A DNA stretch of 64,000 nucleotides from Verrucomicrobiota bacterium (GTDB taxonomy: Bacteria > Verrucomicrobiota > Verrucomicrobiia > Limisphaerales > UBA8199): the NCBI GenBank assembly GCA_012517205.1, contig JAAYVL010000121.1:66-64065 (forward strand). The letters are read 5' to 3'. Of the stretch, positions 1-64,000 are shown piece by piece (the stretch's first letter is position 1; each line of letters starts with the position of its first letter). The notes below the pieces were generated by a model. It was given only the letters and a program-made list of their open reading frames with translations, was not told the DNA's origin and searched no databases. Position numbers and translations under genes: made by a program.

Positions 1-254
1 AGGGGCCCGTATTGGCCCACCGACGGCCGGCTGGGAACGGTTTGCGCCGCGGCCACCCAGCGCTGGCGCTGGGCTTCGGTCAGGCTCCGGCCCCAGGCCT
101 GGGAGCAGGCCGCGAAGCTGGCGCGGGCGCGAGCCTGGGCGGGAGACCGGGCGTCGCGGGGCATGGTTAACGCCCGGCAACATTGGCCGAAGGGCGTCGA
201 GTAATAGACATAAGCTCCGAGGCGTCCGGAGCGGGGGGAATCGAGTAATTTCAT
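1..254 (-). CDS. hypothetical protein, N-terminal part only (gene runs off the left edge)
   Basis: A minus-strand frame opens at ATG 254 (second in-frame ATG at 164) and reaches position 1 with no stop. Translation: MKLLDSPRSGRLGAYVYYSTPFGQCCRALTMPRDARSPAQARARASFAACSQAWGRSLTEAQRQRWVAAAQ... It is absent from the ORF track, presumably because it is truncated. No motif recognised. Confidence 0.3.
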   Translation of the reverse strand, partial: MKLLDSPRSGRLGAYVYYSTPFGQCCRALTMPRDARSPAQARARASFAACSQAWGRSLTEAQRQRWVAAAQTVPSRPSVGQYGP

Positions 255-617
255 AAGCGTGAAACTTCCATGGTTGTTTGATTGCCAGGCCGCACGGGCC
301 GCCCGGCGGCCCGTGCCTTACGAGCCTGTCGTCCGGATTGCCATGCTGCCTCAGCCACGGATCAAAGGCTACCGTATGGGCGGACGAGGTCAACGCGAGA
401 GTGGTTTTCGAGACGGAAATGGGCGCAACGCATGTTTTTCCAAGGCGCAGCCCTTCCGGCTGGCAAGCGTTTGCCTCACCGCCCAAAGTTGGCGAAGACA
501 CCGGAGCTCCGATTACGCCGAATGAACGGATGGGAAAGAGGCGGGCCGCGTCTGCCGGGGCCGGGATTCTGGATTTTTGCTTTCCTTGGGGCGGGAAGCT
601 CTGTTAAGAAAGCGCTC

Positions 618-1610
618 ATGGTGCGCAGATTATGTTTGGCCGGAGTCATCCTGGTTAGCGGATGGCTGCTCGGGACCGCTTTCGCCGAAGAGTTCAAACT
701 CGCCGATGGCACGGTGCTTTCCGGGGAGCTCCTGGCGGCGTCCGCCAGTGACGCGGGGGTGCAAATCAAGGTGGGCGATGGCAAATATGAGCGGGTGCCC
801 TGGGCGAATTTCTCGCAGGCGGATCTGAAGAACTTTGCCAAAATCAAGAAACTGGAGCCCCTGGTGGAGCCGTTTATCGAGATCTCACAGGAGGAAAAGA
901 TCAAGAAGACCGAGGTTCCCATCCAGCAGCCCGCGCGGTTGGAACGGCCCGTGCCGCACTCGCTGCTGGGCGCGCTTTCTTCCTCCGGGCCGGGGCTGTT
1001 GATGCTGCTATTGCTTTACGCGGCCAATATCTACGCCGCTTACGAAATCGCGATCTTCCGCGCGCGGCCCGTGCCGCTGGTTTGCGGCGTGGCGGCGGTG
1101 CTGCCCTTCATCGGGCCGATTATATTCCTGTGCCTGCCCACGGCGGTGGTGCCGGTTGAGCAGACCTGGGACGCCGCGCCAGCCGCCGCGGCCCAGGCGC
1201 CGACGGCGGAGGCGGTCAACCCGATGCAGGCGGAAGGGGCGACCCATTCCGGAGCATTGCGGCTGGCGCGGCCCGGCTCGACGGAGACAGTGGAGCCGGG
1301 GCAATTCCAGGGCGAAGAGGAAAAGCCGGCCCGGCCGGCGACGCTCACCTTTCAGCGCGGGCAATATACTTTCAACCGGCGTTTCATCGAGACCAAGTTT
1401 CCCGGCTTCTTCGGCGTGGTGCGCCGGGATGCCGATCGGGACATGGTGCTGGTGATCAAATCGGCGCGCGGCGAATATACGGGCCAGCGGATCAGCCGCA
1501 TTGCCGCCAACGACCTCCACCTGATGGTGCAACGAGGCCCCGCCTCGGAGGAAGTCATGATCCCGTTCGTGGAGATCAAGGAAATCGTGCTCAAGCATAA
1601 AGACGCGTAA
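618..1610 (+). CDS. secreted/membrane-anchored hypothetical protein
   Basis: The internal ATG 618 of ORF 282..1610 gives a classical signal peptide, MVRRLCLAGVILVSGWLLGTAFA-EE. A mid-protein hydrophobic pair (LLMLLLLYAANIYAAYEIAIF / LVCGVAAVLPFIGPIIFLCLP) is followed by an Ala/Pro linker and a C-terminal globular part of about 100 aa. No family recognised. Confidence 0.6.
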   Translation: MVRRLCLAGVILVSGWLLGTAFAEEFKLADGTVLSGELLAASASDAGVQIKVGDGKYERVPWANFSQADLKNFAKIKKLEPLVEPFIEISQEEKIKKTEVPIQQPARLERPVPHSLLGALSSSGPGLLMLLLLYAANIYAAYEIAIFRARPVPLVCGVAAVLPFIGPIIFLCLPTAVVPVEQTWDAAPAAAAQAPTAEAVNPMQAEGATHSGALRLARPGSTETVEPGQFQGEEEKPARPATLTFQRGQYTFNRRFIETKFPGFFGVVRRDADRDMVLVIKSARGEYTGQRISRIAANDLHLMVQRGPASEEVMIPFVEIKEIVLKHKDA

Positions 1611-1614
1611 AACG

Positions 1615-1854
1615 ATGGCGCAGCAGTTCGGTTCCTTCACCGCCAGCGAGCTTTATTGTCCCAAGTGCCGCCGCTCCCAACCGGTCCGCGAGCGGCTGTT
1701 GCTGGTGCTGCCGACGGGAGAATTGCATGACCTGGTCTGCTCCCGCTGCGCCACATCGCTGGGCAAACGCACGGTGAGCGCGCCGGCGGTGGCGCCCGTC
1801 CGCGCTCGTTCCCGCGCGGCCCGGCCCGCTCCCGGGCGGGGATTGCTGCGTTAA
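1615..1854 (+). CDS. small zinc-ribbon protein
   Basis: ATG lies 4 nt after the stop of the previous gene. Two CxxC pairs (CPKC ... CSRC) are followed by an Arg/Ala-rich tail. Confidence 0.5.
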   Translation: MAQQFGSFTASELYCPKCRRSQPVRERLLLVLPTGELHDLVCSRCATSLGKRTVSAPAVAPVRARSRAARPAPGRGLLR

Positions 1855-2091
1855 CCGGGCCCGGCGTCCCGGGCGCCGGAATGGGTTTTCGGAGCCGGTT
1901 TTGGGGGAAAAATCCCGCGCCCGGCCCGGCGGCGGAACGGGCCAGCCAGGCGTTTGCCCGGATTCGCGCTCGTGGCCGGCCGAGGCGCTCGGGCTCCCTG
2001 CTCCGTCCCCTGCCCTTTTCCTTGCGCGCCGCAGCCGGTGTTTATTTTGGCTGGTCTTGCGCCGGGCGCCGCCCCATGATAGCCGGTGATT

Positions 2092-3057
2092 ATGCGTATA
2101 CCACTGTTAATCCTGAGCGTTCTGGTTCCGTTCAACTTTGCCGCGCAAGCCTGGAACTCCCTGGGACACCGGACGGTGGCCGAGCTGGCGTGGCGAAAGA
2201 TGGATGCCGGCGAACGCCGGGCCGCCACCCGGCTTTTGCGCCAGCATCCGCATTACCAGCAAATCCTCGTCGCCCATACGCCGGAGGGGGTGGACACCAA
2301 TCACTGGGCGTTCCTGACCGCCGCGGTGTGGCTGGACCTGATCCGTCCGGCCAAGGCAGGGCAACCGCCGAAGCCGGAATTCATCACCCGGTACGACCGC
2401 TATCAGCATGGCATCGGTTATCCATTCGTGCAGCCCGCCGACCAGGGGCGCGTCTCCTTGCGCAATTTCACCCTGCCCCGGACCAATGCGGAAACGATGT
2501 TATCCAACGCGCTGGTCACCCTGCGCGATCGCAAAGCCAGCCCGCACGACCAGGCGGTGAGCCTGTGCGTGGTGCTGCACCTGTTTGGCGATTTGCATCA
2601 GCCGCTGCACGCCGCCACCCTGGTCACCAAAGGCAAACCCAAAGGCCATGGGTTGGGCAGCGGCTTTTTAGTGCGCACCCGCCGCGGCGAGGTGATCACC
2701 CTCCACTCTTACTGGGACTCTTTGCCTGGCGGGGATCTCTCCTACCCCAGCATTCTTGCGCTGGCCGATAAACTCGCCGCCGCGCCCGAACTCCAGCCGG
2801 ACCGGCTGCCGGAGTATGCGCAGAACCGAACCATCCCCGCCTGGGTGCAGGAGTCTTTCCGCACGGCGGTGGATCTCGGCTACGCCCCGGATCGCGTGAA
2901 ATGGGTGCAGGCGTCGGCGGTCAAGTCCGGCAAAGTGGCCGAGGCCGACATCCCGGCGGTGTCGGCGGAATACGCGCGCGACGCGCACCTGGCCATGCAG
3001 CGGCGCCTGGCCCTGGCCGGATTGCGCCTGGCGGAGGCCCTGAAGCAAACCTGGTAA
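2092..3057 (+). CDS. S1/P1-type nuclease family protein (secreted)
   Basis: A signal peptide is followed by W-NSLGHRTVAELA and an HLFGDLHQPLHAA motif, both hallmarks of the S1/P1 zinc nuclease family as I remember it. ATG 2092 is preferred over GTG 2086. Confidence 0.75.
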   Translation: MRIPLLILSVLVPFNFAAQAWNSLGHRTVAELAWRKMDAGERRAATRLLRQHPHYQQILVAHTPEGVDTNHWAFLTAAVWLDLIRPAKAGQPPKPEFITRYDRYQHGIGYPFVQPADQGRVSLRNFTLPRTNAETMLSNALVTLRDRKASPHDQAVSLCVVLHLFGDLHQPLHAATLVTKGKPKGHGLGSGFLVRTRRGEVITLHSYWDSLPGGDLSYPSILALADKLAAAPELQPDRLPEYAQNRTIPAWVQESFRTAVDLGYAPDRVKWVQASAVKSGKVAEADIPAVSAEYARDAHLAMQRRLALAGLRLAEALKQTW

Positions 3058-3071
3058 CCGGGAGCTTCCTT

Positions 3072-4784
3072 ATGCAACGCGCGGCCTGGGCGGTCGTTTT
3101 GCTGCTGAGCCTCCTGCCCCTGCGGGGGGCGGAGCGGCCCAATCTTCTGCTGATCCTGGCCGACGACATCGGCTTTTCCGACCTGGGCTGTTGCGGCGGG
3201 GAGATTCAAACGCCGAACCTGGATTCGCTGGCGGCCAACGGCCTCCGGTTCACCCAGTTCTACAACACCTCGCGCTGCTGCCCCACGCGGGCGTCTTTGC
3301 TGACTGGCCTGTATCCGCACCAGGCGGGCGTCGGCCACATGATGGTGGACCGCAATTACCCGGGTTACCGCAGCAACCTGAATCGCGAGTGCGTGACGAT
3401 CGCGGAAGTATTGCGCGCCGCCGGCTACCGCACGTATATGTGCGGCAAATGGCACGTCACGAACCGCGACGGCCCCGACGACGACAACTCCAACTGGCCC
3501 CTGCAGCGCGGTTTTGAGAAGTTCTATGGCACCATCCGCGGGTATGGCAATTTCTTCGACCCGTCCTCCCTGTGCCGGCAGAACCGGTTTATCACCCCCG
3601 AAAACGACGCCGATTACCAGCCCGCGGTCTTTTATTATACGGATGCGATCAGCGATAACGCGGTGCGCTTCCTGCGGCAGCACCAGCAGGAATCGCCGGG
3701 CCAGCCTTTCTTTCTGTACCTGGCCTACACCGCCGCCCACTGGCCCATGCAGGCGCTGGAAAAGGACATTGCCAAATACCGCGGCAAGTATGATGGCGGC
3801 TACGAACCGGTGCGCCAGGCGCGGCGGCAGCGCCTCCGGCAGCTCGGCCTGCTGGATTCGAAGTGGGATTGCGCGCCGACCGTCGGCGACTGGGACGCCA
3901 TAAAAGACAAAGCCTGGGAAGCGCGGTGCATGGAGGTTTACGCGGCGATGATTGACAACATGGACCAGGGCATCGGGCGCGTCCTGGCCGCGCTCCGGCG
4001 CTCCGGCCAGCTTGAGAATACGGTCATCTTCTACCTCAACGACAACGGCGCCTGCGCCGAGGACATGGGGCGCACCCGGCTCCCGGAGCCGCCCGCCGAC
4101 GAGCTAAAGCCGATGAGCGCGGACACGCTTCAGACGCGCATTCGGCTGCCGATGCAAACCCGCGACGGCCGGGCCGTGAAGTCCGGGCGCCAGGTGATGC
4201 CCGGCCCGGCCAACAGCTATATCGCCTATGGCCGCAACTGGGCCAATGTCTCCAACACTCCCTTCCGCGAATACAAGCATTGGGTGCATGAGGGCGGCAT
4301 CAGCACGCCATTGATCGTGCATTGGCCGGCGGGCATCCCCGCCGCGCGCCGGGGCCGGTTGGAGCCGCAGGTCGGCCATATCATTGACCTGATGGCCACC
4401 TGCGTGGACCTGGCCGGGGCCACCTACCCGCGCCGGTGGAACGGCCAGCCGATCCAGCCGCTGGCGGGCATCTCGCTGGCGCTGGCGTTCCAGGGCAACC
4501 CGCTCAAGCGCGCCACGCCCCTTTTCTGGGAGCATGAAAGCAATCGCGCCGTCCGCGACGGGCGCTGGAAGCTGGTCGCCAAAGCCGGCCAGCCCTGGGA
4601 ACTTTACGACATGCGGAAAGACCGCACGGAAATGCATGACCTGGCCGGGAAGCACCCGCGGCAGGTGCGGCGGCTCGCCAGCCAGTGGGACGCCTGGGCC
4701 GCCCGCGCCCAGGTGCTGCCCCTGGGCGCCTGGAAAGCGAGCGCCCCCGATACCCACGCGCCGCCGCCGTCCGCGCGCCCCTGA
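3072..4784 (+). CDS. arylsulfatase (formylglycine-dependent sulfatase)
   Basis: Signal peptide MQRAAWAVVLLLSLLPLRGA, then PNLLLILADDIGFSDLGCCGG and the sulfatase signature CCPTRASLLTG. Start is ATG 3072 inside ORF 2901..4784. Confidence 0.9.
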   Translation: MQRAAWAVVLLLSLLPLRGAERPNLLLILADDIGFSDLGCCGGEIQTPNLDSLAANGLRFTQFYNTSRCCPTRASLLTGLYPHQAGVGHMMVDRNYPGYRSNLNRECVTIAEVLRAAGYRTYMCGKWHVTNRDGPDDDNSNWPLQRGFEKFYGTIRGYGNFFDPSSLCRQNRFITPENDADYQPAVFYYTDAISDNAVRFLRQHQQESPGQPFFLYLAYTAAHWPMQALEKDIAKYRGKYDGGYEPVRQARRQRLRQLGLLDSKWDCAPTVGDWDAIKDKAWEARCMEVYAAMIDNMDQGIGRVLAALRRSGQLENTVIFYLNDNGACAEDMGRTRLPEPPADELKPMSADTLQTRIRLPMQTRDGRAVKSGRQVMPGPANSYIAYGRNWANVSNTPFREYKHWVHEGGISTPLIVHWPAGIPAARRGRLEPQVGHIIDLMATCVDLAGATYPRRWNGQPIQPLAGISLALAFQGNPLKRATPLFWEHESNRAVRDGRWKLVAKAGQPWELYDMRKDRTEMHDLAGKHPRQVRRLASQWDAWAARAQVLPLGAWKASAPDTHAPPPSARP

Positions 4785-4845
4785 CCGGGTTGAGGCCGCG
4801 CCCGCGAAGCCGTGGCGGCCTCCGGCCCGCCGCCGGGCATGAGCC

Positions 4846-6180
4846 TCAGCGCAGCGCCTGCTGGATTTGCGCGACGGCGACCTGGCGCGGCAGAACTTTC
4901 TGGCGGGCGGCCAGCGCGGCCGCCACGCCCGCGGCGGCGCCAATGGCCATCACAATGCACTGCACCCGGTAGGATGCGTGGGCGTCGTGGCTGCCACTGA
5001 TGCACCGCCCGGCCAGCAGCAGCCCCTCCGTTTTTTCCGGCACCAGGCAGCCATAGGGGATGTCATAAGGCCGCACATGGGTGGCGAAGTTCTCGGCCTG
5101 GCCGGGGCCGGCCGGGTTATGGATGTCCACTACGAAATCGGCGGACCACACCACGGCATCCGGATAGCGCCGGCCGGCGAGGACATCCTCCCGGGTCAGG
5201 TATTTCACGCCCCGGATACGGCGGCTCTCACGCACTCCGATCACCGCGGGCATGGCCGAGATATAGGCCTGTTCATAGCCGGGCGCGTGCCGGCGGAGAA
5301 AATCCAGCACCTGGTACGCCTGCCGGCGCCCTTCGAGTTCCGCGCGAGTCAAATCGTCCACGCGCGTCGCGTCAATGCCATTGACCTGGGTGGCGTTGAT
5401 AATCCGTTCATGGGGATAGGAGGAAAGGTAAACCCGGATGACGCCCACATTGGGCGGCAATTCGCCCCGCTCCATGCCCCGGAGAACCACGTCCTCCCAC
5501 ACGCCTTCCGGCACACGAACCTTCTGCGCCTCCTCCTCGCTGGCGCAGAGCAGCGCCCGCGCCGGATCCACGCCGCCGATGCGGTATTGGATTGAAACCG
5601 GCTGCGTCAACCGGTCGCCCGGACGCCCCATCTCGTATGCCGCGCCGGCCTGGAAGGCCACGTCGCCATCGCCGGTGGCGTCCACCACCACGCCGGCCTG
5701 CAATTCGAGGATGCCCTGCTTGGTCAGGGCGCGCACCCCCGTCACACGCCGGCCGCGCTGGCGCGTCTCCATCACCCAGGTATGCAGCAGGACCTCAGCG
5801 CCGGCTTCGTGGAGCATCGCCGCATAATCCAAATCCAGGCGCTCCTGCACCGGGTGACGCCCGCCAATGCGCTGGAGCACCTCGTCCACCAGGGGACTCC
5901 GCACATGGCCCATTAACGGGCCAACCAGGCCGGTGACGCCCATGCCGCCCAGGCGCCCGCTCTTCTCGACCAGCAGCGTCTTCGCGCCCTGGCGCGCGGC
6001 GCTCACCGCCGCCGCCACCCCGGACGGACCGCCGCCGCACACCAACACCTCGCATTTCCTGACCGCCAAGGCGGGGCCGCCCCGGCCCGCCGCCGCCCAC
6101 GCCGAACCGCCCACCGACGCGCCGGCCAGCAAGGCGCCGGCGGATTTCACGAAGCCGCGCCGATTTAATCGCTCGCTCAT
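4846..6180 (-). CDS. TAT-exported FAD-dependent oxidoreductase (PF12831-like)
   Basis: Twin-arginine leader MSERLNRRGFVKSAGALLAGA and dinucleotide fold VLVCGGGPSGVAAAVSAARQGAKTLLVEK. Confidence 0.8.
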   Translation of the reverse strand: MSERLNRRGFVKSAGALLAGASVGGSAWAAAGRGGPALAVRKCEVLVCGGGPSGVAAAVSAARQGAKTLLVEKSGRLGGMGVTGLVGPLMGHVRSPLVDEVLQRIGGRHPVQERLDLDYAAMLHEAGAEVLLHTWVMETRQRGRRVTGVRALTKQGILELQAGVVVDATGDGDVAFQAGAAYEMGRPGDRLTQPVSIQYRIGGVDPARALLCASEEEAQKVRVPEGVWEDVVLRGMERGELPPNVGVIRVYLSSYPHERIINATQVNGIDATRVDDLTRAELEGRRQAYQVLDFLRRHAPGYEQAYISAMPAVIGVRESRRIRGVKYLTREDVLAGRRYPDAVVWSADFVVDIHNPAGPGQAENFATHVRPYDIPYGCLVPEKTEGLLLAGRCISGSHDAHASYRVQCIVMAIGAAAGVAAALAARQKVLPRQVAVAQIQQALR

Positions 6181-6242
6181 GACGCAAGTCTCGCAAGACG
6201 GGCGGGTCTAGTCAAGCCAGCCGATCCGGGCGTCCGCCCGGG

Positions 6243-7976
6243 CTAGTTCCCCAATCGCAGGATTTGTTTATCGGCCAGCAAACGGGCGCGGAGCGCCTCA
6301 TACGGAACTTTCTGCACCGGGCAGCCGCGCTCAAGGGCCAGGGCCGCGGCGGTGGCCGCCGACTGGCCAAGAATCATGAAGACCGGTTCCATGCGGATGC
6401 TGCCGTAGGCGATGTGTGACGCCGAAAGGCAAATGGGGACCAGCAGGTTTTCACACTGGCCGGCCCGGGGCACTATCGAGCGGTACGAAATCGGGTACGG
6501 CGGGAAGCCCCATACCTGCACGTCGCCCTCGTTTTCCACCCGCCCGTTTTTCACGATGCGCTGGCAGTTATGCGAGTCCATGCCATAGGCGCCCATGCCC
6601 ACGGCGTCTTCCGCCTTCTGCCGCCCCTGGCAATGGTGCTCGGTCATCACATAGTCCGACACCATGCGCCGCGCCTCGCGCACGTAAAGCTGATGCGGCC
6701 AGTGGCCGTTGTCGAGGAACTCGTCCCGCGCCGGCCCCCAGGTCTGCATCTCGGCGCGCATATCCGCGGGCACCCGCGGACTGGTGGCCAGGAAATAAAC
6801 GAAGCCGCGCACGTAGTCCTCGTGCGCCTGCCAGATTTTGGCGCGGGTGGCATAGTCCGCCTCCGGGTAGTCATAGTTGGCGCCGATGAAGTCGGTGGAA
6901 AAACCACCGTTGTTATTGATATCGGTCTTGCCGTTGGGCATCCAGATGGGGTTCCAGAACGCCTTGAGCTGGGGTTTCTGTCCGGCGGCCACGAGCGCTT
7001 CGAGATAGCGGGCCAGCAGTTCGTATTGGGCCGGGTCGTACTTGTCCGGCGGGCGATGCGGCAGGCGGTTGGCCGGATTCTGCGTGTAGCAAAGACGGAA
7101 GTTATAGGCCTGGACACTGCGGTCCCCCTCCCCCGGCTTGCCGCCGTCGCCGGCCTGAATGAATGGCAACCGCCCGCTGGCCGGGTCGCCGGGCTTCAGG
7201 TACGGATCCACCGGGACGGTGAACTGGTGTTGGGGGGTTTCCGCCCGAACCCCGTTGAGCGTTTCTCCGTATTGGGCATTGGCTTCCCGCCCCACCGTGT
7301 AGCTGACCCCGGCCTTGGCCATCAGGTCGCCTTCATACGTGGCGTCAATAAACATGCGGGCGCGGTAAACCTTGCCATTCTCCATGATGATCTCCCGAAT
7401 GCGCGCGCCCTGCCGGGTGACGGAAGCCAGGCGTTGCTGAAAATAGACCGCCGCGCTGGTTTCGCGGAGCATCTGGAACAGGAGCTCTTCCGCCACGCGC
7501 GGCTCGAAGGTCCACATGGTGGCGTCCGGCCCTTCGAGTTCGTCCGCCCGGGAACGGCCAGACCGGTGCTGGATGTAATCGGCGCGTGTCTCGAACCGCC
7601 ACGCCTCATCCCGCGCGTAATGCTGCGCCACGCGCCGGTAAAACTCGCGGGCCAGGCCGCCGATGACCCGTTTGTTGCCGATGTCGGTCGCGCCCAGTCC
7701 GCCTGAGGTCAGGCCGCCCAGGTGATTGCCAAACTCGGCAATGACTACTGTCCGCCCCATGCGCGCCGCCTGGACGGCGGCCACCACCCCGCCGGCGGTC
7801 CCGCCATAGATGCACACGTCGGCTTCAATGACTTCCGCCGCCGAAGCCGATCCCGTCAGGCCCAAAGAAAACAGCGCCAGCAGGCCCGCAACCGCGGCGC
7901 GCCAGGCGGGTTGAAATCCGGCCCCGCGCCAGGCCGTGGGCCGAGCCGTTAGATAGGTAGTATTCTGGTTCGTCAT
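6243..7976 (-). CDS. FAD-dependent oxidoreductase (PF12831-like), exported
   Basis: Hydrophobic leader, then ADVCIYGGTAGGVVAAVQAARMGRTVVIAEFGNHLGG. Same enzyme class as the neighbouring gene. Start is ATG 7976 (MTNQNTTYL...). Confidence 0.75.
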   Translation of the reverse strand: MTNQNTTYLTARPTAWRGAGFQPAWRAAVAGLLALFSLGLTGSASAAEVIEADVCIYGGTAGGVVAAVQAARMGRTVVIAEFGNHLGGLTSGGLGATDIGNKRVIGGLAREFYRRVAQHYARDEAWRFETRADYIQHRSGRSRADELEGPDATMWTFEPRVAEELLFQMLRETSAAVYFQQRLASVTRQGARIREIIMENGKVYRARMFIDATYEGDLMAKAGVSYTVGREANAQYGETLNGVRAETPQHQFTVPVDPYLKPGDPASGRLPFIQAGDGGKPGEGDRSVQAYNFRLCYTQNPANRLPHRPPDKYDPAQYELLARYLEALVAAGQKPQLKAFWNPIWMPNGKTDINNNGGFSTDFIGANYDYPEADYATRAKIWQAHEDYVRGFVYFLATSPRVPADMRAEMQTWGPARDEFLDNGHWPHQLYVREARRMVSDYVMTEHHCQGRQKAEDAVGMGAYGMDSHNCQRIVKNGRVENEGDVQVWGFPPYPISYRSIVPRAGQCENLLVPICLSASHIAYGSIRMEPVFMILGQSAATAAALALERGCPVQKVPYEALRARLLADKQILRLGN

Positions 7977-8016
7977 AAAGCTGGTATTTCTCGAATACGG
8001 TCGCCGTCTGCGGACG

Positions 8017-8508
8017 TCAGCCCTGGGCATCGGCCGCTCCTGCCTGTTTTTCGCGCAGCAACCTGAAATTTCCCTCCTCGCAACAGGCGACGAAGGTCTC
8101 GGTCACCGATTTGAGTTCTTCCCACCGCGCCCGGATGTCCCGCGCTTCCCGGGACGTAATCTGGTTGTCAGCGGCGGCGGTGGCCACCACCGCCAGCAAA
8201 TCCGCAAACTCCTGCACGATCTCGTTGGTGGCGGGGATCAGGTAGGAGGGATGCGGATTGATGGTTTTGGGGTTGCGAATAAAGAAACCGCCCGCCCGCT
8301 GGCAAAGCCACTGCACGATGCGCAGGTCCTGGGTGCACCGCAGCAACGCGTCAATCCGATCCAGCGGGTTGGTGCTGCCGCTGCCCGCGCCCGGCTCGCC
8401 CGGCTCGGCCCATTTGTAAATCATCGAAAGCGACAGTCCCAACTCGGCGGCCACGAGTTTCGGGCTGCACTTCTGAAAGACCTCGCGCAAGAGCTCGTGC
8501 GATTGCAT
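8017..8508 (-). CDS. helix-turn-helix DNA-binding protein (phage CII/CP76-like, tentative)
   Basis: ATG 8508 (MQSHELLREVF...) and an HTH, KLVAAELGLSLSMIYKWA. The helical C-terminus (ITSREARDIRARWEELK) recalls CII/CP76-type regulators. It ends 41 nt upstream of the FAD-oxidoreductase start on the same strand. Confidence 0.55.
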   Translation of the reverse strand: MQSHELLREVFQKCSPKLVAAELGLSLSMIYKWAEPGEPGAGSGSTNPLDRIDALLRCTQDLRIVQWLCQRAGGFFIRNPKTINPHPSYLIPATNEIVQEFADLLAVVATAAADNQITSREARDIRARWEELKSVTETFVACCEEGNFRLLREKQAGAADAQG

Positions 8509-8644
8509 GCGGCCAGCATGCGTGACTCCCGGCCCGTTCGCAAGGAGGAAGCGCGCGTTTGCGCTCGAAGAAAACCGGCTTTTGCCGCTCCGAACGCATC
8601 TCCCCGGGCGCCCCTTATGCTCCCGGCTATCCCGGCAACGCGGC

Positions 8645-9955
8645 ATGCCAATGCGGGCTGGTTCCAGTTTGTGCTTGGGCAGGCGGCGTTCGTTATGGCT
8701 AAATCCCGTTGTGCGGCGCAGCACCAAATACCGGCGGTCGCGGTCAAAAGGGAAACCGCGGCGCGGATTTTTATGGCTGCTGATACTGGCCGGACTCGCA
8801 ATCGCAGCCGGCTGGATGTGGTGGCAGGCGCGCCCCGGCCGCCCGCCCGCGCCCCGGCCCAGGCCCGCCCCCGTGGCCGTGACGTCCCCGGCCGCCGTTC
8901 AATCCCAATCAACCCAGGCCGTGGTTCAGCCCAAACCGGCGCCGGTGGCGGTCCCTTTCCCCGCAGCACCGACACAGGCGCCGCCTCCCGCGCCGGTGCC
9001 GCCACCGCCCCCCGCTCCGCCGCCGGTGGAAACGGCTCCCGCACCCCCGGTGATTCCCCCGCCTCCGTTGGAGCCAGCGACGCACGCGGCCTTCCCCCGC
9101 CCGGTGCAAGACATATTTGAGGCCCAGCTCGCGTTGGCGCGCCTGGGCATTTCCGCCGGTTCGCTGGACGGCCTCATGGGGCCGCAAACGCGCGCCGCGC
9201 TGCGCGCCTTTCAGTTTCACAAGGAGAACCTTCCCGCCTCGGGTGAACTGGACCCGGCCACCCGGACGCGACTGCAACTCGCCGCCCCACCCTATACCAA
9301 CTATACCATCACCCCCGATGATGTGGCGCGGCTGCAGCCGTTAAGCAGCACCTGGCTCGGCAAATCCCGGCAAACGGCGCTCGACTACGAGACGCTCCTG
9401 GAATTGGTCGCCGAAAAGAGCCACGCCCATCCCCGGCTCATCCGGCAGCTCAACCCGGCGGTTGACTGGAGCCGCCTGGGCGCGGGCGCGGTGGTGCGGC
9501 TGCCGGATATTGCCTATCCTGACCGGGCCACGAAGGCCGCCTTTGCCACGATCAGCCTGGCCGGTAAAACCCTCGAAGCCTTTGACGCCCGCTCCAACCT
9601 GCTCGTGCATTTCCCGTGCAGCATCGCGCAGCGCGTCGAAAAGCGGCCGGTCGGGGAGTTGCGCGTCGTGGCCATAGCCCCCAACCCGAACTACACCTTC
9701 AACCCGGACGTGTTCCCGGAATCCGCCGAAGCGCGCGGGCTGAAGACCCGGCTCATCCTGCCGCCCGGCCCCAATAACCCGGTCGGGGTGGCCTGGATCA
9801 GCCTGGACCGCCCGGGCTACGGCATCCACGGCACTCCCAGTCCGGAGCAAGTGGGCCGGACCGAATCGCACGGCTGCTTCCGGCTGGCAAACTGGAATGC
9901 CGATTACCTCCTCCGGCTGGTTTGGGTCGGAATGCCGGTGTTGGTAGAGCCTTGA
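8645..9955 (+). CDS. L,D-transpeptidase (YkuD domain) with peptidoglycan-binding domain
   Basis: PG-binding repeat LDGLMGPQTRAALRAFQ and YkuD catalytic motif HGTPSPEQVGRTESHGCFRLANWN. There is an N-terminal TM helix (FLWLLILAGLAIAAGWMWW) and a Pro/Ala-rich linker of about 90 aa. The start is uncertain: ATG 8645, ATG 8651 or GTG 8711. Confidence 0.85.
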   Translation: MPMRAGSSLCLGRRRSLWLNPVVRRSTKYRRSRSKGKPRRGFLWLLILAGLAIAAGWMWWQARPGRPPAPRPRPAPVAVTSPAAVQSQSTQAVVQPKPAPVAVPFPAAPTQAPPPAPVPPPPPAPPPVETAPAPPVIPPPPLEPATHAAFPRPVQDIFEAQLALARLGISAGSLDGLMGPQTRAALRAFQFHKENLPASGELDPATRTRLQLAAPPYTNYTITPDDVARLQPLSSTWLGKSRQTALDYETLLELVAEKSHAHPRLIRQLNPAVDWSRLGAGAVVRLPDIAYPDRATKAAFATISLAGKTLEAFDARSNLLVHFPCSIAQRVEKRPVGELRVVAIAPNPNYTFNPDVFPESAEARGLKTRLILPPGPNNPVGVAWISLDRPGYGIHGTPSPEQVGRTESHGCFRLANWNADYLLRLVWVGMPVLVEP

Positions 9956-10015
9956 CGTTGCCGAGTGCGCCGGGCGGAAGCGCGGGTGGTTTTCGCCCGG
10001 CTTGCCGCTGCGGAA

Positions 10016-13000
10016 TTAGACGCCCGGACGCTTCGGATACGCCGGGCGCTTAATCTCAGCCGGAGGATGTTTGCGCAACTGTTTCATTAACTCCGCCACG
10101 GCGCGTTCGAGCTGGGGATCCGCGCCGCGCGCCATGGCGGCGGGGTCGTCCACGACCTCGATATCCGGTTCCACCCCGTGGCCTTCGATGATCCACTGGC
10201 TATTGGTGCTGTAAATGGCAAAGGCCGGCACGGTCACGCTCCCGCCATCCACCAGCCGCGGTGAGCCGGTGATGCCGATGAGCCCGCCCCAGGTCCGCAT
10301 GCCGATCAACAATCCCAGCCCGGATTGTTTGAAGTAGAACGGAAAGCAGTCGCCGCCCGAGCCGCTCCAGCCGTTGATGAGCATCGCCTTGGGGCCCAGG
10401 TGCGTGACGAACGGCGTAGTCAGGTCCCGGCCGTCGCGCACGGCCCAGAGATTGCGCAGCGGCCGATCGAGCAATTCGATGAAGCGGTGGGGAATCTGGC
10501 CGCCGCTGTTGAAACGCTCGTCAATAAGCAGGCCGGGTTTCCGGACCTGCGCGCGCCACATGCGCACGAGCTCGTTTTGGCCATTCTGGCTGGTATCGGG
10601 CACATAGACGTAGCCGAGTTGTCCGCCGCTGAGTTGCTCGACGCGGCGCCGGTTCTCCTCGATCCAGGCCAGGTTGCGCAACCGTTCCTCGCTGCTCAAG
10701 GTGTGAACCAGGACCTCGCGGGCGCCGGCCAGGACCGGCTGGTCATTGACCGTCAGCAATACCGGCTTGTCCCCCAGCCCCTGAAAAGCCGCCCAGGGGT
10801 CCTCCCGAACATCCAGCGGCTCGCCGTTGACGGCGAGCAGGTAGTCGCCCTCATGCACGTTGGTGACCGCGGGCGGCAGCAACGGCGAGCGCACTTCACA
10901 GTCCCAGTCCGCCGCCCGGAGGATGCGCTGGATGCGATAGGCGCCGTTTTCGAGCGCGAAATCGCACCCCAGGTAGCCCACGCCCACCGAGCGGCCGGTC
11001 TCGAGGTCGCCGCCGCCGCGATACGTATGCGACGCGTTCAGCTCTGCGATAAGTTCTCCGAGCACGTAGTTGACATCCCAGCGCGTGACGGCGTCGTCGA
11101 GCAACCGCCCATAGCGCTGGTACATGGCGTTCCAATCCACCCCATGCATGCCCGGGTCGTAAAAGTAATCGCGCTCGATGCGCCAGGCGTCGGCGAAGAT
11201 TTGCCGCCACTCAGCGACCGGATCAATCACCGCCTCGAACCCGCCCGTCTTGAGCTTCTTATCCAGCTTCTGCCCCTCCTTGGGCTCGAGGATGGCGTAG
11301 TCGCCGCCTTTGCGCACCAGCAGCTTCTCCCGCCCGGCGGACAGCTCGAAGAAATCCGCATCCTCGACCACGATCTTCTCTTCGCGCTTCTCCAAGTCGT
11401 AGAAGGCGATGGGCTTCTTTTCCTCGCCCGCGCCCACGCGCGGACGGCGGTGAAAGAGCAGCTTGCCGGGGACCGCTGCAAGGGCGCCAAAGCGCCCGGC
11501 CTTGGGCGGCAGAATCACCACACGCTGCTCAAAGCCCGCCACCGTAATTTCCACCGGCTTGGGCTTCTCCTCCTTCTTCTTGCTGTCCTTGCCTGGCTCC
11601 TTCTTCGGGTCATCGTCCTTCTTGTCTTTGGCCGGGGCGTCCTCGGCGTCGTTGCGCGGCGCGAGCGGAGAGAGCACATCCGGACGCAGCGGCACCGCGG
11701 CCAGCACGGCCGTATTGGCATAAATCCAAGTCTCATCCACCTCGCTGTAGCTGGGGGCGAAAGTGCGGCCCGTGCGGAAGAACAGGTATTTGCCGTCGGG
11801 ATCGAAGACCGGCGTTTCGTCATTATAGAACCCCGAGGTGACCTGATGCAGCGCGTTGGATTTGCAATCGTAAAGGGCGATGCCCGAGTTGCCGTTGTCC
11901 AGGTCCTGCGCCCAAGCCAGCCAGCGGCTGTCCGCCGACCAACTCACTCGGAACTCGCTTAACTGGTTGTGGTGCAGCCATAGCTGGCGGCTGATCACCT
12001 GGTTCGTCCGGGCCTCGAAGTCAAACAGGTTCAGGCCCAACGCCTTATCTATGAAGGCGATGCGCTTGCTGTCGGGGGACCATTGCGGAAAGTAGCGATA
12101 GCCCGGGCCCAGCCGCGTGAGGGTTTGCTCGCCAAGCTGGTTGGTGCCGGGGGCGGTTTCCGCGCGGCGCACCGTCAGCTCATATTCACCGGTGCGGTCG
12201 CTAAAACAGGCGATCCACTTGCCATCCGGCGACCACGCGGGATACCGCTCGGCGATGCCCGAAGTGCGGGTGAGGTTCAGCACCGGCCCGTGCTCGGCCG
12301 GGACCGAGAAAATATCCCCGCGCGCCTCGAATAGCGCCCGCTTGCCGCCCGGCGAAATCGTCGCGCTCAAGATCTGGCTGGCAACATTTTGGCGGCGCGG
12401 CTTCAGCGTCGCCCGATCCGTGACCACGCGGATTTCCACTTCGTGGTACTTCTCCGTCCGCAGGTCCAGCAGGTAAAGCCGGCCCGCGTTTTCAAACACA
12501 ATGTCCTCCGGCCCAATGCTGGGGAAATGCACGTCGAACTCCCGAAAGAAGGTCACCTGCCGGAAGCGGTTATGCTTGAGGTCGCAGGCCCAGAGGTTGG
12601 CGCGCTTGTTGTCGTCGCGATCGGACAAAAAGTACAGCGTCTCGCCGTGCCACATGGGGACGGAGTCCGCGGCGGGCGACTGCGTCAGGTTACGGGCAGT
12701 GAGTTTCTCCAGGTCAAACAGCCAGATATCCGGGTTCATGCCACCGCGATAGCGTTTCCACGTGCGGAAATCCACGCTGATCGGCACGTAGGCCAGTAGC
12801 TTGCCATCAGGCGAAATCGCCCCGAACTCGCCATACGGCACCGGCAGTTTTACCGGCAACCCTCCCTGCGCCGACACGCGGTAGAGCTGGTTAAACCGGT
12901 TCTTGGGACTAGTCATCGAGGTCGCATAAAGAAGGCTCTGGCCATCCGGATACCACCCCAACATTCGATCCGGCGCGCCATGATGCGTAATCCGTTTGGG

Positions 13001-13321
13001 CAGCCCCCCCGCCACCGGCACGATGTAGATATCCTCGTTGCCGTCGTAGTCGCCCGTAAATGCGAGTTGCGATCCATCCGGCGAGAAGCGCGGAAAAGAT
13101 TCCTCACCCCGGGGCGAACTAATCCGCAGTGCCACCCCGCCCGCCTTGTCCACCAGCCAGATGTCGCCCGCATAAACAAAGGCGATCTGCGTGGCCGATA
13201 CCGCCGGCTGCCGCATCATGCGCGCGTCAATGTGCGCCGGAGCTGACGGCTGGGCGAACGCGGCCAGTTGGAGCAGCCCAACACTCGCCAGCGCAACAAG
13301 GCATGAAAGCAATCCGGTCAT
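10016..13321 (-). CDS. tricorn-protease-like peptidase (beta-propellers + PDZ + S41 domain)
   Basis: 1101 aa from ATG 13321, with signal peptide MTGLLSCLVALASVGLLQLAAFA. It has repeated TolB-like blades (FSPDGSQLAF, ISPDGKLLAY, WSPDGKWIAC, WSPDSKRIAF) and a C-terminal S41-like region (LLIDERFNSGGQ, INGWSGSGGDCFP). Confidence 0.85.
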   Translation of the reverse strand: MTGLLSCLVALASVGLLQLAAFAQPSAPAHIDARMMRQPAVSATQIAFVYAGDIWLVDKAGGVALRISSPRGEESFPRFSPDGSQLAFTGDYDGNEDIYIVPVAGGLPKRITHHGAPDRMLGWYPDGQSLLYATSMTSPKNRFNQLYRVSAQGGLPVKLPVPYGEFGAISPDGKLLAYVPISVDFRTWKRYRGGMNPDIWLFDLEKLTARNLTQSPAADSVPMWHGETLYFLSDRDDNKRANLWACDLKHNRFRQVTFFREFDVHFPSIGPEDIVFENAGRLYLLDLRTEKYHEVEIRVVTDRATLKPRRQNVASQILSATISPGGKRALFEARGDIFSVPAEHGPVLNLTRTSGIAERYPAWSPDGKWIACFSDRTGEYELTVRRAETAPGTNQLGEQTLTRLGPGYRYFPQWSPDSKRIAFIDKALGLNLFDFEARTNQVISRQLWLHHNQLSEFRVSWSADSRWLAWAQDLDNGNSGIALYDCKSNALHQVTSGFYNDETPVFDPDGKYLFFRTGRTFAPSYSEVDETWIYANTAVLAAVPLRPDVLSPLAPRNDAEDAPAKDKKDDDPKKEPGKDSKKKEEKPKPVEITVAGFEQRVVILPPKAGRFGALAAVPGKLLFHRRPRVGAGEEKKPIAFYDLEKREEKIVVEDADFFELSAGREKLLVRKGGDYAILEPKEGQKLDKKLKTGGFEAVIDPVAEWRQIFADAWRIERDYFYDPGMHGVDWNAMYQRYGRLLDDAVTRWDVNYVLGELIAELNASHTYRGGGDLETGRSVGVGYLGCDFALENGAYRIQRILRAADWDCEVRSPLLPPAVTNVHEGDYLLAVNGEPLDVREDPWAAFQGLGDKPVLLTVNDQPVLAGAREVLVHTLSSEERLRNLAWIEENRRRVEQLSGGQLGYVYVPDTSQNGQNELVRMWRAQVRKPGLLIDERFNSGGQIPHRFIELLDRPLRNLWAVRDGRDLTTPFVTHLGPKAMLINGWSGSGGDCFPFYFKQSGLGLLIGMRTWGGLIGITGSPRLVDGGSVTVPAFAIYSTNSQWIIEGHGVEPDIEVVDDPAAMARGADPQLERAVAELMKQLRKHPPAEIKRPAYPKRPGV

Positions 13322-13860
13322 GGCTCTATCCTGCATTATTTCCAGCACGGAGTCCATCCCGCGACGCGGCCGGATCCGGAGGCGAGTTCGGTTCTGCTTT
13401 ATCGCCTTGCCCGCTGGTTTTCCTGAGCCTATACGCAATTCGCCATCCGCTACCCTCAAGTGGAGAGAAGGCCATTCTCGATCACTCGCAGCACCTCGAC
13501 GACTCCGCATCGTGAATGCTATCGAATTGCGCCAGGCGCTGAACACTCTTTTATGATTCTCCACGCGATTTTCTGCTCAAAAACCACCTGCCTCGTCATA
13601 CTCGTCCCTCGTTTTTCTTACCCAGTCGTACCAGGGACGAACCTTGGACGCAGGAGAGATGGCTGCCATGGAGTGGATGCAGAGTGAAGCGGCAATAGTG
13701 CTGAAAAGTTGGAGAAAGAGAAACTTAACCAGAAAACTCCTCCCTTTTAAAGAACCGAGGGACGTTTGCGCCGTGATCGGCAGGTCTTATTTTCTAGACG
13801 ATTTAGGACTTTATGGTTACAGTACCGCGTCCTTGATCAGCCAAACATCCGGAGAACCTT

Positions 13861-14106
13861 ATGGAGAAATTCGAAAAAATTGTTGTGCTGGACAATGAAG
13901 TTCAAGCCGAGTTGGTAGGCAGCGTGTTGGAAGAACGAGACATTCCGCACCTGCTGCGCAGCTACCATGATTCCGCTTACGACGGGATATTTCAAACGCA
14001 GGCAGGTTGGGGACATATCGAAGCGCCCGCCTCCTTCCGGGATAAAATCCTGGCTGTGGTGGAGGATATCAAACGCCAGGCATCCTCGGATGCGAAGCCG
14101 GCGTAA
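13861..14106 (+). CDS. small DUF2007-like (putative signal-transducing) protein
   Basis: 81-aa ORF with a compact alpha/beta pattern. It is preceded by GGAGAACCTT-ATG and lies in a lower-GC intergenic context. The family call is tentative. Confidence 0.5.
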   Translation: MEKFEKIVVLDNEVQAELVGSVLEERDIPHLLRSYHDSAYDGIFQTQAGWGHIEAPASFRDKILAVVEDIKRQASSDAKPA

Positions 14107-14418
14107 GACGGATAGCCGTTCCCACTGCCACGGGTATGGATTACGGCGTTGCGCAGGGGGAAGTTCTGGACGCGCTCCGTGCCGACCGAGTGGCCAATCT
14201 TCATCCTTCCCGCTCCGAAGGAAACAGCCACCGGACAGCCCATACGGGCACGCGGCCTGTCGGCGTCTCCGTGTTTTCCCGCAAACCGCAATCCTTCCCG
14301 TGGCGTGCGATGCGAAAGAAGCAGGCTAAAGCCCCTTAGAAACCTGAAGATTATACGTGACGCAACCCGGGCCAGCCGCTATTTTCTCCCCGTTCCTTGT
14401 TGATAAACTGAATCTGAA

Positions 14419-15726
14419 ATGCCCATGCAAACGCGATTTGATCTGACACAAGCCGACATTCCCAAGGCCTGGTATAATCTGCTGGCCGACTTTCCGGAAC
14501 CCCTGCCGCCGCCGTTGCACCCCGGCACCCGACAACCGATTCCGCCCGAGGCGCTGGAAGCCATCTTCCCCCGGAACCTCATCCAGCAAGAGATGAGTCC
14601 CGAGCGTTGGCTGGAAGTGCCCGAACCCGTGCGCGACATTTATGCGCTGTGGCGTCCTACGCCCTTGCTGCGCGCCGTGCGCTTCGAGAAGGCACTCCAA
14701 ACCCCGGCGCATATTTATTACAAATACGAGGGCGCCAGCCCCGCCGGCAGCCATAAGGTCAACACTTCAGTCGCCCAGGCTTACTTCAATAAAGCCGCCG
14801 GCACTAAACGCCTGGCCACCGAAACCGGCGCTGGCCAATGGGGCGCGGCACTGTCCATGGCCTGCAAGCTGTTCGACCTGGAGTGCAATGTCTACATGGT
14901 CAAGGTCAGCTACCAGCACAAACCCTATCGCCGGATGCTGATGCACACCTGGGGCGCAACGGTTCATCCCAGCCCGAGCGATCAAACCGAGTTTGGCCGC
15001 AAGCTGCTGGCGGAAGATCCGCATTGTCCAGGCAGCCTGGGCATCGCCATCAGCGAGGCCATCGAGGACACCATCAAACATCCGCACACCAAGTATTCCT
15101 TGGGCAGCGTGCTGAACCATGTTTGCCTTCACCAGTCCGTCATTGGCCAGGAAGCCATTAAACAAATGGAACTGGCCGGCGAAGAGCCGGACGCCATCTT
15201 TGGCTGCTGCGGCGGCGGCAGCAACTTTGCCGGGCTGGCGTTTCCCTTCATCGGCCGGAAAATCACCCAGAAAAAGAACTACCGCATCGTCGGGGTGGAG
15301 CCCTCCGCCTGCCCGACGCTCACCAAAGGCGAGTTGCGCTACGACTTTGGTGACACCGCCGAAACGACGCCCCTGCTAATGATGTACACGCTGGGCCATA
15401 AATTCATGCCGCCCGCAATACATGCTGGTGGATTGCGCTACCACGGCATGGCGCCGATGATCAGTCATGCCGTCAAACTGGGTCTGATGGAAGCCGAGGC
15501 TTATCACCAGACTAAAGTGTTCGAGATGGGAACGCTCTTCGCGCAGACCGAAGGCCTGGTGCCCGCGCCGGAATCGGCCCACGCCATTGCGGCGGTGGCG
15601 GAAGAAGCCATTAAGGCCCGCGAGGCCGGGCGCAAGCGCGTCATCCTGTTTAATCTATCCGGCCACGGGCTGCTCGATCTAAGCGCCTACGAAACCTACC
15701 AAAGCGGCAAGCTGCAGGATGTTTAA
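14419..15726 (+). CDS. TrpB2-type tryptophan synthase beta-like PLP enzyme
   Basis: [18 protein letters not shown] (PLP lysine) and [16 protein letters not shown]. Length is 435 aa, and no trpA is adjacent. Confidence 0.9.
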
Positions 15727-15775
15727 CCACGCAACCTAAAACCAAAACACAGTCAACCAAACCATTACCCGAAGT

Positions 15776-16660
15776 ATGAGAACACAACTGACCAAATCAC
15801 TCGGCAGCCTGTTGATTGCAGGGCTGCTCACGCTCCCGGTATTCGTCCAAGCTCAACCCACGGCTCATTACGCGCCGGGACTGGAAGGCATCAAAGCGGC
15901 CACGCTGCCCCCGCCTGGCCTTTGGCTGCGCGACTATAACTGGTTTTATTATGCCGACCAGGTGAACAACCGCCATGGGCGTAAGATTAGTGCGGCGGAT
16001 GCGGAGGCATTCGTTTATGTCAACGCGCCGCGATTGCTGTGGATTACCGAGGGGCAGCCGCTGGGCGGCTACTTGGGCTTGGATGCACTGCTGCCGTTGA
16101 AATACACGTGGATCAAGGATGTGGATCAAACCTTTGGCATCGGAGATTTCTTCTTTGAGGGCACCTGGTCGTGGCATTTGCAGCAGTGGGATTTTGCCCT
16201 GGCCGCAGGCATTTGGGCGCCGACGGGTGATTTCTCGAAGTCGGACCCGACCTGGGCAGGCAGTGGCTACTGGGGGGAAATGCTCACCGCCGGCGCGACG
16301 TGGTATCCGGACCAGGAGAAGCGCTGGGCATTTTCGGTGCTCAACCGCTACGAGTTCAACCAAAAGCAGCGGAAAACCCATATCACTCCCGGCCAGGCCT
16401 ACACGGTTGAAGGCGGCTTGAGCTACGGCCTCTCGAAGACTGTGGATGTCGGCGCCGTTGGCTACTATCAGCAGCAGGTCACGTCCGATACCCACGGTTC
16501 GGCAAAAGATCGCGACCGCGTGGCGGGCATCGGACCGGAAATCAACGCCTTCTTCCCCGAGATCACGCTGGGCATCTCTTTGCGCTACGTTTATGAGTTC
16601 ATGGCCGAGAGCCGCCTGCAAGGGCATACTTTTGCCCTGACTCTGACCAAGCAACTGTAA
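15776..16660 (+). CDS. outer-membrane beta-barrel transporter (MetA-pathway/PF13557-like)
   Basis: Signal peptide ending VFVQA-QP, then an N-terminal HYAPGLEGIKAATLPPPGLWLRDYNWFYY segment. The rest shows an alternating, Gly/Tyr/Trp-rich strand pattern. Confidence 0.6.
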   Translation: MRTQLTKSLGSLLIAGLLTLPVFVQAQPTAHYAPGLEGIKAATLPPPGLWLRDYNWFYYADQVNNRHGRKISAADAEAFVYVNAPRLLWITEGQPLGGYLGLDALLPLKYTWIKDVDQTFGIGDFFFEGTWSWHLQQWDFALAAGIWAPTGDFSKSDPTWAGSGYWGEMLTAGATWYPDQEKRWAFSVLNRYEFNQKQRKTHITPGQAYTVEGGLSYGLSKTVDVGAVGYYQQQVTSDTHGSAKDRDRVAGIGPEINAFFPEITLGISLRYVYEFMAESRLQGHTFALTLTKQL

Positions 16661-16808
16661 AGCCCGCGCGTAAAAAAGCGCCCTTTTCGATCACCCGCCG
16701 GCCTGCGTGGCACGGGTTGGCGGAGCCGGGGTCGCTCGTCGGCCCGCGCGTCGGCTGAACGCTGTCGGGGCAGCCAAATTCCGTCGGCTGGACACAGAAA
16801 GACGCCTT

Positions 16809-17834
16809 ATGACAGACCAACAATGGAACGAGCTGCTGGCGGCTATTGCGGGCAAGACCCAGGCCAAGCCTCCCGTAGGGTTCATTATTGATTCGCCGTG
16901 GCTGCCTAACTGGTATGGGGTGGACATCCAGGACTATCTCACCAGCGACGCCCTGTGGTTCGACGCCAACCTAAAGGCCATCGAAACCTTCCCGGAGGTT
17001 ATTTTCCTGCCCGGGTTCTGGTCGGAGTTCGGCATGTGCACCGAACCTTCAGCTTTTGGTGCCAAGTGTATCTTTCCCCGGAATGAGTTCCCCTTCGCGG
17101 ATAAAATCATTAGCGACGTCGCGCAAATAGGCGACCTGTCCGAGCCGAACCCCGCCACCGACGGACTGCTGCCCTTTATGCTTAACCGTCTGAAAGGCGC
17201 GCGCGCTCGCCTCGAGGATATCGGCCACAAAATTCGCTTCTCAGTTTCGCGTGGCCCGCTCAACATAGCCACCTTCCTGATGGGCACCACGGAGTTCCTG
17301 ATGGCGCTTAAAACCGACCCGGGCCCGGCGCATAAACTGCTGCGCACGATCACGCAGTTCCTCAAGAAATGGCACGCGCTCCAACGCGCGACTTTCCCCT
17401 CCATTGACGGCATCTTCCTGCTGGATGACATCGTCGGTTTTATTGGCGAGGATGACTTCAAGGAGTTCGCCCGCCCCTGTTTTGCGGAGTTGTATGCTGG
17501 CGACGAAGCGGTCAAGTTCTTCCATAACGACGCCGCCTGCGCCAAGTCCATCGCCTACTACGCCGACCTAGGCATCAACCTCTACAACCCGGGCATCTTC
17601 AACACGCTCGCCGAGTTGCGGCAGTTATCCGGCCATCGCCTCACGATCCTGGGCAATATCCCCCCTCGCGATGTGCTGGCTCGGGGAACTCCCGCCGAAG
17701 TGCAGGCCGCCGTGCAGCGACTGCGGGCAGAGACCCCCGACCTGTCCCGGCTTATCCTCTCTTGCGCTGGCGGAATGCCGCCAGGCGCAAGCACAGAGAA
17801 CCTCAAGGCGTTTATTGCCGCCGCCCGCGGTTAA
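16809..17834 (+). CDS. uroporphyrinogen decarboxylase (URO-D) family protein
   Basis: ATG 16809 (MTDQQWNELL...), 341 aa, with URO-D/MtaA-like layout. By context it is probably not hemE. Its stop overlaps the stop of the convergent fba gene. Confidence 0.65.
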   Translation: MTDQQWNELLAAIAGKTQAKPPVGFIIDSPWLPNWYGVDIQDYLTSDALWFDANLKAIETFPEVIFLPGFWSEFGMCTEPSAFGAKCIFPRNEFPFADKIISDVAQIGDLSEPNPATDGLLPFMLNRLKGARARLEDIGHKIRFSVSRGPLNIATFLMGTTEFLMALKTDPGPAHKLLRTITQFLKKWHALQRATFPSIDGIFLLDDIVGFIGEDDFKEFARPCFAELYAGDEAVKFFHNDAACAKSIAYYADLGINLYNPGIFNTLAELRQLSGHRLTILGNIPPRDVLARGTPAEVQAAVQRLRAETPDLSRLILSCAGGMPPGASTENLKAFIAAARG

Positions 17835-18790
17835 GCCGCCGACTTCGGCAAGGCGGCGCGAACGGCCGCGAGTTGTCCGGCCGAGCCGAGCAATTGGTTG
17901 CGGCTGGCGATAAACTTGCTGTATTCTTCCATGAAGACCTTGCCCGGCGGGCGGAAATCAAACTCCGCCGGCTTGTCGCGGAAGAACTCGCGATGCACGC
18001 GGGTCCAGACCAGGCGGCCGTCGGTATCAATGTTGATCTTGGCAACCCCGAGCCGGGCCGCCGGGAGGTATTCGTTGGGGTCCACGCCCATGGAACCGGC
18101 AATCTGGCCGCCGGCGGCATTGATACGATCCACCTCAGTCTTGGGCACGCTGGAACTGCCGTGCATCACCAGAGGGAAGCCGGGCAACCGATCCTTGATC
18201 TTCTGCAGCACGTCAAAGTGGAGGGATTGCTTGCCCTTGAACTTGAAGGCGCCGTGGCTGGTGCCGATGGCGCAGGCCAGCGAATCGCAGCCGGTTTGCT
18301 GGACAAAGCGCTCGGCCTCGGCGGGATCCGTCAGACAGGCGTTGCCTTCCTCAACCTTGATGTCCTCCTCGACACCCCCCAGCATACCCAGTTCAGCCTC
18401 GACACTAATGCCCTTGGCATGGGCGCGATCCACTACGCGCTTGGTAATGGCAACATTCTGCTCGAACGGCTCGTGCGAGGCGTCAATCATCACGGAGCTG
18501 TAAAAGCCCGAGTCAATGCAGTCGTAGCAGGTCTCCTCATCGCCGTGGTCCAGGTGCACGGCAAAGATGGCTTCCGGAAAGATTTCGTCGGCGGCGCGAA
18601 TAATGGCCTCCAGCATGCGCTTGTCAGTGTACTTCCGGGCGCCTTTGGAAATCTGGATGATAAACGGGGCCTGGCTGGCAAGGCAGCCCCGGAACAGGCC
18701 CATCGCCTGCTCGGCGTTGTTGATGTTGTAGGCGCCGATCGCGTATTTGCCATAGGCGACCTGAAACAATTGCTTGGTCGTGACGATCAT
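17831..18790 (-). CDS. fba: fructose-bisphosphate aldolase, class II
   Basis: MIVTTKQLFQVAYGKYAIGAYNINNAEQ, FAVHLDHGD, EAELGMLGG and VMHGSSSVP. Start is ATG 18790. Confidence 0.9.
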   Translation of the reverse strand: MIVTTKQLFQVAYGKYAIGAYNINNAEQAMGLFRGCLASQAPFIIQISKGARKYTDKRMLEAIIRAADEIFPEAIFAVHLDHGDEETCYDCIDSGFYSSVMIDASHEPFEQNVAITKRVVDRAHAKGISVEAELGMLGGVEEDIKVEEGNACLTDPAEAERFVQQTGCDSLACAIGTSHGAFKFKGKQSLHFDVLQKIKDRLPGFPLVMHGSSSVPKTEVDRINAAGGQIAGSMGVDPNEYLPAARLGVAKINIDTDGRLVWTRVHREFFRDKPAEFDFRPPGKVFMEEYSKFIASRNQLLGSAGQLAAVRAALPKSAA

Positions 18791-18934
18791 ATGGTATCTC
18801 TTTTTTTGAGGGGCAAGGATGCCGGGTTCCGCGGGCAAATGCAATCACGCCGTGCGAAAATCTGCGGAGGCGCCCTGGTCGAGTGCCGAGGCTTCCCAGG
18901 TGTCGGCCCAGCGGACCGGAGCGCCCGCGCTCGT

Positions 18935-20377
18935 TCACGCCGGCTGAGGAGCGTCGTTCACGCGCAGGAATTCGATGCGATAGTTGGCCTCCGGATGACG
19001 CCGGGAGGGCCCGGCCACGAGCATGGCGACCGCGCCCGGCAGGCGATGCTCGCGGAGCCACTGCCGGGCAAACGCACGCCAATCCTCCGGATCCTCGGCC
19101 AGTTGGACCGCCTGCACTCCGTAGGAAAAGGCCAATCCCTGGCAAACGGCGGCACTTTGGCTTATGGCCACCACCCACACCGCCGGGTTGAACCGCGAAA
19201 TCATGCGCGCCGTGGTGCCGGTCCAGGTAGGCACGAACACCGCCGCGCAGGGCACGCTCCCCAGCGCGTTTTCCACCACCGAAACAATCGCCTCCGCCGT
19301 GGTGGCCGGCTGGCGCTGGCTCGATAACGCCCACAGGTCGTCGAGGCGGGTAGGTGGCCGGTGCGCTTCCGTGAACGCCGCAATCTTCGCCAGCATTGTC
19401 ACCGCTTCCTCCGGGTAGTGACCCATCGCGGATTCGCCCGACAGCATGATGCAATCGGTGCCGTCCAGGATGGCGTTGGCCACATCAGTGGACTCGGCGC
19501 GAGTGGGCAGGCGGTTCACCACCATGGACTCGAGCATTTGGGTGGCGGTGATGACCGGTTTGCCCACCAGGCTTGCCCGGGCGATGAGTTGCTTTTGCAA
19601 AACCGCCATTTCCTGGATCGGCACTTCCACCCCCAGGTCACCGCGCGCCACCATGATGCCGTCCGTCGCCTTCAGAATATCATCCAGATGCCGGAGCGCG
19701 TCCGCGCGCTCGATTTTTGCGATGAGGAACGGATGCTTGCCAAGCGCGCTGGCTGCCGCCCGCACCGCCTCCATGTCCGCGGCGGTTTCGACAAACGACT
19801 GGCTGATCGCATCCACGCCCGCCCGGAGCGCAAACTCCAGGCAATCCCGGTCGTGCGCGGTGAACGCGCTGATTCCCAGGTCAATGCCCGGCAGATTCAG
19901 GCCCTTGCGGGACCGCAGTTCGCCACCGACGGCAACCCGGCAATGCACCTCGCTTCCCTGCACCTGCTCCACCACCAGTTGCACCAACCCGTCGTTGAGG
20001 AACAGCCGGTTCCCCGGCTTCACCACCCGGGGCAACCGCTCGAAGTTTGTCGCGACCCGCTGCCGGTTGCCGACGATATCCTCGTTGGTCAGTGTAAAGC
20101 TTTCGCCCGCGCGCAGTTCAATAGGCTCGGGTTCGATCCGACCGAGGCGCATCTTGGGGCCCGGCAGGTCGGCCATGATGGCGACGCGCCGGCCCGTGAC
20201 CTTTTCCGCGGCGCGGATGCGCGCAATCCGCTCGCCATGACTCGCGAGGTCCCCATGTGAAAAGTTCAGGCGCGCCACATTCATTCCGGCGCGCAGGAGG
20301 CGCTCCAGCATCGCGGGCGAATCCGAGGCGGGGCCGATGGTGGCCACGATCTTGGTCTTATGGTCGGGCAATAGCAT
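18935..20377 (-). CDS. pyk: pyruvate kinase
   Basis: KTKIVATIGPAS, NVARLNFSHGD, FLIAKIE, MVARGDLGVE and ATQMLESM. ATG 20377 is preferred over GTG 20404. Confidence 0.92.
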   Translation of the reverse strand: MLLPDHKTKIVATIGPASDSPAMLERLLRAGMNVARLNFSHGDLASHGERIARIRAAEKVTGRRVAIMADLPGPKMRLGRIEPEPIELRAGESFTLTNEDIVGNRQRVATNFERLPRVVKPGNRLFLNDGLVQLVVEQVQGSEVHCRVAVGGELRSRKGLNLPGIDLGISAFTAHDRDCLEFALRAGVDAISQSFVETAADMEAVRAAASALGKHPFLIAKIERADALRHLDDILKATDGIMVARGDLGVEVPIQEMAVLQKQLIARASLVGKPVITATQMLESMVVNRLPTRAESTDVANAILDGTDCIMLSGESAMGHYPEEAVTMLAKIAAFTEAHRPPTRLDDLWALSSQRQPATTAEAIVSVVENALGSVPCAAVFVPTWTGTTARMISRFNPAVWVVAISQSAAVCQGLAFSYGVQAVQLAEDPEDWRAFARQWLREHRLPGAVAMLVAGPSRRHPEANYRIEFLRVNDAPQPA

Positions 20378-20494
20378 AGGCGCAGCGAATGAAATCACGT
20401 CCACCCCGAGCCTTCAACGACAGACTTGCCGGCGAGCCGCGCTCCGGGAGGCAACCACACCCGCACTCCCGCGGGCCGGGGAGCCAGCTCCGGG

Positions 20495-21982
20495 TCAATT
20501 GCCCCGGCGCAATCCGGCGAAACGAGTAGCGGCGTCCTCCCAGGCGGCGGCGGGGCCGGGCTTAAAAACAGCCACCTTGCTGGACTTGCGGATGACCTCG
20601 CGCATCTCGGCGAGCGTTGCCAGTTCGCCGCTGGCGCGCACCTGGACCAGCAGGTTGCCCATCGCGGTCGCCTCGACGGGGCCAGCCACCACCGGACGCT
20701 GGCAGGCGTCGGCGGTGAATTGGTTGAGGATGGCGCTCTGGGAACCGCCGCCGACAATATGAATGACCTCGATGCAATTGCCGGTGAGTTCTTCGAGCCA
20801 GCCCAGCACCTCGCGGTACTTGAGCGCGAGGCTCTCGTAGGCGCAGCGGACCAGCTCGCCTTCGGTCCGGGGCGCGGGCTGCCGAGTTTCCCGGCAAAAG
20901 GCCTGGATGGCTTTCGGCATGTCGGGCGGATTGAGGAACCGCGCGTCGTCCGGGTTGACGATGGAACGGAGCGCCGGGGCCCGGTCAGCCATACGCGCGA
21001 GCTGGCCATAGTCGTATTTCCGGCCGCGGGCATCAAAGGCGCGTTTGCACTGCTGCACGAGCCACAGGCCCATGATGTTTTTGAGCAGCCGATAGGTGCC
21101 GTCCAGGCCGCCTTCGTTGGTCAGATTCAACGCCTGCGTGCGCGCGCTCAAGGAGGCCTTCTGAATCTCGACCCCCATGAGCGACCAGGTGCCGGAGCTC
21201 AGGTACGCCCAGTTGGCTTTGCCCGTGTGGGCCGTGGGCACCCCGGCGACCGCAGCGGCGGTATCATGCGTAGGCGGCGCCACCACGTTGATTTTGCGCA
21301 GGCCGGTGCGCTCCGCGACGCCGGGCCGCAACACGCCCAACCGGGTGCCGGGCGGCATGACTTTCGGAAAAATGCGCGTGGGCAGGCCAAACTGTTTCAG
21401 CAGGCCGGTGGCCCAGTTGCGGGTCAGCGGGTGCAGGCACTGGGTGGTGGTGCCGTTGGTGAATTCGACCACACGGGAGCCACACAACGCCCAATGGATG
21501 AAGTCCGGCATCAACAGCAGCGCGTCCGCCCTTTCGAGCATCTTCGGAGCGCCCTGTTTATGGGCCAGCAGTTGGAACAAGGTGTTGAACTGCATGAACT
21601 GCAGGCCGGTCTGGGCAAAGATTTTCGCCCGAGGCACTTTTCGGAACGCCTTTTCCATCATGCCGTTGGTGCGGGCGTCGCGATACGCGAACGGCTGCCC
21701 CAGCATTTCGTCGCGCTCATCGAGCAGCACATAGTCCACCCCCCAGGTGTCGGCACCGACCGATACAATCCCGGGGCCATACTTCCGGGCGGCCAGGCTC
21801 AGGCCGTTCTGGATTTCCGCCCACAGCCGCACGACGTCCCAGCGGAGCGAGTCGCCCAGATAGACGGGGCCATTGGGGAACCGATGAATTTCTTCGAGAC
21901 GGATGGTCTTGCCATTCCAACGGCCGGCCACAAGGCGGCCGCTTTCCGCGCCAAGGTCAATCGCCAGGTAGGTGTTAGGCAT
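20495..21982 (-). CDS. rhaB: rhamnulokinase
   Basis: Collinear similarity to E. coli RhaB as recalled: [67 protein letters not shown] and [11 protein letters not shown]. Confidence 0.92.
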
Positions 21983-22049
21983 AAAGCGTCAGGGGACTGG
22001 GGTTGCGGGATTCGTAGTGCGTTACGCGCCGGGCATGGGGGGCGGGCCG

Positions 22050-23159
22050 TCAGGAGGTGGAAGCGGCGGGCGGCGGCACGCTGGCGGACTTCTCCTGACT
22101 CAACTTGCCACTGTAAGCCGCGATTACCGTCGAAGACAGGAGCAACACCAGGCCCAGGGCCAGCAGGCTGCGCGTGCGGCTGCTGGTGCCTTTCCATTCC
22201 CCGAGGAAGATGCCCAGCAGCGTGCTGAAGAGGATCGCGCTGGCCATCAGGACCGCCCAGCCGATATAGGCCATCTTGCCCATCGCCGGTTCGCCGGTTT
22301 TGAAGCAGATGAACTGCGAACACCAGATGGCGCCCGCCAGGCCGGCAAAGAGGAAGTTGCCCAGCAGCGGCGCATCCTTCCGCGTGTAGTCGTTAGTGGT
22401 CTTATTCCGGGCATTCAAATAAAGGCACCAGACGCCGTTAACCAGGAACCCGCCGAACAGAACGACAACCAGAACCGGCATCCCGCGCCAGGTGGTCGAA
22501 GTGGCGGGCATGAGGCCCTCAGCCAACTCTTCCAGCCGGGCTCCGCCCTGCAAGCCAAAGCTCATCGCCGAACTCATCAGGCCGGAGAAAATGGCCACCG
22601 TGATGCCCTTCTTGAAGTTGTACTCCGCCACCGCCTTCTTCTTTTCCGCCTCCGGCAGTTCTTTTTCCTTGGACATGCCGGCCATGCCGACCAACACAAT
22701 GCCCACCAGCGAAACGAGCACGCCAACCATGGAAGCGTTGGCCGAAGGCGTGCCCAGCAGGCTCCCAACCTTGCCCGCGAGGATGGGCGGGACCAGGGTG
22801 CCGGCGGCGGAACACAGCCCGCAGCCAATCGCCAAACCGAGGCCCACGCCGAGATACCGGATCATCAGACCCCAGGTCAGTCCGCCCACGCCCCACGCCG
22901 CGCCGCACAGACAGCAGTAGGCCAGGGTGCGGGCCGGCGCTTCCTGGAGCACCGACAGCACGTTGGGCGAGGTAATCATCGCCAGCGCCCACGGCACCAC
23001 CAGCAGGCCGAACACCGCGTAGATGAACCAATAGCTCTCCCACGCCCAGTTCCGGACCTTCTTGAACGGCAGATAAAACACCGCCCCGGCCAGCCCGCCC
23101 AGCGTGAAGATCATTACCCCCAGCGCCGGATTCGTTGTCGCTTGCGTCGCGTCCATCAT
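22050..23159 (-). CDS. rhaT: L-rhamnose/proton symporter
   Basis: FYLPFKKVRNWAWESYWF, WGVGGLTWGLMIRYLGVGLG and EYNFKKGITVAIFSG match E. coli RhaT as recalled. Start is ATG 23159 (MMDATQ...). Confidence 0.85.
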   Translation of the reverse strand: MMDATQATTNPALGVMIFTLGGLAGAVFYLPFKKVRNWAWESYWFIYAVFGLLVVPWALAMITSPNVLSVLQEAPARTLAYCCLCGAAWGVGGLTWGLMIRYLGVGLGLAIGCGLCSAAGTLVPPILAGKVGSLLGTPSANASMVGVLVSLVGIVLVGMAGMSKEKELPEAEKKKAVAEYNFKKGITVAIFSGLMSSAMSFGLQGGARLEELAEGLMPATSTTWRGMPVLVVVLFGGFLVNGVWCLYLNARNKTTNDYTRKDAPLLGNFLFAGLAGAIWCSQFICFKTGEPAMGKMAYIGWAVLMASAILFSTLLGIFLGEWKGTSSRTRSLLALGLVLLLSSTVIAAYSGKLSQEKSASVPPPAASTS

Positions 23160-23173
23160 AAAGCCCCCGATTC

Positions 23174-24442
23174 TTACTGGCGCTTGGACAGCACGTCCCG
23201 CTCGTAGCGTTTCACTTCGGCCAGCCAGGCGTTGCCGACGGGCACGTTCATTTGCTGGCAGTAGTAATCCCATACCGCGCCGGCGGGCAGGAGCTTGGCG
23301 TCCTCCATCAGGGCCAGGCGCGAGGTGTAGTCGCCCTCGGCCTCGAACTGCTTGAGCTTGTTAATCGGCGTCACCAGGGCAAGCAGGAGCGCCTTGACCA
23401 TATTGCGCGTGCCAATCACCCACGCCGCGACGCGATTGATGCTGGCGTCAAAGTAGTCCAGCCCAATATGCACGCGGCGGGTGTAGTCGCCCCAAACGAT
23501 CTCCTGGGCGATTGCCTGCAGCTCGTCGGTGAGGGTGACCACGTGGTCGCTGTCCCAGCGCACCCCGCGGCTGACATGGAGGGCGATCTCCGGCACGTAA
23601 TTGAGCACCGCGGAAATCTTGTCGGCAATGCCTTCCGTCGGATGATAATGGCCGGCATCCAGGGTCAGCAGGATTTGCCGGCTGGCCGCGTAGCCCAGGT
23701 AAAACTCGGACGAACCGGGCGTGTAGCTTTCGGCGCCAATGCCAAAGAGCTTGGACTCGACCGAATCCAGGTTGAGCTTCCGGTCAATCTTCTTCTTGAA
23801 GACCGCGTCCAGGGATTGGATCAGGCGCTCACGCGGGCCGCGGCGGTCGGCGGGCGTGTCCTTCATCCCATCGGGAATCCACAAGTTGGTGACGCAGGTT
23901 TTGCCCAGGGCCTTGCCGATCGCAGCACCGATTTCGCGGCAGCGGATGCCATGTTCGATCCAGAACTTGCGGATGCCCGCATCGGCGCTGGTAAGCGTGA
24001 AGCCGCCCACCACCTTCGGGTGAGCGAAATAGGTCTGATTGAAGTCCATGCCAATCTTGAGGGCCTTGGCCCAGGCAATCCAGTTCTTGAACTGGTCGGC
24101 GCTCAACGCATCGCGATCCACCTTCCGGCCGCTCATCTCGGCGTAGCAGGCGTGGAGGTTGAACCGGTGGCGGCCCGGGATGACAGAAAGCGCTTTCTCG
24201 AAGTCGCTCCGCAGTTCATTGGCGGTGCGAGCCTTGCCGGGGTAGTTGCCGGTGACGGCCAGTCCGCCGCCCAGTTCCTGGCCGGCGTTCTCGAAGCCGC
24301 CGACATCATCCCCCTGCCAGCAGTGGATCGAAATGGGGATCTGCGTCAATTGTTTCAGGGCTTTGTCCGTATCCACACCCACCTGGGCATACCGTTCTTT
24401 GGCGAGCTGGTAGGATTGTTCGATGTTCTTCGTATTGCTCAT
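23174..24442 (-). CDS. rhaA: L-rhamnose isomerase (E. coli RhaA type)
   Basis: [68 protein letters not shown] and [20 protein letters not shown] 24442 is preferred over TTG 24466. Confidence 0.92.
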
Positions 24443-24618
24443 AAATAATGCTTCCGCAGTTGACAATGTTGAGCGGATATTATGCGGCTTGGCGGGCGCG
24501 TCAACAACCTTTTCCAGCCCGGCGCGGCCATCGTGATTCGGCTCGCGAATAAGCTAACTTTGAACTTGCGCCACAACGACCAACCCCCTAAATTGCCGCA
24601 AGAACTTACGAATATATT

Positions 24619-25374
24619 ATGTCTGCACTGCTTAGAGCCACATGGCGAGTCCGCCAAAAAATTAGAGCGTTTACTTTGATTGAACTGTTGGTGGTGATTG
24701 CGATCATCGCCATCCTGGCGGCGCTGCTGTTGCCCGCCCTGGCCAAAGCCCAGCAAAAAGCACTACAGGCCAACTGCACCAGCAATCTCAAGCAGGTTGG
24801 GCTGGCTTGTTCCTTATACACGCAGGACTACAACGATTACCTGCCCGGCCCCTGCTGGTCCGGCATGTTTTGCATCTACAAGGATAACGCGCCCAACCAG
24901 ACAATCGCCGAGAATCCCAACAAGTATTTCGGCGCTTTGGCGGCTTACCTCACCACTTATCTCGCCAGCCCGCCGCCATCGGGCACCATCGCCTATACTT
25001 CGAAAGTAATGGTATGCCCCGCCGGCTGGAAAAAAATACCGGGCAAACAAAGCCTTAACATCCCATCGAGCGTCCCGGTGCTGTACTTCTCCCCGGATAC
25101 CATCTACACAGATCCTTACAACACTAACCAAGTGGCATTCCTGTTTCCCTTTGGCCGCCCCAACACCCCTTACGCCGCGCCCCGGAAGGTCACCAACATT
25201 CCGAATCCGGCGGGCCAGTGGGCTATTACGGATGCCGACAAGTACAACGTTCCATCAGGGGCAACCTACTTCAACTGGCTGCCTAATGAGCCTGTGCATG
25301 GCACTCTCCGGCCGGCTATGCGCCAGACCCTTTTCTTCGACTGGCACGTTCAATCGCGGAAGACCATTCCCTGA
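24619..25374 (+). CDS. prepilin-type N-terminal cleavage/methylation domain protein (pseudopilin-like)
   Basis: N-terminal [30 protein letters not shown]. Confidence 0.85.
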
Positions 25375-25615
25375 TCATCCCGGGGCGGCCAGGGCGGCGG
25401 AAGTGGATTGGCTGGCGATGAACGCGCGCGAGCAGCTTCGCGCCTTTCCGAATAACAGGACATCAGGGCAACCCTCGAATCGGGCTTGCCGGAGCCTTAT
25501 TACCGCTTTCCCAATGAAACCGGCCGGACTGCGCCCGGGATAAAGCCGGGCGCTGTCTCGATTCGGGTAAAAGCTGCGTGGCCCCAGTAGAAGCCAAGGC
25601 AGCCAGGCATCGGGG

Positions 25616-26047
25616 TCAAATCAGCGGGTAGGGATAAATGTCCGCCGGATCGAAGCGGCCTGGGGCAAACTCGAGGGCCTGGCCGGCTTCGGCCGTTTGC
25701 AATGCGTGCGCGATACCAGGCTCGATAAACAGCAGGTCGCCGGTTGCCAGAGGCACCGTGGCGCGCTCCCGGGTCTGAATATCTTCCACCACCACCGTCA
25801 GCCGGCCTTGCAGCACATAAACCCGCTCCCGTTTGATTCGATGATAATGATTCCCCCGCACGCCGCCCTCGCGGAGTTCAAGAGTCGCCAGGTAGTGGAT
25901 CCCTTCGTCAGAATCATGCACTTGCGCCAGTTCCCCTTGCGCCAACCGCAGGCGCTTGAGCGTGGGCGCATCGGGACCGGGACGCCCGGTGAGAATCGGC
26001 AGCGGCCACCGTACGACTTTGCCCGCCAGGTATTTAACTTCGGCCAT
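25616..26047 (-). CDS. cupin-domain protein
   Basis: ATG 26047 (MAEVKYL...) and a cupin-like core, GNHYHRIKRERVYVLQG ... LFIEPGIAHAL. Confidence 0.6.
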   Translation of the reverse strand: MAEVKYLAGKVVRWPLPILTGRPGPDAPTLKRLRLAQGELAQVHDSDEGIHYLATLELREGGVRGNHYHRIKRERVYVLQGRLTVVVEDIQTRERATVPLATGDLLFIEPGIAHALQTAEAGQALEFAPGRFDPADIYPYPLI

Positions 26048-26171
26048 AAGGATTTCCAGGTTCGCCCAGCCATACCACATTCCGCGGGGCCGCCGCAACC
26101 GTGGCGCTTTCCGGCGGCGGCGCAATTTTCGCATTATTGACTTGCAGCGCGCTTCAGCTCACGCTGCCGCC

Positions 26172-27521
26172 ATGAATGGCGATCAACGTGCCTCCGCAGT
26201 TGCCTCTGAAATGCCGTCCCGCTGCCGCCGGCGCCGGTTGCGGCTCTGCCTGGCGCTGGGATTCCTGGCGTGGAGCGGAGCGGCGGCACGGGCCGATTGG
26301 CCGGAGTTCCGCGGGCCGCGGGGCGACGGCCATGCCGTGACCCCGGGCGGCGCCCCGGTTGCCGGCCTGCCGCTGCATTGGAACGAGACCAACAACGTCA
26401 AATGGAAGACCCCCATCCCGCATCGCGGCTGGGCGACCCCGGTCGTAATGGGCGGCCAGGTCTGGCTGACCACGGCGACCCTCGAGGGGCATGACTTTTT
26501 CGCCCTCGGGCTGGACGCCGGGACGGGCCGGATTCGCTTCCACGAGAAGCTGTTTCACAGCGATAATCCCGAGCCGCTGGGCAATGGGGCTTCGATGAAT
26601 TGCTACGCGACGCCCTCGCCGGTAATCGAGCCGGGCCGGGTCTATGTCCATTTCGGCAGCTTCGGCACGGCTTGCCTGGACACGCGCTCCGGGCAGACGC
26701 TGTGGAAGTGCGACGACCTGCCCTGCCGGCATTATCGGGGCGCGTCTTCGTCGCCGGTTCTCTTCGAAAACCTGCTCATCCTCACGTTCGACGGCGCGAA
26801 CCTGCAATATCTCGCCGCGCTGGACAAGCAGACCGGCCGCACGGTGTGGAAGACGGACCGCTCGGTTGCCTGGAACGACGAACACGAACCGGGCCAGATG
26901 GCGCGCGAGGGGGACCACCGCAAGGCGCACGGCACGCCGCTGATCGTCACCGTGGCAGGCAAACCACTCCTGCTCAGCGCCGGCGCCAAGGCCGCCTATG
27001 GCTACGACCCGCGCACCGGGCGCGAACTGTGGAAAGTCCGCTACAACGACTATTCCACCGCGCCCCGCCCGGTCTTTGACCGCGGCCTGGCGTTCTTTGT
27101 CACCGGGCTGGCCACCAAAGAGCTTTGGGCCGTAAAGACGGATGGCCGCGGCGACATCACCGATACCGGGGTGGCCTGGAAGTTCAATCGGCGCGTAGGC
27201 ATCTACGCCTCGCCGTTGCTGGTGGACGGCTTGCTCTACACCGCCGCCGCGGAGAATTACCTGACCTGCGTGAACGCCGCGACCGGCGAGTCCGTCTGGA
27301 GCGAGCGCATCCCCGGCAAGTATGCCGCCTCGCCCATCTACGCGGACGGCCGCATCTACCTCTTCAACCAGTCCGGCGTCACCACCGTGGTCAAGCCCGG
27401 GCGCGCCTTCGAAGTCCTGGCCACCAACAACCTGGCGGACGGGTTCATGGCGTCGCCGGCCGTGTCCGGCAAGGCGTTCTACCTTCGCACCAAAACGCAC
27501 CTCTACCGGATCGAACAGTGA
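26172..27521 (+). CDS. PQQ-like/BamB-like beta-propeller repeat protein (exported)
   Basis: A leader is followed by DWPEFRGPRGDGH, then repeated propeller blades with W/G spacing. The start is ATG 26172 or ATG 26211. Confidence 0.75.
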   Translation: MNGDQRASAVASEMPSRCRRRRLRLCLALGFLAWSGAAARADWPEFRGPRGDGHAVTPGGAPVAGLPLHWNETNNVKWKTPIPHRGWATPVVMGGQVWLTTATLEGHDFFALGLDAGTGRIRFHEKLFHSDNPEPLGNGASMNCYATPSPVIEPGRVYVHFGSFGTACLDTRSGQTLWKCDDLPCRHYRGASSSPVLFENLLILTFDGANLQYLAALDKQTGRTVWKTDRSVAWNDEHEPGQMAREGDHRKAHGTPLIVTVAGKPLLLSAGAKAAYGYDPRTGRELWKVRYNDYSTAPRPVFDRGLAFFVTGLATKELWAVKTDGRGDITDTGVAWKFNRRVGIYASPLLVDGLLYTAAAENYLTCVNAATGESVWSERIPGKYAASPIYADGRIYLFNQSGVTTVVKPGRAFEVLATNNLADGFMASPAVSGKAFYLRTKTHLYRIEQ

Positions 27522-27566
27522 ACCGCCACCGCCCGGCGGGCCGGGCGGGCGGGGACGCCGGATGCG

Positions 27567-29141
27567 CTAACGCGCCGGGCGGCGCATCTGTTCGAGGAGA
27601 TTGCGGGTGATTTGCCGCACCCGGGAATCGGGCCCGGCAGGCTGGGTATAGACAGACGGACGGACGTAGCCGGGCGGCTCGCTCAGGCCGTCCCCCCACC
27701 AGCAAGTGGAAGCGTTGAACACGAAATTGCCGCGCGGGCCGGGATAGATGGTCGCGGTGTAATGGCCGTGGTTTAATACGCCCGGCTTCCATTGGGTCGG
27801 CCCGCCGGCGACGATCTCCAGCCCCGGGATCGCGGCGGGGTCGCCATGCCATTCCCAGCCCACCAGGCCCGGGATGCCCTCGCCGCGTTTCATGCCCGTG
27901 CCCGCAAACAACCAATGCTCGGGCTTGAGGCAAATCCAGTCCGCGCCGCCGGAGAACGGGCCCAGGTTGCGGGCGCCCACCAGTTCCGCCGAACTGGGGC
28001 TGGTGTGCGGCAGCTTTTCCATGCCGCGGATGGGCTTCGGGTCGCGCGGGCCGTAAAAGTCCACCCGCTCATACGTGCGCAGACGGCCGCGGAAGTCGGG
28101 CTGGAATTCGATGCGCCCGCAGCAGGTATTGCCGGAGAGAAACGCCACGTTGAGTCCCTGGCGGATGGCATGCTGCAAGTGCCGGAACATTTCCAGGGAG
28201 TAATACTCATCATGCCCCACCGAAAGGAAGCCGCGCGCGCGCAGCAATCCGGCCGGGTCGGCGTGGGTGTCCAGGTTCGAAATATAGCTCACGTCGTAGC
28301 CCTGCTCTTCCAGCCAGTACGCCAGGGGAAATTCCCACAGGAAGAACTCGCCCGATCCGGTCGAAAGCGGCGCGTCCAATATCTGGCAATACTTGCCATA
28401 GGGCCGGTTGAAGCTCACGGCCACGTCATTGCCCCAATACCACCGCGCCAGGCCGTCGTCATACAACGAAAACTGGTTGGGCCAGCGGTTATAGGCCTGC
28501 CAGGTCGTGTCCGAACACTGAAAAAGAAAATCCGCGCGGCGATCGTCGCGCACAATGAAGATGACGTAGCTCTGCCAGCCGGCGGGCTGCGCGGTCAGCT
28601 TGCCGACATAGACGCCGCTGAGCCAATCGGCGGGGATTTTGAGCGCGGCGCACGCCTCCCACTGGCAATCCCGCAGCCGCCGGGGGCCGATGGTCGGGTC
28701 AGGCTGCTGCGCGCCCTGGAACGGGCCCAGCCGCTTCATCAACCGGCCGCCCGCGCCGCCATAATACCCGAGCCGATAAAGATCCAGCGTGAAGGTTGCG
28801 GGCGGGTTGGTGCTGACGTGGAAGGTCAGCGTCTGGCCCGCGCGAATACTGGTATGCGAGCAATAGCCCTCGATCCAGGGGCAGCGGTATTGGGTCGCGG
28901 GATCAATACCGGTTTTGGTGAGCAGCCAATCGCGCGTTCCCGGGCGCTGGTTCTCTCTCCGAATGAGCCCGGCGGACGAGCCCGGAGAAGACGAACGCGG
29001 GAGCGCGCAGCCCCCCAGCGCCAGGACACTGCCGGCGCTCAGCATCCCCTGGAGCCATTCCCGGCGGGACACGGCGGTGGATTGAGTTCGGCCGGGACGC
29101 GGGGCGTCCCCTCGGGAAAGAGGATGCTTGTTCATGCTCAT
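27567..29141 (-). CDS. TAT-exported protein, N,N-dimethylformamidase-large-subunit-like (DUF6605-like), function unknown
   Basis: Leader SRREWLQGMLSAGSVLALGGCA. The IEGYCSHTSIRAGQTLTFHV...LDLYRLGYYGGAGGRL segment recalls that family. The coding call is good but the function call is weak. Confidence 0.6.
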   Translation of the reverse strand: MSMNKHPLSRGDAPRPGRTQSTAVSRREWLQGMLSAGSVLALGGCALPRSSSPGSSAGLIRRENQRPGTRDWLLTKTGIDPATQYRCPWIEGYCSHTSIRAGQTLTFHVSTNPPATFTLDLYRLGYYGGAGGRLMKRLGPFQGAQQPDPTIGPRRLRDCQWEACAALKIPADWLSGVYVGKLTAQPAGWQSYVIFIVRDDRRADFLFQCSDTTWQAYNRWPNQFSLYDDGLARWYWGNDVAVSFNRPYGKYCQILDAPLSTGSGEFFLWEFPLAYWLEEQGYDVSYISNLDTHADPAGLLRARGFLSVGHDEYYSLEMFRHLQHAIRQGLNVAFLSGNTCCGRIEFQPDFRGRLRTYERVDFYGPRDPKPIRGMEKLPHTSPSSAELVGARNLGPFSGGADWICLKPEHWLFAGTGMKRGEGIPGLVGWEWHGDPAAIPGLEIVAGGPTQWKPGVLNHGHYTATIYPGPRGNFVFNASTCWWGDGLSEPPGYVRPSVYTQPAGPDSRVRQITRNLLEQMRRPAR

Positions 29142-29233
29142 ATTTCGCAGGTTATGGCCAGCAGCATGGAGCCGGCCCGCCCAAAGTCAAGCCCCGCCTC
29201 CCGGCCCGCCGCGGCCGCCTTCGGGCCGGCGGC

Positions 29234-30628
29234 TCAGGCCAGCCAGGGCTCCCGCCGCGCGCGCGCCAGCAGGCGATTTGCCTCCGCGTCGTCCGGGAAG
29301 ACTTCGCGCGCCGGATCCCACCGCAGGCTGCGGCCGAGCTGGTATGCCAGGGCCACCAAATGCCCCAGCGACGCCGAGCGATGGCCGATTTCCTCATGGG
29401 CGCTCGTCCGCCCGGCCGAGCGCAGGCAATCAAACCAGTTCGCATGATGATTATTCGCGCCAATATTCACCTTGCGGGTCGTCAGGCCCGCCTCGCGCAG
29501 GATTCCCTCCGGGCCGCCCTCAATCGGCCCGGCGCCGGACATGGAGGTGATCCAGCCGCGCTCGCCGACAAACAAACCGCCGAACAACCCCTCCAGCCGC
29601 GCCTCGGCGGGCACGGCCCGGTAGAGTTCCTTCACCTGCCCCCAATGGTCCACATGATGCAGCAGCACGCCGTTGGCGTAGCGGCAGGTGAGCGTGGGAA
29701 ACGCCCCGCTGGCCGGATGAAGGATTTCCACCGGGCCGCCGGTCTCCACGCCCAGGGCGTATTGCATCACATCCGCCGCGTGCGAATGGTAATTCGTGAT
29801 GGGCCCCGCGCCGAAAGCGCGGCAGAACGTCCACGGCACCACGCCGGGAACCGGGTTGCGGTGGTAGGCGGCGTTGTAGTCGTGCCAGGCCGCCGGCCCG
29901 ACCCACAAATCCCAATCCAGCCCCGCGGGCACAGGCTCGGCCGGCAGCGCCGGGTCGAGCGGAATATAGGATCCGCCCAGGGTGGGAATCTCGATTTTCA
30001 TCCACAGGGTGAAGGCCGCCTTCACTTTGCCCAGCCCGCCCCCACGTACGAACTGGCACACCTGGCGGATGCTGGGAATCGAACGGTATTGCGTGCCGGT
30101 CTGGAAAACGCGCGCGTAGCGGCGGACCGTCTCGACCATTTCGCGCCCCTCGCGAATCGTGAGCGAAACCGGCTTTTCGCAATACACATGCTTGCCCGCC
30201 TGCGCGGCGTGAATGGCCTGCAAGGCGTGCCAGTGATCCGGCGTCGCGATGACCACCCCATCAATATCCGACCGCGCCAGCAATTCCCGGTAATCGTGGA
30301 TGGCCGCGCAGCCGTGAAACGAGCCCGCCTCGCGCCGCGCCGCGCTGATTTCGTCCACCCGCTGCGCCCCCTCCTCCCGCCGGACGCGGTCCACGTCGCA
30401 CACGGCCACCAGTTGCGTCTGCGAATGCCCGGCCAGGATGCGCAGATGCCCGCGGCCCATCGCGCCCAGGCCGATCAGCCCGACCTGGATGCGCTCGCTG
30501 GGCGCCACCGCGCCGTTCCGGCCGCGGACGGACGCCGGGATAATCACGGGCGCCGCCAGCAGGGAAGCGGCGCCGGCGCGCAGCAGAAAGGCGCGGCGCG
30601 TCAAACCCGGTGAGTTGGTTTTTGGCAT
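29234..30628 (-). CDS. TAT-exported Gfo/Idh/MocA family oxidoreductase
   Basis: LTRRAFLLRAGAASLLAAP leader, Rossmann fold IQVGLIGLGAMGRGHL and the VYCEKP motif. Start is ATG 30628. Confidence 0.85.
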   Translation of the reverse strand: MPKTNSPGLTRRAFLLRAGAASLLAAPVIIPASVRGRNGAVAPSERIQVGLIGLGAMGRGHLRILAGHSQTQLVAVCDVDRVRREEGAQRVDEISAARREAGSFHGCAAIHDYRELLARSDIDGVVIATPDHWHALQAIHAAQAGKHVYCEKPVSLTIREGREMVETVRRYARVFQTGTQYRSIPSIRQVCQFVRGGGLGKVKAAFTLWMKIEIPTLGGSYIPLDPALPAEPVPAGLDWDLWVGPAAWHDYNAAYHRNPVPGVVPWTFCRAFGAGPITNYHSHAADVMQYALGVETGGPVEILHPASGAFPTLTCRYANGVLLHHVDHWGQVKELYRAVPAEARLEGLFGGLFVGERGWITSMSGAGPIEGGPEGILREAGLTTRKVNIGANNHHANWFDCLRSAGRTSAHEEIGHRSASLGHLVALAYQLGRSLRWDPAREVFPDDAEANRLLARARREPWLA

Positions 30629-30635
30629 AAGGCGG

Positions 30636-32420
30636 CTACTTTCTCCGGGCGAGGTCAAGGCTGACCCGGTTGAAAAACTCGATGCACCGGGCGATGTCCG
30701 GCATGGAAGCGAGCCAGTTGTGGGAATACTCCAGCCCGAACATCGTCGGCTGGAGGCCCAGCCGGTGAATTTCCTCGAGCAGGGCCGCCGTATTTCCCAC
30801 GCCGGCGCCCCACGGCACGTCGTGGCCATCCGCGCCGCGGGCGTGGAGATCGTGCATCTGGAGCGTGAGCAGGCGATCCTTCAGTTGGCGCACGCCCGCG
30901 AGGGGGTCAATGCCGGCCCGCATCCAGTAGCCCAGGTCGGCGCAGGCGCCGAGGCGCTGGCTCCGGCCCGCGCACGCTTTCAGGATGCCCGCCGGATTCC
31001 AATAAGCGGGAGAAGCCTGGGGATCATGATTATGCAAGGCCACCTTGAGATCATAGGCGTCGCAGAACTTCTCAATCATATCGAGCGACTCGGGTTTGGG
31101 CTCCGACATGAAGGTCTCGATGCCTATCTGGCGTCCGAACTCGAACACCTTCCGGCAGCCGGCTTCATCGCCGGGAATCTCCTGCAGGTAGTAGGTGAGC
31201 AGCCGGACGCCCGCGGCGTCCAGTTTGAACCGGATCTGCCGCAATTCCTCATCGGAAAGCCCCGGCTCGAAGTTCCGGGCAATGCCGCCGCCCACCTTCT
31301 GAAAACTCAGCCCGCCCATGAAGGGCAGCCCCAGCGCCGCGGTTTTCTCAATGGCCTCGAAGAGCGTGAACTTATGAAACGTGTAGGCCTCGATCCCGAG
31401 CCGCCAGCCGAGCTTCTCCTGCGCGTGGAGGGCCGGCGTCAGCCATGCGCTGGGAACGGTCGGCGCGGGAAGATCGCCCAGAATAAACTGCGCCGCGGCC
31501 AGGTAGAACGACAGCAGCTTCGGATCGCGGAACACGGCGGGATGGTGCGCAATGGTGCAGTAAAACGTCCGGCCGCGGCCATAATGGCGCACCCATGCCA
31601 GCGCGTAATCATGGTCGGCGCGCTCCGGCGGCCGGCCGGCCAGGTCGGTCTTGTCCGTGTCAATGCGCAGCAGGACGCGCACGCGCCGGCGCGAATACGG
31701 GTCCTGCACCCGGAAAAACTCGTCCCGGTAGGCGAAGTCCCGGCCGCCCAGCGCCTGGTTAAGCGGGTGCTCCGGCTCTTCGAGCTTGATGAAAACCTGC
31801 TCGTCACTCGCCCGGTGATTCGCCCCCCGCGCGCCGATCATCAAGCCAAACTCCGGCCAATCCTCGACCGCGCCCGGCCACTGGGTAAAAGCGACCGTGC
31901 TCCCATGCACCCCCATCAGGCCCCCGCCGCCATAGACAAACTCGACCAGGCTTTGCCGCAGCGCGGCATCCGTGAACAGGTTGCCCACGCAGTTGTTGAA
32001 AAAGACGCCGTCAAACTGCCGCAGGCGCTCGGGCCGGAACACTTCCGGATCCCGGCTCACCACCGTCTCGAAGGCCCCGGTCCGGCGTCCCATCAACTCG
32101 AACGCCAGGTTCGCCGCGGGAATGGAGCCATGCCCGCCGTAGTTCACGTTCCGGTCAAAGATGAGCAGTTTGCGGGGCCGGGCGGGCCGCGCCGGGGCGC
32201 GCGCGGGAAGGGCGGCTTCGATCAACTCGCGCTCCGCGCCAGCCCCCGGCCCCGACGCCGCCCGCAGCACGGCGGGGCCGCAGCCGAGCGCGAGGGCCTG
32301 GGCGGCGGCCCGAGCCAGGAAAGCGCGGCGCGTCAACGGCTTCACCCGCGCGTCCGGGAGAACCGCCAGGGAGCAATCGTCAGGGCACGTATGCGGCATG
32401 CGAATCAGGATTGTGCGCAT
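30636..32420 (-). CDS. TAT-exported fusion protein: ThuA-like domain + xylose-isomerase-like TIM barrel (sugar phosphate isomerase/epimerase)
   Basis: LTRRAFLARAAAQALALG leader. The N-terminal half is ThuA-like (KLLIFDRNVNYGGHGSI ... GLMGVHGS). The C-terminal half is an AP-endonuclease-2/xylose-isomerase-like barrel (VALHNHD ... GLEYSHN). The start is ATG 32420 (or 32399), and the stop lies 7 nt before the next gene's start. Confidence 0.8.
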   Translation of the reverse strand: MRTILIRMPHTCPDDCSLAVLPDARVKPLTRRAFLARAAAQALALGCGPAVLRAASGPGAGAERELIEAALPARAPARPARPRKLLIFDRNVNYGGHGSIPAANLAFELMGRRTGAFETVVSRDPEVFRPERLRQFDGVFFNNCVGNLFTDAALRQSLVEFVYGGGGLMGVHGSTVAFTQWPGAVEDWPEFGLMIGARGANHRASDEQVFIKLEEPEHPLNQALGGRDFAYRDEFFRVQDPYSRRRVRVLLRIDTDKTDLAGRPPERADHDYALAWVRHYGRGRTFYCTIAHHPAVFRDPKLLSFYLAAAQFILGDLPAPTVPSAWLTPALHAQEKLGWRLGIEAYTFHKFTLFEAIEKTAALGLPFMGGLSFQKVGGGIARNFEPGLSDEELRQIRFKLDAAGVRLLTYYLQEIPGDEAGCRKVFEFGRQIGIETFMSEPKPESLDMIEKFCDAYDLKVALHNHDPQASPAYWNPAGILKACAGRSQRLGACADLGYWMRAGIDPLAGVRQLKDRLLTLQMHDLHARGADGHDVPWGAGVGNTAALLEEIHRLGLQPTMFGLEYSHNWLASMPDIARCIEFFNRVSLDLARRK

Positions 32421-32803
32421 GACCCCGCCCAGGTCAAGCCCGGGGCTGGAAATTATTCGCCACGCCCGCGCCGGACGCCAGGGCGCGCGCCCGGCCGGTC
32501 CCCGGAACGGCGGCAGCCGAAAGTTGGCCGTCCGCCGGGCCCCTGTCCCACCCGCGGGCACCGAGTGTCCCGGATCAGGACAGGCCAAACCGCGCGAGGC
32601 AGCCCTTTTGCGCGCCACTCACCCGGCCGCCCTCCTCTCCCGGCGATTGGCTCGCAAACTGCGGCGACCGAAGCAAATCAGCCTGTGGTCCGGCCCGATG
32701 ACCGGGCGAAAAAGGCGAACCGCGAAGGGAACTCTCCGGTCTTACCTGGAACGGAGGCCCGCCCTGCAACGGAAGCCCGGACGACAGATTAATTGCGACA
32801 ACT

Positions 32804-33490
32804 ATGGCTCAGGCCAAACGGAAACAGGTCATGGACAGCCGGAAACGGATTCTCCTGGTGGACGACCACGCCGTGGTCCGGTTCGGCATCGCGCAGCTTG
32901 TGAACCAGCAAAGCGACCTGGTGGTTTGCGGCGAAGAGGAGGACGCCGCCAACGCGCTGCGCGCCATCAGCCAGCTCAAGCCCGACCTGGTGATCGCGGA
33001 CATCTCCCTCAAAGACAGCAGCGGCCTGGAGCTGATGCGCAATATCAAAGCGCAACACGCCGGGCTGCCGGTGCTGGTCGTGAGCGCGCACGATGAGTCC
33101 CTCTACGCGGAGGTCGCCTTCCGCGCGGGCGCGCTCGGCTATTTGATGAAAGCCGACGCCCTGGAAAAAGTCCTGGTCGCCATTCGCCGGGTGCTGGACG
33201 GCAATGTGTATGTGAGCGACGCGCTGGCGGCCCGGCTGCTGCAGCAACAAGTCCGCGGCGCCCGGTGCATCCAGGAATCTCCCGTCAAAGGCCTCAGCGA
33301 CCGGGAACTCGAAGTCTTCCAACTCATCGGCCAATGGAAGAAGACCCGGGAAATTGCCCAGGCCCTGCACCTGAGCATCAAAACCATCGAGTATTACCGG
33401 GAGCAAATTAAACAAAAACTGGATCTGAAAGGCACCGCCGAACTCACCCAATACGCCACCGCCTGGGTGCAGCGCGAAAACCCTGCCTGA
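32804..33490 (+). CDS. NarL/FixJ-family response regulator (receiver + LuxR HTH)
   Basis: RILLVDDHAVVRFG, LVIADISLKD and LSDRELEVFQLIGQWKKTREIAQALHLSIKTIEYYREQIKQKL. No histidine kinase is adjacent. Confidence 0.9.
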   Translation: MAQAKRKQVMDSRKRILLVDDHAVVRFGIAQLVNQQSDLVVCGEEEDAANALRAISQLKPDLVIADISLKDSSGLELMRNIKAQHAGLPVLVVSAHDESLYAEVAFRAGALGYLMKADALEKVLVAIRRVLDGNVYVSDALAARLLQQQVRGARCIQESPVKGLSDRELEVFQLIGQWKKTREIAQALHLSIKTIEYYREQIKQKLDLKGTAELTQYATAWVQRENPA

Positions 33491-33888
33491 TCCACGCGCC
33501 GAAACGCCGCCCGGTTTGTCGAACGCTCCCCTCCGCCCCGGGCCAACTCCAGTGCCCCTCGCAAAAAGGCGGCTATACGTTGGATTTGGGCTCGTGGGTG
33601 CTCTTGCATATGGGTGGAGCGCAGGAAGTGGTAGCCCCGGATTACACCCAGCCGTAACGATTTAGTTGGTCAATTCAATCGCCCGCCCCTCTATTATCGG
33701 ATTCTGGGCGGACTCGACCGCCCAAACCGCAGCCCCGACGAGCCCCTTGTTTAGCCAATTCAAGGGCATGGCTGCTGAATCCCAAGCCTTTCGCCGATAA
33801 AATCAAAAGTTTAGGCATAAAGAGGGGCAAAACATGAGCAAAACCTGAATCATGCCAACTTCGGCGCACCTTGGACGCCCCTTGGATT

Positions 33889-34015
33889 TACCCTGCCTTC
33901 AGGCCGTGTACAAGGGGTGTACAAGGGGTGCCCATCAGGAGTCCATAGGATTTTAGCTGGTACACCCGGTGAGCATCCCTTGTACACCCCTTGTACACGG
34001 CCTGAAGGCAGGGTG
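33889..34015. repeat. 42-bp near-perfect inverted repeat (hairpin) built from tandem GTGTACAAGGG units
   Basis: 33890-33927 is the exact reverse complement of 33977-34014 (38 bp). The stem extends through one G-U pair (33928/33976) and three further pairs (33929-31/33973-75). The loop is 33932-33972 (41 nt). Each arm holds two exact tandem 11-mers, GTGTACAAGGG (33906-16, 33917-27; mirrored at 33977-87, 33988-98). Confidence 0.9.
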
Positions 34016-34351
34016 TTTCCAGGGAATCTGGATAACGAATTCGGGGGGCAGGAAAGGGCGAGAAGAGGAAAGCGGATGGGAAGATAATTATTAAGCTCCG
34101 CAAAAACAGCTAGTTATGAAACCAGGGCTGACTAAATGCGGTTTTTCAAGGGCGGATGGGCATCCGGATGGCTTTTGGCTTCGCGAATGCTTTATCTGAA
34201 ACGTTGACGTTGCGCAGCCCAACCGCACGCCCTTCCCGAGTTGGCGGTTCCCGCCGAGGGCCTGGCAGTGGATAGGTAGTGAATGGCGGCGGGCGCGCTT
34301 GACTTCGACCGGCAAAGTTTGGAACATGAATTAGAGTATAGAAGACGAGCC

Positions 34352-34591
34352 ATGATGCCATTGTATGAATATGAACTCTGCGAGGGTGATTGCGTGGTGT
34401 GTGGCGGCAAGTTTACCCTGCGACGCCCGCTGTCCGCGGCGCCCCTGACCCAATGTCCCGCGTGTAAAAAACCGGTTCGCCGGGTTTGGTCCACCTTTAA
34501 CTCCCCCAGGACGGTCTCGATTTCCGACGCCAAGAAAGCCGGGTTCACGGTGCTGAAGCGTGTCGGCAAAGGCGAGTACGAGCGCCAGTAG
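34352..34591 (+). CDS. FmdB-family zinc-ribbon putative regulatory protein
   Basis: MMPLYEYELCEGDCVVCGGKF...CPACKKPVRRV shows the CxxC...CxxC FmdB/CxxC_CxxC_SSSS pattern. Start is ATG 34352 inside ORF 34283..34591. Confidence 0.75.
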   Translation: MMPLYEYELCEGDCVVCGGKFTLRRPLSAAPLTQCPACKKPVRRVWSTFNSPRTVSISDAKKAGFTVLKRVGKGEYERQ

Positions 34592-34713
34592 CCGGCCCGG
34601 CGTGCCGGCCATCGGCGAGGCAATTCCCTGGAAAGCGGATTTACATCCGGAATGCCAAACCCTATAGTTGGCAAATGACGCCAACCGGGGTTCCCCGGTG
34701 CGGCGGCGAGCTT

Positions 34714-35076
34714 ATGCTGGTGCATTTATTAAAGTCGAAAATACATCGCGCGCGGGTGACGGCGGGCGACGTAAATTATGAGGGCAGCCTGGGTATTGCC
34801 CGCGACCTCATGGATAAAGTGGGGTTGTTGCCGTACGAGCGCATTCTCTGCGGCAACATGGCCAATGGCGAACGATTTGAGACCTACGCCATAGCCGCCG
34901 AGCCGGGCTCGGGCCAGATCATCCTCAACGGCGCCACCGCCCGACTCGGCAAACCGGGCGACCTGATCACGATTTTAAGCTTTACCGAGGTGGAATGGGC
35001 CGCCGCCCAGACCTGGAAACCCCGCGTCATTGTGCTCGGGGAAGACAACCGGATCATCCGTGAACGCGGAATTTGA
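34714..35076 (+). CDS. panD: aspartate 1-decarboxylase
   Basis: MLVHLLKSKIHRARVTAGDVNYEGSLGI (Gly-Ser self-cleavage site), then ...ILNGATARLGKPGDLITILSF. Confidence 0.9.
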   Translation: MLVHLLKSKIHRARVTAGDVNYEGSLGIARDLMDKVGLLPYERILCGNMANGERFETYAIAAEPGSGQIILNGATARLGKPGDLITILSFTEVEWAAAQTWKPRVIVLGEDNRIIRERGI

Positions 35077-35126
35077 TGGCGACGACACCCGCCAAGACCC
35101 CCGCCGCCCCGAACTAAGCAACCTTC

Positions 35127-37154
35127 ATGGCGCATAAACTGACCACTTGCACCTTCTGCGGGGTCGGCTGCGGGATTTATCTGGAGGCGGTTGGCAACCA
35201 GATCGTGGGGGCCTATCCCAGCATGTCGCATCCGGCGAACGAGGGCCGGATTTGCGTGCGAGGCTGGCATGTGCACGAGGTGGCCAGTTCCCCCGGCCGG
35301 TTGAAACGCCCGCTGCTCAAGAAGGGCGGCCAGTTCGAGGAAGTGTCGTGGGAGGAGGCGCTCGGTTTCATCATCGGCCGCATGAAGGAGCTGCACGCGC
35401 GGCACGGCGCGGAGGCCTTCGCTTTTCTCAACTCGCCGCGCTGCTCCAACGAGGAATCGTACCTGCTGCAAAAGCTGGCCCGGGCGGTCATCGGAACCAA
35501 CAACGTGGACCACGGCACCGGGGTTTACTGCAACAATTCCATCAATGTCCTGCTCGACATGCTCGGCGTGCCGGCGACGACCAATTCCATCGGCGAACTG
35601 GCCCGCAGCGAGGTCATCATCGTGGACGGCGTGGACCTGGCTCTCCAGTTGCCCAGCATCGGCGGAACCGTCATCCGGGCCAAGCTGGCGGGGGCCACAC
35701 TCGTGGTCATTGACAGCCGGCGCCACCGGGTGGCGGAAAGCGCGGACCTTTTCCTGCAACTCAAGCCCGGCACGGAGCCGATCCTCTACGGCGCCCTGGC
35801 CAAGGTCATTGTGGACCGCGGCCTGATGAACCTGCCGTTCATCAAGGCCCACTGCCGCGACTACGACCGGTTTCTGGCGCGGGTGCGGGATTACGATTTG
35901 CTGGCGGCGGCCGAGGCGTGCGGCGTGGACGCGGGGCTGATTGAGGCGGCGGCCCTGGCTTACGCCCGGGCCCGGTCGGCGGCGATTCTGTATTCGACCG
36001 GCATCGAGGCCCGCGACGCCGAACCGGTGCAGGCCATTGTGAACCTGGCGCTGTTGACGGGGCAAATCGGGCGGGAAGGCGCGGGCATCTTCGCGCTGAC
36101 CGAGCACAACAACCTGCAAGGGGTCTGCGATATGGGCATGCTGCCCGACCGGTTGCCGGGCTATCGCCAGGTTGACAGCGCGGCGGCGCGCGCGGAGGTG
36201 GGCCGGGTCTGGCAAACGAAATTGCCGGCCGCACCCGGCCTGGCCTCGCGCGCCATTTTCAACAACCGCGGCGCCAGCCCGGTGCGCGCGATCTGGCTCT
36301 GCCGCTACGACCCGGTGAGCTCCGCCTTCTTCGGCGACGCGGCGGACGCGCTCGACCGGTGCGAGCTGGTCGTGGCGCAGCATTTGTTTCTCACGGACAC
36401 CGCGCGCCACGCGCATGTGGTCCTGCCCACCACCGCCTTTGGCGAGGAGCAGGTGACCTTTACCAACACCGAACGCCGCATTCAACTGGCGGAGCAGATT
36501 ATAGATCCGCTGCCCGGCACCACCCCCGCCTGGCGGCAGTTGACCCAGGTGGCGCGCGCGCTGGGCGCTGACTGGCGATATGAGTCGGCCGCCGACGTGA
36601 TGGACGAGATCGGCGCGGTCATTCCCTTCTACGGCGGCGCGAACTACCGCAACCTGGCCGCCGAATACGGCCGGCAATGGCCGTGCAGCAAGGACCGGCC
36701 GCTCGGCACGCGCTATCTCTTTGCGGACGGCCTGCCGGCGCAGGGGTTCAAGTTTGCGCCGATTGCCCGCCATGCGCCGGCGGCGGTGGTTTCGGACGAA
36801 TACCCCCTCACGCTGGTCTTTGGTCATTCGCTCTATTACTGGAACCAGAGCGTGCTGATCAAACACAGCGAGACACTGAAGCGCGAGTACCGCATCCTGC
36901 TGCTCGATTACCCGGAAGGCTTCGTCGAAATCAACCCCGCCGATGCCCAGCAAGCCGGCATCCGCGACGGGGAAAAGGTGCGGCTGACGGCCGCCGGCGG
37001 CTCGGCGGTGATCAACGCCCGGGTCACCTCCGAGGTGCGCCAGGGGGCGGTCTATGTGCCGTATTTTGTGCGGCAGGTGCAGCGGCAAATCTGCGGCGCG
37101 GCGCAAAGCGGCGTCCAGCTCATCCCGGCGCGCATCGCGAAGGAGCCCGCATGA
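35127..37154 (+). CDS. molybdopterin (bis-PGD) oxidoreductase, FdhF/NuoG-like, non-canonical active site
   Basis: The N-terminal 4Fe-4S motif is CTFCGVGCG...C. The protein is collinear with E. coli FdhF as recalled (QKLARAVIGTNNVD..., NNLQGVCDMGMLPD..PGY). The Sec/Cys-His and Arg positions are not conserved (see findings). There is no in-frame TGA. Confidence 0.85.
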   Translation: MAHKLTTCTFCGVGCGIYLEAVGNQIVGAYPSMSHPANEGRICVRGWHVHEVASSPGRLKRPLLKKGGQFEEVSWEEALGFIIGRMKELHARHGAEAFAFLNSPRCSNEESYLLQKLARAVIGTNNVDHGTGVYCNNSINVLLDMLGVPATTNSIGELARSEVIIVDGVDLALQLPSIGGTVIRAKLAGATLVVIDSRRHRVAESADLFLQLKPGTEPILYGALAKVIVDRGLMNLPFIKAHCRDYDRFLARVRDYDLLAAAEACGVDAGLIEAAALAYARARSAAILYSTGIEARDAEPVQAIVNLALLTGQIGREGAGIFALTEHNNLQGVCDMGMLPDRLPGYRQVDSAAARAEVGRVWQTKLPAAPGLASRAIFNNRGASPVRAIWLCRYDPVSSAFFGDAADALDRCELVVAQHLFLTDTARHAHVVLPTTAFGEEQVTFTNTERRIQLAEQIIDPLPGTTPAWRQLTQVARALGADWRYESAADVMDEIGAVIPFYGGANYRNLAAEYGRQWPCSKDRPLGTRYLFADGLPAQGFKFAPIARHAPAAVVSDEYPLTLVFGHSLYYWNQSVLIKHSETLKREYRILLLDYPEGFVEINPADAQQAGIRDGEKVRLTAAGGSAVINARVTSEVRQGAVYVPYFVRQVQRQICGAAQSGVQLIPARIAKEPA

Positions 37155-38233
37155 AAGCCCGCTTGCTGGAACGCGCTCAGGTGCTGACGCTGGTGGATCT
37201 CCTCCGGCAGCAGGGCTACGACGTATTTGCCCCCTTTGCCGGGCGCGGGCGCGACACGTGGTTCGACCTGGTCACCGACGAAAATCGCGGCCAGGTCCAG
37301 ATTCATTTGCCCAACCCGTATTATCCGCCCAAACGCTTTGTCCTGCCGCATATCGAGCGGTTGCTGAAGGTGCGGCGGCACGATGGAACCTTCCACATCG
37401 AGCCGATTTACCGGGAGCGCAAGCGCGCCATCTTCGGCCTTCGCTCCTGCGACCTGGCCGGCATCTGGCACCTGGACCGCTTCTACCTTGGGCGCGAGTT
37501 TCGCGATCTCTATTACCAGAAACGCCGGGAGAACCTGCTCCTGATCAACGTGGTCTGCACGGACCTGGAGCGCGATATTGGGGACGAGTGCTTCTGCGTA
37601 TGCGCCGACACCGGCCCGGCGGCGCGCGATCATTTTGACCTGCAGCTCATGGACCTGGGCGACGAGTTCATGGTTGTTGCCGGCACGGCGGCGGGCGAGG
37701 CGTTCTTCACCCAGCCGATGTTCCGGCCGGCCACGGCGGCGCACGTCGAAAAACGCCGCGCCATCCTGGCGGAGGTGCGCAAACGGTTCAAGACCACCAC
37801 CAGTTGGTTTGCGGCCACGGTGCGCTACGTTTCCCGGGGCGACATCCTGGAGCAGACGTGGGAGGAAATCGGCAATCGCTGCCTGGAATGTGGCGGCTGC
37901 ACCTACGTTTGCCCCGCCTGCACCTGCTTTACCGTCAGCGATCGCCAGGTGGGCCCCGACGAAATCGAGCGGGTGCGCATCTGGGACGCCTGCGCCCTGA
38001 GCGGATTCACGCGCATGGCCGGCGGCTTCAACCCGCGCCGCGCGGTGCATGACCGCCGCAACCGCCGCTTCATGCGCAAGCTGGCGCATTACTTCATCCA
38101 GCGCGAGTTGACCATGGCCTGCGTGGGCTGCGGCCGCTGCGCGGCGGTTTGCCACGGAGATGTCGGCATGCCCAGCGTGGTCGAGATGATCCGGCGGGCC
38201 ACCGCGATCCACGACCGGATTCCCCCCTCATGA
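37151..38233 (+). CDS. 4Fe-4S dicluster protein, AsrA / sulfhydrogenase beta (HydB)-like
   Basis: ATGA overlap with the upstream stop. Cluster motifs are CLECGGCTYVCPACTCF and CVGCGRCAAVCHGDVG. The overall layout matches anaerobic sulfite reductase subunit A / HydB. Confidence 0.8.
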   Translation: MKARLLERAQVLTLVDLLRQQGYDVFAPFAGRGRDTWFDLVTDENRGQVQIHLPNPYYPPKRFVLPHIERLLKVRRHDGTFHIEPIYRERKRAIFGLRSCDLAGIWHLDRFYLGREFRDLYYQKRRENLLLINVVCTDLERDIGDECFCVCADTGPAARDHFDLQLMDLGDEFMVVAGTAAGEAFFTQPMFRPATAAHVEKRRAILAEVRKRFKTTTSWFAATVRYVSRGDILEQTWEEIGNRCLECGGCTYVCPACTCFTVSDRQVGPDEIERVRIWDACALSGFTRMAGGFNPRRAVHDRRNRRFMRKLAHYFIQRELTMACVGCGRCAAVCHGDVGMPSVVEMIRRATAIHDRIPPS

Positions 38234-39105
38234 ACCCGACCCTCCCCAAGGTGACTTCCTGCGAACCGGCGGAAGAAAATATCTATCTGCCCAAGCTCGC
38301 GGTGCTGGACCGGGTGACGGACGACATCCCGGAGGTAAAGACCTTCTACTGGCATTTTGAGGATCCGGCGGAGCAGGCAAAGTTCAAACGGTTCCGCCCT
38401 GGCCAGTTCGCGCAGGTGTCGTTGTTCGGCGTCGGTGAATTTCCGGCCTCGCTGCCCCCCAGCCCGACCGAGGAGGAAACCTTCTTCACCATCCGCACGG
38501 TCGGCAGTTGCACCGCCGCGCTGCACCAGTTGCGGCCCGGCGACCGGTTTGCCGTCCGCGGCCCCTACGGCAACGGGTTTTCCATGGAGGATTATTACGG
38601 GAAAAACCTGGTGTTTGTGGCCGGGGGCATCGGGCTGATCCCGCTGCGCTCCTGCATCGTGTACGCGCTCCGGCACCGGGATAAATATCAGCGCATCCAG
38701 ATTTTCTACGGCGCCCGGACGCCGAAGGAGTTGATGTATGTCCCCAACCTGCGCGAGTGGCAGCAATCGGCGGGCGTCGAATGCCATCTCACCGTGGATC
38801 GCGCGGCGGAGGGCTGGGACGGCCCCGTGGGTGTGGTCGGCAGCCTGTTCCAGCGGCCGGGGGTGAAGATTCCGGTGGAGAACACCATCGCCTTTGTCTG
38901 CGGCCCGCCCATCATGTTCCGCTTCGTAATCAAGGACCTGCTGGCGATGGGGTTTCAGGAAAAGGACATCGTTTCGACGCTCGAACGGTATATGAAGTGC
39001 GGCGTCGGCAAATGCGGCCACTGCTGCATCGGCGTGGCCTACGTGTGCGTGGACGGCCCGGTGTTCACCTACGAGCAAATCAAGAAACTGGGAGAGGATA
39101 TCTGA
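38230..39105 (+). CDS. FAD/NAD(P)-binding 2Fe-2S oxidoreductase, AsrB / sulfhydrogenase gamma (HydG)-like
   Basis: ATGA overlap with the upstream gene. Motifs are RPGQFAQVSL, FFTIRTVG (FAD), LVFVAGGIGLIPL (NAD(P)) and a C-terminal CGVGKCGHCC...C 2Fe-2S site. Confidence 0.8.
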   Translation: MNPTLPKVTSCEPAEENIYLPKLAVLDRVTDDIPEVKTFYWHFEDPAEQAKFKRFRPGQFAQVSLFGVGEFPASLPPSPTEEETFFTIRTVGSCTAALHQLRPGDRFAVRGPYGNGFSMEDYYGKNLVFVAGGIGLIPLRSCIVYALRHRDKYQRIQIFYGARTPKELMYVPNLREWQQSAGVECHLTVDRAAEGWDGPVGVVGSLFQRPGVKIPVENTIAFVCGPPIMFRFVIKDLLAMGFQEKDIVSTLERYMKCGVGKCGHCCIGVAYVCVDGPVFTYEQIKKLGEDI

Positions 39106-39659
39106 TGCCCGACCTGCGCCAATTGCTCGCACCGCTCCTCCAGGGCCGCGTCTGCCTGGTGGGGATCGGGAATGTGGACTATGGGGACGATGGCTTCGGG
39201 GTGCGGCTGGCGGAAGCGCTGCAAGCCTCGCCCATCACGGCGGAGGTGATGATTGCCGGCTCCGCTCCCGAGCGCTGCCTGGGGCGGGTGGCGAACGGGG
39301 GCTTTGAGCGCGTGATCTTTCTCGACGCGGTGGACTTTGGCGGCGCGCCGGGCGCGGTGATCCTGCTCGATGCGCGGGAGCTAATCGCCCGGTTCCCGCA
39401 GGTTTCCACGCACAAGCTTTCGCTGGGCCTGCTGGCGCGGCAAATCGAGGCGCAGGGCCGCATACGCGTCTGGCTCCTGGGCGTGCAACCGGAATCACTT
39501 AAGCTCCGCGGCGCTCTGACGCCCACGATACAGACTACCCTGGAACTGTTGCATGCGTTGCTGACCGCCGGCGCGGAGAATTGCCGGCTGGCGCGGTCGG
39601 AATCGCCGGAGCCCGGCTCCAAACCTGCGGAAACCACCCTCCGGGAGGTGCTGGCATGA
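39105..39659 (+). CDS. [NiFe]-hydrogenase maturation endopeptidase (HycI/HyaD family)
   Basis: TGATG overlap with the upstream gene. Motifs VCLVGIGNVDYGDDGFG, IFLDAVDFG and THKLSL resemble HycI. Confidence 0.8.
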   Translation: MPDLRQLLAPLLQGRVCLVGIGNVDYGDDGFGVRLAEALQASPITAEVMIAGSAPERCLGRVANGGFERVIFLDAVDFGGAPGAVILLDARELIARFPQVSTHKLSLGLLARQIEAQGRIRVWLLGVQPESLKLRGALTPTIQTTLELLHALLTAGAENCRLARSESPEPGSKPAETTLREVLA

Positions 39660-41572
39660 CGCCCGAACAATCAGTCCTGGCGGCCATTGTCCTCTGCCTC
39701 GGCGGGGCGGGACTGACCCTGCTGGCCTCGCGGAACAAGACAGTCGCGGGTGGGCTGGCGTTCGTGTTCACCCTGGCGGCGGCGGTGATAATGGTCTCGA
39801 CCGTGACCCGGGTCCTCATCTCCGGGCCCGGGCACTCGGCGGAGTTTAGCCTTCTGCCACAGATTGGCCTGGTGCTGCGGGTCTATGTGGACGGCCTGAC
39901 GGCGCTTTTCCTGTTGTTGACCGCGCTGGTCTCCGTGCCCGCCGCGCTTTATTCGGTGGTGTATATGCGGAACTATGAAGGTTATAGCGCAGCCCGCTAC
40001 TACCCCTATTTCCTGATCTTCCTGGCGGCGATGTACGGCCTGGTGAGCACGACCGACATGATGTGGTTCTTCTTCATCTTCTGGCAGATGATGACCCTGC
40101 CGGGCTACGCGCTCATCCGGTTCGAGCACCGGAAACCGGCCAACATCCGCGCGGCCAACCGGTACCTGGTCATGATGCAAATCGCCTGCGCCGCCACGAT
40201 GATCGGCGCCGAATTGCTGGCGGTGGCGGGCGCCACTACGAGCGGCAGCCCGGGCCTGAAGTACGATTTCGATACCGTCAGCGCCAACCTGCCGGCGCTG
40301 CTCAGCGCCCGGCCCGGCATGACCGCCCTGGCCTTCGCGTTGTTCCTCGCGGGCTTTGGCATCAAGATGGGCATGTGGCCGTTTGGCCAGTTCTGGCTGC
40401 CGGATGCGCACCCCGCCGCGCCGTCGCCGGTCAGCGCAATGCTCTCCGGCGTGATGATTAAGACCGGCGTTTACGGGCTGATGCGCTACTTCCTCTGGCT
40501 GGTGCCGCCGGCGGGCCTGGCGGATTACCCGCTGGCCCCGTGGGGGCTGGTGGTCGCGCTGCTGGGCACGATCACCCTCTTTACGGGCACCATGCAGGCG
40601 CTCAAGCAGGAGCAGTCCAAGCGATTGCTCGCCTTCCATAGCATCGGCCAGGTCGGCTACATCCTCCTGGGCACCGGCGTCTGCATGAGCCTCCTGCCCG
40701 CCGCAGATCCCCGGGCGGCGGCGCTGGCCGCCCTCGGCTTCTGCGGCGCGCTGCTTCACGTGCTCAACCACGGTCTTTTCAAGGCGCTGCTCTTCCTCAA
40801 CGCCGGTTCGATGCTGCAGGCCACCGGCACCCAGGATCTGAACCGGATGGGCGGGCTGATGAAGTTCATGCCTCTCACCGCCATCACCGCGCTCGTGGCC
40901 TCCTGCTCGATCTCCGGGGTGCCGCTCTTTAATGGCTTTATCAGCAAATGGACCATCTACGTCGCGGCGGTGCAGGGATGCGGCTCCGCCAAATACCTCG
41001 CCGTCTGCGCCCTCCTCGCCATCCTGACCAGCGCCCTGACGCTGGCCTCGTTCATCAAGTTCTTCGGGGTGAGTTTCCTTTCGCGCGCGAGCGCGCTGGT
41101 GACCGCGCGGGCGGCCCGGCCCGGGCGGCTGGAAGTGGGCTGGACGATGCAGTTGCCGCAAGTCGCCCTGGCCCTGGCCTGTGTGTTGCTGGGCGTGGCG
41201 CCGGCCCTGGGCTTCCGTTTGGTGCAGCGAGTTCTGGAAACCAGCAGTTCGGGCTGCGGCACGGCGCTGGCCGCCGCCGCGCCCCTGCAAACCAGCCTGT
41301 GGAGCGGCGTGGCGCAACTGCAATCCGCAGCCTTGTTCGCCCCGCTGGTCCTGGCCGCGGCGCTGGGTCTGCTGCTGCTGGCGGCGCACGCGCTTTCCCG
41401 GATCGGCCATGCGTCGCGCCGGGCCACTGCGCCGTGGCTCTGCGGCTACGCGCGCGAGGCCGATTGCCACCGCTATTCCGCTCACAACTTCTACGCCGAA
41501 ATCAAACGCTACTTCCGCTGGCTGGGCGGGGCTCCCGATAACCGCAATTTGCACCCGGAGGAAAAACCATGA
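39656..41572 (+). CDS. hydrogenase membrane subunit, NuoL/HycC/HyfB-like antiporter-type
   Basis: ATGA overlap with the upstream gene. 638 aa and polytopic, with antiporter-like motifs (WPFGQFWLPDAHPAAPSPVSAMLSGVMIKTGVYG, AFHSIGQVGYILLG). Confidence 0.85.
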   Translation: MTPEQSVLAAIVLCLGGAGLTLLASRNKTVAGGLAFVFTLAAAVIMVSTVTRVLISGPGHSAEFSLLPQIGLVLRVYVDGLTALFLLLTALVSVPAALYSVVYMRNYEGYSAARYYPYFLIFLAAMYGLVSTTDMMWFFFIFWQMMTLPGYALIRFEHRKPANIRAANRYLVMMQIACAATMIGAELLAVAGATTSGSPGLKYDFDTVSANLPALLSARPGMTALAFALFLAGFGIKMGMWPFGQFWLPDAHPAAPSPVSAMLSGVMIKTGVYGLMRYFLWLVPPAGLADYPLAPWGLVVALLGTITLFTGTMQALKQEQSKRLLAFHSIGQVGYILLGTGVCMSLLPAADPRAAALAALGFCGALLHVLNHGLFKALLFLNAGSMLQATGTQDLNRMGGLMKFMPLTAITALVASCSISGVPLFNGFISKWTIYVAAVQGCGSAKYLAVCALLAILTSALTLASFIKFFGVSFLSRASALVTARAARPGRLEVGWTMQLPQVALALACVLLGVAPALGFRLVQRVLETSSSGCGTALAAAAPLQTSLWSGVAQLQSAALFAPLVLAAALGLLLLAAHALSRIGHASRRATAPWLCGYAREADCHRYSAHNFYAEIKRYFRWLGGAPDNRNLHPEEKP

Positions 41573-43239
41573 CCGCGCGCGAACGTCTCAACCAGTTGAA
41601 GGAGAAGTTTGGCCCGGCCATCCAGCGCGCGGACCTGCCCGGCGACTCCCGCCTGTTTGCCTATGTCGAGCCCGCCACGCTCAAGGCCGTCTGCCAGTAT
41701 CTTTTCCGCGAGTTGGATGCCCGCTACGTCATCAGCATCGGGCTCGATGACCGGCCTTTCTCGGGCAAGTTTCTCGTCGCCCATAACTTCGCTTTCGACC
41801 GCGATCGTCTGCTGTGCAGCATGCTGGCCCACCTGCCCGCGGACCACCCGGAGGTGGACAGCATCGCCCCCGCCGTGCCCGGCGCCAACTGGGCCGAGCG
41901 CGAATTTCGCGAACTGGTTGGCATCGAGCTCCGCGGCCATCCCTATCCCAAACGGCTGGTGCTGCCGGATGGCTGGCCCGACGGCGTGCACCCGCTCCGC
42001 AAGGACGTGCCCTGGAACCAGGTGCCGGCGGACTTCGATGAGAATGCCGAGTTCACCTTCGACGACCCGCCGGCGGGCTGCACCGTGGTGCCGTTCGGGC
42101 CCTTCCATCCGACCCTGGACGAGCCGGAGCATTTCCGGCTCTACGTCGAGGGCGAAATGGTGCGCGGCTGCGAGTACCGCGGCTTTATGGTGCACCGCGG
42201 CATCGAGAAGCTGGCTGAATCCGTCCTCACCTACAACGACATCCCGTTAATGGCCGAACGCATCTGCGGCATCTGCGGCTGCGTGCATAACGTCACCTAT
42301 GCCCAGGCGGTGGAAACGGCCGTGGCGCTGCGCCCGCCGCCCCGCGCCGAATACATCCGCACGATCATGCTCGAAATCGAGCGGCTGCACAGCCATTTGC
42401 TCTGGGTCGGGCTGGCCTGCCACATCGTGGGCTTCGACACGCTTTTCATGCAAAGCTGGCGCATCCGCGAGCCGATCATGTGGATCGCGGAAAAGATCAG
42501 CGGCAACCGCAAGACCTATGCGCTCTGCGTCATCGGCGGCGTGCGCTGGGATATTACGCCCGAGGTGAAAGTGGAACTGCGGCACCTGCTGGACAAGCTG
42601 GAGAGGGAATGGCGCGAGGTTGTGGCCGCCGTGAGTCGGGACAAGAATATCCAAAAACGCACGCGCGGCGTGGGCGTGGCGGATCAGGCGCTGATCAAAT
42701 CCCTCGGGCTAATCGGGCCGGTCGCGCGCGCGGCGGGAGTGGATATTGATTGCCGCCGCGATCATCCCTATGCCGCCTACGACCGCGTGGATTTCGCGGT
42801 CATCACTGATACCGGCGGCGATGTTTGGTCGCGCGTCGTGGTGCGCATGAACGAGGTGTTCGAATCCATCCGGATTATTCGCCAGTGCCTGGAAAAAATG
42901 CCGGAGGGGCCGCTGCAGGCGTCCATCCCGGATGAACTCCCGCCCGGCCGCCTGGGGCTGTCTTCGGTCGAGGCGCCGCGCGGCGAGAGCCATCATTTCG
43001 TCATTACCGGCGAGAATAACCGTCCACACCGCTGGCGCGTGCGCGCGCCCACCTACCAGAATCTCCAGGCGGTGCCGATGATGATCAAGGATCAGCAACT
43101 GGCGGACATGACCATTTCTCTCGGCAGCATAGACCCCTGCTTCTCCTGCACGGATCGGCTGGAGACGATTGACCTGAAATCGGGCGCGACGCGGGTGTGG
43201 TCGCAGGCTGAACTCATCCGGCTGGTGAGAAAGACCTGA
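41569..43239 (+). CDS. group-4 [NiFe]-hydrogenase large subunit, HycE-type (NuoC-like + NuoD-like fusion)
   Basis: ATGA overlap with the upstream gene. The N-terminal NuoC-like part carries NWAEREFRELVGIELRGHPYPKRL. Ni-Fe ligand motifs are RICGICGCVH and DPCFSCTDR, followed by a 26-aa C-terminal extension, the expected protease substrate. Confidence 0.9.
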   Translation: MTARERLNQLKEKFGPAIQRADLPGDSRLFAYVEPATLKAVCQYLFRELDARYVISIGLDDRPFSGKFLVAHNFAFDRDRLLCSMLAHLPADHPEVDSIAPAVPGANWAEREFRELVGIELRGHPYPKRLVLPDGWPDGVHPLRKDVPWNQVPADFDENAEFTFDDPPAGCTVVPFGPFHPTLDEPEHFRLYVEGEMVRGCEYRGFMVHRGIEKLAESVLTYNDIPLMAERICGICGCVHNVTYAQAVETAVALRPPPRAEYIRTIMLEIERLHSHLLWVGLACHIVGFDTLFMQSWRIREPIMWIAEKISGNRKTYALCVIGGVRWDITPEVKVELRHLLDKLEREWREVVAAVSRDKNIQKRTRGVGVADQALIKSLGLIGPVARAAGVDIDCRRDHPYAAYDRVDFAVITDTGGDVWSRVVVRMNEVFESIRIIRQCLEKMPEGPLQASIPDELPPGRLGLSSVEAPRGESHHFVITGENNRPHRWRVRAPTYQNLQAVPMMIKDQQLADMTISLGSIDPCFSCTDRLETIDLKSGATRVWSQAELIRLVRKT

Positions 43240-43240
43240 T

Positions 43241-44161
43241 ATGAGCCTCGTCACCGTCATCCTGGGTTTCCTGGTCAACGTCGTCCTCGTGCTGCTGCTC
43301 GCCCCCCTGTTTCAGGGCGTGTTGCGCAAAGTCACGGCCCAAGTCCAATCGCGCCAGGGCCCGCCGCTTCCGCAGCCTTACTTCGATCTCCTCAAATTGC
43401 TGGGCAAGGAGGACCTCGAGTCCGGCCAGATGCCCGCTATGCAGCGATTCGCGGCCTGCCTTTCGCTGGCCACCATGCTCACGCTTGCCGGACTGGTGCC
43501 AATGGGTTTCGCCGCGCCTTTGAACGGGGCGGGCGATGTGATTCTGGTGATCTATCTCCTGACGCTCTCCGGCATCTGCACGTTGCTGGCGGGTTTGGCG
43601 GCCGGGTCCACCTATTCCCTGGTCGGCATCAGCCGTGAAATGATGACCATGATCGCACTCGAACCCCTGTTCGCCGTGGCCATTATCGCTGGGGCCATCC
43701 ACACGGGCTCTTTCCGGCTGGATACGGTTTTCAATGGCTCCGTGTATGCCGGGAACACCTTCCCCTGGTCGGGACTGATTCTACTGGGAGTAATCCTGTT
43801 ATCCTTCCAAGCCTTCGTGCAGCGGGTGCCGTTCGACCTTTCCGAGGCGGAAACCGAGTTGATGGAAGGGCCGCTGATGGAATACTCCGGCCCGAAGCTG
43901 GCGCTGTTCAAGTATGCGCAAATGGCCCGGCTCGTCATTTACAGTGCGTTGTTCGTGAACCTGTTCGTGCCATGGGGTTCGGCCCTGGCGTTCCCGCTTG
44001 GCTGGCTGCTCTTTTGGCTCAAAGTGTGCGGCCTGGTGCTGCTGGTGACGCTCGTGGCGGCCACGCACGCCCGCTACCGGATTGACCAGGCTCTTCGCTT
44101 CTTCGCCGCTCTGCTGGGCGTGGGGCTGGGAGCTTTGATCCTCGCCTGTTATGGTTACTGA
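43241..44161 (+). CDS. hydrogenase membrane subunit, NuoH/HycD-like
   Basis: 306 aa and polytopic, with NuoH-like motifs (RKVTAQVQSRQGP, FDLSEAETELMEGPLMEYSG). Confidence 0.85.
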   Translation: MSLVTVILGFLVNVVLVLLLAPLFQGVLRKVTAQVQSRQGPPLPQPYFDLLKLLGKEDLESGQMPAMQRFAACLSLATMLTLAGLVPMGFAAPLNGAGDVILVIYLLTLSGICTLLAGLAAGSTYSLVGISREMMTMIALEPLFAVAIIAGAIHTGSFRLDTVFNGSVYAGNTFPWSGLILLGVILLSFQAFVQRVPFDLSEAETELMEGPLMEYSGPKLALFKYAQMARLVIYSALFVNLFVPWGSALAFPLGWLLFWLKVCGLVLLVTLVAATHARYRIDQALRFFAALLGVGLGALILACYGY

Positions 44162-44170
44162 AAAGCTCGC

Positions 44171-44695
44171 ATGTCTCTCTTAAGCAAATTGCAGGAAACC
44201 CTGGTCTGCCTCAAAGCGGGGCGCGTCACGCTGCCGTACCCCGCGCAGGCGGGCCCCGTGCCGGAAACATTCCGCGGACGGCCAATCTTTGACGCGGCCA
44301 GGTGCATCGGCTGCGCCGGTTGCGCCAGCAATTGCCCCGCGCGTGAAATCCTGGTCGTGGATGTCTGCCAGGAAATCCGCATCCTGCAATACCTCGGGCG
44401 CCGCTGCACCTACTGCGGGCGCTGCGCGGATGTATGCCCTGAAAAGGCCATCACCATGAGCCGCGAGTTCGAGACCGCCACCGACCGCATCGGCGATATT
44501 CGTCAACGGCTGGAGCTGTTCATGAGCACCTGCCAGCGCTGCGGCCGCTGCTTCACAGAACCCTCACCCTTGGAACAGTTGAAACTCAAGGGCTACCGCT
44601 TCGACGACGTGCAGAACGAACGTTGGATTTTCCGATCGCAAGCTTACCTGACGAGTGAAGCGGCCGTGGACGATATCAGCATTGACCTGGACTAA
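44171..44695 (+). CDS. 2x[4Fe-4S] ferredoxin subunit, NuoI/HycF-like
   Basis: CIGCAGCASNCP and CTYCGRCADVCP, plus an extra CQRCGRC. Confidence 0.85.
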   Translation: MSLLSKLQETLVCLKAGRVTLPYPAQAGPVPETFRGRPIFDAARCIGCAGCASNCPAREILVVDVCQEIRILQYLGRRCTYCGRCADVCPEKAITMSREFETATDRIGDIRQRLELFMSTCQRCGRCFTEPSPLEQLKLKGYRFDDVQNERWIFRSQAYLTSEAAVDDISIDLD

Positions 44696-44877
44696 TGAGA
44701 AAACTGCCTGCGAGATCCGCCCAATGGCGCTAAAAGGATGAAGACGGTTGAAGGTCTAATCTACATGAACGATCCGGCTCTAACGGAAGGAGAAGGTTTT
44801 GCGGTGTTTCAATCCGGACTACGGAGTTCAAACACCCATATTTTAGCGCCTCTGGCCCTGTTTTGCGGACAATCGCC

Positions 44878-45414
44878 ATGTTAAGGAATCTGTGCCAGAA
44901 GATGTTTGGGCGCTCGCTGTGGGTGTATCACGCCAACAGCGGTGGGTGCAATGGCTGCGACATCGAAGTTTTGAATGTCCTGACTCCCTATTATGACGTC
45001 GAGCGCTTCGGCATCAAACTGGTCGGTTCACCCCGCCATGCCGACGTCATGCTCTGCCAGGGCCCGGCGATGCGTTCCACCGCCAAAGCACTGCAGCGCG
45101 CTTACGAAGCCATGCCCGCCCCAAAACTCGTGTTTGCCATCGGCTCCTGCGCCTGCGGCGGCGGCATCTGGTTTGACTCCTATTCCGTGCTGGGGCCAGT
45201 TGAAAAGCTCGTGCCGGTTAATTTCTATATCCCCGGCTGTCCGCCACGGCCTGAAGCCATCATTTATGGCGTCGCTGTAGCTGTGGGGTTGGTGGACAAA
45301 AAGGTGGCGCCCGTGACGTTCAAACAACTGGAAATGCCCATCCCGCGTTACCATCCTGCCGACCTGCGCGGCTCCGGCGAGTTGATCGTTTACGAGAAGG
45401 CCGAGAAGGTGTAG
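44878..45414 (+). CDS. [NiFe]-hydrogenase small subunit, NuoB/HycG-like
   Basis: GGCNGCDIE, GSCACGGG and IPGCPPRPE cluster ligands. ATG 44878 is preferred over TTG 44863. Confidence 0.88.
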   Translation: MLRNLCQKMFGRSLWVYHANSGGCNGCDIEVLNVLTPYYDVERFGIKLVGSPRHADVMLCQGPAMRSTAKALQRAYEAMPAPKLVFAIGSCACGGGIWFDSYSVLGPVEKLVPVNFYIPGCPPRPEAIIYGVAVAVGLVDKKVAPVTFKQLEMPIPRYHPADLRGSGELIVYEKAEKV

Positions 45415-45609
45415 CCCGCCACTTCGGCGGCGCGTCGGGTCGAGCTACTCCCGGGTTGGTCCCCTGCCCTTGCGATGCCCTGACATCATCCCCACAATGG
45501 CCGGAACGCGCTCTTCCGGCGAACGCCTCGCGCAAACGCGGCTTGAACTGCCCATGCTTTTGAGGCATAAAGAAGCCGTAGCGCGCACTGAATACTTGAA
45601 AGAACGATT

Positions 45610-48201
45610 ATGGCTGCCAATTCACACCCGGATGCCTCCATGCCTCGCCGCAAGTTTCTCCAGTTGTCGGCCGCGACGGTGGGCGCGGTCGGCGGACTGG
45701 GCACGGTCCCCCCGGCTCAGGCGGTGCCTTCCCGCTCCGGCAGACGGGACGCGCGTCCAACTGGCCGGCGGACGGGGCGCGTGTACAACGGAGGATATTC
45801 TGGCGAATACTTAAACCAGGTGGCATTTCCCTTGGGAGGCATTGGGGCAGGCATGATTTGCCTTGAAGGCACGGGGATGCTCTCGCATTTCTCCCTGCGC
45901 AACCGGCCGGACATGTTTAATTCGCCATGTGTTTTTGCTGCCATTTCAGTCAAGGGCCAACCGCGGGCAGCGCGCGTGTTGGAGGGGCCGATTCCCGGGC
46001 GCAAACTTTATGGCCCCCAGGGGGCCGGCAATGGCCTGGGCGGCACCAGCTACGGCCTGCCGCGCTTTGCCCAGGCCTCCTTCAAAGCCCGTTTCCCGTT
46101 TGGCACCGTGACGCTCACCGACCCGCAACTTCCGTTGAGCGTTGCAATTACGGGTTGGAGCCCCTTCGAACCCGGCGACGCGGATAATTCCAGTCTGCCG
46201 GTGGCCGGGTTGGAATACCAGTTCACCAACCGCAGCGGTAAACCGCTCGAAGCCGTATTTTCTTTCAATGCGAGGAACTTCATGGTGACGGGCGGCAATC
46301 CGCAAGCGGTGCGCCCCATCGCGGGCGGGTTCATCCTGTGGGGAGGTGGCTCGACGGATCATCCGTGGGACGAAGCCGCGTTTTCGGCAACGGTGTCCGA
46401 AGCGGACACTAAGGTAAACCATGCCTGGTTTCGGGGCGGCTGGTGGGATGCCTTGACGCTGGCTTGGAAAGATATCACCGAAGGCGCATGTTTCGAGCGG
46501 CCGCCGGTGACCACGGGGAGACCCAGTCCGGGCGGGACACTGTTTGTCCCTTTTCAGCTTGCTGCCGGCGCAGCAAAAATGATCACGGTGCGATTGGCCT
46601 GGTTTGTAGGCCAAACCAACCTGCGCATCGGCCGGGACCCGGCGGGATTGAAGCCCGAAGCGGTCTCGCGGGACCATTACCGCCCGTGGTATGCGGGACG
46701 CTTTACAGACATCAACGGCGTCTCGTTCTATTGGCGGGATCACTATGACGAACTGCGGCAAAAGGCGAGCCGGTTTGCTGATTGCTTCTATGCCTCCACT
46801 CTGCCGCTCGAGGTCCTCGAAGCAGTCGCCGCCAACCTGACGATCCTTAAATCGCCAACCGTGATGCGCCAGACCGATGGCCGGCTCTGGGGGTGGGAGG
46901 GATGCCATGACAACGCGGGTTGTTGTCACGGCTCCTGCACGCATGTTTGGAATTATGCGCAGGCCATCCCGCACCTGTTCCCGCGCCTGGAGCGGACGCT
47001 GCGCGAGACCGAATTTGGCCCGTCGCAGGACGAGGCCGGGCATCAACAGTTCCGCAGCGCACTCCCGATCCGGCCCGTCGAGCATGATTTCCACGCCGCC
47101 GCCGACGGGCAGCTTGGTGGAATCATGAAGGTATTCCGCGAATGGCGAATCAGTGGTGATACCGAATGGCTGCGGGGATTATGGCCTAAAGTCAAACGCA
47201 GCCTGGAGTTTTGCATTAAGACCTGGGATCCGGGGCATAAAGGAGTGATCGAAGAGCCACACCACAACACCTACGACATTGAGTTTTGGGGGCCGGACGG
47301 CATGTGCACCAGTTTCTATCTGGGGGCACTGCAAGCCGCGGTGTTGATGGGCAAAGCGTTGGGCGACGAGGTGCCACTCTATGCCCAATTGCTGGCGGCC
47401 GGTATTCGCCGGACGGAGTCCGAGTTATTCGACGGTGAGTATTTCATTCAGCGCATTGACTGGACGAACTTAAAAGCCGGCAACCCGCTGGAGAACAAGA
47501 ACCTGACGGGGAACTTTTCGCCGGAAGCCCGGGCGGTCTTTGAGAAAGAGGGGCCGAACTATCAATATGGCACCGGCTGCCTTTCCGACGGCGTGTTGGG
47601 CTCGTGGTTGGCGCTGGTATGCGGCGTAGGGCAGGTGCTGGCGGCACCCAAGGTGGCCAGTCACTTGCAAGCCGTCCATAAGTATAACCTCAAGCTCGAC
47701 TTGTCGGATTTCGCCAATCCCCAGCGGCCTGCCTACGCTTGCGGGGCGGAAGGCGGCCTGGTGCTCTGCACCTGGCCAAAAGGCGGGGAACTCTCGCTGC
47801 CATTTGTCTATTCCAACGAGGTTTGGACTGGCATCGAATATCAGGTGGCGTCGCACCTGATGCGAATGGGGCTGGTCTCCGAAGGTCTTGAAGTAGTGAG
47901 GGTTTGCCGCGACCGCTATGATGGCCGCGTGCGCAATCCCTTCAATGAATACGAGTGCGGCCATTGGTATGCGCGCGCGATGTCTTCTTATGCGCTGCTC
48001 TTTGGCCTGAGCGGCGCGCGCTATGACGCCGTAGAAAAGGTGCTGTACTTGGAACCCCGTCTCCGGGGCGATTTCCGCTGCTTTCTGGCTACCGCCTCCG
48101 GCTACGGCCTCGTCGGCGTGCGCAAAGGCAGGCCGTTTTATGAACCCAGGGCCGGAACCCTGGACATCCGCGAGATCAAATATGTGAAATACACGGGCTG
48201 A
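45610..48201 (+). CDS. GH116-family beta-glycosidase (GBA2/glucosylceramidase-like), TAT-exported
   Basis: RRKFLQLSAATVGAVGG leader. The N-terminal domain carries FPLGGIGAGMICLEGTG, and the catalytic region includes EEPHHNTYDIEFWG, as in GH116/DUF608 proteins. Confidence 0.78.
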   Translation: MAANSHPDASMPRRKFLQLSAATVGAVGGLGTVPPAQAVPSRSGRRDARPTGRRTGRVYNGGYSGEYLNQVAFPLGGIGAGMICLEGTGMLSHFSLRNRPDMFNSPCVFAAISVKGQPRAARVLEGPIPGRKLYGPQGAGNGLGGTSYGLPRFAQASFKARFPFGTVTLTDPQLPLSVAITGWSPFEPGDADNSSLPVAGLEYQFTNRSGKPLEAVFSFNARNFMVTGGNPQAVRPIAGGFILWGGGSTDHPWDEAAFSATVSEADTKVNHAWFRGGWWDALTLAWKDITEGACFERPPVTTGRPSPGGTLFVPFQLAAGAAKMITVRLAWFVGQTNLRIGRDPAGLKPEAVSRDHYRPWYAGRFTDINGVSFYWRDHYDELRQKASRFADCFYASTLPLEVLEAVAANLTILKSPTVMRQTDGRLWGWEGCHDNAGCCHGSCTHVWNYAQAIPHLFPRLERTLRETEFGPSQDEAGHQQFRSALPIRPVEHDFHAAADGQLGGIMKVFREWRISGDTEWLRGLWPKVKRSLEFCIKTWDPGHKGVIEEPHHNTYDIEFWGPDGMCTSFYLGALQAAVLMGKALGDEVPLYAQLLAAGIRRTESELFDGEYFIQRIDWTNLKAGNPLENKNLTGNFSPEARAVFEKEGPNYQYGTGCLSDGVLGSWLALVCGVGQVLAAPKVASHLQAVHKYNLKLDLSDFANPQRPAYACGAEGGLVLCTWPKGGELSLPFVYSNEVWTGIEYQVASHLMRMGLVSEGLEVVRVCRDRYDGRVRNPFNEYECGHWYARAMSSYALLFGLSGARYDAVEKVLYLEPRLRGDFRCFLATASGYGLVGVRKGRPFYEPRAGTLDIREIKYVKYTG

Positions 48202-48232
48202 AACTTCCGCTGAAATCAACCCCCATTGAATC

Positions 48233-49858
48233 ATGGCGCAAGCTGTTTTAGCGATGCCGGGACCGAGTGCTCGGTTTATAAACCGAAACTGGCCTTTCAC
48301 TCTTTGGCAGCTTTTAATTCTGTTGTTCCTGGGAGGAATATCCTGCGCTTCGGTACACGCCTGCACACTTTGGGGGGCTGCTGGAGTCGACGCGGGAGGG
48401 GGTACTATCATTTCCAAGAATCGTGATTGGAAGCCGGACCATGTACAGGTGCTAAAAATGCAGCGGCCTACAAATGGCTATGCTTATTTCGGTCTGTATG
48501 CTGAAGGAAACGATGCACCCGGGATTAAGGAGGGAATCAACGAAAAGGGTCTGACCGTGGTGACCGCCTCAGCCGGAGCTATTCCCAAACAGACGCGCGA
48601 GGCACAACCGGGAAAAGGCAGCCTTATCAGCACGCTGCTGGCGAACTGCGCTAATTGCGACGAGGTGCTCGCCCAACAGGATAAGCTCTTTTCGCAGCGG
48701 CGGCCCACCTTCGTGATGATAGCTGACCGCAAGCAGATCCTCATGCTTGAAGTCGGTCTGCAGGGGCGCTACTCGATGCGCGCTGTTAAAACTGGCACCG
48801 TGGTGCATGCAAACCATTACCTCGATGAGGCAATGCAGGAATTTAACCTCAAGACCAACCGCAGCAGTTGCGCGCGCGTTAAGCGGATTGCGGACCTGCT
48901 GCAGGCGGCTCCCCGGCCATTCGACACGGCACAATTCGCCAGCATGAGTCGAGACCGGCATGGTGGTCCGAATAATAGCTTGTGGCGTACGGGAACCAAT
49001 GGCTGCACCCTTTCCTCGTGGATCGTTGAAACCCCGTCCCAGGGCGCTCCCCGGCTCCGGGTTCTCATCGCCAATCCAAACCAACCGGAGGAATTGCGTC
49101 AGTATGTGCTGGACAATGCCTTCTGGAAAAAGCCCGCGGGGACGGCGGCGTTTCAAGCTGCCACCTGCGAGGGCGCTTACGAACGACATCTGCAGGGCAT
49201 CTGCACCAATGAACGCGATGCGCTTTACTGGAGTTGGACGGACGCACTGGTCAAAACCGACCGGCATGGGCGTATCCTCAAGCGCCTGGAGGTGGCCAGC
49301 CATCATGGCGACCTATGCCATCATCAGGGCGATGTTTTTGTCGCGGTGAACCTGGGCGCATTTAATCGCCCTGCCGGCTACGCGAATTCGTGGGTCTTTG
49401 TGTACGACGCCGATACGCTCATCGAACGGGCACGGCACCCCGTGCCCGAAGTGGAGCATGGGGCCGGCGGCATTGCTTATCACAAGGGAAGATTCATAGT
49501 GGTGGGCGGACTGCCGGAAGGCGTAAATGAAAACTACCTCTACGAATACGATGAGAAGTTTGCGTTTAGAAAACGGCACGTGCTCGCCAGCGGCTACACC
49601 TTGATGGGCATCCAGACGGTTGCTTTCGCGGAGGGGGCGTGGTGGTTTGGGTGCTACGGTACCCCCAAGGTGCTGCTGCGCGCGAATCCCCGCCTGCAAC
49701 TGACGGACCGCTGGGAATTCGATGCGTCGCTGGGTATCGTGGGGTTGGGCAATCAGCGCTTTCTAATCGGGCAGAATAATAAGCGCCCCAATGTCGGCTA
49801 CGAGGGGCAAGTGGCAATTGCCCGGTTCACGGCGGAAAAGGGCCTGATATTCGAATAG
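48233..49858 (+). CDS. Cys-nucleophile Ntn hydrolase (C45/choloylglycine-hydrolase-like) with C-terminal domain of unknown function
   Basis: The signal peptide ends VHA, immediately followed by CTLWGAAG...IISKNRDW (N-terminal Cys nucleophile plus the NRDW motif) and later HANHYL. About 280 further residues have no recognisable family. Confidence 0.7.
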   Translation: MAQAVLAMPGPSARFINRNWPFTLWQLLILLFLGGISCASVHACTLWGAAGVDAGGGTIISKNRDWKPDHVQVLKMQRPTNGYAYFGLYAEGNDAPGIKEGINEKGLTVVTASAGAIPKQTREAQPGKGSLISTLLANCANCDEVLAQQDKLFSQRRPTFVMIADRKQILMLEVGLQGRYSMRAVKTGTVVHANHYLDEAMQEFNLKTNRSSCARVKRIADLLQAAPRPFDTAQFASMSRDRHGGPNNSLWRTGTNGCTLSSWIVETPSQGAPRLRVLIANPNQPEELRQYVLDNAFWKKPAGTAAFQAATCEGAYERHLQGICTNERDALYWSWTDALVKTDRHGRILKRLEVASHHGDLCHHQGDVFVAVNLGAFNRPAGYANSWVFVYDADTLIERARHPVPEVEHGAGGIAYHKGRFIVVGGLPEGVNENYLYEYDEKFAFRKRHVLASGYTLMGIQTVAFAEGAWWFGCYGTPKVLLRANPRLQLTDRWEFDASLGIVGLGNQRFLIGQNNKRPNVGYEGQVAIARFTAEKGLIFE

Positions 49859-50004
49859 CCGGGGGTGGTGGTGGCACAAACGCCCGGGACGAATACGTGG
49901 CGGACAGCCTGGCATCAACGGCATACTGCTCACAGTTCGATTTTGCCACGGCTTTATTATTTCCCTAACCGCGGTTTTGCTTTATTACTCCCCCCGACCG
50001 CACC

Positions 50005-50550
50005 ATGAATCGAGCTGTTTTCCTCGACCGCGATGGAACCATCATCGCCGAAAAAAACTATCTCAGCCGGGTGGAAGAAGTGGAAATCTTTCCCGGAGCT
50101 GGAGCGGCACTGGGACTTTTATGCCAAGCCGGATTCCGGCTTTTCCTCGTGACGAACCAGTCCGGCGTGGGGCGCGGCTATTTTACACTGGCGCAAGTCC
50201 ATGAAATACACCAGTATCTCCTCCGTGAGTTAGACCGTGACCGGGTGCGGTTCGAGAAGATTTACATCGCGCCCGAGGCGCCTGGTGCGCCCAGCCGGGG
50301 CCGCAAACCCTCGCCGCAATTCCTGTGGGATGCGCGCGCGGAGTTTGGGGTGGACCTGGCGCAAAGTTATATGATTGGCGACAAACTGATTGATTTGGAA
50401 TGCGGCTGGAATGCCGGCGTGAAGCAGTGTCTGCTGGTCCGCACAGGCTACGGGGCGGAACTGGAGCAGGAAGCTGCCGACAAACTGGCCGCCGCCGTTG
50501 TCGTGGACGATTTGCCCGCGGCGGCGCAGTGGATCCTCAAGCAAACCTAA
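50005..50550 (+). CDS. gmhB: D-glycero-D-manno-heptose 1,7-bisphosphate phosphatase (HAD-IIIA)
   Basis: AVFLDRDGTII, LVTNQSGVGRGYF, RKPSPQFL and IGDKLIDLECG. Confidence 0.8.
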   Translation: MNRAVFLDRDGTIIAEKNYLSRVEEVEIFPGAGAALGLLCQAGFRLFLVTNQSGVGRGYFTLAQVHEIHQYLLRELDRDRVRFEKIYIAPEAPGAPSRGRKPSPQFLWDARAEFGVDLAQSYMIGDKLIDLECGWNAGVKQCLLVRTGYGAELEQEAADKLAAAVVVDDLPAAAQWILKQT

Positions 50551-50612
50551 ACTGGCACCTCGCAGCTCGGGGTGTTTCCGAAACAGACTCCTAAACAAAA
50601 AGAGTAAAGAAC

Positions 50613-52472
50613 ATGTGTGGCATAGTTGGATATGTAGGCAGGAAAGAAGCGACGCCGTTGCTCATTGAAGGCCTCCGGCGGCTCGAATACCGAGGGTACG
50701 ACTCGGCCGGGATATGTGTCCTGACGAACGGAACGCTTCATGTGCGCAAACAAGTGGGGCGCGTCGAAGGACTGGCGCAATCGCTCAAAACGAAACCGGT
50801 TAAGGGCTCGCTCGGAATCAGCCACACGCGCTGGGCCACGCATGGCCTGCCCAGCGACATCAATTCCCATCCGCACCTTGACCAGTCCGGCAAGGTCGCG
50901 CTGGTGCATAACGGCATCATAGAAAACTACACCACGCTCCGGCATCGTCTTCAGCGCCTTGGCCACCGCTTCCTGTCGCAGACCGATACTGAGGTGCTCG
51001 CACATTTGATCGGCCATCACCTCGACCAGGCACTCGCCCGGAAAGGCGAAGTCACGCCGGAGCGCGTCACACAAGCCATCTTCGCCGCTACGCGTGAAGT
51101 CGAGGGCACTTACGCCATTGCCCTCATGCACCAGGGCTTGCCCGGTCACCTGTTCGGTGCGCGCCGCGGTTCTCCTCTGGTTGTCGGCCTCGGCCAGGAC
51201 GAAAACTTCCTGGCGAGCGACGTTTCACCCATTGTCGCGCATACCCGCAAGGTCGTCTATTTACACGATGGCGACATCGTCACGCTGACAAACAAAGACT
51301 TTGCCCTGCAAGCCCGCGGCAAGGCGATCCAGCGCCCAATCAGTTCCGTGGATTGGTCGGCTGAGGAAGCTGAACGCGGCAAACACCCTCACTACATGCT
51401 CAAGGAAATCTTCGAGCAACCCGGCCGCGTGGCCGAGGTGCTTCGGCGCACCCTTCGCCCCGCAAAGGGCAATGTCGAGTTCGAGGAAATGGCCCTCAAG
51501 CCCAAGGAACTGGCCAAGATCAACCGGCTCATTCTTGTGGGTTGCGGGACTAGCTGGCACGCCGCGCTGGTAGGTGAGTATGTCATCGAAACCCTCGCCC
51601 GCCTGCCGGTAGAAGTTGAATACGGCAGCGAAATGCGCTATCGCGGGCGCCCCATCGAGAAGAACACACTCATCGTCTCCATCTCTCAATCCGGAGAAAC
51701 TGCCGACACGCTGGCGGCCATCCGCGCGGCCAAGGCCCAGGGTGCACGTACGCTGGGTATTGTCAATGTCGTAGGTTCGACCATCGCCCGTGAATCTGAT
51801 GCGGATATTTACATGCGTGCCGGCCCCGAAATTGGGGTAGCCTCGACCAAAGCCTTCGAGATGCAGGTGCTGCAATTGACGCTATTGGGCATTGCCTTGG
51901 CGCGCCAGCGCGGCGAACTTTCCCCGGCGGCGGGCCGCAAACTCGTGCGCGAACTCCAGACCATCCCGGGCAAGATTGAAAAAATTCTGGCAGGAGATGC
52001 GCATTTGCGAAAAATCTCTAAAAAGTACCACCAGGCAACCGGCTTCCTTTACATGGGCCGTCAGTTCAACTTTCCGGTCGCCCTGGAAGGCGCCCTCAAA
52101 CTCAAGGAAATTTCCTACATCCACGCCGAGGGTTATCCTTCAGCGGAGATGAAACACGGCCCCATCGCGCTTATTGCACCCGACTTCCCAAGCGTTTTCG
52201 TCGTGCCTCGCGACGCGATGTACGACAAGAACATGAGCAACGTTGAAGAGATACGGGCGCGCAAAGGCCCCATCATCGCGGTCGCGACTGAAGGCGATGC
52301 CGAAATCAAGCACAAGGCCAGCGACGTGATCTACATCCCGCAAACGCTGGATATCTTGCAGCCTCTATTGACCGTGGTGCCGCTGCAACTGCTTGCGTAT
52401 CACATCGCTGTTCTGCGCGGATGCGACGTGGACAAGCCCCGCAACCTGGCCAAAAGCGTCACGGTCGAATAG
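50613..52472 (+). CDS. glmS: glutamine--fructose-6-phosphate aminotransferase
   Basis: MCGIVGYVG..., RLEYRGYDSAGI and two SIS domains (SQSGETADT). The C-terminus is LAKSVTVE. Confidence 0.95.
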   Translation: MCGIVGYVGRKEATPLLIEGLRRLEYRGYDSAGICVLTNGTLHVRKQVGRVEGLAQSLKTKPVKGSLGISHTRWATHGLPSDINSHPHLDQSGKVALVHNGIIENYTTLRHRLQRLGHRFLSQTDTEVLAHLIGHHLDQALARKGEVTPERVTQAIFAATREVEGTYAIALMHQGLPGHLFGARRGSPLVVGLGQDENFLASDVSPIVAHTRKVVYLHDGDIVTLTNKDFALQARGKAIQRPISSVDWSAEEAERGKHPHYMLKEIFEQPGRVAEVLRRTLRPAKGNVEFEEMALKPKELAKINRLILVGCGTSWHAALVGEYVIETLARLPVEVEYGSEMRYRGRPIEKNTLIVSISQSGETADTLAAIRAAKAQGARTLGIVNVVGSTIARESDADIYMRAGPEIGVASTKAFEMQVLQLTLLGIALARQRGELSPAAGRKLVRELQTIPGKIEKILAGDAHLRKISKKYHQATGFLYMGRQFNFPVALEGALKLKEISYIHAEGYPSAEMKHGPIALIAPDFPSVFVVPRDAMYDKNMSNVEEIRARKGPIIAVATEGDAEIKHKASDVIYIPQTLDILQPLLTVVPLQLLAYHIAVLRGCDVDKPRNLAKSVTVE

Positions 52473-52548
52473 TGCAACTGTCTTTTCACGCAATAAACCA
52501 ATAATGAAACATAACATACGAATAATAATGATCCCTGAATATACGCAG

Positions 52549-53325
52549 ATGAATCCTTCGCAGCGGTGCAGTCCACGTCGTGGGTTGGCTCTCGCCACTG
52601 CTCTTTTGCTCGGAACCAGCTTGATTTCGACTCAGGCCCAGCAGGCGTCCGCCTCAAGCGCCCCTCCATCCACCAACCGGTGGGAGACCACGGCGGCCGC
52701 CGGCCTGACGTTGACTCGTGGGAACAGCGAAACCCTGCTGGCCACGCTGAGCCTGGATACCAAGCGGAAGTGGGAGCACGACGAAGTCGCACTTGGTCTC
52801 GCCGGTGGTTACGGTGAGGATCATAAGGTGCGAAACACTGAGTTTGTCAACGCCTTCGGCCAATACAACCGGCTGTTAAGCGAACGCTTCTACGTTGGGT
52901 TGCGGGCTGATTTCAACTACGACGGCATAGCGAATCTGAGCTACCGAGTCACCGTCAGCCCCTTGGCCGGGTATTACCTGATCAAGGAAGCCAGAACCTC
53001 GCTGGCATTTGAGGCTGGCCCGTCAGTGGTGTTTGAAAAGTATCAAAATCAATCGTCAGACACCTATGCCGGTCTCCGATTGGCCGAACGCTTTGAGCAC
53101 AAACTCACCGATACCACCAAGATCTGGCAAAGCGCCACTTATGTCCCGCAATTGGACCGGTGGACGGAAAAATACCTCCTCACATTCGAGGCCGGCATTG
53201 ACACCGCCATCACCAAGAAATGGAGCTTGCGGGTGGTCTTCCAGGACATTTATGATAGCGAACCGGCTGCTGGTAACGATCATAATGATCTGCGCCTAAT
53301 CGCCGGCACGGCGTACAAATTCTAA
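52549..53325 (+). CDS. DUF481-family outer-membrane protein
   Basis: Signal peptide ...LISTQAQQ, then AAGLTLTRGNSETL, a beta-strand pattern and a terminal TAYKF. The start is ATG 52549 or ATG 52504. Confidence 0.7.
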   Translation: MNPSQRCSPRRGLALATALLLGTSLISTQAQQASASSAPPSTNRWETTAAAGLTLTRGNSETLLATLSLDTKRKWEHDEVALGLAGGYGEDHKVRNTEFVNAFGQYNRLLSERFYVGLRADFNYDGIANLSYRVTVSPLAGYYLIKEARTSLAFEAGPSVVFEKYQNQSSDTYAGLRLAERFEHKLTDTTKIWQSATYVPQLDRWTEKYLLTFEAGIDTAITKKWSLRVVFQDIYDSEPAAGNDHNDLRLIAGTAYKF

Positions 53326-53376
53326 CCTCCCGTCGCGACCTGCGACAAGGCAGTCGAAATCATTCCCGACCTCTCC

Positions 53377-53411
53377 CGCCTGATGGCGCAAATTGTGCCA
53401 TCAGGCGTTTT
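53377..53411 (+). terminator. intrinsic terminator downstream of the DUF481 gene
   Basis: An 11-bp perfect stem, CGCCTGATGGC (53377-87) / GCCATCAGGCG (53397-407), has a 9-nt loop and is followed by TTTT. Confidence 0.7.
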
Positions 53412-53475
53412 CGTGCATGGTTATACGCAAGTGAGTTGCCATTGCTCTCTGTTGGTCCGGTGCGTGGCGTCGCCC

Positions 53476-55452
53476 TCAACACTCGATATGCTGACGAATG
53501 GCGTCCACAAGCGCATAGGGATTAGTTTGGTCCAACCGGCTTAGCACACATTCCCAACGGTAAGCAAAGCTGCCCTCCGGGTCGTACTTGCAGTGCTGGA
53601 AAAGTGTGTCAAACGCGCGGCGGCGAATGCGGTAGTCACCTTGAATCTGCAGGAACTGGTCACGGAGGGCGTCAAGGTAGGCGGTGGCGAACGCTCGCAA
53701 ATCAGGAATAGCCTCACCGCGACTGTTAACAGGATGCGCGTAGCGGGCGGCGAATGTCTCCAAGGGCAGCTTATATTCAACAAAGGCGCCGGTGTAGTCC
53801 ACAACCAGGATTTCCGAAGGCAATCCATCATCGCCTTCCCGCACCAGTTCATCGCCATCATCGAAAAGCGGGCACAATTCTCTCCCCTCCTCTGCTTCCT
53901 GAGCGCGCCCCACAATCAAGTTGGAAGCTGCTGCGCGCCCCAGAAGTTCAGCCAGCCTAGCTCCGTATCCCGGGCGACCATACCTTTCTGGCGTCAGTTT
54001 ATCGGTGGCAATGCCCGACAAGTACTCCCGCTCGAAATAAAACGTGCGGATAGGTTCGCCATAAAATCGAGCGTTGGAGCCCCGGTAGATTTCACTTAGG
54101 CGCCGCAAGCCAACGCGCCGGATCAGGTTCATCCGCAACTGGTGGCAGCCCAGACGGCGGTCCAGGCAATAGTCGGTATAGTCGTCGCTTTCCCGAATTG
54201 CCTGCAGCAAATCTTTCCCTTCATCCAGGCGCTCCCAAACACTCCATTTTTGGAGACGCAGGAAGCGTTTAATAACGGCGCGCTCACTCCGGGAATAGAG
54301 TTCGACCAGGTACACGCCCCGGCGACTGTTCTTTTGAGGCCGCCCCAGTGATAACGATTCCGCCACACAGCCCACATTGATGTAATCCAGGTCGCCATAT
54401 TCACGGATGAAGTTAAAGATGATGCCTTGCGCGCGCGAATCACAAAGCCGCTGCAACTCCTCGTCCTCCGGATGACGGACCGCATCATCAAATATCGGGT
54501 CAAGCAGAAACTCACCCTCCTCGAAGCGCCCGCCGGGCAACCACTCCACCTGGAGGTAGAATTCCGGGCTGAGCCCGCTGAGAATCTCCTCCGTCTCCGT
54601 CTCATTGCCCTCCAGGAAAAGCGTCGCCAAAATCCGCTCGCTCCAGACACGGTTTTTAGGATCGTCGGTGCAAAAATCCTTGCCCACAGCGGCACTAAAA
54701 CGGGCGCAAAGATCGCCAAAAAGCGCGCGCAATTGTTCCCTGCCCAGTTGGGGGTAATCGGTGCCAGCAAATTGAGGCGCACCGAACTGCTGCTGGTCGA
54801 CGGCAAAGAAATCCAATTCCGGATGGCCTAACCGATTACGCAAGGTGGAATGCACCGCTATTTCCCGGAGGTGGCACGCCAAGTTGGCATCATCCAGTTT
54901 GCCGAGTTCCGCAAACTCCTGGCAGGTCAGCCACCGGGTGCCGGTCAAGCGATTGTAGAAATAGATGGGTTGGCCATGAATGCCTACTTTCGACCCCAGC
55001 ACCAGCCGCGTCTTCGCCTCAATGGTCTTGGGAATCGAACTGAGGCGCCAACATTCTCCACGCTGTTTAATTGCCTCCCTTACCCGGCGATCCGCAACCG
55101 ACAGGAACTTAACCTGCCGCTTGGGGACCCGGGTCTGGAGCAATTCATCCCCGGCAAACGCCAGGTCCATGCGGTCGGGGTTGGGCCGAATCAGGATATG
55201 TTCGGGATCAAATACCAGATCCACCGACTCGGCTGATAGTTCCTCTTCTTCTTCTCGATTCAAGGGCGCCAACCCCCTGGCGACGCGCCCCTGGTTGACG
55301 TGCCCAATGAAGCCCAGTCGCTGCAGCGCATGCACCCCCGGCGGTTGCGTCCAAAGCGCGCCATAAGACGGAAACAGGCTGCCGATTCGAGTAATCTGTC
55401 GGCCCTGCTCGTCCCGCGCGAATGGGTCTGGTCCAATCAGTTCCAAATGCAT
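53476..55452 (-). CDS. large hypothetical protein (658 aa), possible AceK-like/atypical kinase fold in C-terminal half
   Basis: ATG 55452 (MHLELIGPDPF...). It is a long uninterrupted ORF with protein-like composition and no canonical motif (no P-loop, no HTH). See findings for the weak AceK resemblance. Confidence 0.7.
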   Translation of the reverse strand: MHLELIGPDPFARDEQGRQITRIGSLFPSYGALWTQPPGVHALQRLGFIGHVNQGRVARGLAPLNREEEEELSAESVDLVFDPEHILIRPNPDRMDLAFAGDELLQTRVPKRQVKFLSVADRRVREAIKQRGECWRLSSIPKTIEAKTRLVLGSKVGIHGQPIYFYNRLTGTRWLTCQEFAELGKLDDANLACHLREIAVHSTLRNRLGHPELDFFAVDQQQFGAPQFAGTDYPQLGREQLRALFGDLCARFSAAVGKDFCTDDPKNRVWSERILATLFLEGNETETEEILSGLSPEFYLQVEWLPGGRFEEGEFLLDPIFDDAVRHPEDEELQRLCDSRAQGIIFNFIREYGDLDYINVGCVAESLSLGRPQKNSRRGVYLVELYSRSERAVIKRFLRLQKWSVWERLDEGKDLLQAIRESDDYTDYCLDRRLGCHQLRMNLIRRVGLRRLSEIYRGSNARFYGEPIRTFYFEREYLSGIATDKLTPERYGRPGYGARLAELLGRAAASNLIVGRAQEAEEGRELCPLFDDGDELVREGDDGLPSEILVVDYTGAFVEYKLPLETFAARYAHPVNSRGEAIPDLRAFATAYLDALRDQFLQIQGDYRIRRRAFDTLFQHCKYDPEGSFAYRWECVLSRLDQTNPYALVDAIRQHIEC

Positions 55453-55575
55453 GTTTAACCTGTCCTTCAGCTCGGGTTTAGCATACGCGCTCCGTGTGCA
55501 AAAAGCCAGTCGAAACCGGCGCGGTAATTCTTTTCGTCCGTGCAATCTTCGACTGCTGTGGCTACAAAGAGCACA

Positions 55576-56325
55576 ATGAAAGTTATTGGCATTATTCCCG
55601 CGCGCTGGGGCTCCACGCGTTTCCCCGGAAAGCCGCTGGCCCTGATCGCCGGCCGGCCGCTCCTGCAGCACGTCGTCGAACGTTGCCAGCAAGCCTCCGC
55701 ACTCGCCGAAATCATCGTCGCTACCGACGACGAGCGAATCCTAAAGGCCGTGGAACGCTTTTGCCAGGTTGAAATGACCGCACCCGACCACCCGAGCGGT
55801 TCCGACCGCATCGCCGAGGTGGCGGCGCGGCGCGCCGGTGACGCCATCGTCAATATTCAAGGCGATGAACCGCTCATCGCCCCGTCGGTCATCAACGCCG
55901 TCGCCACCGCGCTTACGCAAGCCGAAATGTCCACCGCCGCCACCCCCATCACCAACCTCGCTGACTATGACGACCCGAATACGGTAAAGGTCGTGGTCAA
56001 TGCCGCAGGACGCGCCCTTTACTTTTCCCGACGCACGATTCCTTATGTGCGTGAGACCGCGGCGGCTCCGCCACGCGAACAGTTGGCGGCGTTTCCTTTT
56101 CTGAAGCACCTGGGCATTTATGGGTATCGGCGCGACACGCTGCTGCGACTGGTAAGCCTCCCCATCTCCCCACTTGAAAGAGCCGAAAAGCTGGAACAGT
56201 TGCGCGCCCTCGAAAACGGCATTCCCATTGCGGTGGTGCAAGTGACTCATGATAGCGCAGGCGTGGATGTGCCGGCGGATGTAGCGCGCGTGGAGCACCT
56301 TTTGGCCGGCCAGACGGCAGGCTGA
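55576..56325 (+). CDS. kdsB: 3-deoxy-manno-octulosonate cytidylyltransferase
   Basis: MKVIGIIPARWGSTRFPGKPL, TDDERI, SGSDRIAE and VNIQGDEPLI. Confidence 0.92.
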   Translation: MKVIGIIPARWGSTRFPGKPLALIAGRPLLQHVVERCQQASALAEIIVATDDERILKAVERFCQVEMTAPDHPSGSDRIAEVAARRAGDAIVNIQGDEPLIAPSVINAVATALTQAEMSTAATPITNLADYDDPNTVKVVVNAAGRALYFSRRTIPYVRETAAAPPREQLAAFPFLKHLGIYGYRRDTLLRLVSLPISPLERAEKLEQLRALENGIPIAVVQVTHDSAGVDVPADVARVEHLLAGQTAG

Positions 56326-56342
56326 TTCCGCTTTTTCAATCC

Positions 56343-57701
56343 ATGACCTATTCCGACGCCATCCATTTCCTGTATAACCTCCGCTGGTTTGGCGCCAAGT
56401 TGGGGCTGGAAAACACCTTCAAGCTAGCCGCACTGGCGGGCAATCCGCAGCACCGCCTGCGCTTCATCCACGTCGCCGGCACCAACGGCAAAGGTTCCAC
56501 CTGCGCCATGCTGGAGAGCATCTATCGCGCAGCGGGGTTACGCGTCGGCCTGTTTACCTCGCCGCACCTGGTCGCGTTTGGCGAACGGATTCAAGTCAAC
56601 CGCCACCTTATCTCCGAAGCTGACATTGCACGCCTGGCCACCGAGTTGCAATCGTTACTGCGCCAAGGCTGGCCTGCTGCCTCGACCGCCCCACGCACCG
56701 CCAACCCTGCCCCCAAAACCGACCACCCGACCTTCTTCGAAGTGGTCACCCTGATGGCCTTATGCTACTTCGCCGAGCGCCAGTGCGACCTGGTGATTTG
56801 GGAAACCGGCCTGGGCGGGCGGTTTGACTCCACCAACATCGTCACCCCTCTCGCCAGCGTCATCACCAACATCCAATTCGACCACCAGAAATGGCTGGGC
56901 GAAACCTTGGCCAGCATTGCCGCCGAAAAGGCGGGCATCATCAAACCCGGAATTCCCGTTATCACAGCGGCGGAAGGCACTGAGCCTCTCCGCGTTATTG
57001 AGCAAACCGCCCGCCGGTTGCAAGCCCCGCTTACGACCCTGACGCCTGCTCATGCGCTCCATCCGCCACTGGACATCCTCTCGCTGCCACTATCCGGCCG
57101 GCATCAGCGCCTGAATGCCGCCGTGGCCGTGGCCACCGTGCGCGCGCTCGCCGCACACTTTCCTGTGAGCGATGAACTCATCCGCGCCGGATTATCCCAA
57201 GTTCAATGGGCCGGACGGCTCCAACTCCTGACGCGCCCGGATGGGCAAAAGGTCTTGCTTGACGGCGCGCACAATGTTGGCGGCGCAGAAATCCTGACCA
57301 CCGCAGTAAAGGAATACTTTCCGTCCGCTCGCATTACCCTGGTGCTCGGCATCTTGCGCGACAAAGACTGGCCCGGCATGTGCGAAATTCTCGCGCCGCT
57401 GGCCGCGCGCATCCTGCCAGTGCCGGTTCCCAGCGAGCGCAGCGCCGCACCGGAAGAACTCGCTGCACTCTGCCGGCGCATTAATCCCCATGCCCAAACC
57501 AGCCCGCATCCCTCGCTGCGCTCAGCACTGGCGCAAACCACGCCCACCGATTTCGTAATTATCGCCGGCTCTCTTTATCTCATCGGAGAAGCCTTGGAAC
57601 TGCTGCATTTCTCCCCGGCAACGGCAACCCCAGAGCGTGGGTTAAACGAGTGGGACCAGCCAACCGCGCCTCCCCTGCCCTGCCTCCCGACGGCGTCCTG
57701 A
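56343..57701 (+). CDS. folC: bifunctional folylpolyglutamate synthase/dihydrofolate synthase
   Basis: VAGTNGKGST, FTSPHL, WETGLGGRFDSTN and DGAHN. Confidence 0.9.
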   Translation: MTYSDAIHFLYNLRWFGAKLGLENTFKLAALAGNPQHRLRFIHVAGTNGKGSTCAMLESIYRAAGLRVGLFTSPHLVAFGERIQVNRHLISEADIARLATELQSLLRQGWPAASTAPRTANPAPKTDHPTFFEVVTLMALCYFAERQCDLVIWETGLGGRFDSTNIVTPLASVITNIQFDHQKWLGETLASIAAEKAGIIKPGIPVITAAEGTEPLRVIEQTARRLQAPLTTLTPAHALHPPLDILSLPLSGRHQRLNAAVAVATVRALAAHFPVSDELIRAGLSQVQWAGRLQLLTRPDGQKVLLDGAHNVGGAEILTTAVKEYFPSARITLVLGILRDKDWPGMCEILAPLAARILPVPVPSERSAAPEELAALCRRINPHAQTSPHPSLRSALAQTTPTDFVIIAGSLYLIGEALELLHFSPATATPERGLNEWDQPTAPPLPCLPTAS

Positions 57702-57804
57702 TCCGAAGCCCGGCATATTGCCAACTCCCCCTCCGGTTGCCATATGGATGTATTTCGCTTTTCCGAAAGCACGCACCTCAACCGCGCAAATGCGGCCGGT
57801 TCTC

Positions 57805-57832
57805 TTGACGGCGGTATTTTTCTGATTAGACT
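57805..57832 (+). promoter_or_regulatory. candidate sigma70-type promoter for sdhCAB
   Basis: TTGACG (57805-10), a 16-nt spacer, then TAGACT (57827-32), about 50 nt upstream of ATG 57884. This is a pattern match only, and promoter consensus in this phylum is not well known to me. Confidence 0.3.
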
Positions 57833-57883
57833 TCTTTCCAAGCCCAACGCCGGGCCGTTCCGGTAGGCCGAGGGTGGTGGCCG

Positions 57884-58599
57884 ATGAACCTTATTACGAA
57901 CCTTTTTCAGTCGTCAGTCGGTAAGAAATACATCATGGCCATCACGGGCGGCTGCCTGCTCCTCTTTGTCCTTGGACACCTCGCGGGCAATTTACAAATC
58001 TTCCTCGGTCGGGAAATCATTAATCGCTACGCTCATTTCCTCCAGTCCAACCCCGAATTGATCTGGCCGGTACGGATGGGCATGCTGGTGATCTTAGCCC
58101 TCCATATCTGGGCCGGAATCACCCTGTCGCTGGAAAACAAAGCCGCCCGCCCTGTGGCATACGCCCAATACCAGCCTTTCGGCTCGACTTTTGCCTCGCA
58201 AACCATGCTTCTGAGCGGGCTTATGGTATTTGCGTTCCTCGGCTATCATCTCCTGCACTACACGGCCAAAGTCCAATTCATCAACCTCACACATCAGGAC
58301 TTTGCTGCTTTCACGGAAAAACTCCCAGGCCCGGCATCGGTGGAGCGGCCCGACATCTTCAAGATGATGGTGGTAGGCTTCCGCAAACCCATAGTCTCGG
58401 CCTTTTATGTCCTGGGACTGGCGCTTCTGGGGTTGCACCTTAGTCATGGCGCCAGCAGCTTGTTTCACTCGCTCGGCTGGAGAACGGACGCCTACCGCCC
58501 GTGCCTCGACCGCGCCGCCCGCGTGCTCGCCCTGCTGCTCTTTCTTGGCTACTGCGCCATTCCGGCCGCCATTCTCTGCGGCTATGGAAAGGAGGTCCT

Positions 58600-58609
<10 letters not shown>
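57884..58609 (+). CDS. sdhC: succinate dehydrogenase/fumarate reductase cytochrome b subunit (b558 family)
   Basis: 241 aa with five hydrophobic helices carrying conserved His residues. It sits directly upstream of, and overlaps, sdhA. Confidence 0.75.
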
Positions 58610-60512
<1,903 letters not shown>

Positions 60513-60516
<4 letters not shown>

Positions 60517-61256
60517 ACCTGACCCTCAAAGTCTGGCGGCAGAAAAACGCCGCCACCCCGGGCCGGTTCCAAACCTACCCGGCCCGCAATCTCTCCCCCG
60601 ACATGTCCTTCCTGGAGATGCTCGACGTGGTCAACGAGGACCTCATCACCCGCGGCGAGGAGCCAATCGCCTTTGACTCCGATTGCCGGGAGGGCATCTG
60701 CGGCATGTGCTCGATCGTCATCAATGGCATCCCGCACGGCGGCCACCACGGCACCGCCGCCTGCCAGCTCCACTTGCGGCATTTCCAGGACGGCGACACG
60801 CTCACCCTCGAGCCCTGGCGCGCAAAGGCCTTTCCGCTCATCAAAGACCTCATCGTCAACCGCACCGCCCTCGACCGCATCATCCAAGCCGGCGGCTTTG
60901 TCTCCGTGAGCACCGGCGGCACGCCCGACGCCAACGCCCTCCCGGTTCCCAAAGACATCGCCGACCGCGCCATGGACGCCGCCGCCTGCATCGGCTGCGG
61001 CGCCTGTGTCGCCGTCTGCAAAAACGCTTCGGCGATGCTTTTCGTCGCCGCCAAAGTCTCACACCTCAACCTTCTGCCCCAGGGCAAAGCCGAAAAAGAC
61101 CGTCGCGTCTTGAATCTGGTAAAGCAGATGGATATGGAGGGCTTCGGCGGTTGCACGGTCACCGGCTCCTGCGAAGCCGTTTGCCCCAAGGAAATCAGCC
61201 TTAGCTTTATTGCCCGGATGAACCGCGACTACGGCGCGGCCATTATCAAATCATGA
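60513..61256 (+). CDS. sdhB: succinate dehydrogenase/fumarate reductase iron-sulfur subunit
   Basis: ATGA overlap with sdhA. Cluster motifs are [21 protein letters not shown] and CEAVCP. Confidence 0.92.
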
Positions 61257-61395
61257 CCCGAAAGACCGCGGTTGCCCGGGGATTGCCGGGATGGGATGGC
61301 TCGCGAAACGCGCAAACAAGCCGCGACCCCGGATCCGCCCTTTGCTTTAGCTGATTTAACGGGCCCGGCTGGCATTTCAGCCGCGAGCTTTTAGA

Positions 61396-62337
61396 ATGGC
61401 CAACCCCACCCCCGCCCTCCCCGCAAACCCGCCCGCTCCGCTGCCACCCCCAGCTCCCTATCGGGGCCGTTTGGCGCCGTCGCCCACCGGGCTGCTCCAT
61501 CTTGGCCACGCGCGAACCTTCTGGATTGCCCAGGAGCGGGCGCGCGCCCATGCCGGCTCCCTGGTGCTGCGCAGCGAGGACCTCGATGCCGCGCGCTGCC
61601 GCGATGAATTTGTTCAAGCCATGCTCGAAGACCTCAAGTGGTTTGGTTTTCAGTGGCAGGAAGGCCCGGATTGCGGCGGCCCTTTCGGACCCTACGCGCA
61701 AAGCGCGCGCCAGAACCTCTACCGCGCCGCTTTTAATCACTTGCGCGCAGGCGGGTTTATCTATCCCTGCACCTGCTCCCGCAAAGACATTCTCTCCGCC
61801 GCCCGCGCCCCTCATGCCGAGGATGAGCACGAACCGATCTACCCGGGCACCTGCCGCCCTCTTGGCGCCAGCCACGCGCAACCGGCGCCCAACTCACCGC
61901 CCGCCACCCCTTCGCGCCCCGCCGGCCATCGAATCAACTGGCGCTTCCGCGTGCCCGACGGCGAGGTGATCTTCTTTATGGACCAAAACCTCGGCGCGCA
62001 GCAATTCGTCGCCGGCCGAGACTTCGGCGACTTCGTCGTCTGGCGCCACGCCGAAGTCCCCTCCTACCAACTGGCCTGCGTCGTGGACGACGCCGCGATG
62101 CGAATTACCGAGGTTGTGCGCGGCGCGGACTTGCTGCTCAGCACCGCGCGGCAACTGCTGCTCTACCGCGCCCTGGAATGGCTTCCGCCCCGATTCTACC
62201 ACTGCCCACTGCTGACCGATTCCACCGGCGCGCGACTGGCCAAGCGCCACGACGCAACCAGTCTGCGGCGCTTGCGGGAGGCGGGCCAGTCTCCCGCCTG
62301 CCTGCGCGCCCATTGGCGTGTTGAGCGAGCTTATTAA
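61396..62337 (+). CDS. gluQ: glutamyl-Q tRNA(Asp) synthetase
   Basis: RLAPSPTGLLHLGHARTF (HIGH-like), RSEDLD and YPCTCSRKDI...YPGTCR (zinc site). The protein is a truncated GluRS-like catalytic domain of 313 aa. Confidence 0.85.
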   Translation: MANPTPALPANPPAPLPPPAPYRGRLAPSPTGLLHLGHARTFWIAQERARAHAGSLVLRSEDLDAARCRDEFVQAMLEDLKWFGFQWQEGPDCGGPFGPYAQSARQNLYRAAFNHLRAGGFIYPCTCSRKDILSAARAPHAEDEHEPIYPGTCRPLGASHAQPAPNSPPATPSRPAGHRINWRFRVPDGEVIFFMDQNLGAQQFVAGRDFGDFVVWRHAEVPSYQLACVVDDAAMRITEVVRGADLLLSTARQLLLYRALEWLPPRFYHCPLLTDSTGARLAKRHDATSLRRLREAGQSPACLRAHWRVERAY

Positions 62338-62632
62338 GCCACACCGCGAATCGCAACCCGCGCCGGACTCCGTGTAAAGAGACTTACCCAATCCTCTCTC
62401 CCCAGCTTGCCCTCCGCTTGGCAACAGACAGGAAGGCCCGTGCTCCGGTCGGCTCCCTTCATCCCACCGGTGCTTTCCCGGCTCCGCAATCACCCCCGCA
62501 AGCGGCGAGGTCGGCTGCATAGCCGACGGCTCAATAGCCGACTTTTCACCACTCCTTTCACCGGGTTAAATACACTCCGAATAAAACAGGAATAAATTAA
62601 ACACAGAACAAAGATACTCACGAAAGGTTTCT

Positions 62633-63322
62633 ATGAAAAAACACATTAACTACCTAGCCCTTGTGGCGGCAGCATTGTTTACTCTGGTCGGGCCTGCCGG
62701 AGCCTGGCCGCTGAAAGTCTATACGCTCCATGACCCTATTCAGGATGATTGGAGCATCTCGGGGTGGGTTCAAGAACTTGGAAATGAGCCCACCTTCCCA
62801 GAAGACGAACGAATCGAGTCGTGGGAAGTCCCGTGGGGCGGGTGGATTCCGTGCCCCACGGATTATAAAGATGGCGTGGTAGTGCAAGTCGCCATGCGGA
62901 ACCTGACCCGGCAAACTTTCTACGAGGGCGACGTCTTTTATGTGGCGGACGCGGACACCTCGCTGAGCAATTGGGACGAATGGGTTGGGCAAGTCGACTT
63001 TGACCCCGGCCAGGCTTTCATGATTGACAGGCGCGCTGCGCTCGGTGGACAATGGGGGCAGAAGAACACCCCTCTGGTCGCGGAAAGCTTTATCATGGAT
63101 GGCATCTGGCAGCCCGGCGAAATCTGGCAGTTCGTTATCCAGGATTATACCAGCAGTTGGAACGGCTCTCCAGCGTACTTTGGCAGTCTTGGAATCGGCG
63201 GCGCGAGCGGGGGAGGTTTGTCCACCGGCAGCATTGTAATAATACCTGAACCCGGCACTGCCATGCTGCTGCTGCTGGGAGGGTGGCTGCTGGCCTTCGG
63301 CACCCGCCGGCGCTCCCGCTAA
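62633..63322 (+). CDS. PEP-CTERM sorting-domain protein
   Basis: Signal peptide MKKHINYLALVAAALFTLVGPAGA. The C-terminus is IPEPGTAMLLLLGGWLLAFGTRRRSR (PEP motif + TM helix + basic tail). Confidence 0.88.
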   Translation: MKKHINYLALVAAALFTLVGPAGAWPLKVYTLHDPIQDDWSISGWVQELGNEPTFPEDERIESWEVPWGGWIPCPTDYKDGVVVQVAMRNLTRQTFYEGDVFYVADADTSLSNWDEWVGQVDFDPGQAFMIDRRAALGGQWGQKNTPLVAESFIMDGIWQPGEIWQFVIQDYTSSWNGSPAYFGSLGIGGASGGGLSTGSIVIIPEPGTAMLLLLGGWLLAFGTRRRSR

Positions 63323-63333
63323 GACGCCGCCTA

Positions 63334-63840
63334 TCACGGGTCCGCGCACGGACGGCTACTCACACGCGCCCGGAGTTCGAACGAACGCCGGGCGCGTTTT
63401 GTGAGAAGGGCACATCCCCGTTTCGAGCCTTTGCCTCCGCGGGACGGAGCGGAGACGTCCGCCTGTTCGCGCAGTCGGAGCGGGAGATGCCCAACGCCCG
63501 GACCAGCACAAATCTGCGGCGTCCCGCCCGGCGGTCCTGCCGCCATCAAGGTTAAGCTCTCTTGCATCACCCGCAGCACCAGCTGAGCGCGGCTGTTGAT
63601 GTCGAGTTTGTGATAGAGCCGCTCCAGGTGGCTATGCACCGTGCTCGGCGCAATGCCAAGATCGGCGGCCATCGCCATTTCAATCTTGTTATCGAACACT
63701 CCGCGCACAATCTCCAACTCCCGCCCCGACAGGCCAAGCCGGCGGCCTACTATCCCCCACGCCGCATCTGTGAGCACGCACGCCCCCACTAAACGGGTGG
63801 TGCCTTTCTCCAGCGCGTCTGCTTGTGTAACACTGGCCAT
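63334..63840 (-). CDS. LuxR/GerE-type HTH transcriptional regulator
   Basis: ATG 63840 (MASVTQADAL...) and HTH LSGRELEIVRGVFDNKIEMAMAADLGIAPSTVHSHLERLYHKL. A low-complexity tail of about 75 aa reads through the convergent terminator hairpin. Confidence 0.65.
   Translation of the reverse strand: MASVTQADALEKGTTRLVGACVLTDAAWGIVGRRLGLSGRELEIVRGVFDNKIEMAMAADLGIAPSTVHSHLERLYHKLDINSRAQLVLRVMQESLTLMAAGPPGGTPQICAGPGVGHLPLRLREQADVSAPSRGGKGSKRGCALLTKRARRSFELRARVSSRPCADP
63364..63400 (+). terminator. intrinsic terminator downstream of the PEP-CTERM gene
   Basis: A 10-bp perfect GC-rich stem, ACGCGCCCGG (63364-73) / CCGGGCGCGT (63388-97), has a 14-nt loop and runs into TTTT (63397-400). Confidence 0.6.
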
Positions 63841-64000
63841 AACCTGATTCGGTCGTGCCACCAATCCTGCTACTGCCCTCCATCTTAAGCTCAATACCTT
63901 GGTTTGTCAAACATTCTTTATTAGTGGCAAAATCACCCGCTAACCACCCAATCGGCAAATACGCTGAGACCGGGCTAACCGTTGCGCATCCCCAACTCGT

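Follow-up and report, generated by a model that had tools for sequence, protein, structure and literature searches.

The window analysed here, a 64-kb stretch of DNA, carries at positions 35127-45414 a nine-gene operon of closely packed ORFs, all on the plus strand. It is best read as coding for one ion-translocating enzyme, an NAD(P)H:H+ (H2) oxidoreductase in which a NuoG-like subunit would be blind to formate, a reading to which we give a probability of about one half. The enzyme would be a membrane-bound group-4 [NiFe]-hydrogenase of the Hyc type with its soluble electron-input arm swapped. The initial annotation had arrived at an NAD(P)H-linked ion-translocating hydrogenase of this kind, and it stands as the best-supported hypothesis, for which we infer both the assembly into one complex and the substrate.

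NAD(P)H would be oxidised at the FAD of the gamma-like flavoprotein. From its [2Fe-2S] cluster, the probable order of the electron path would lead through the [4Fe-4S] clusters of the beta-like protein and those of the HycF-like and HycG-like subunits to the Ni-Fe site, where protons would be reduced to H2 in an overall reversible reaction. Takano et al. (2026, PMC13582414) modelled related group-4b clusters with AlphaFold3, and there a SHI-gamma-like protein shares one Fe-S network with the large subunit. The FdhF-like subunit would not oxidise formate and might act as a scaffold or a side branch that bears an Fe-S cluster, a role that can be likened to that of the cofactor-less molybdopterin domain of NuoG in complex I. 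The HycC-like and HycD-like subunits would couple turnover to ion movement, in a direction that may depend on H2. At low H2 (< ~60 Pa, soils and digesters) the conversion of NAD(P)H to H2 would be exergonic and could pump ions, and at higher H2 ion-motive force could be spent to vent reductant, or H2 used for NAD(P)H production.

Operon layout and hydrogenase core

Families were assigned by Pfam/NCBIfam profile search (Table 1). The nine genes first described on this strand were all recovered in place, with a single adjustment at the start of the last one. Its ORF opens with TTG at 44863, and we set the HycG-like start at ATG 44878 because public contigs of identical sequence carry a gene call of 178 aa that agrees with it. 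The translationally coupled junctions were likewise recovered, as ATGA overlaps at 37151, 38230, 39656 and 41569 and TGATG at 39103-39107, and the HycE stop and the HycD start are 1 nt apart. The HycF-HycG gap has a median of 6 nt in relatives versus 182 nt here; this spacer had blastn matches solely in identical contigs (L001-L004) and none in Rfam.

Table 1 Features of the nine-gene operon, in window coordinates
Feature	Position	Strand	Details
FdhF-like molybdopterin-family subunit	35127..37154	+	675 aa; Pfam Molybdop_Fe4S4, Molybdopterin, Molydop_binding
[4Fe-4S] (FS0) Cys ligands C8, C11, C15, C43, then Arg45 replacing Lys44	35148..35255	+	
Tyr134-Cys135 at catalytic Sec/Cys140-His141 pair of formate dehydrogenases	35526..35531	+	
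Thr325-Glu326 at catalytic Arg333-Gly334	36099..36104	+	
Poly-[4Fe-4S] protein, sulfhydrogenase beta/AsrA homologue	37151..38233	+	360 aa; Pfam Fer4_22
FAD/NAD(P)H-binding [2Fe-2S] flavoprotein, sulfhydrogenase gamma/AsrB homologue	38230..39105	+	291 aa; Pfam NAD_binding_1, DHODB_Fe-S_bind
HycI-type large-subunit maturation endopeptidase	39105..39659	+	184 aa; Pfam HycI; TIGR00072 98 bits, above cut-off
HycC/HyfB-like antiporter-type membrane subunit	39656..41572	+	638 aa; Pfam Proton_antipo_M, Proton_antipo_N
HycE-type [NiFe] large subunit, NuoC+NuoD fusion	41569..43239	+	556 aa; Pfam Complex1_30kDa + Complex1_49kDa + NiFeSe_Hases
N-terminal Ni-Fe ligand motif RICGICGCVH	42259..42288	+	translation
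C-terminal Ni-Fe ligand motif DPCFSCTDR	43132..43158	+	translation
26-aa C-terminal extension of large subunit	43159..43236	+	translation
HycD/HyfC (NuoH-like) membrane subunit	43241..44161	+	306 aa; Pfam NADHdh, 210 bits
HycF/HyfH (NuoI-like) 2x[4Fe-4S] subunit	44171..44695	+	174 aa; NF006076 HyfH 102 bits; NF009053 101 bits
Spacer between HycF and HycG genes	44696..44877	.	182 nt, 50.5% G+C, organism-specific
HycG/HyfI (NuoB-like) hydrogenase small subunit	44878..45414	+	178 aa; Pfam Oxidored_q6

The core is of the Hyc/Hyf (formate hydrogenlyase) type, as had been proposed. The solved structure nearest to the large subunit is E. coli HycE (7Z0S_E, 425 bits; Mbh 6CFW_L, 246 bits), with a full-length identity of 39% to E. 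coli HycE and HyfG, and the HycG-like subunit is 48% identical to E. coli HycG. The HycC/HyfB-like subunit matches hydrogenase-4 subunit B (Proton_antipo_M, 397 bits) and shows 35% identity to E. coli HyfB. Charged residues common to E. coli HycC and HycD are kept in the membrane subunits: K269, H368, H372 and K468 of the HycC/HyfB-like protein are invariant and found at the aligned sites of E. coli HycC and HyfB, and the invariant E202/E204/E206 and E141 of the HycD-like one align with E199/E201/E203 and E138 of E. coli HycD.

All the Ni-Fe and Fe-S ligands of the core are invariant in 60-82 orthologues; conserved without exception are C524 and C527 of the large subunit, the eight cluster Cys plus C121, C124 and C127 of the HycF-like subunit, and C24, C27, C91 and C121 of the HycG-like one. 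Among 87 clade-A records scanned (identical copies counted), ERICGICGCVH was found in 72 and SIDPCFSCTDR in 69, and no Sec variant of the former was seen. The 26-aa extension corresponds in the alignment to the tail that is cleaved from E. coli HycE and, by analogy with the established biology of HycE and HycI, the protease presumably removes it after Arg530. With both ligand motifs intact, a cleavable tail and a HycI gene inside the operon, the hydrogenase is probably catalytically real, as was first suggested; together with the proximal-cluster Cys and the HycF clusters, these features argue for a working enzyme and support the NAD(P)H-linked reading.

Electron input and the FdhF-like subunit

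The initial annotation had remarked on a missing HycB-type ferredoxin, and indeed tblastn detected no HycB/HyfA, HyfE or HycH homologue in the 64-kb window. The AsrA/AsrB-type pair reported in that place has its closest counterparts in soluble hydrogenase I of P. furiosus (SHI; 9NEZ), namely the beta and gamma subunits. SHI beta was the sole PDB match of the beta-like protein (9NEZ_B, E 5e-36), whose 16 Cys are all invariant in 82 sequences, 15 of them aligning with Cys of SHI beta. SHI gamma was the top PDB match of the flavoprotein (9NEZ_C, E 3e-56), and its invariant [2Fe-2S] Cys (C257, C262, C265 and C273) are all present in SHI. Both genes thus keep the Cys pattern and the FAD/NAD-binding domain of the NADPH-oxidising SHI subunits, although they score far under the NCBIfam equivalog cut-offs (148 versus 750 bits for HydB, NF040833; 201 versus 650 bits for the sulfhydrogenase gamma model). 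The AsrA and AsrB models are also matched below their cut-offs (TIGR02910, 133 bits versus 323; AsrB, 193 versus 289), the SHI models and structures scoring better. While AsrABC includes the sirohaem subunit AsrC, no asrC-type gene was found among the ~50 main ORFs scanned in the window; hyp, focA and fhlA, already given as absent, and pfl were not found among them either. The partner of the pair is a soluble group-3 alpha/delta dimer in SHI (group 3b) and a membrane-bound group-4 enzyme here. No other input protein is encoded in the operon, and the pair would provide the NAD(P)H input that replaces HycB.

The best solved relatives of the FdhF-like subunit are HDCR FdhF (7QV7, 419 bits) and E. 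coli FdhH (334 bits), and TIGR01591 (Fdh-alpha) gave 553 bits, under its 666-bit cut-off. Its four [4Fe-4S] Cys are 100% conserved. The catalytic residues Sec/Cys140, His141, Arg333 and Lys44 are lost in 72/72 orthologues, bearing out the original claim. Most orthologues (65) have Tyr at position 140 and the other 7 have Phe; at position 141, C occurs in 47, S in 14, G in 6, A in 3 and R in 2, so that the Cys neighbouring position 140 is not conserved. Arg333 has become T (47), S (15), A (6) or N (4), with Gly334 changed to Glu and Lys44 to Arg in every orthologue. Hence, the subunit is predicted to be formate-blind.

A genuine formate hydrogenlyase, with a non-canonical formate site in this subunit and beta/gamma as an added NAD(P)+ outlet, appears very improbable in view of the replacement of Sec/Cys140, His141 and Arg333, which extends to the sister clade described below. 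Formate dehydrogenases are the top hits among both HMMs and PDB entries, but TIGR01591 stays under its cut-off, and neither a formate channel nor a pfl gene was found among the ORFs scanned in the window. Acidobacteria clusters are called formate hydrogenlyase (fdhF, hyf) in public annotation and in one paper, and a sigma-54 activator resembling FhlA, with GAF/PAS domains, is encoded close to the cluster, but in just 9 of ~80 loci.

Of 78 canonical positions, defined by at least 90% conservation in 67 canonical FDH representatives, 48 are retained, including the stretch FLTDTARHAHVVLP...TFTNTERR, and 30 are lost, among them H181, P203, G402, G453, T579, R581, N662 and K679. We take many of the lost ones to lie in pterin/guanine-binding motifs of Mo-bisPGD enzymes. 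C-terminal positions vary within the family (N662 is R/K/Q, D670 is D/N/S, K679 is Q/gap/R), and this loss and variability suggest relaxed cofactor binding. Nonetheless, conservation of the subunit is strong, with a mean column identity of 0.68, and residues that have newly become invariant occupy the former active site (Arg45, Glu326, Leu330, Trp390 and Tyr571-Trp572), so there could be a new catalytic site instead of a passive scaffold.

This would suit a three-terminal enzyme, in which the Fdh-like subunit binds pterin and turns over a third substrate, with con- or bifurcation among H+/H2, NAD(P)+/NAD(P)H and that substrate. Such a three-way bifurcating enzyme was proposed for the related group-4b clusters, where the AlphaFold3 Fe-S network branches to the large, SHI-gamma-like and Fdh-like subunits (Takano et al. 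2026, PMC13582414). We consider it unlikely here: the strong purifying selection, the new Glu326 and Arg45 and the retained positions speak for it, but the protein ligand for Mo is gone, the canonical positions are lost or variable as described, and the sole flavin site is an FNR/PyrK-type FAD. In the known relative NfnAB, an FAD of this type is the non-bifurcating flavin.

Distribution and co-inheritance

Of 81 non-redundant loci, 56 are complete and have these nine genes in an unchanged order; they come from other species and span at least 10 phyla, chiefly Verrucomicrobiota, Acidobacteriota and Nitrospirota. Contig ends interrupt a further 20, and the remaining five lack one gene each (HyfB in four, HycI in one). 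The recurrence of this order excludes a chance assembly, and the nine genes are one strictly co-inherited unit; the genes flanking it show no conservation. A sister clade (identity 33-37% for the Fdh-like subunit and 50-55% for HycE) shows the identical order: 22 of its 23 long contigs have it, and the other ends after HycI; the Ni-Fe motifs are intact there and the Fdh-like subunit is likewise degenerate.

An alternative is that two enzymes share the operon, namely a soluble NAD(P)H oxidoreductase made of the Fdh-like, beta and gamma proteins, which would have an acceptor of its own, and a separate five-subunit hydrogenase that is Ech-like and depends on ferredoxin. This is hard to reconcile with the trio preceding the hydrogenase genes in the 56 complete and 22 sister-clade loci, with no counter-example on long-enough contigs. 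The protease gene lies between the halves, and in 52/64 loci it overlaps the flavoprotein gene or directly adjoins it (the FdhF-like-to-beta junction measures at most 20 nt in 64/64); the beta/gamma pair of SHI is, moreover, dedicated to its hydrogenase. Ech-type complexes, whose NuoI-like subunit can take ferredoxin directly, need no additional input subunit, so in principle the core could run without the trio. Locus L093 also has the Fdh-like and beta-like pair, and the 7.6 kb on its 5' side contain no group-4 hydrogenase gene; a second beta/gamma pair there adjoins a group-3-like small subunit. The hydrogenase side of this locus is not covered because the contig stops right after the beta-like gene. 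On balance this arrangement seems rather improbable, and a single NAD(P)H-linked complex is preferred.

Comparison with known systems

E. coli FHL-1 (Hyc, group 4a; 7Z0S/7Z0T) has the same five-subunit core (HycC/D/E/F/G-like, with the NuoC+NuoD fusion), HycI protease, cleavable tail and an FdhF-family subunit with one [4Fe-4S]. It differs in having HycB ferredoxin and HycH, both missing from the operon, whereas here the flavoprotein and the poly-[4Fe-4S] protein are added and the Fdh-like subunit is devoid of Sec/Cys-His-Arg and Lys44. The gene order also differs, with the soluble arm and hycI first, the large subunit ahead of hycD, and fdhF within the operon.

The combination of subunits, initially unrecognised, is not known among characterised enzymes, but related sets have been flagged in silico. 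The 'enigmatic' group-4 cluster of Saganbacteria RX5A has an unclassifiable molybdopterin protein with asrA, asrB and cooF (Matheus Carnevali et al. 2019, PMC6349859), and group-4b clusters combine homologues of SHI beta/gamma with an Fdh without Cys/Sec (Takano et al. 2026, PMC13582414). These clusters, known from sequence alone, likewise join a group-4 [NiFe]-hydrogenase, a molybdopterin protein that is no canonical FDH and the AsrA/AsrB (SHI-beta/gamma) pair. Compared by description, they include HyfE-like and multiple Mrp-type antiporter subunits and an extra ferredoxin/CooF, with separate NuoC and NuoD in Saganbacteria, whereas the operon in the window has one antiporter-like subunit, no additional ferredoxin and a fused NuoC-NuoD.

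The placement between FHL/Ech and complex I holds for the NuoB/C/D/H/I/L-type membrane core and for the catalysis-dead molybdopterin-family domain with its retained Fe-S cluster. Both systems also have a nicotinamide-oxidising flavoprotein, but it is the FMN-containing NuoF/NuoE in complex I and FNR/PyrK-type FAD plus [2Fe-2S] here. The N-terminal Fe-S domain of NuoG is missing from the Fdh-like subunit, and a Ni-Fe centre is the acceptor site instead of the quinone pocket. The resemblance is an analogy, by parallel recruitment, and not homology of the input modules.

This widespread arrangement is usually annotated as formate hydrogenlyase, although the formate dehydrogenase catalytic residues are lost.

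Layout of the operon and its surroundings

All the start/stop overlaps that the initial annotation had listed as translationally coupled junctions are found in the sequence (see table), and the stop codon of the large-subunit gene is separated from the next start by 1 nt. The HycG-like gene most likely starts at the ATG (178 aa, as called on identical public contigs) and not at the TTG at 44863. The genes on either side have no relation to the operon, with the end of panD 50 nt upstream and the start of a GH116 glycosidase gene 195 nt downstream. Identities to the E. coli subunits were 39% for both HycE and HyfG, 48% for HycG, 35% for HyfB, 31-36% for HycD/HyfC and 34-36% for HycF/HyfH. E. coli HycB, HyfA, HyfE and HycH gave no tblastn match across the window and no poly-ferredoxin architecture of the HycB/HyfA type was found by Pfam among the nine genes, in agreement with the reported lack of a HycB-type ferredoxin. 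The same holds for hyp, focA and fhlA, described as missing from the window: none of these, nor any pfl or sirohaem (AsrC-type) gene, appeared in Pfam scans of ~50 further window ORFs. The anatomy first given for this operon is correct and the finding is real.

Features of the operon, its surroundings and related loci (L-numbers) on other contigs or genomes
Feature	Position	Identity or content	Support
Operon	35127-45414 (+)	nine ORFs, same direction	
Gene 1		molybdopterin oxidoreductase nearest formate dehydrogenase alpha	TIGR01591, 553 bits (cut-off 666)
Gene 2		Fer4_22 protein	matches sulfhydrogenase beta/AsrA (Pfam, NCBIfam)
Gene 3		NAD_binding_1 + DHODB_Fe-S_bind flavoprotein	matches sulfhydrogenase gamma/AsrB (Pfam, NCBIfam)
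Gene 4		HycI endopeptidase	Pfam/NCBIfam
Gene 5		antiporter-type subunit, HyfB/HycC-like	Proton_antipo_M
Gene 6		[NiFe] large subunit, NuoC-NuoD fusion	Pfam/NCBIfam
Gene 7		NuoH-like subunit	NADHdh
Gene 8		NuoI-like subunit, 2x[4Fe-4S]	Fer4 families
Gene 9	most likely start 44878	NuoB-like small subunit	Oxidored_q6
Start/stop overlaps	37151, 38230, 39656, 41569	ATGA	
Start/stop overlap	39103-39107	TGATG	
Ni-Fe ligand motif	42259-42288	RICGICGCVH	
Ni-Fe ligand motif	43132-43158	DPCFSCTDR	
HycF/HycG spacer	44696-44877	182 nt, 50.5% G+C	
panD	34675-35076		
Promoter match	34640-34668 (+)	sigma-70-like	
RNA family match	33915-33989	miRNA family	Rfam, sub-threshold
Lifestyle genes	17831-24442 and 57884-61256		
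Long ORF	30438-32792 (+)	784 aa	no Pfam match
Long ORF	53476-55452 (-)	658 aa	no Pfam match
L005	13292-13714	PDDEXK_3 gene at HycF/HycG junction	
L005	14458-19410	HoxEFUYH-type set	
L020	2105-4438	sigma-54 activator	GAF + PAS domains
L021	4765-6798	second antiporter-like gene, 677 aa	Proton_antipo_M
L029	5220-7667	HypF	
L029	18622-19074	HypA	
L093	7662-10858 (+)	distant Fdh-like + beta-like pair	
L093	2-2520 (-)	second beta/gamma pair	

A scan of 33400-46000 for promoters and terminators gave what is expected from shuffled sequence (2 promoter-like matches versus 2.7, and 12 terminator-like versus 11.8), so that it is uninformative on transcription units. In the same interval Rfam gave a single sub-threshold match, well upstream of the operon. 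Close to the operon, the + strand has a sole sigma-70-like promoter match, just upstream of panD. This gene may be co-transcribed with the operon in this organism, but other genomes show no link between panD and the cluster. The spacer between the HycF-like and HycG-like genes, low in G+C against ~63% in the window, was found in the contigs of this organism only and had no Rfam match; the median gap in relatives is 6 nt. Other insertions at this junction were seen, for example, in L005 (see table) and, as a gap of ~500 nt, in L011. Elsewhere in the window, the longer of the two long ORFs without Pfam match is possibly not a real gene, since a GFO_IDH_MocA-type gene overlaps it in the opposite direction and public calls have a ThuA-domain gene there on the - strand.

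The hydrogenase core and the FdhF-like subunit

All the parts of a group-4 hydrogenase are present, i.e. the NuoB-like, NuoI-like, NuoH-like and antiporter-like subunits. In the large subunit both Ni-Fe ligand motifs and the 26-residue tail after Arg530 align with the ligands of E. coli HycE and with its cleaved C-terminus, and the four Ni-Fe cysteines (C233, C236, C524 and C527) are invariant in 60 orthologues. Actually, cofactor ligands are invariant throughout the alignments of 60-82 orthologues, including four cysteines in the small subunit and eight plus three in the HycF-like protein. Charged residues common to E. coli HycC/HyfB (K269, H368, H372, K468) and HycD (E141, E202/E204/E206) are also kept. 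The closest solved structure to the large subunit was the group 4a enzyme HycE (7Z0S, 425 bits), with the 4d enzyme Mbh of P. furiosus (6CFW, 246 bits) and complex I well behind, and the fold is secure at E 1e-124; the ShyA and FrhA models matched an N-terminal stretch of 60-150 residues alone. By its sequence the core is of HycC/D/E/F/G type, its large subunit being a NuoC-NuoD fusion with predicted HycI processing. The motifs, the tail, the invariant ligands and the presence of HycI all argue, as initially proposed, for a catalytically real hydrogenase. With the four Ni-Fe cysteines, HycI and the cleavable tail in place, the large subunit differs from the non-hydrogenase Ehr/Mbx-type relatives, and a degenerate complex of that type was rejected. 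Selenocysteine variants of the Ni-Fe motifs, which might have connected the family with the group-4b clades that contain Sec in Takano et al., were found in none of 72 + 22 loci.

The nearest structures of the molybdopterin protein are HDCR FdhF, F420-FDH and E. coli FdhH. Its residues were aligned to FdhH in 72 orthologues. The [4Fe-4S] cysteines (8, 11, 15 and 42) are 100% conserved, and Lys44 of FdhH is Arg in every case. The catalytic residues, which the initial annotation had suspected to be lacking, are replaced in 72/72: Sec140 by Tyr (65) or Phe (7), His141 by C/S/G/A/R and Arg333 by T/S/A/N, and in addition Gly334 is always Glu. The Cys beside Tyr134 in the window was considered as a shifted Mo ligand and rejected, being present in 47 of the 72; since position 141 varies, this Cys is no conserved ligand. 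The usual annotation of such clusters, a genuine formate hydrogenlyase (FHL), is consistent with the Hyc-type core and is nevertheless highly improbable, given that no member retains the Sec/Cys Mo ligand, His141 or Arg333, that the score to TIGR01591 is below its cut-off and that the linking HycB/HyfA-type poly-ferredoxin is absent.

The changes extend beyond the catalytic residues. Compared with three divergent canonical enzymes, 107 of 214 shared invariant positions are altered, and 30 of the 78 positions conserved at ≥90% in 67 canonical FDH cluster representatives are lost, among them H181, P203, G402, G453, T579, R581, N662 and K679, the C-terminal ones being variable within the family. 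Several of these fall in what we take to be pterin/guanine-binding motifs, from what is known of Mo-bisPGD enzymes, and the cofactor site has therefore likely been lost or remodelled. On the other hand, conservation of the subunit is good (mean column identity 0.68) and some residues are newly invariant; it thus has a function. The family is sharply bounded: in a whole-library search the next representatives had 57% and 51% identity, and then 37%. Among the 140 nearest FdhF-like representatives of full length (clustered at 50% identity), the Cys/Sec-His-Arg set is lacking in about half (P0185, P0193, P0216, P0248, P0297 and others). Some of these carry an N-terminal NuoG-like extension of 210-260 residues; catalytically dead FDH-like subunits seem to be common.

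Distribution and linkage of the nine-gene cluster

More than 100 public contigs labelled as Verrucomicrobiota encode the proteins of the window, their samples being anaerobic reactors and the like. At E ≤ 1e-30 there are more than 5,000 public homologues of the large subunit, the best 120 with 79-88% identity. When the beta-like protein was compared with one genome per species, the best 80 loci (69-91% identity) were labelled as Verrucomicrobiota (35, with a Methylacidiphilum MAG), Acidobacteriota (28) and Nitrospirota (8), with single loci in Methylomirabilota, Omnitrophota, Armatimonadota, Planctomycetota, Lentisphaerota, Geobacteraceae, Anaeromyxobacteraceae and Desulfobacteraceae. There was no cultured carrier among these 80 species-level genomes, all of them metagenome-assembled. 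Identities do not track taxonomy, implying lateral transfer.

AsrA-like and AsrB-like genes do recur beside a HycE-type large subunit, with the nine genes in the same order in 56 of 81 non-redundant loci; 20 others are cut by contig ends, one has no detectable HycI and four Verrucomicrobiota loci (L072, L078, L080 and L081) lack the antiporter-like gene between HycI and HycE. Conversely, five loci (L021 and four more), most of them among the 56 complete ones, have a second antiporter-like gene between HyfB and HycE. In 64/64 loci the Fdh-like and beta-like genes are at most 20 nt apart, and in 52/64 the flavoprotein and HycI genes overlap or abut. This bears on whether two independent enzymes share one operon, a reading that we keep because Ech-type cores take ferredoxin directly; it appears improbable, as no locus of sufficient length parts the two halves and the gene of the hydrogenase protease is wedged between them.

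Clustering of 651 flanking ORFs from ~80 loci revealed no tenth conserved gene, no family being present in more than nine loci, and flanks are not conserved. The commonest neighbours were a sigma-54 activator with GAF and PAS domains and FhlA-like architecture (L020 and 8 other loci), HypF near the cluster (7 loci) and HypA directly downstream (6); none of these is in the window. In L005 (Verrucomicrobia MAG GCA_016716505.1) a NAD-linked, group 3d-like hydrogenase set comes directly after the nine-gene cluster.

Beta- and gamma-like genes also come after the Fdh-like gene in more distant representatives. One such clade, a sister clade, was recovered from metagenomes via the beta-like protein, with identities to the window of 33-37% (Fdh-like), 35-41% (beta), 48-54% (gamma), 50-55% (HycE) and 64-73% (HycG). 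The nine-gene order is identical in 22 of its 23 long contigs, the 23rd ending after HycI; the Ni-Fe motifs are intact and the Fdh-like subunit is degenerate as well. Linkage, distribution and the order in the sister clade argue that this architecture is old, stable and mobile as a unit. In L093 the Fdh-like/beta-like pair is found downstream of a sensor kinase and a sigma-54 response regulator, and the contig ends after the beta-like gene; the second beta/gamma pair, upstream of it and beside a fragment of a NuoB-like small subunit, possibly belongs to a group-3b hydrogenase.

NAD(P)H as candidate electron donor

The description of genes 2 and 3 as a pair of AsrA/AsrB or sulfhydrogenase beta/gamma type stands. 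The sole PDB relative of gene 2 is the beta subunit of soluble hydrogenase I (SHI) of P. furiosus (9NEZ_B, E 5e-36) and the nearest structure to gene 3 is SHI gamma (9NEZ_C, E 3e-56), both being homologues only, with scores under the NCBIfam equivalog cut-offs. All 16 cysteines of the beta-like protein are invariant, 15 of them aligned with cysteines of SHI beta, as are the four [2Fe-2S] cysteines of the flavoprotein.

From the gene content, motif integrity and co-inheritance observed we infer, as the simplest reading, the assembly of a single complex with NAD(P)H in place of formate as donor, to which we give a probability of about 0.5; that all eight structural subunits would form one physical complex is suggested by their genetic linkage. 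Electrons would pass from the FAD and [2Fe-2S] cluster of the gamma-like protein through the [4Fe-4S] clusters of the beta-like protein and those of the HycF-like and HycG-like subunits to the Ni-Fe site, while the [4Fe-4S] cluster of the Fdh-like protein would be a scaffold or a side branch. With an E0' of -320 mV for NAD(P)+/NAD(P)H and of -414 mV for H+/H2, the latter increasing ~30 mV per tenfold drop in H2, the formation of H2 from NAD(P)H becomes exergonic below ~60 Pa H2, as is typical of soils and digesters. At low H2 the membrane arm could conserve energy, and at higher H2 an ion-motive force could drive the reaction or the complex could run in reverse. The initial functional reading appears to be the best available hypothesis.

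To our knowledge no characterised enzyme has this composition, and a full-text literature search found no paper on this gene combination. The claim that the combination is unrecognised has to be tempered by two in silico reports. Matheus Carnevali et al. 2019 (PMC6349859) described an 'enigmatic' group-4 cluster in Saganbacteria with a molybdopterin protein not classifiable as FDH and asrA-, asrB- and cooF-like genes, likened by the authors to nuoE/nuoF. According to Takano et al. 2026 (PMC13582414), Cys/Sec is missing from about half of the Fdh proteins of group-4b clusters, and these proteins occur together with homologues of SHI beta/gamma; related 'group 4b' clusters were modelled with AlphaFold3 and bifurcation or confurcation with an unidentified third substrate was proposed. 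Such a three-terminal enzyme seems rather unlikely for the window family. It would fit the Fe-S network of those models, with arms leading to the Fdh-like protein and the SHI-gamma homologue as well as to the large subunit, and the conservation of the remodelled pocket, but no Mo ligand remains and the flavin is of FNR/PyrK type. By their descriptions, the Saganbacteria and group-4b clusters have a HyfE-like subunit, several Mrp-type antiporters and extra ferredoxins, whereas the window family is a lean Hyc-type with one antiporter-like subunit, fused NuoC-NuoD and no extra ferredoxin. By solved structure the large subunit is nearest to the 4a enzyme HycE; formally the family may belong to 4a, 4b or neither. 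An acidobacterial 'FHL, group 4a' is mentioned by Hausmann et al. 2018.

Regarding the better known systems, group 3b sulfhydrogenases share the beta (poly-[4Fe-4S]) and gamma (FAD, [2Fe-2S], NAD(P)H) subunits, but their soluble alpha and delta large and small subunits are absent and the large subunit of the window is of NuoD/HycE type. AsrABC differs by its sirohaem subunit AsrC, with no NIR_SIR-type protein among the window ORFs scanned, and the AsrA and AsrB models score below cut-off. The complex-I-like architecture proposed for the operon is to be taken as analogy, the two input modules having no homology. NuoE and NuoF are absent (no Complex1_51K or 2Fe-2S_thioredx domains in the operon), the Fdh-like protein starts straight at its [4Fe-4S] motif without the N-terminal Fe-S domain of NuoG, and Ni-Fe ligands stand where complex I has its quinone site. 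Tentatively, and with somewhat less than even chances, this could be a second, independent evolutionary route to a 'complex-I-like' machine, in which formate oxidation disappeared from an FHL, the dead FDH stayed on as a scaffold with an Fe-S cluster, as in NuoG, and an NAD(P)H flavoprotein module other than NuoEF was recruited. Such a machine would work reversibly as an ion-pumping NAD(P)H:H+ oxidoreductase, and in Acidobacteriota, Verrucomicrobiota and Nitrospirota of soil and peat it would produce or consume H2 by a major route that has so far gone uncounted.

Public names for these proteins are "Ni,Fe-hydrogenase III / formate hydrogenlyase" or "NADH-quinone oxidoreductase subunit C", and metabolic reconstructions therefore count them as formate-dependent H2 production. 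This is a very abundant, cross-phylum and mislabelled hydrogenase type, probably with a substrate other than formate, which is directly testable. Should NAD(P)H prove to be the substrate, revised models of fermentative H2 release and redox balance in anoxic soils, peat and digesters would be needed for several dominant phyla. The family would also be a natural experiment in which a Hyc-type core accepts another input module, and a living parallel to the step where complex I kept a catalytically dead molybdopterin domain. Other genes of the window indicate a sugar-fermenting or facultative lifestyle, including a rhamnose cluster (RhaA, RhaT, FGGY kinase), pyruvate kinase, a class-II aldolase, the flavoprotein and Fe-S subunits of a succinate dehydrogenase/fumarate reductase, a sulfatase and GH116.

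Follow-up and report, generated by a model that had tools for sequence, protein, structure and literature searches.

Organization of the operon

The window analysed here, a 64,000-nucleotide (64-kb) stretch of DNA, carries a nine-gene operon in the order FdhF-like, beta, gamma, HycI, HyfB, HycE, HycD, HycF and HycG, with the gene for the FdhF-like protein in first position (Table 1). The FdhF-like ORF is open over all of its 675 codons and contains neither an internal stop nor an in-frame TGA, and the start of the beta gene overlaps its stop by 4 bp (ATGA). The GC3 of the FdhF-like gene is 0.86, typical for expressed genes in the window.

Table 1. Genes of the operon and the two active-site segments of its first gene, with positions in the window.
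Feature	Position	Strand	Family or motif
FdhF-like MopB subunit	35127-37154	+	675 aa; Pfam Molybdop_Fe4S4 + Molybdopterin + Molydop_binding
Former active-site loop NNVDHGTGVYCNNS	35505-35546	+	counterpart of FdhH NNVDCCARVUHGPS
ALTEHNNLQG block	36093-36122	+	counterpart of FdhH PVRGQNNVQG
Beta subunit, HydB/AsrA-like iron-sulfur protein	37151-38233	+	Pfam PF17179 (Fer4_22)
Gamma subunit, HydG/AsrB/PyrK-like, FAD/NAD(P) + C-terminal [2Fe-2S]	38230-39105	+	Pfam NAD_binding_1 + DHODB_Fe-S_bind
HycI-type hydrogenase maturation endopeptidase	39105-39659	+	Pfam PF01750
HyfB/NuoL-type antiporter-like membrane subunit	39656-41572	+	Pfam Proton_antipo_M/N; NCBIfam hydrogenase 4 subunit B, 398 bits
HycE-type fused NuoC-NuoD [NiFe] large subunit	41569-43239	+	Pfam; ligand motifs
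HycD/NuoH-type membrane subunit	43241-44161	+	Pfam NADHdh
HycF/NuoI-type 2x[4Fe-4S] subunit	44171-44695	+	Pfam Fer4 families; NCBIfam hydrogenase 4 subunit H/FHL iron-sulfur subunit
HycG/NuoB-type [NiFe] small subunit	44863-45414	+	Pfam Oxidored_q6

The hydrogenase core is of the FHL-type group 4, as judged by its HycE-type large subunit, which has NiFe motifs (RICGICGCVH and DPCFSCTDR) and a 26-amino-acid C-terminal extension for HycI cleavage, and by the HycI protease itself. The top PDB match of the HycE-type subunit was HycE of E. coli FHL (7z0s_E, E = 2.7e-126), and its NiFe-ligand motifs were kept in 66–67 loci that reach this gene. The two genes that follow the FdhF-like gene encode a module of the sulfhydrogenase/AsrAB type, with a Fer4_22 dicluster beta subunit and a gamma subunit carrying FAD, NAD(P) and C-terminal 2Fe-2S domains. 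Their closest counterparts are AsrA/AsrB and the beta and gamma subunits of Pyrococcus furiosus sulfhydrogenase I (PDB 9NEZ), the latter giving the top PDB matches for both beta (9nez_B, E = 4.8e-36) and gamma (9nez_C, E = 3e-56). The beta subunit scored 148 bits with NCBIfam sulfhyd_HydB, below the equivalog cut-off, and the gamma subunit matched NCBIfam PRK08345 and sulfhyd_HydG. Because the scores are far under the equivalog cut-offs, we regard both proteins as relatives rather than orthologues of the sulfhydrogenase subunits. The context also differs, in that the sulfhydrogenase beta and gamma subunits serve a soluble group-3b hydrogenase, whereas here they belong to a membrane-bound group-4 operon with an FdhF-like protein. 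The gamma motifs GGIGLIPL and CGVGKCGHC were present in 72 and 73 of 81 loci, respectively, the remaining contigs stopping before the gene.

Gene order was identical in 80 of 80 fetched loci wherever the contig reaches, these being the 80 best loci and mostly from Verrucomicrobiota and Acidobacteria. The hosts span 8 phyla, namely Verrucomicrobiota, Acidobacteriota, Nitrospirota and five others, and include bacteria of soil and peat; a relative is encoded in no fewer than 460 genomes at species level. Two distant relatives (P0125 and P0127, 35–36% identity) lead operons that match the nine-gene order as far as their short contigs reach. Across the loci the HycG-type subunit is the most conserved (median identity 88%) and the FdhF-like subunit is the fastest-evolving redox subunit (median identity 68%, compared to 78–88% for the others). 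No gene for a HycB-type multi-cluster ferredoxin was found in the operon or in 80 related loci, which have the HydB-like and HydG-like genes instead. In E. coli FHL, HycB docks FdhF.

Retention of the fold and replacement of the active site

The four-domain MopB fold and the four-Cys motif for the proximal [4Fe-4S] cluster are intact in the FdhF-like protein, and the cluster cysteines (C8, C11, C15 and C43) are all invariant among 81 species-level orthologues. The Molybdop_Fe4S4 domain opens the protein at residue 5, there is no N-terminal 2Fe-2S/4Fe-4S domain of the NuoG type (HoxU/[FeFe]-hydrogenase-like), and NuoG models match solely from about model position 212 onward. The first-pass annotation had proposed that an AlphaFold model be superposed on a formate dehydrogenase structure. 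By Foldseek, the AF2 model gave TM scores of 0.89–0.90 to the solved formate dehydrogenases ForC, RcFDH and EcFdhH, with Bacillus subtilis ForC (YjgC, PDB 8RQZ) as the top structural match (TMq 0.90), demonstrating that the fold is kept. The model used was based on a deeper alignment and had a pLDDT of 91.4; note that a pLDDT of 62.9 obtained from a shallow alignment (71–89% identity) is unusable. The score of the protein with the formate dehydrogenase model TIGR01591 was 553.4 bits, below the cut-off of 666.25.

An alignment made by eye in the first-pass annotation had placed Tyr134, Cys135 and Thr325 opposite Sec140, His141 and Arg333 of E. coli FdhF. The codons at 35526-28 (tac), 35529-31 (tgc) and 36099-101 (acc) do encode Tyr, Cys and Thr, and the same register was recovered by three computed alignments. 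HMMER alignment with the solved FdhF of the Thermoanaerobacter kivui HDCR places query NNVDHGTGVYCNNS opposite NNVDHCARLCHAPT of the reference, and query ALTEHNNLQG opposite its PLRGQNNVQG. MAFFT alignment with 32 canonical formate dehydrogenase representatives and E. coli FdhF pairs U140 with Y134, H141 with C135, R333 with T325 and K44 with R45, and hmmalign to a canonical formate dehydrogenase profile yields the same register for U140, H141, R333 and K44. The position of the Sec/Cys ligand (FdhH 140) is thus held by Tyr in all three alignments, and Cys135 is found beside it in place of His, or of Gln with a compensating RGH motif. The motif that holds the active-site Arg, R-G-[QHE]-N-N-V-Q-G, reads T-E-H-N-N-L-Q-G in the query, so that the catalytic block is now Thr325-Glu326-His327. 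The Sec/Cys-His-Arg set is missing in full, as had been claimed, and the electron-relay Lys between the proximal [4Fe-4S] cluster and the pterin (Lys44 in FdhH) is replaced as well, by Arg45, which is invariant among the 81 orthologues. In formate dehydrogenases the Cys/Sec and the Arg are strictly required, and the His is replaceable by Gln alone, with a compensating RGH motif (PMC8808070); in E. coli FdhH the single change K44R leaves 7% of the activity (PMC12176258). No competent formate dehydrogenase partner for the FHL-type hydrogenase was found in the operon. Selenocysteine, already discounted in the first-pass annotation, is excluded because there is no in-frame TGA in the 675 codons and the aligned codon is TAC; a selenoprotein with a miscalled stop was rejected on the same grounds.

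A potential concern with this register is raised by a single pairwise comparison. HMMER alignment with B. subtilis ForC (motif SRYCQ) sets Cys135 opposite the Cys of ForC by introducing a gap of one residue, and because of this a one-residue loop insertion is conceivable on sequence alone. With the loop shifted in this way, the His position of the FdhF-like protein is taken by Asn136. A computed alignment that restored the canonical residues had been named as grounds for abandoning the claim; the three alignments above do not restore them, and ForC alone places Cys135 on a Cys. ForC is an active formate:menaquinone oxidoreductase (PMC8808070), and it resembles the query in that it naturally departs from His at that position (Cys-Gln) and in the Tyr that precedes the Cys (SRYCQ in ForC, GVYCN in the query). 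However, ForC retains the Cys ligand, the Arg and the Lys and compensates with RGH, whereas in the query the Arg is missing and the Cys is both out of register and not conserved. These data indicate that the FdhF-like ORF is an FdhF-derived subunit that keeps the molybdopterin-oxidoreductase fold and the proximal [4Fe-4S] cluster and whose formate-oxidising site is dismantled.

Conservation of the replacement residues

In a set of 120 homologues with 71% identity or more, the motif was located in 118, all of which have Tyr134, and the LTE[HQ] block was present in 119, the remaining one having LNEQ. In the full alignment of the 81 species-level orthologues, Tyr134 is invariant (81/81), as are G130, G132, N328 and N329, and E326 is found in 80. 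The residue counts for the 81 orthologues were taken from this full alignment, simple motif regular expressions having missed the 20 of 80 loci in which His replaces Asp128. Position 135 in these orthologues, all with the same operon, is variable, even inside single phyla (C49/S22/G6/A2/N1/T1), and position 325 is T58/S13/A7/G2/N1, with Arg in none of the 81. The first-pass annotation had asked whether orthologues share Tyr-Cys and Thr; they do share Tyr134, but Cys135 is found in only 49 of 81 and Thr325 in 58. A more distant protein that sits in the same full operon (P0121, 57% identity) has Tyr-Arg at 134/135. The active-site loops of P0121, P0125 and P0127 are unlike one another, and comparison of loops and motifs including these distant members found no site conserved across the wider operon family.

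Cys and Ser are both known Mo ligands in this superfamily, and the type of ligand is usually fixed inside one enzyme family. The variation at position 135, together with the Arg of P0121, argues against the earlier suggestion that a Cys shifted by one position could still ligate Mo/W. The FdhF-like proteins of the 80 fetched genomes are 63–89% identical to the query across the 8 phyla, and the possibility of a pseudogene or of an assembly artefact or sequencing error was rejected on conservation.

Analysis of cofactor-associated positions

We compared 90 columns that are conserved in formate dehydrogenases. The query clade keeps 62 of these and has lost 28, and NuoG keeps 36. The losses in NuoG include 25 of the 28 columns lost in the clade, compared to 29 of the 62 that the clade retains (odds ratio 9.5, p = 1.4e-4). 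Note that the NuoG counts are from the MAFFT alignment; hmmalign trimming shortened NuoG, and the statistics from that alignment were dropped. NapA retains 18 of the 28 columns lost in the clade, among them H181, G334, D478, R581, N662 and K679. We take D478, R581, N662 and K679 to be pterin or guanine contacts. Several motifs are changed in the clade (GxNxxxxHP to GVDLxxQLP, GENP to RYDP, QD to QH and TGR to FGH), and G334E, G402R and G453V, each an exchange of Gly for a bulky or charged residue, are invariant or nearly invariant. Against these losses, the clade retains 29 of the 35 formate dehydrogenase columns that three or more of four other MGD enzymes have as well. The change N176D of the query is also found in TorA, which is a genuine MGD enzyme.

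From this pattern we infer that the FdhF-like subunit may well have lost the Mo/W-pterin cofactor. The clade shows little or no variation at Y134, E326, R393, H419, E441, Y571 and W572, and such strong conservation of the replacement residues could mean that a new functional pocket has arisen, instead of a simple filling of the cavity. No genes for Moco biosynthesis, fdhD or hyp genes were found in the operon or the 64-kb window, an absence that the size of the window makes uninformative.

A probable NuoG-like role for the FdhF-like subunit

The C-terminal domain of NuoG/Nqo3 in complex I is a MopB domain without cofactor and provides a precedent for an inactive module derived from a formate dehydrogenase. 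The FdhF-like protein shares with NuoG the derivation of its MopB fold, the attachment to a complex-I-type membrane module, the missing metal ligand, the lost cofactor-associated positions, many of them the same columns, and the changes K44R and N176D. There are also differences. The N-terminal 2Fe-2S/4Fe-4S domain of NuoG is the main electron wire, whereas the query has the proximal cluster alone; NuoG is far more degenerate (36/90 columns compared to 62/90); and NAD(H) enters complex I via NuoEF but would enter the query operon via the PyrK-like gamma subunit. We also take OmeA of Dehalococcoides and QrcB, both of them periplasmic, to be modules derived from formate dehydrogenases that lack formate activity and may resemble the query. 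StnC's FdhF-like domain in the Stn transhydrogenase (PDB 8OH5) is described as catalytically inactive and an evolutionary remnant (PMC10482914). StnC is thus another formate dehydrogenase-derived module retained in a redox complex without formate activity, although in StnC the domain is one part of a fused, NuoG-like polypeptide of a soluble bifurcating enzyme.

In our judgment, the FdhF-like protein has probably been demoted, like NuoG, to transferring electrons or serving as a scaffold within a group-4 [NiFe] hydrogenase linked to NAD(P)H. The non-formate role envisaged in the first-pass annotation, either NuoG-like electron transfer or use of another substrate, is compatible with all of the results. 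The operon resembles those of E. coli FHL (FdhF-HycBCDEFG, PDB 7Z0S/7Z0T) and Hyf (hydrogenase-4) in its HycE-type NuoCD fusion with NiFe ligands and C-terminal extension, in HycI, HycD, HycF, HycG and a HyfB/HycC-type antiporter-like subunit, and in co-encoding an FdhF-family protein. It differs from them in that the FdhF homologue lacks Sec/Cys140, His141, Arg333 and Lys44, in that HydB-like and HydG-like (NAD(P)H/FAD) subunits are found instead of HycB, and in that most loci of the query type have a single antiporter-like subunit. Since the FdhF-like subunit has lost the residues for formate oxidation, the nine-gene membrane hydrogenase is unlikely to be a formate hydrogenlyase, and its likelier partner in electron exchange is NAD(P)H instead of formate.

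We infer the route of the electrons, the specificity for NAD(P)H and a link to ion translocation as follows. The core of the translationally coupled operon would form a membrane-bound group-4 [NiFe] hydrogenase of the E. coli FHL type (HycE/D/F/G, HyfB and HycI), the place of the usual HycB ferredoxin being taken by a beta subunit (FeS) and a gamma subunit (FAD, NAD(P)H, 2Fe-2S) of the sulfhydrogenase type. Electrons would pass from NAD(P)H to the FAD and 2Fe-2S of gamma, to the FeS clusters of beta, and through HycF and HycG to the NiFe site and H2, and turnover would be coupled to ion translocation via HyfB/HycD. The FdhF-like subunit, a putative member of the complex, would be non-catalytic and, like the C-terminal domain of NuoG in complex I, would transfer electrons or serve as a scaffold, with its cluster on or next to the electron chain. 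Electron flow may also run in reverse, from the H2 side to NAD(P). The reaction from NAD(P)H to H2 is uphill at standard conditions, so that either direction may be the physiological one.

An alternative that we consider unlikely is that the FdhF-like subunit still holds a Mo/W-bis-pterin and catalyses a different reaction, the substrate electrons feeding the hydrogenase or the NAD(P) module. The metal ligand would in that case be Cys/Ser135 after a one-residue loop shift, Tyr134, or no protein residue at all, as for the metal of arsenite oxidase. The retention of the full four-domain fold and cleft architecture (AF2, Foldseek), the keeping of 29 of the 35 columns common to other MGD enzymes, the strongly conserved pocket-lining replacements, the Cys or Ser at position 135 in 71 of 81 orthologues and the HMMER pairing of Cys135 with the ligand Cys of ForC all fit with it. 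Distant operon members such as P0125 also retain the GxNxxxxHP, GxNP, QD and GR motifs. However, Gly, Ala, Asn or Thr is found at position 135 in 10 of 81 orthologues and Arg in P0121, all within the same operon, where a constant ligand type would normally be found, and no site is conserved through the wider operon family. The 18 lost columns common to NapA and formate dehydrogenases are ones that NuoG has lost, G334E, G402R and G453V are fixed or nearly so, and no Moco-related gene accompanies the operon, for what that is worth in a window of this size. Since the NAD(P)H module of the operon supplies an alternative electron partner, the NuoG-like option is likelier than use of a different substrate.

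We consider it very improbable that the FdhF-like protein still works as a formate dehydrogenase by means of an unconventional active site and that the operon encodes a true formate hydrogenlyase. The top sequence and structure matches are all formate dehydrogenases, the hydrogenase core is nearest to that of E. coli FHL, and ForC shows that natural replacement of the His is possible; studies of metagenome-assembled genomes also interpret clusters of fdhF plus hydrogenase as FHL (PMC6018796; PMC9599518). Nevertheless, Tyr occupies the position of the Cys/Sec ligand and Arg333 is missing in every orthologue, both ligand and Arg being described as strictly required, Arg replaces K44, the protein falls under the TIGR01591 cut-off, and HycB is absent. 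A decaying remnant without a role (a functional pseudogene) carried along by the operon, as might be suggested by the loss of catalytic residues from its least conserved redox subunit, is effectively refuted by conservation, since the 675-aa frame is intact at 63–89% identity over 80 genomes, the gene heads the operon in every case and shares 4 bp with the gene that follows, the FeS cysteines and many further columns are invariant, and its GC3 is like that of expressed genes in the window.

Possible implications for H2 metabolism and enzyme evolution

In metagenomic work on peat, soil and groundwater, an fdhF homologue beside a group-4 hydrogenase is routinely taken as a formate hydrogenlyase, and formate-driven H2 production is deduced. 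The fdhF homologue of the query is no conventional formate dehydrogenase, and its operon has an NAD(P)H module instead. We know of no characterised group-4 hydrogenase that is coupled to NAD(P)H. In studies of Acidobacteria genomes from peat, group-4 clusters linked to fdhF or formate dehydrogenase have been called FHL (fdhF + hyf) or 4b (PMC6018796; PMC9599518). If these published clusters are of the same operon type, the electron donor assigned to H2 metabolism would shift from formate to NAD(P)H in abundant lineages.

We tentatively propose, as a possibility that we hold with some reserve, that the operon encodes a previously uncharacterised and widespread respiratory hydrogenase, complex-I-like, NAD(P)H-linked, ion-translocating and either proton-reducing or H2-oxidising, which was born when an FHL-docked FDH-alpha/beta/gamma module lost its formate site. 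A literature search, itself incomplete, found nothing specific on such an operon type, and an earlier description may exist. With such an origin, the step from formate dehydrogenase subunit to NuoG in the evolution of complex I would have been repeated independently. Intermediates in the family would then include canonical formate dehydrogenases with the same beta and gamma partners, proteins in which the catalytic residues alone are lost, and proteins that have lost the pterin motifs too. The family would in this way offer a natural series in which to follow how molybdoenzyme subunits are demoted from catalysis to a structural or electron-transferring part, as happened in complex I.

Replacement of the formate dehydrogenase catalytic residues

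The first-pass annotation had proposed, from an alignment by eye, that alpha, the FdhF-like protein that opens a nine-gene hydrogenase operon, carries Tyr134, Cys135 and Thr325 where E. coli FdhF (FdhH, used here for reference numbering) has Sec140, His141 and Arg333. The codons cited for these residues are right (tac 35526-28, tgc 35529-31 and acc 36099-101, respectively), and the register was reproduced by computed HMMER, MAFFT and hmmalign alignments. With HMMER, the NNVDHCARLCHAPT segment of the solved T. kivui HDCR FdhF pairs with NNVDHGTGVYCNNS of the query, and PLRGQNNVQG pairs with ALTEHNNLQG. MAFFT alignment with 32 canonical representatives and E. coli FdhF, NuoG and NapA paired U140 with Y134, H141 with C135, R333 with T325 and K44 with R45, and hmmalign to a canonical formate dehydrogenase (FDH) profile gave the same register. 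The sole dissenting alignment was the pairwise one with B. subtilis ForC (motif SRYCQ), in which a one-residue gap brings Cys135 onto the ligand Cys. The replacement of the FDH catalytic residues in alpha is confirmed.

Alpha contains the three molybdopterin-oxidoreductase domains Molybdop_Fe4S4, Molybdopterin and Molydop_binding (Pfam), and its top NCBIfam model is TIGR01591 (formate dehydrogenase alpha), at 553 bits, below the curated cut-off of 666. In FDHs the Cys/Sec and the Arg are strictly conserved and required, and the sole natural replacement of the His is the Gln of ForC, which is compensated by RGH (PMC8808070); in E. coli FdhH, K44R alone lowers activity to 7% (PMC12176258). Alpha was tested for four of the features that define FDHs and has none of them, which places it outside the family.

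Conservation among orthologues

When each species was represented by a single genome, 460 genomes were found to encode a relative, and the 80 best (63-89% identity) were retrieved; residues were counted from an alignment of 81 orthologues. Whether orthologues share the replacements, a question raised with the original proposal, has a divided answer: Tyr134 is invariant, but Cys135 and Thr325 are not.

Residues of alpha in the 81 orthologues
Position in alpha	FdhH equivalent	Residues
C8, C11, C15, C43	FeS cysteines	invariant
Arg45	Lys44	81/81
Tyr134	Sec140	81/81
135	His141	C49 S22 G6 A2 N1 T1
325	Arg333	T58 S13 A7 G2 N1
Glu326	Gly334	80/81
Arg393	Gly402	81/81
His419	Asp429	80/81
468	Asp478	Ala 73/81

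In a set of 120 homologues with identities of 71% or more, position 135 is mostly Cys, with Gly or Ser in some. The Cys/Ser/Gly mix arises inside phyla (C33/S3/G1/A1/T1 in Verrucomicrobiota, C11/S13/G5/A1 in Acidobacteriota), and P0121, a 57%-identical cluster representative with the same operon, has Tyr-Arg at 134-135. It had been suggested that Cys135 could ligate Mo/W from its shifted position. This position is unlikely to supply a metal ligand, because Cys is exchanged for Gly, Ala or Asn among the orthologues and for Arg in P0121 while the operon is otherwise fixed.

Fold and pterin cofactor

An AlphaFold model of alpha built with a deep alignment reached pLDDT 91.4 and pTM 0.93, and Foldseek matched it to ForC, the M. 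extorquens and R. capsulatus FDHs, E. coli FdhH and D. desulfuricans NapA at query-normalised TM of 0.89-0.90. On this evidence, both fold and proximal cluster are intact. Alpha is under purifying selection, although among the operon's redox subunits it shows the lowest conservation (median identity 68% versus 78-88% for the others). When AF2 was run with an alignment of close orthologues, confidence was low at 1-55, 103-111, 124-140, 170-177, 292-295, 325-348, 394-402, 437-459 and 567-596, and in further stretches such as 500-536. Most of these segments belong to the FeS domain or to former cofactor-binding motifs and are confident with the deep alignment; the weakness probably reflects alignment depth rather than biology.

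Canonical FDHs share 90 columns that are at least 90% conserved; 28 of these are lost in the clade and 62 are kept. The losses include, in FdhH numbering, K44R, C136G, R138G, U140Y, H141C, N176D, H181L, P203S, T300E, G305D, R333T, G334E, Q335H, V338L, G402R, K451E, G453V, D478A, T579F, R581H, S630A, N662Q, D670G and K679Q. The nitrate reductase NapA shares its cofactor with FDH but not its substrate, whereas NuoG is cofactor-less. NapA keeps 18 of the 28 columns lost in the clade, and over the 90 columns no association was found between clade losses and NapA losses (p=0.62). Of the 28 clade-lost columns, 25 are also lost in NuoG, versus 29 of the 62 clade-kept ones (Fisher odds ratio 9.5, p=1.4e-4). 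Four motif segments are rewritten in the clade (GxNxxxxHP to GVDLxxQLP, GENP to RYDP, QD to QH and TGR to FGH); other degenerate relatives (P0125, P0128 and P0134) retain them. Against cofactor loss count the 29 of 35 FDH columns retained by at least three of NapA, FdnG, DmsA and TorA that the clade also keeps, and the presence of N176D in TorA. On balance, this pattern of substitutions makes it fairly likely that alpha has lost the Mo/W-pterin cofactor.

A conserved nine-gene hydrogenase operon

Alpha opens a set of nine tightly packed genes, with four junction overlaps of 4 bp and one of 1 bp.

Features of the operon and of the surrounding sequence
Feature	Position	Strand	Description
LuxR/NarL-type response regulator	32804-33490	+	upstream of operon
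Small FmdB-like CxxC zinc-ribbon ORF	34283-34591	+	upstream of operon; assigned by eye
Aspartate decarboxylase panD	34675-35076	+	upstream of operon
Alpha, FdhF-like subunit	35127-37154	+	675 aa, no internal stop
Beta	37151-38233	+	Fer4_22; best PDB match P. furiosus sulfhydrogenase I beta, E 4.8e-36
Gamma	38230-39105	+	NAD_binding_1 and 2Fe-2S; P. furiosus sulfhydrogenase I gamma, E 3e-56
HycI	39105-39659	+	maturation protease
HyfB	39656-41572	+	NuoL-like membrane subunit
HycE	41569-43239	+	fused NuoC-NuoD [NiFe] large subunit; RICGICGCVH, DPCFSCTDR, C-terminal tail; best PDB match E. coli HycE, E 2.7e-126
HycD	43241-44161	+	NuoH-like membrane subunit
HycF	44171-44695	+	2x[4Fe-4S] subunit
HycG	44863-45414	+	[NiFe] small subunit
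Succinate dehydrogenase/fumarate reductase cluster	57884-61256		flavoprotein 58501-60516; FeS subunit 60513-61256

By tblastn with the nine proteins, gene order is identical in all 80 loci as far as the contigs reach, and the NiFe ligand motifs and the NAD/2Fe-2S motifs of gamma are conserved across loci. At the locus of a 75%-identical orthologue, all nine genes recur between flanks that are unrelated. A 167-bp non-coding spacer (44696-44862) separates hycF from hycG; the genes abut in the 89%-identical locus L006, about 500 bp lies there in L010, and the spacer sequence is repeated neither elsewhere in the window nor in the fetched loci. In seven loci (L013, L019, L020, L023, L025, L026 and L084) the HyfB-like and HycE-like genes are separated by about 2 kb of additional DNA, possibly an added antiporter-like subunit, as in Hyf versus Hyc.

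Comparison with known systems and proposed mechanism

The group-4 [NiFe] hydrogenase core and the NAD(P)H/FAD/FeS module are intact, and alpha is an FDH-fold subunit that has the cluster and lacks the FDH catalytic set. By analogy, the complex may work like an FHL/Hyf-type hydrogenase core joined to a sulfhydrogenase-type diaphorase and to an FDH that is inactive in the manner of NuoG. The core resembles that of E. coli FHL/Hyf, but with no HycB homologue and no competent FDH the operon does not represent a canonical FHL. Nor is alpha NuoG, since it lacks the N-terminal FeS domain. NuoG is a known inactive FdhF-like module. StnC provides another precedent (PMC10482914), and inactive FdhF-like modules are therefore already known as a kind. 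No description of the combination of alpha with sulfhydrogenase-type and group-4 subunits, or of its breadth, was found in the literature searched; papers on metagenome-assembled genomes (MAGs) have read fdhF/FDH-linked group-4 clusters of peat Acidobacteria as formate hydrogenlyase (PMC6018796, PMC9599518).

We propose that NAD(P)H and the NiFe site would exchange electrons by way of gamma, beta, HycF and HycG, that HyfB/HycD would translocate ions, and that alpha would act as a NuoG-like scaffold or relay. Transfer from NAD(P)H to H2 is endergonic at standard conditions and becomes feasible where the H2 partial pressure is low and the cytoplasm mildly acidic. Such conditions fit the peat or fen origin of many carriers, and the reaction could run in either direction.

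Carriers and wider family

The best 80 of the 460 genomes comprise 39 Verrucomicrobiota, 30 Acidobacteriota, three Nitrospirota, three Desulfobacterota, single genomes of Omnitrophota, Armatimonadota, Planctomycetota and Methylomirabilota, and one unclassified MAG. MAGs form the majority, one of them a Methylacidiphilum MAG, and peat, fen, soil and groundwater are the source of many.

Among relatives clustered at 50%, identity drops steeply from 57% and 51% to about 37%. In P0125 and P0127 (35-36% identical), Fer4_22 and PyrK-like genes follow the FdhF-like gene, and in P0127 these precede HycI, HyfB and one further gene at the contig end. The former active-site loops of both differ from that of the query and from each other; judged from these loops, the operon family shares no conserved catalytic constellation. 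P0135 (locus L093) is a canonical FDH alpha with Cys-His and Arg-Gly-Gln; downstream of it lies a Fer4_22 gene, and upstream lie a PyrK-like gene and a MobA-like nucleotidyltransferase. The alpha-beta-gamma trio therefore also occurs in a form whose FDH is competent, which suggests that the ancestor was an NAD(P)-linked FDH module and that alpha would have decayed by degrees once attached to the hydrogenase. The trio may represent a type of NAD(P)-linked molybdoenzyme that is widespread but undescribed. P0134 (L094), flanked by Fer4_22 and PyrK-like genes, is non-canonical (Leu-Tyr-Asp loop, LLEQNN) and keeps most pterin motifs.

The strict patterns C-x-R-x-C-H and R-G-[QH] matched only 32 of the 150 closest 50%-identity representatives (P0121-P0270). 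Many of the remainder lack one or both motifs, and some were merely missed by the patterns; many of the members without canonical motifs are NuoG/HoxU-fused forms of about 890 aa. Degenerate FDH-like subunits thus appear common in sequence space.

Other features of the window

A 740-aa antisense ORF opposite the FdhF-like gene (34884-37106, minus strand) and other long antisense ORFs were rejected as genes; they are artefacts of 63-66% G+C, with GC3 low relative to GC1. L002 and L003 also have a response-regulator gene upstream of the operon, at a distance of about 1 kb and in the opposite orientation. A putative membrane subunit upstream of the flavoprotein of the succinate dehydrogenase/fumarate reductase cluster gave no Pfam match. 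Elsewhere the window encodes a sulfatase, rhamnose-utilisation genes, a GH116 glucosidase and a tricorn-like protease, and its gene content fits a polysaccharide-degrading Verrucomicrobiota genome.
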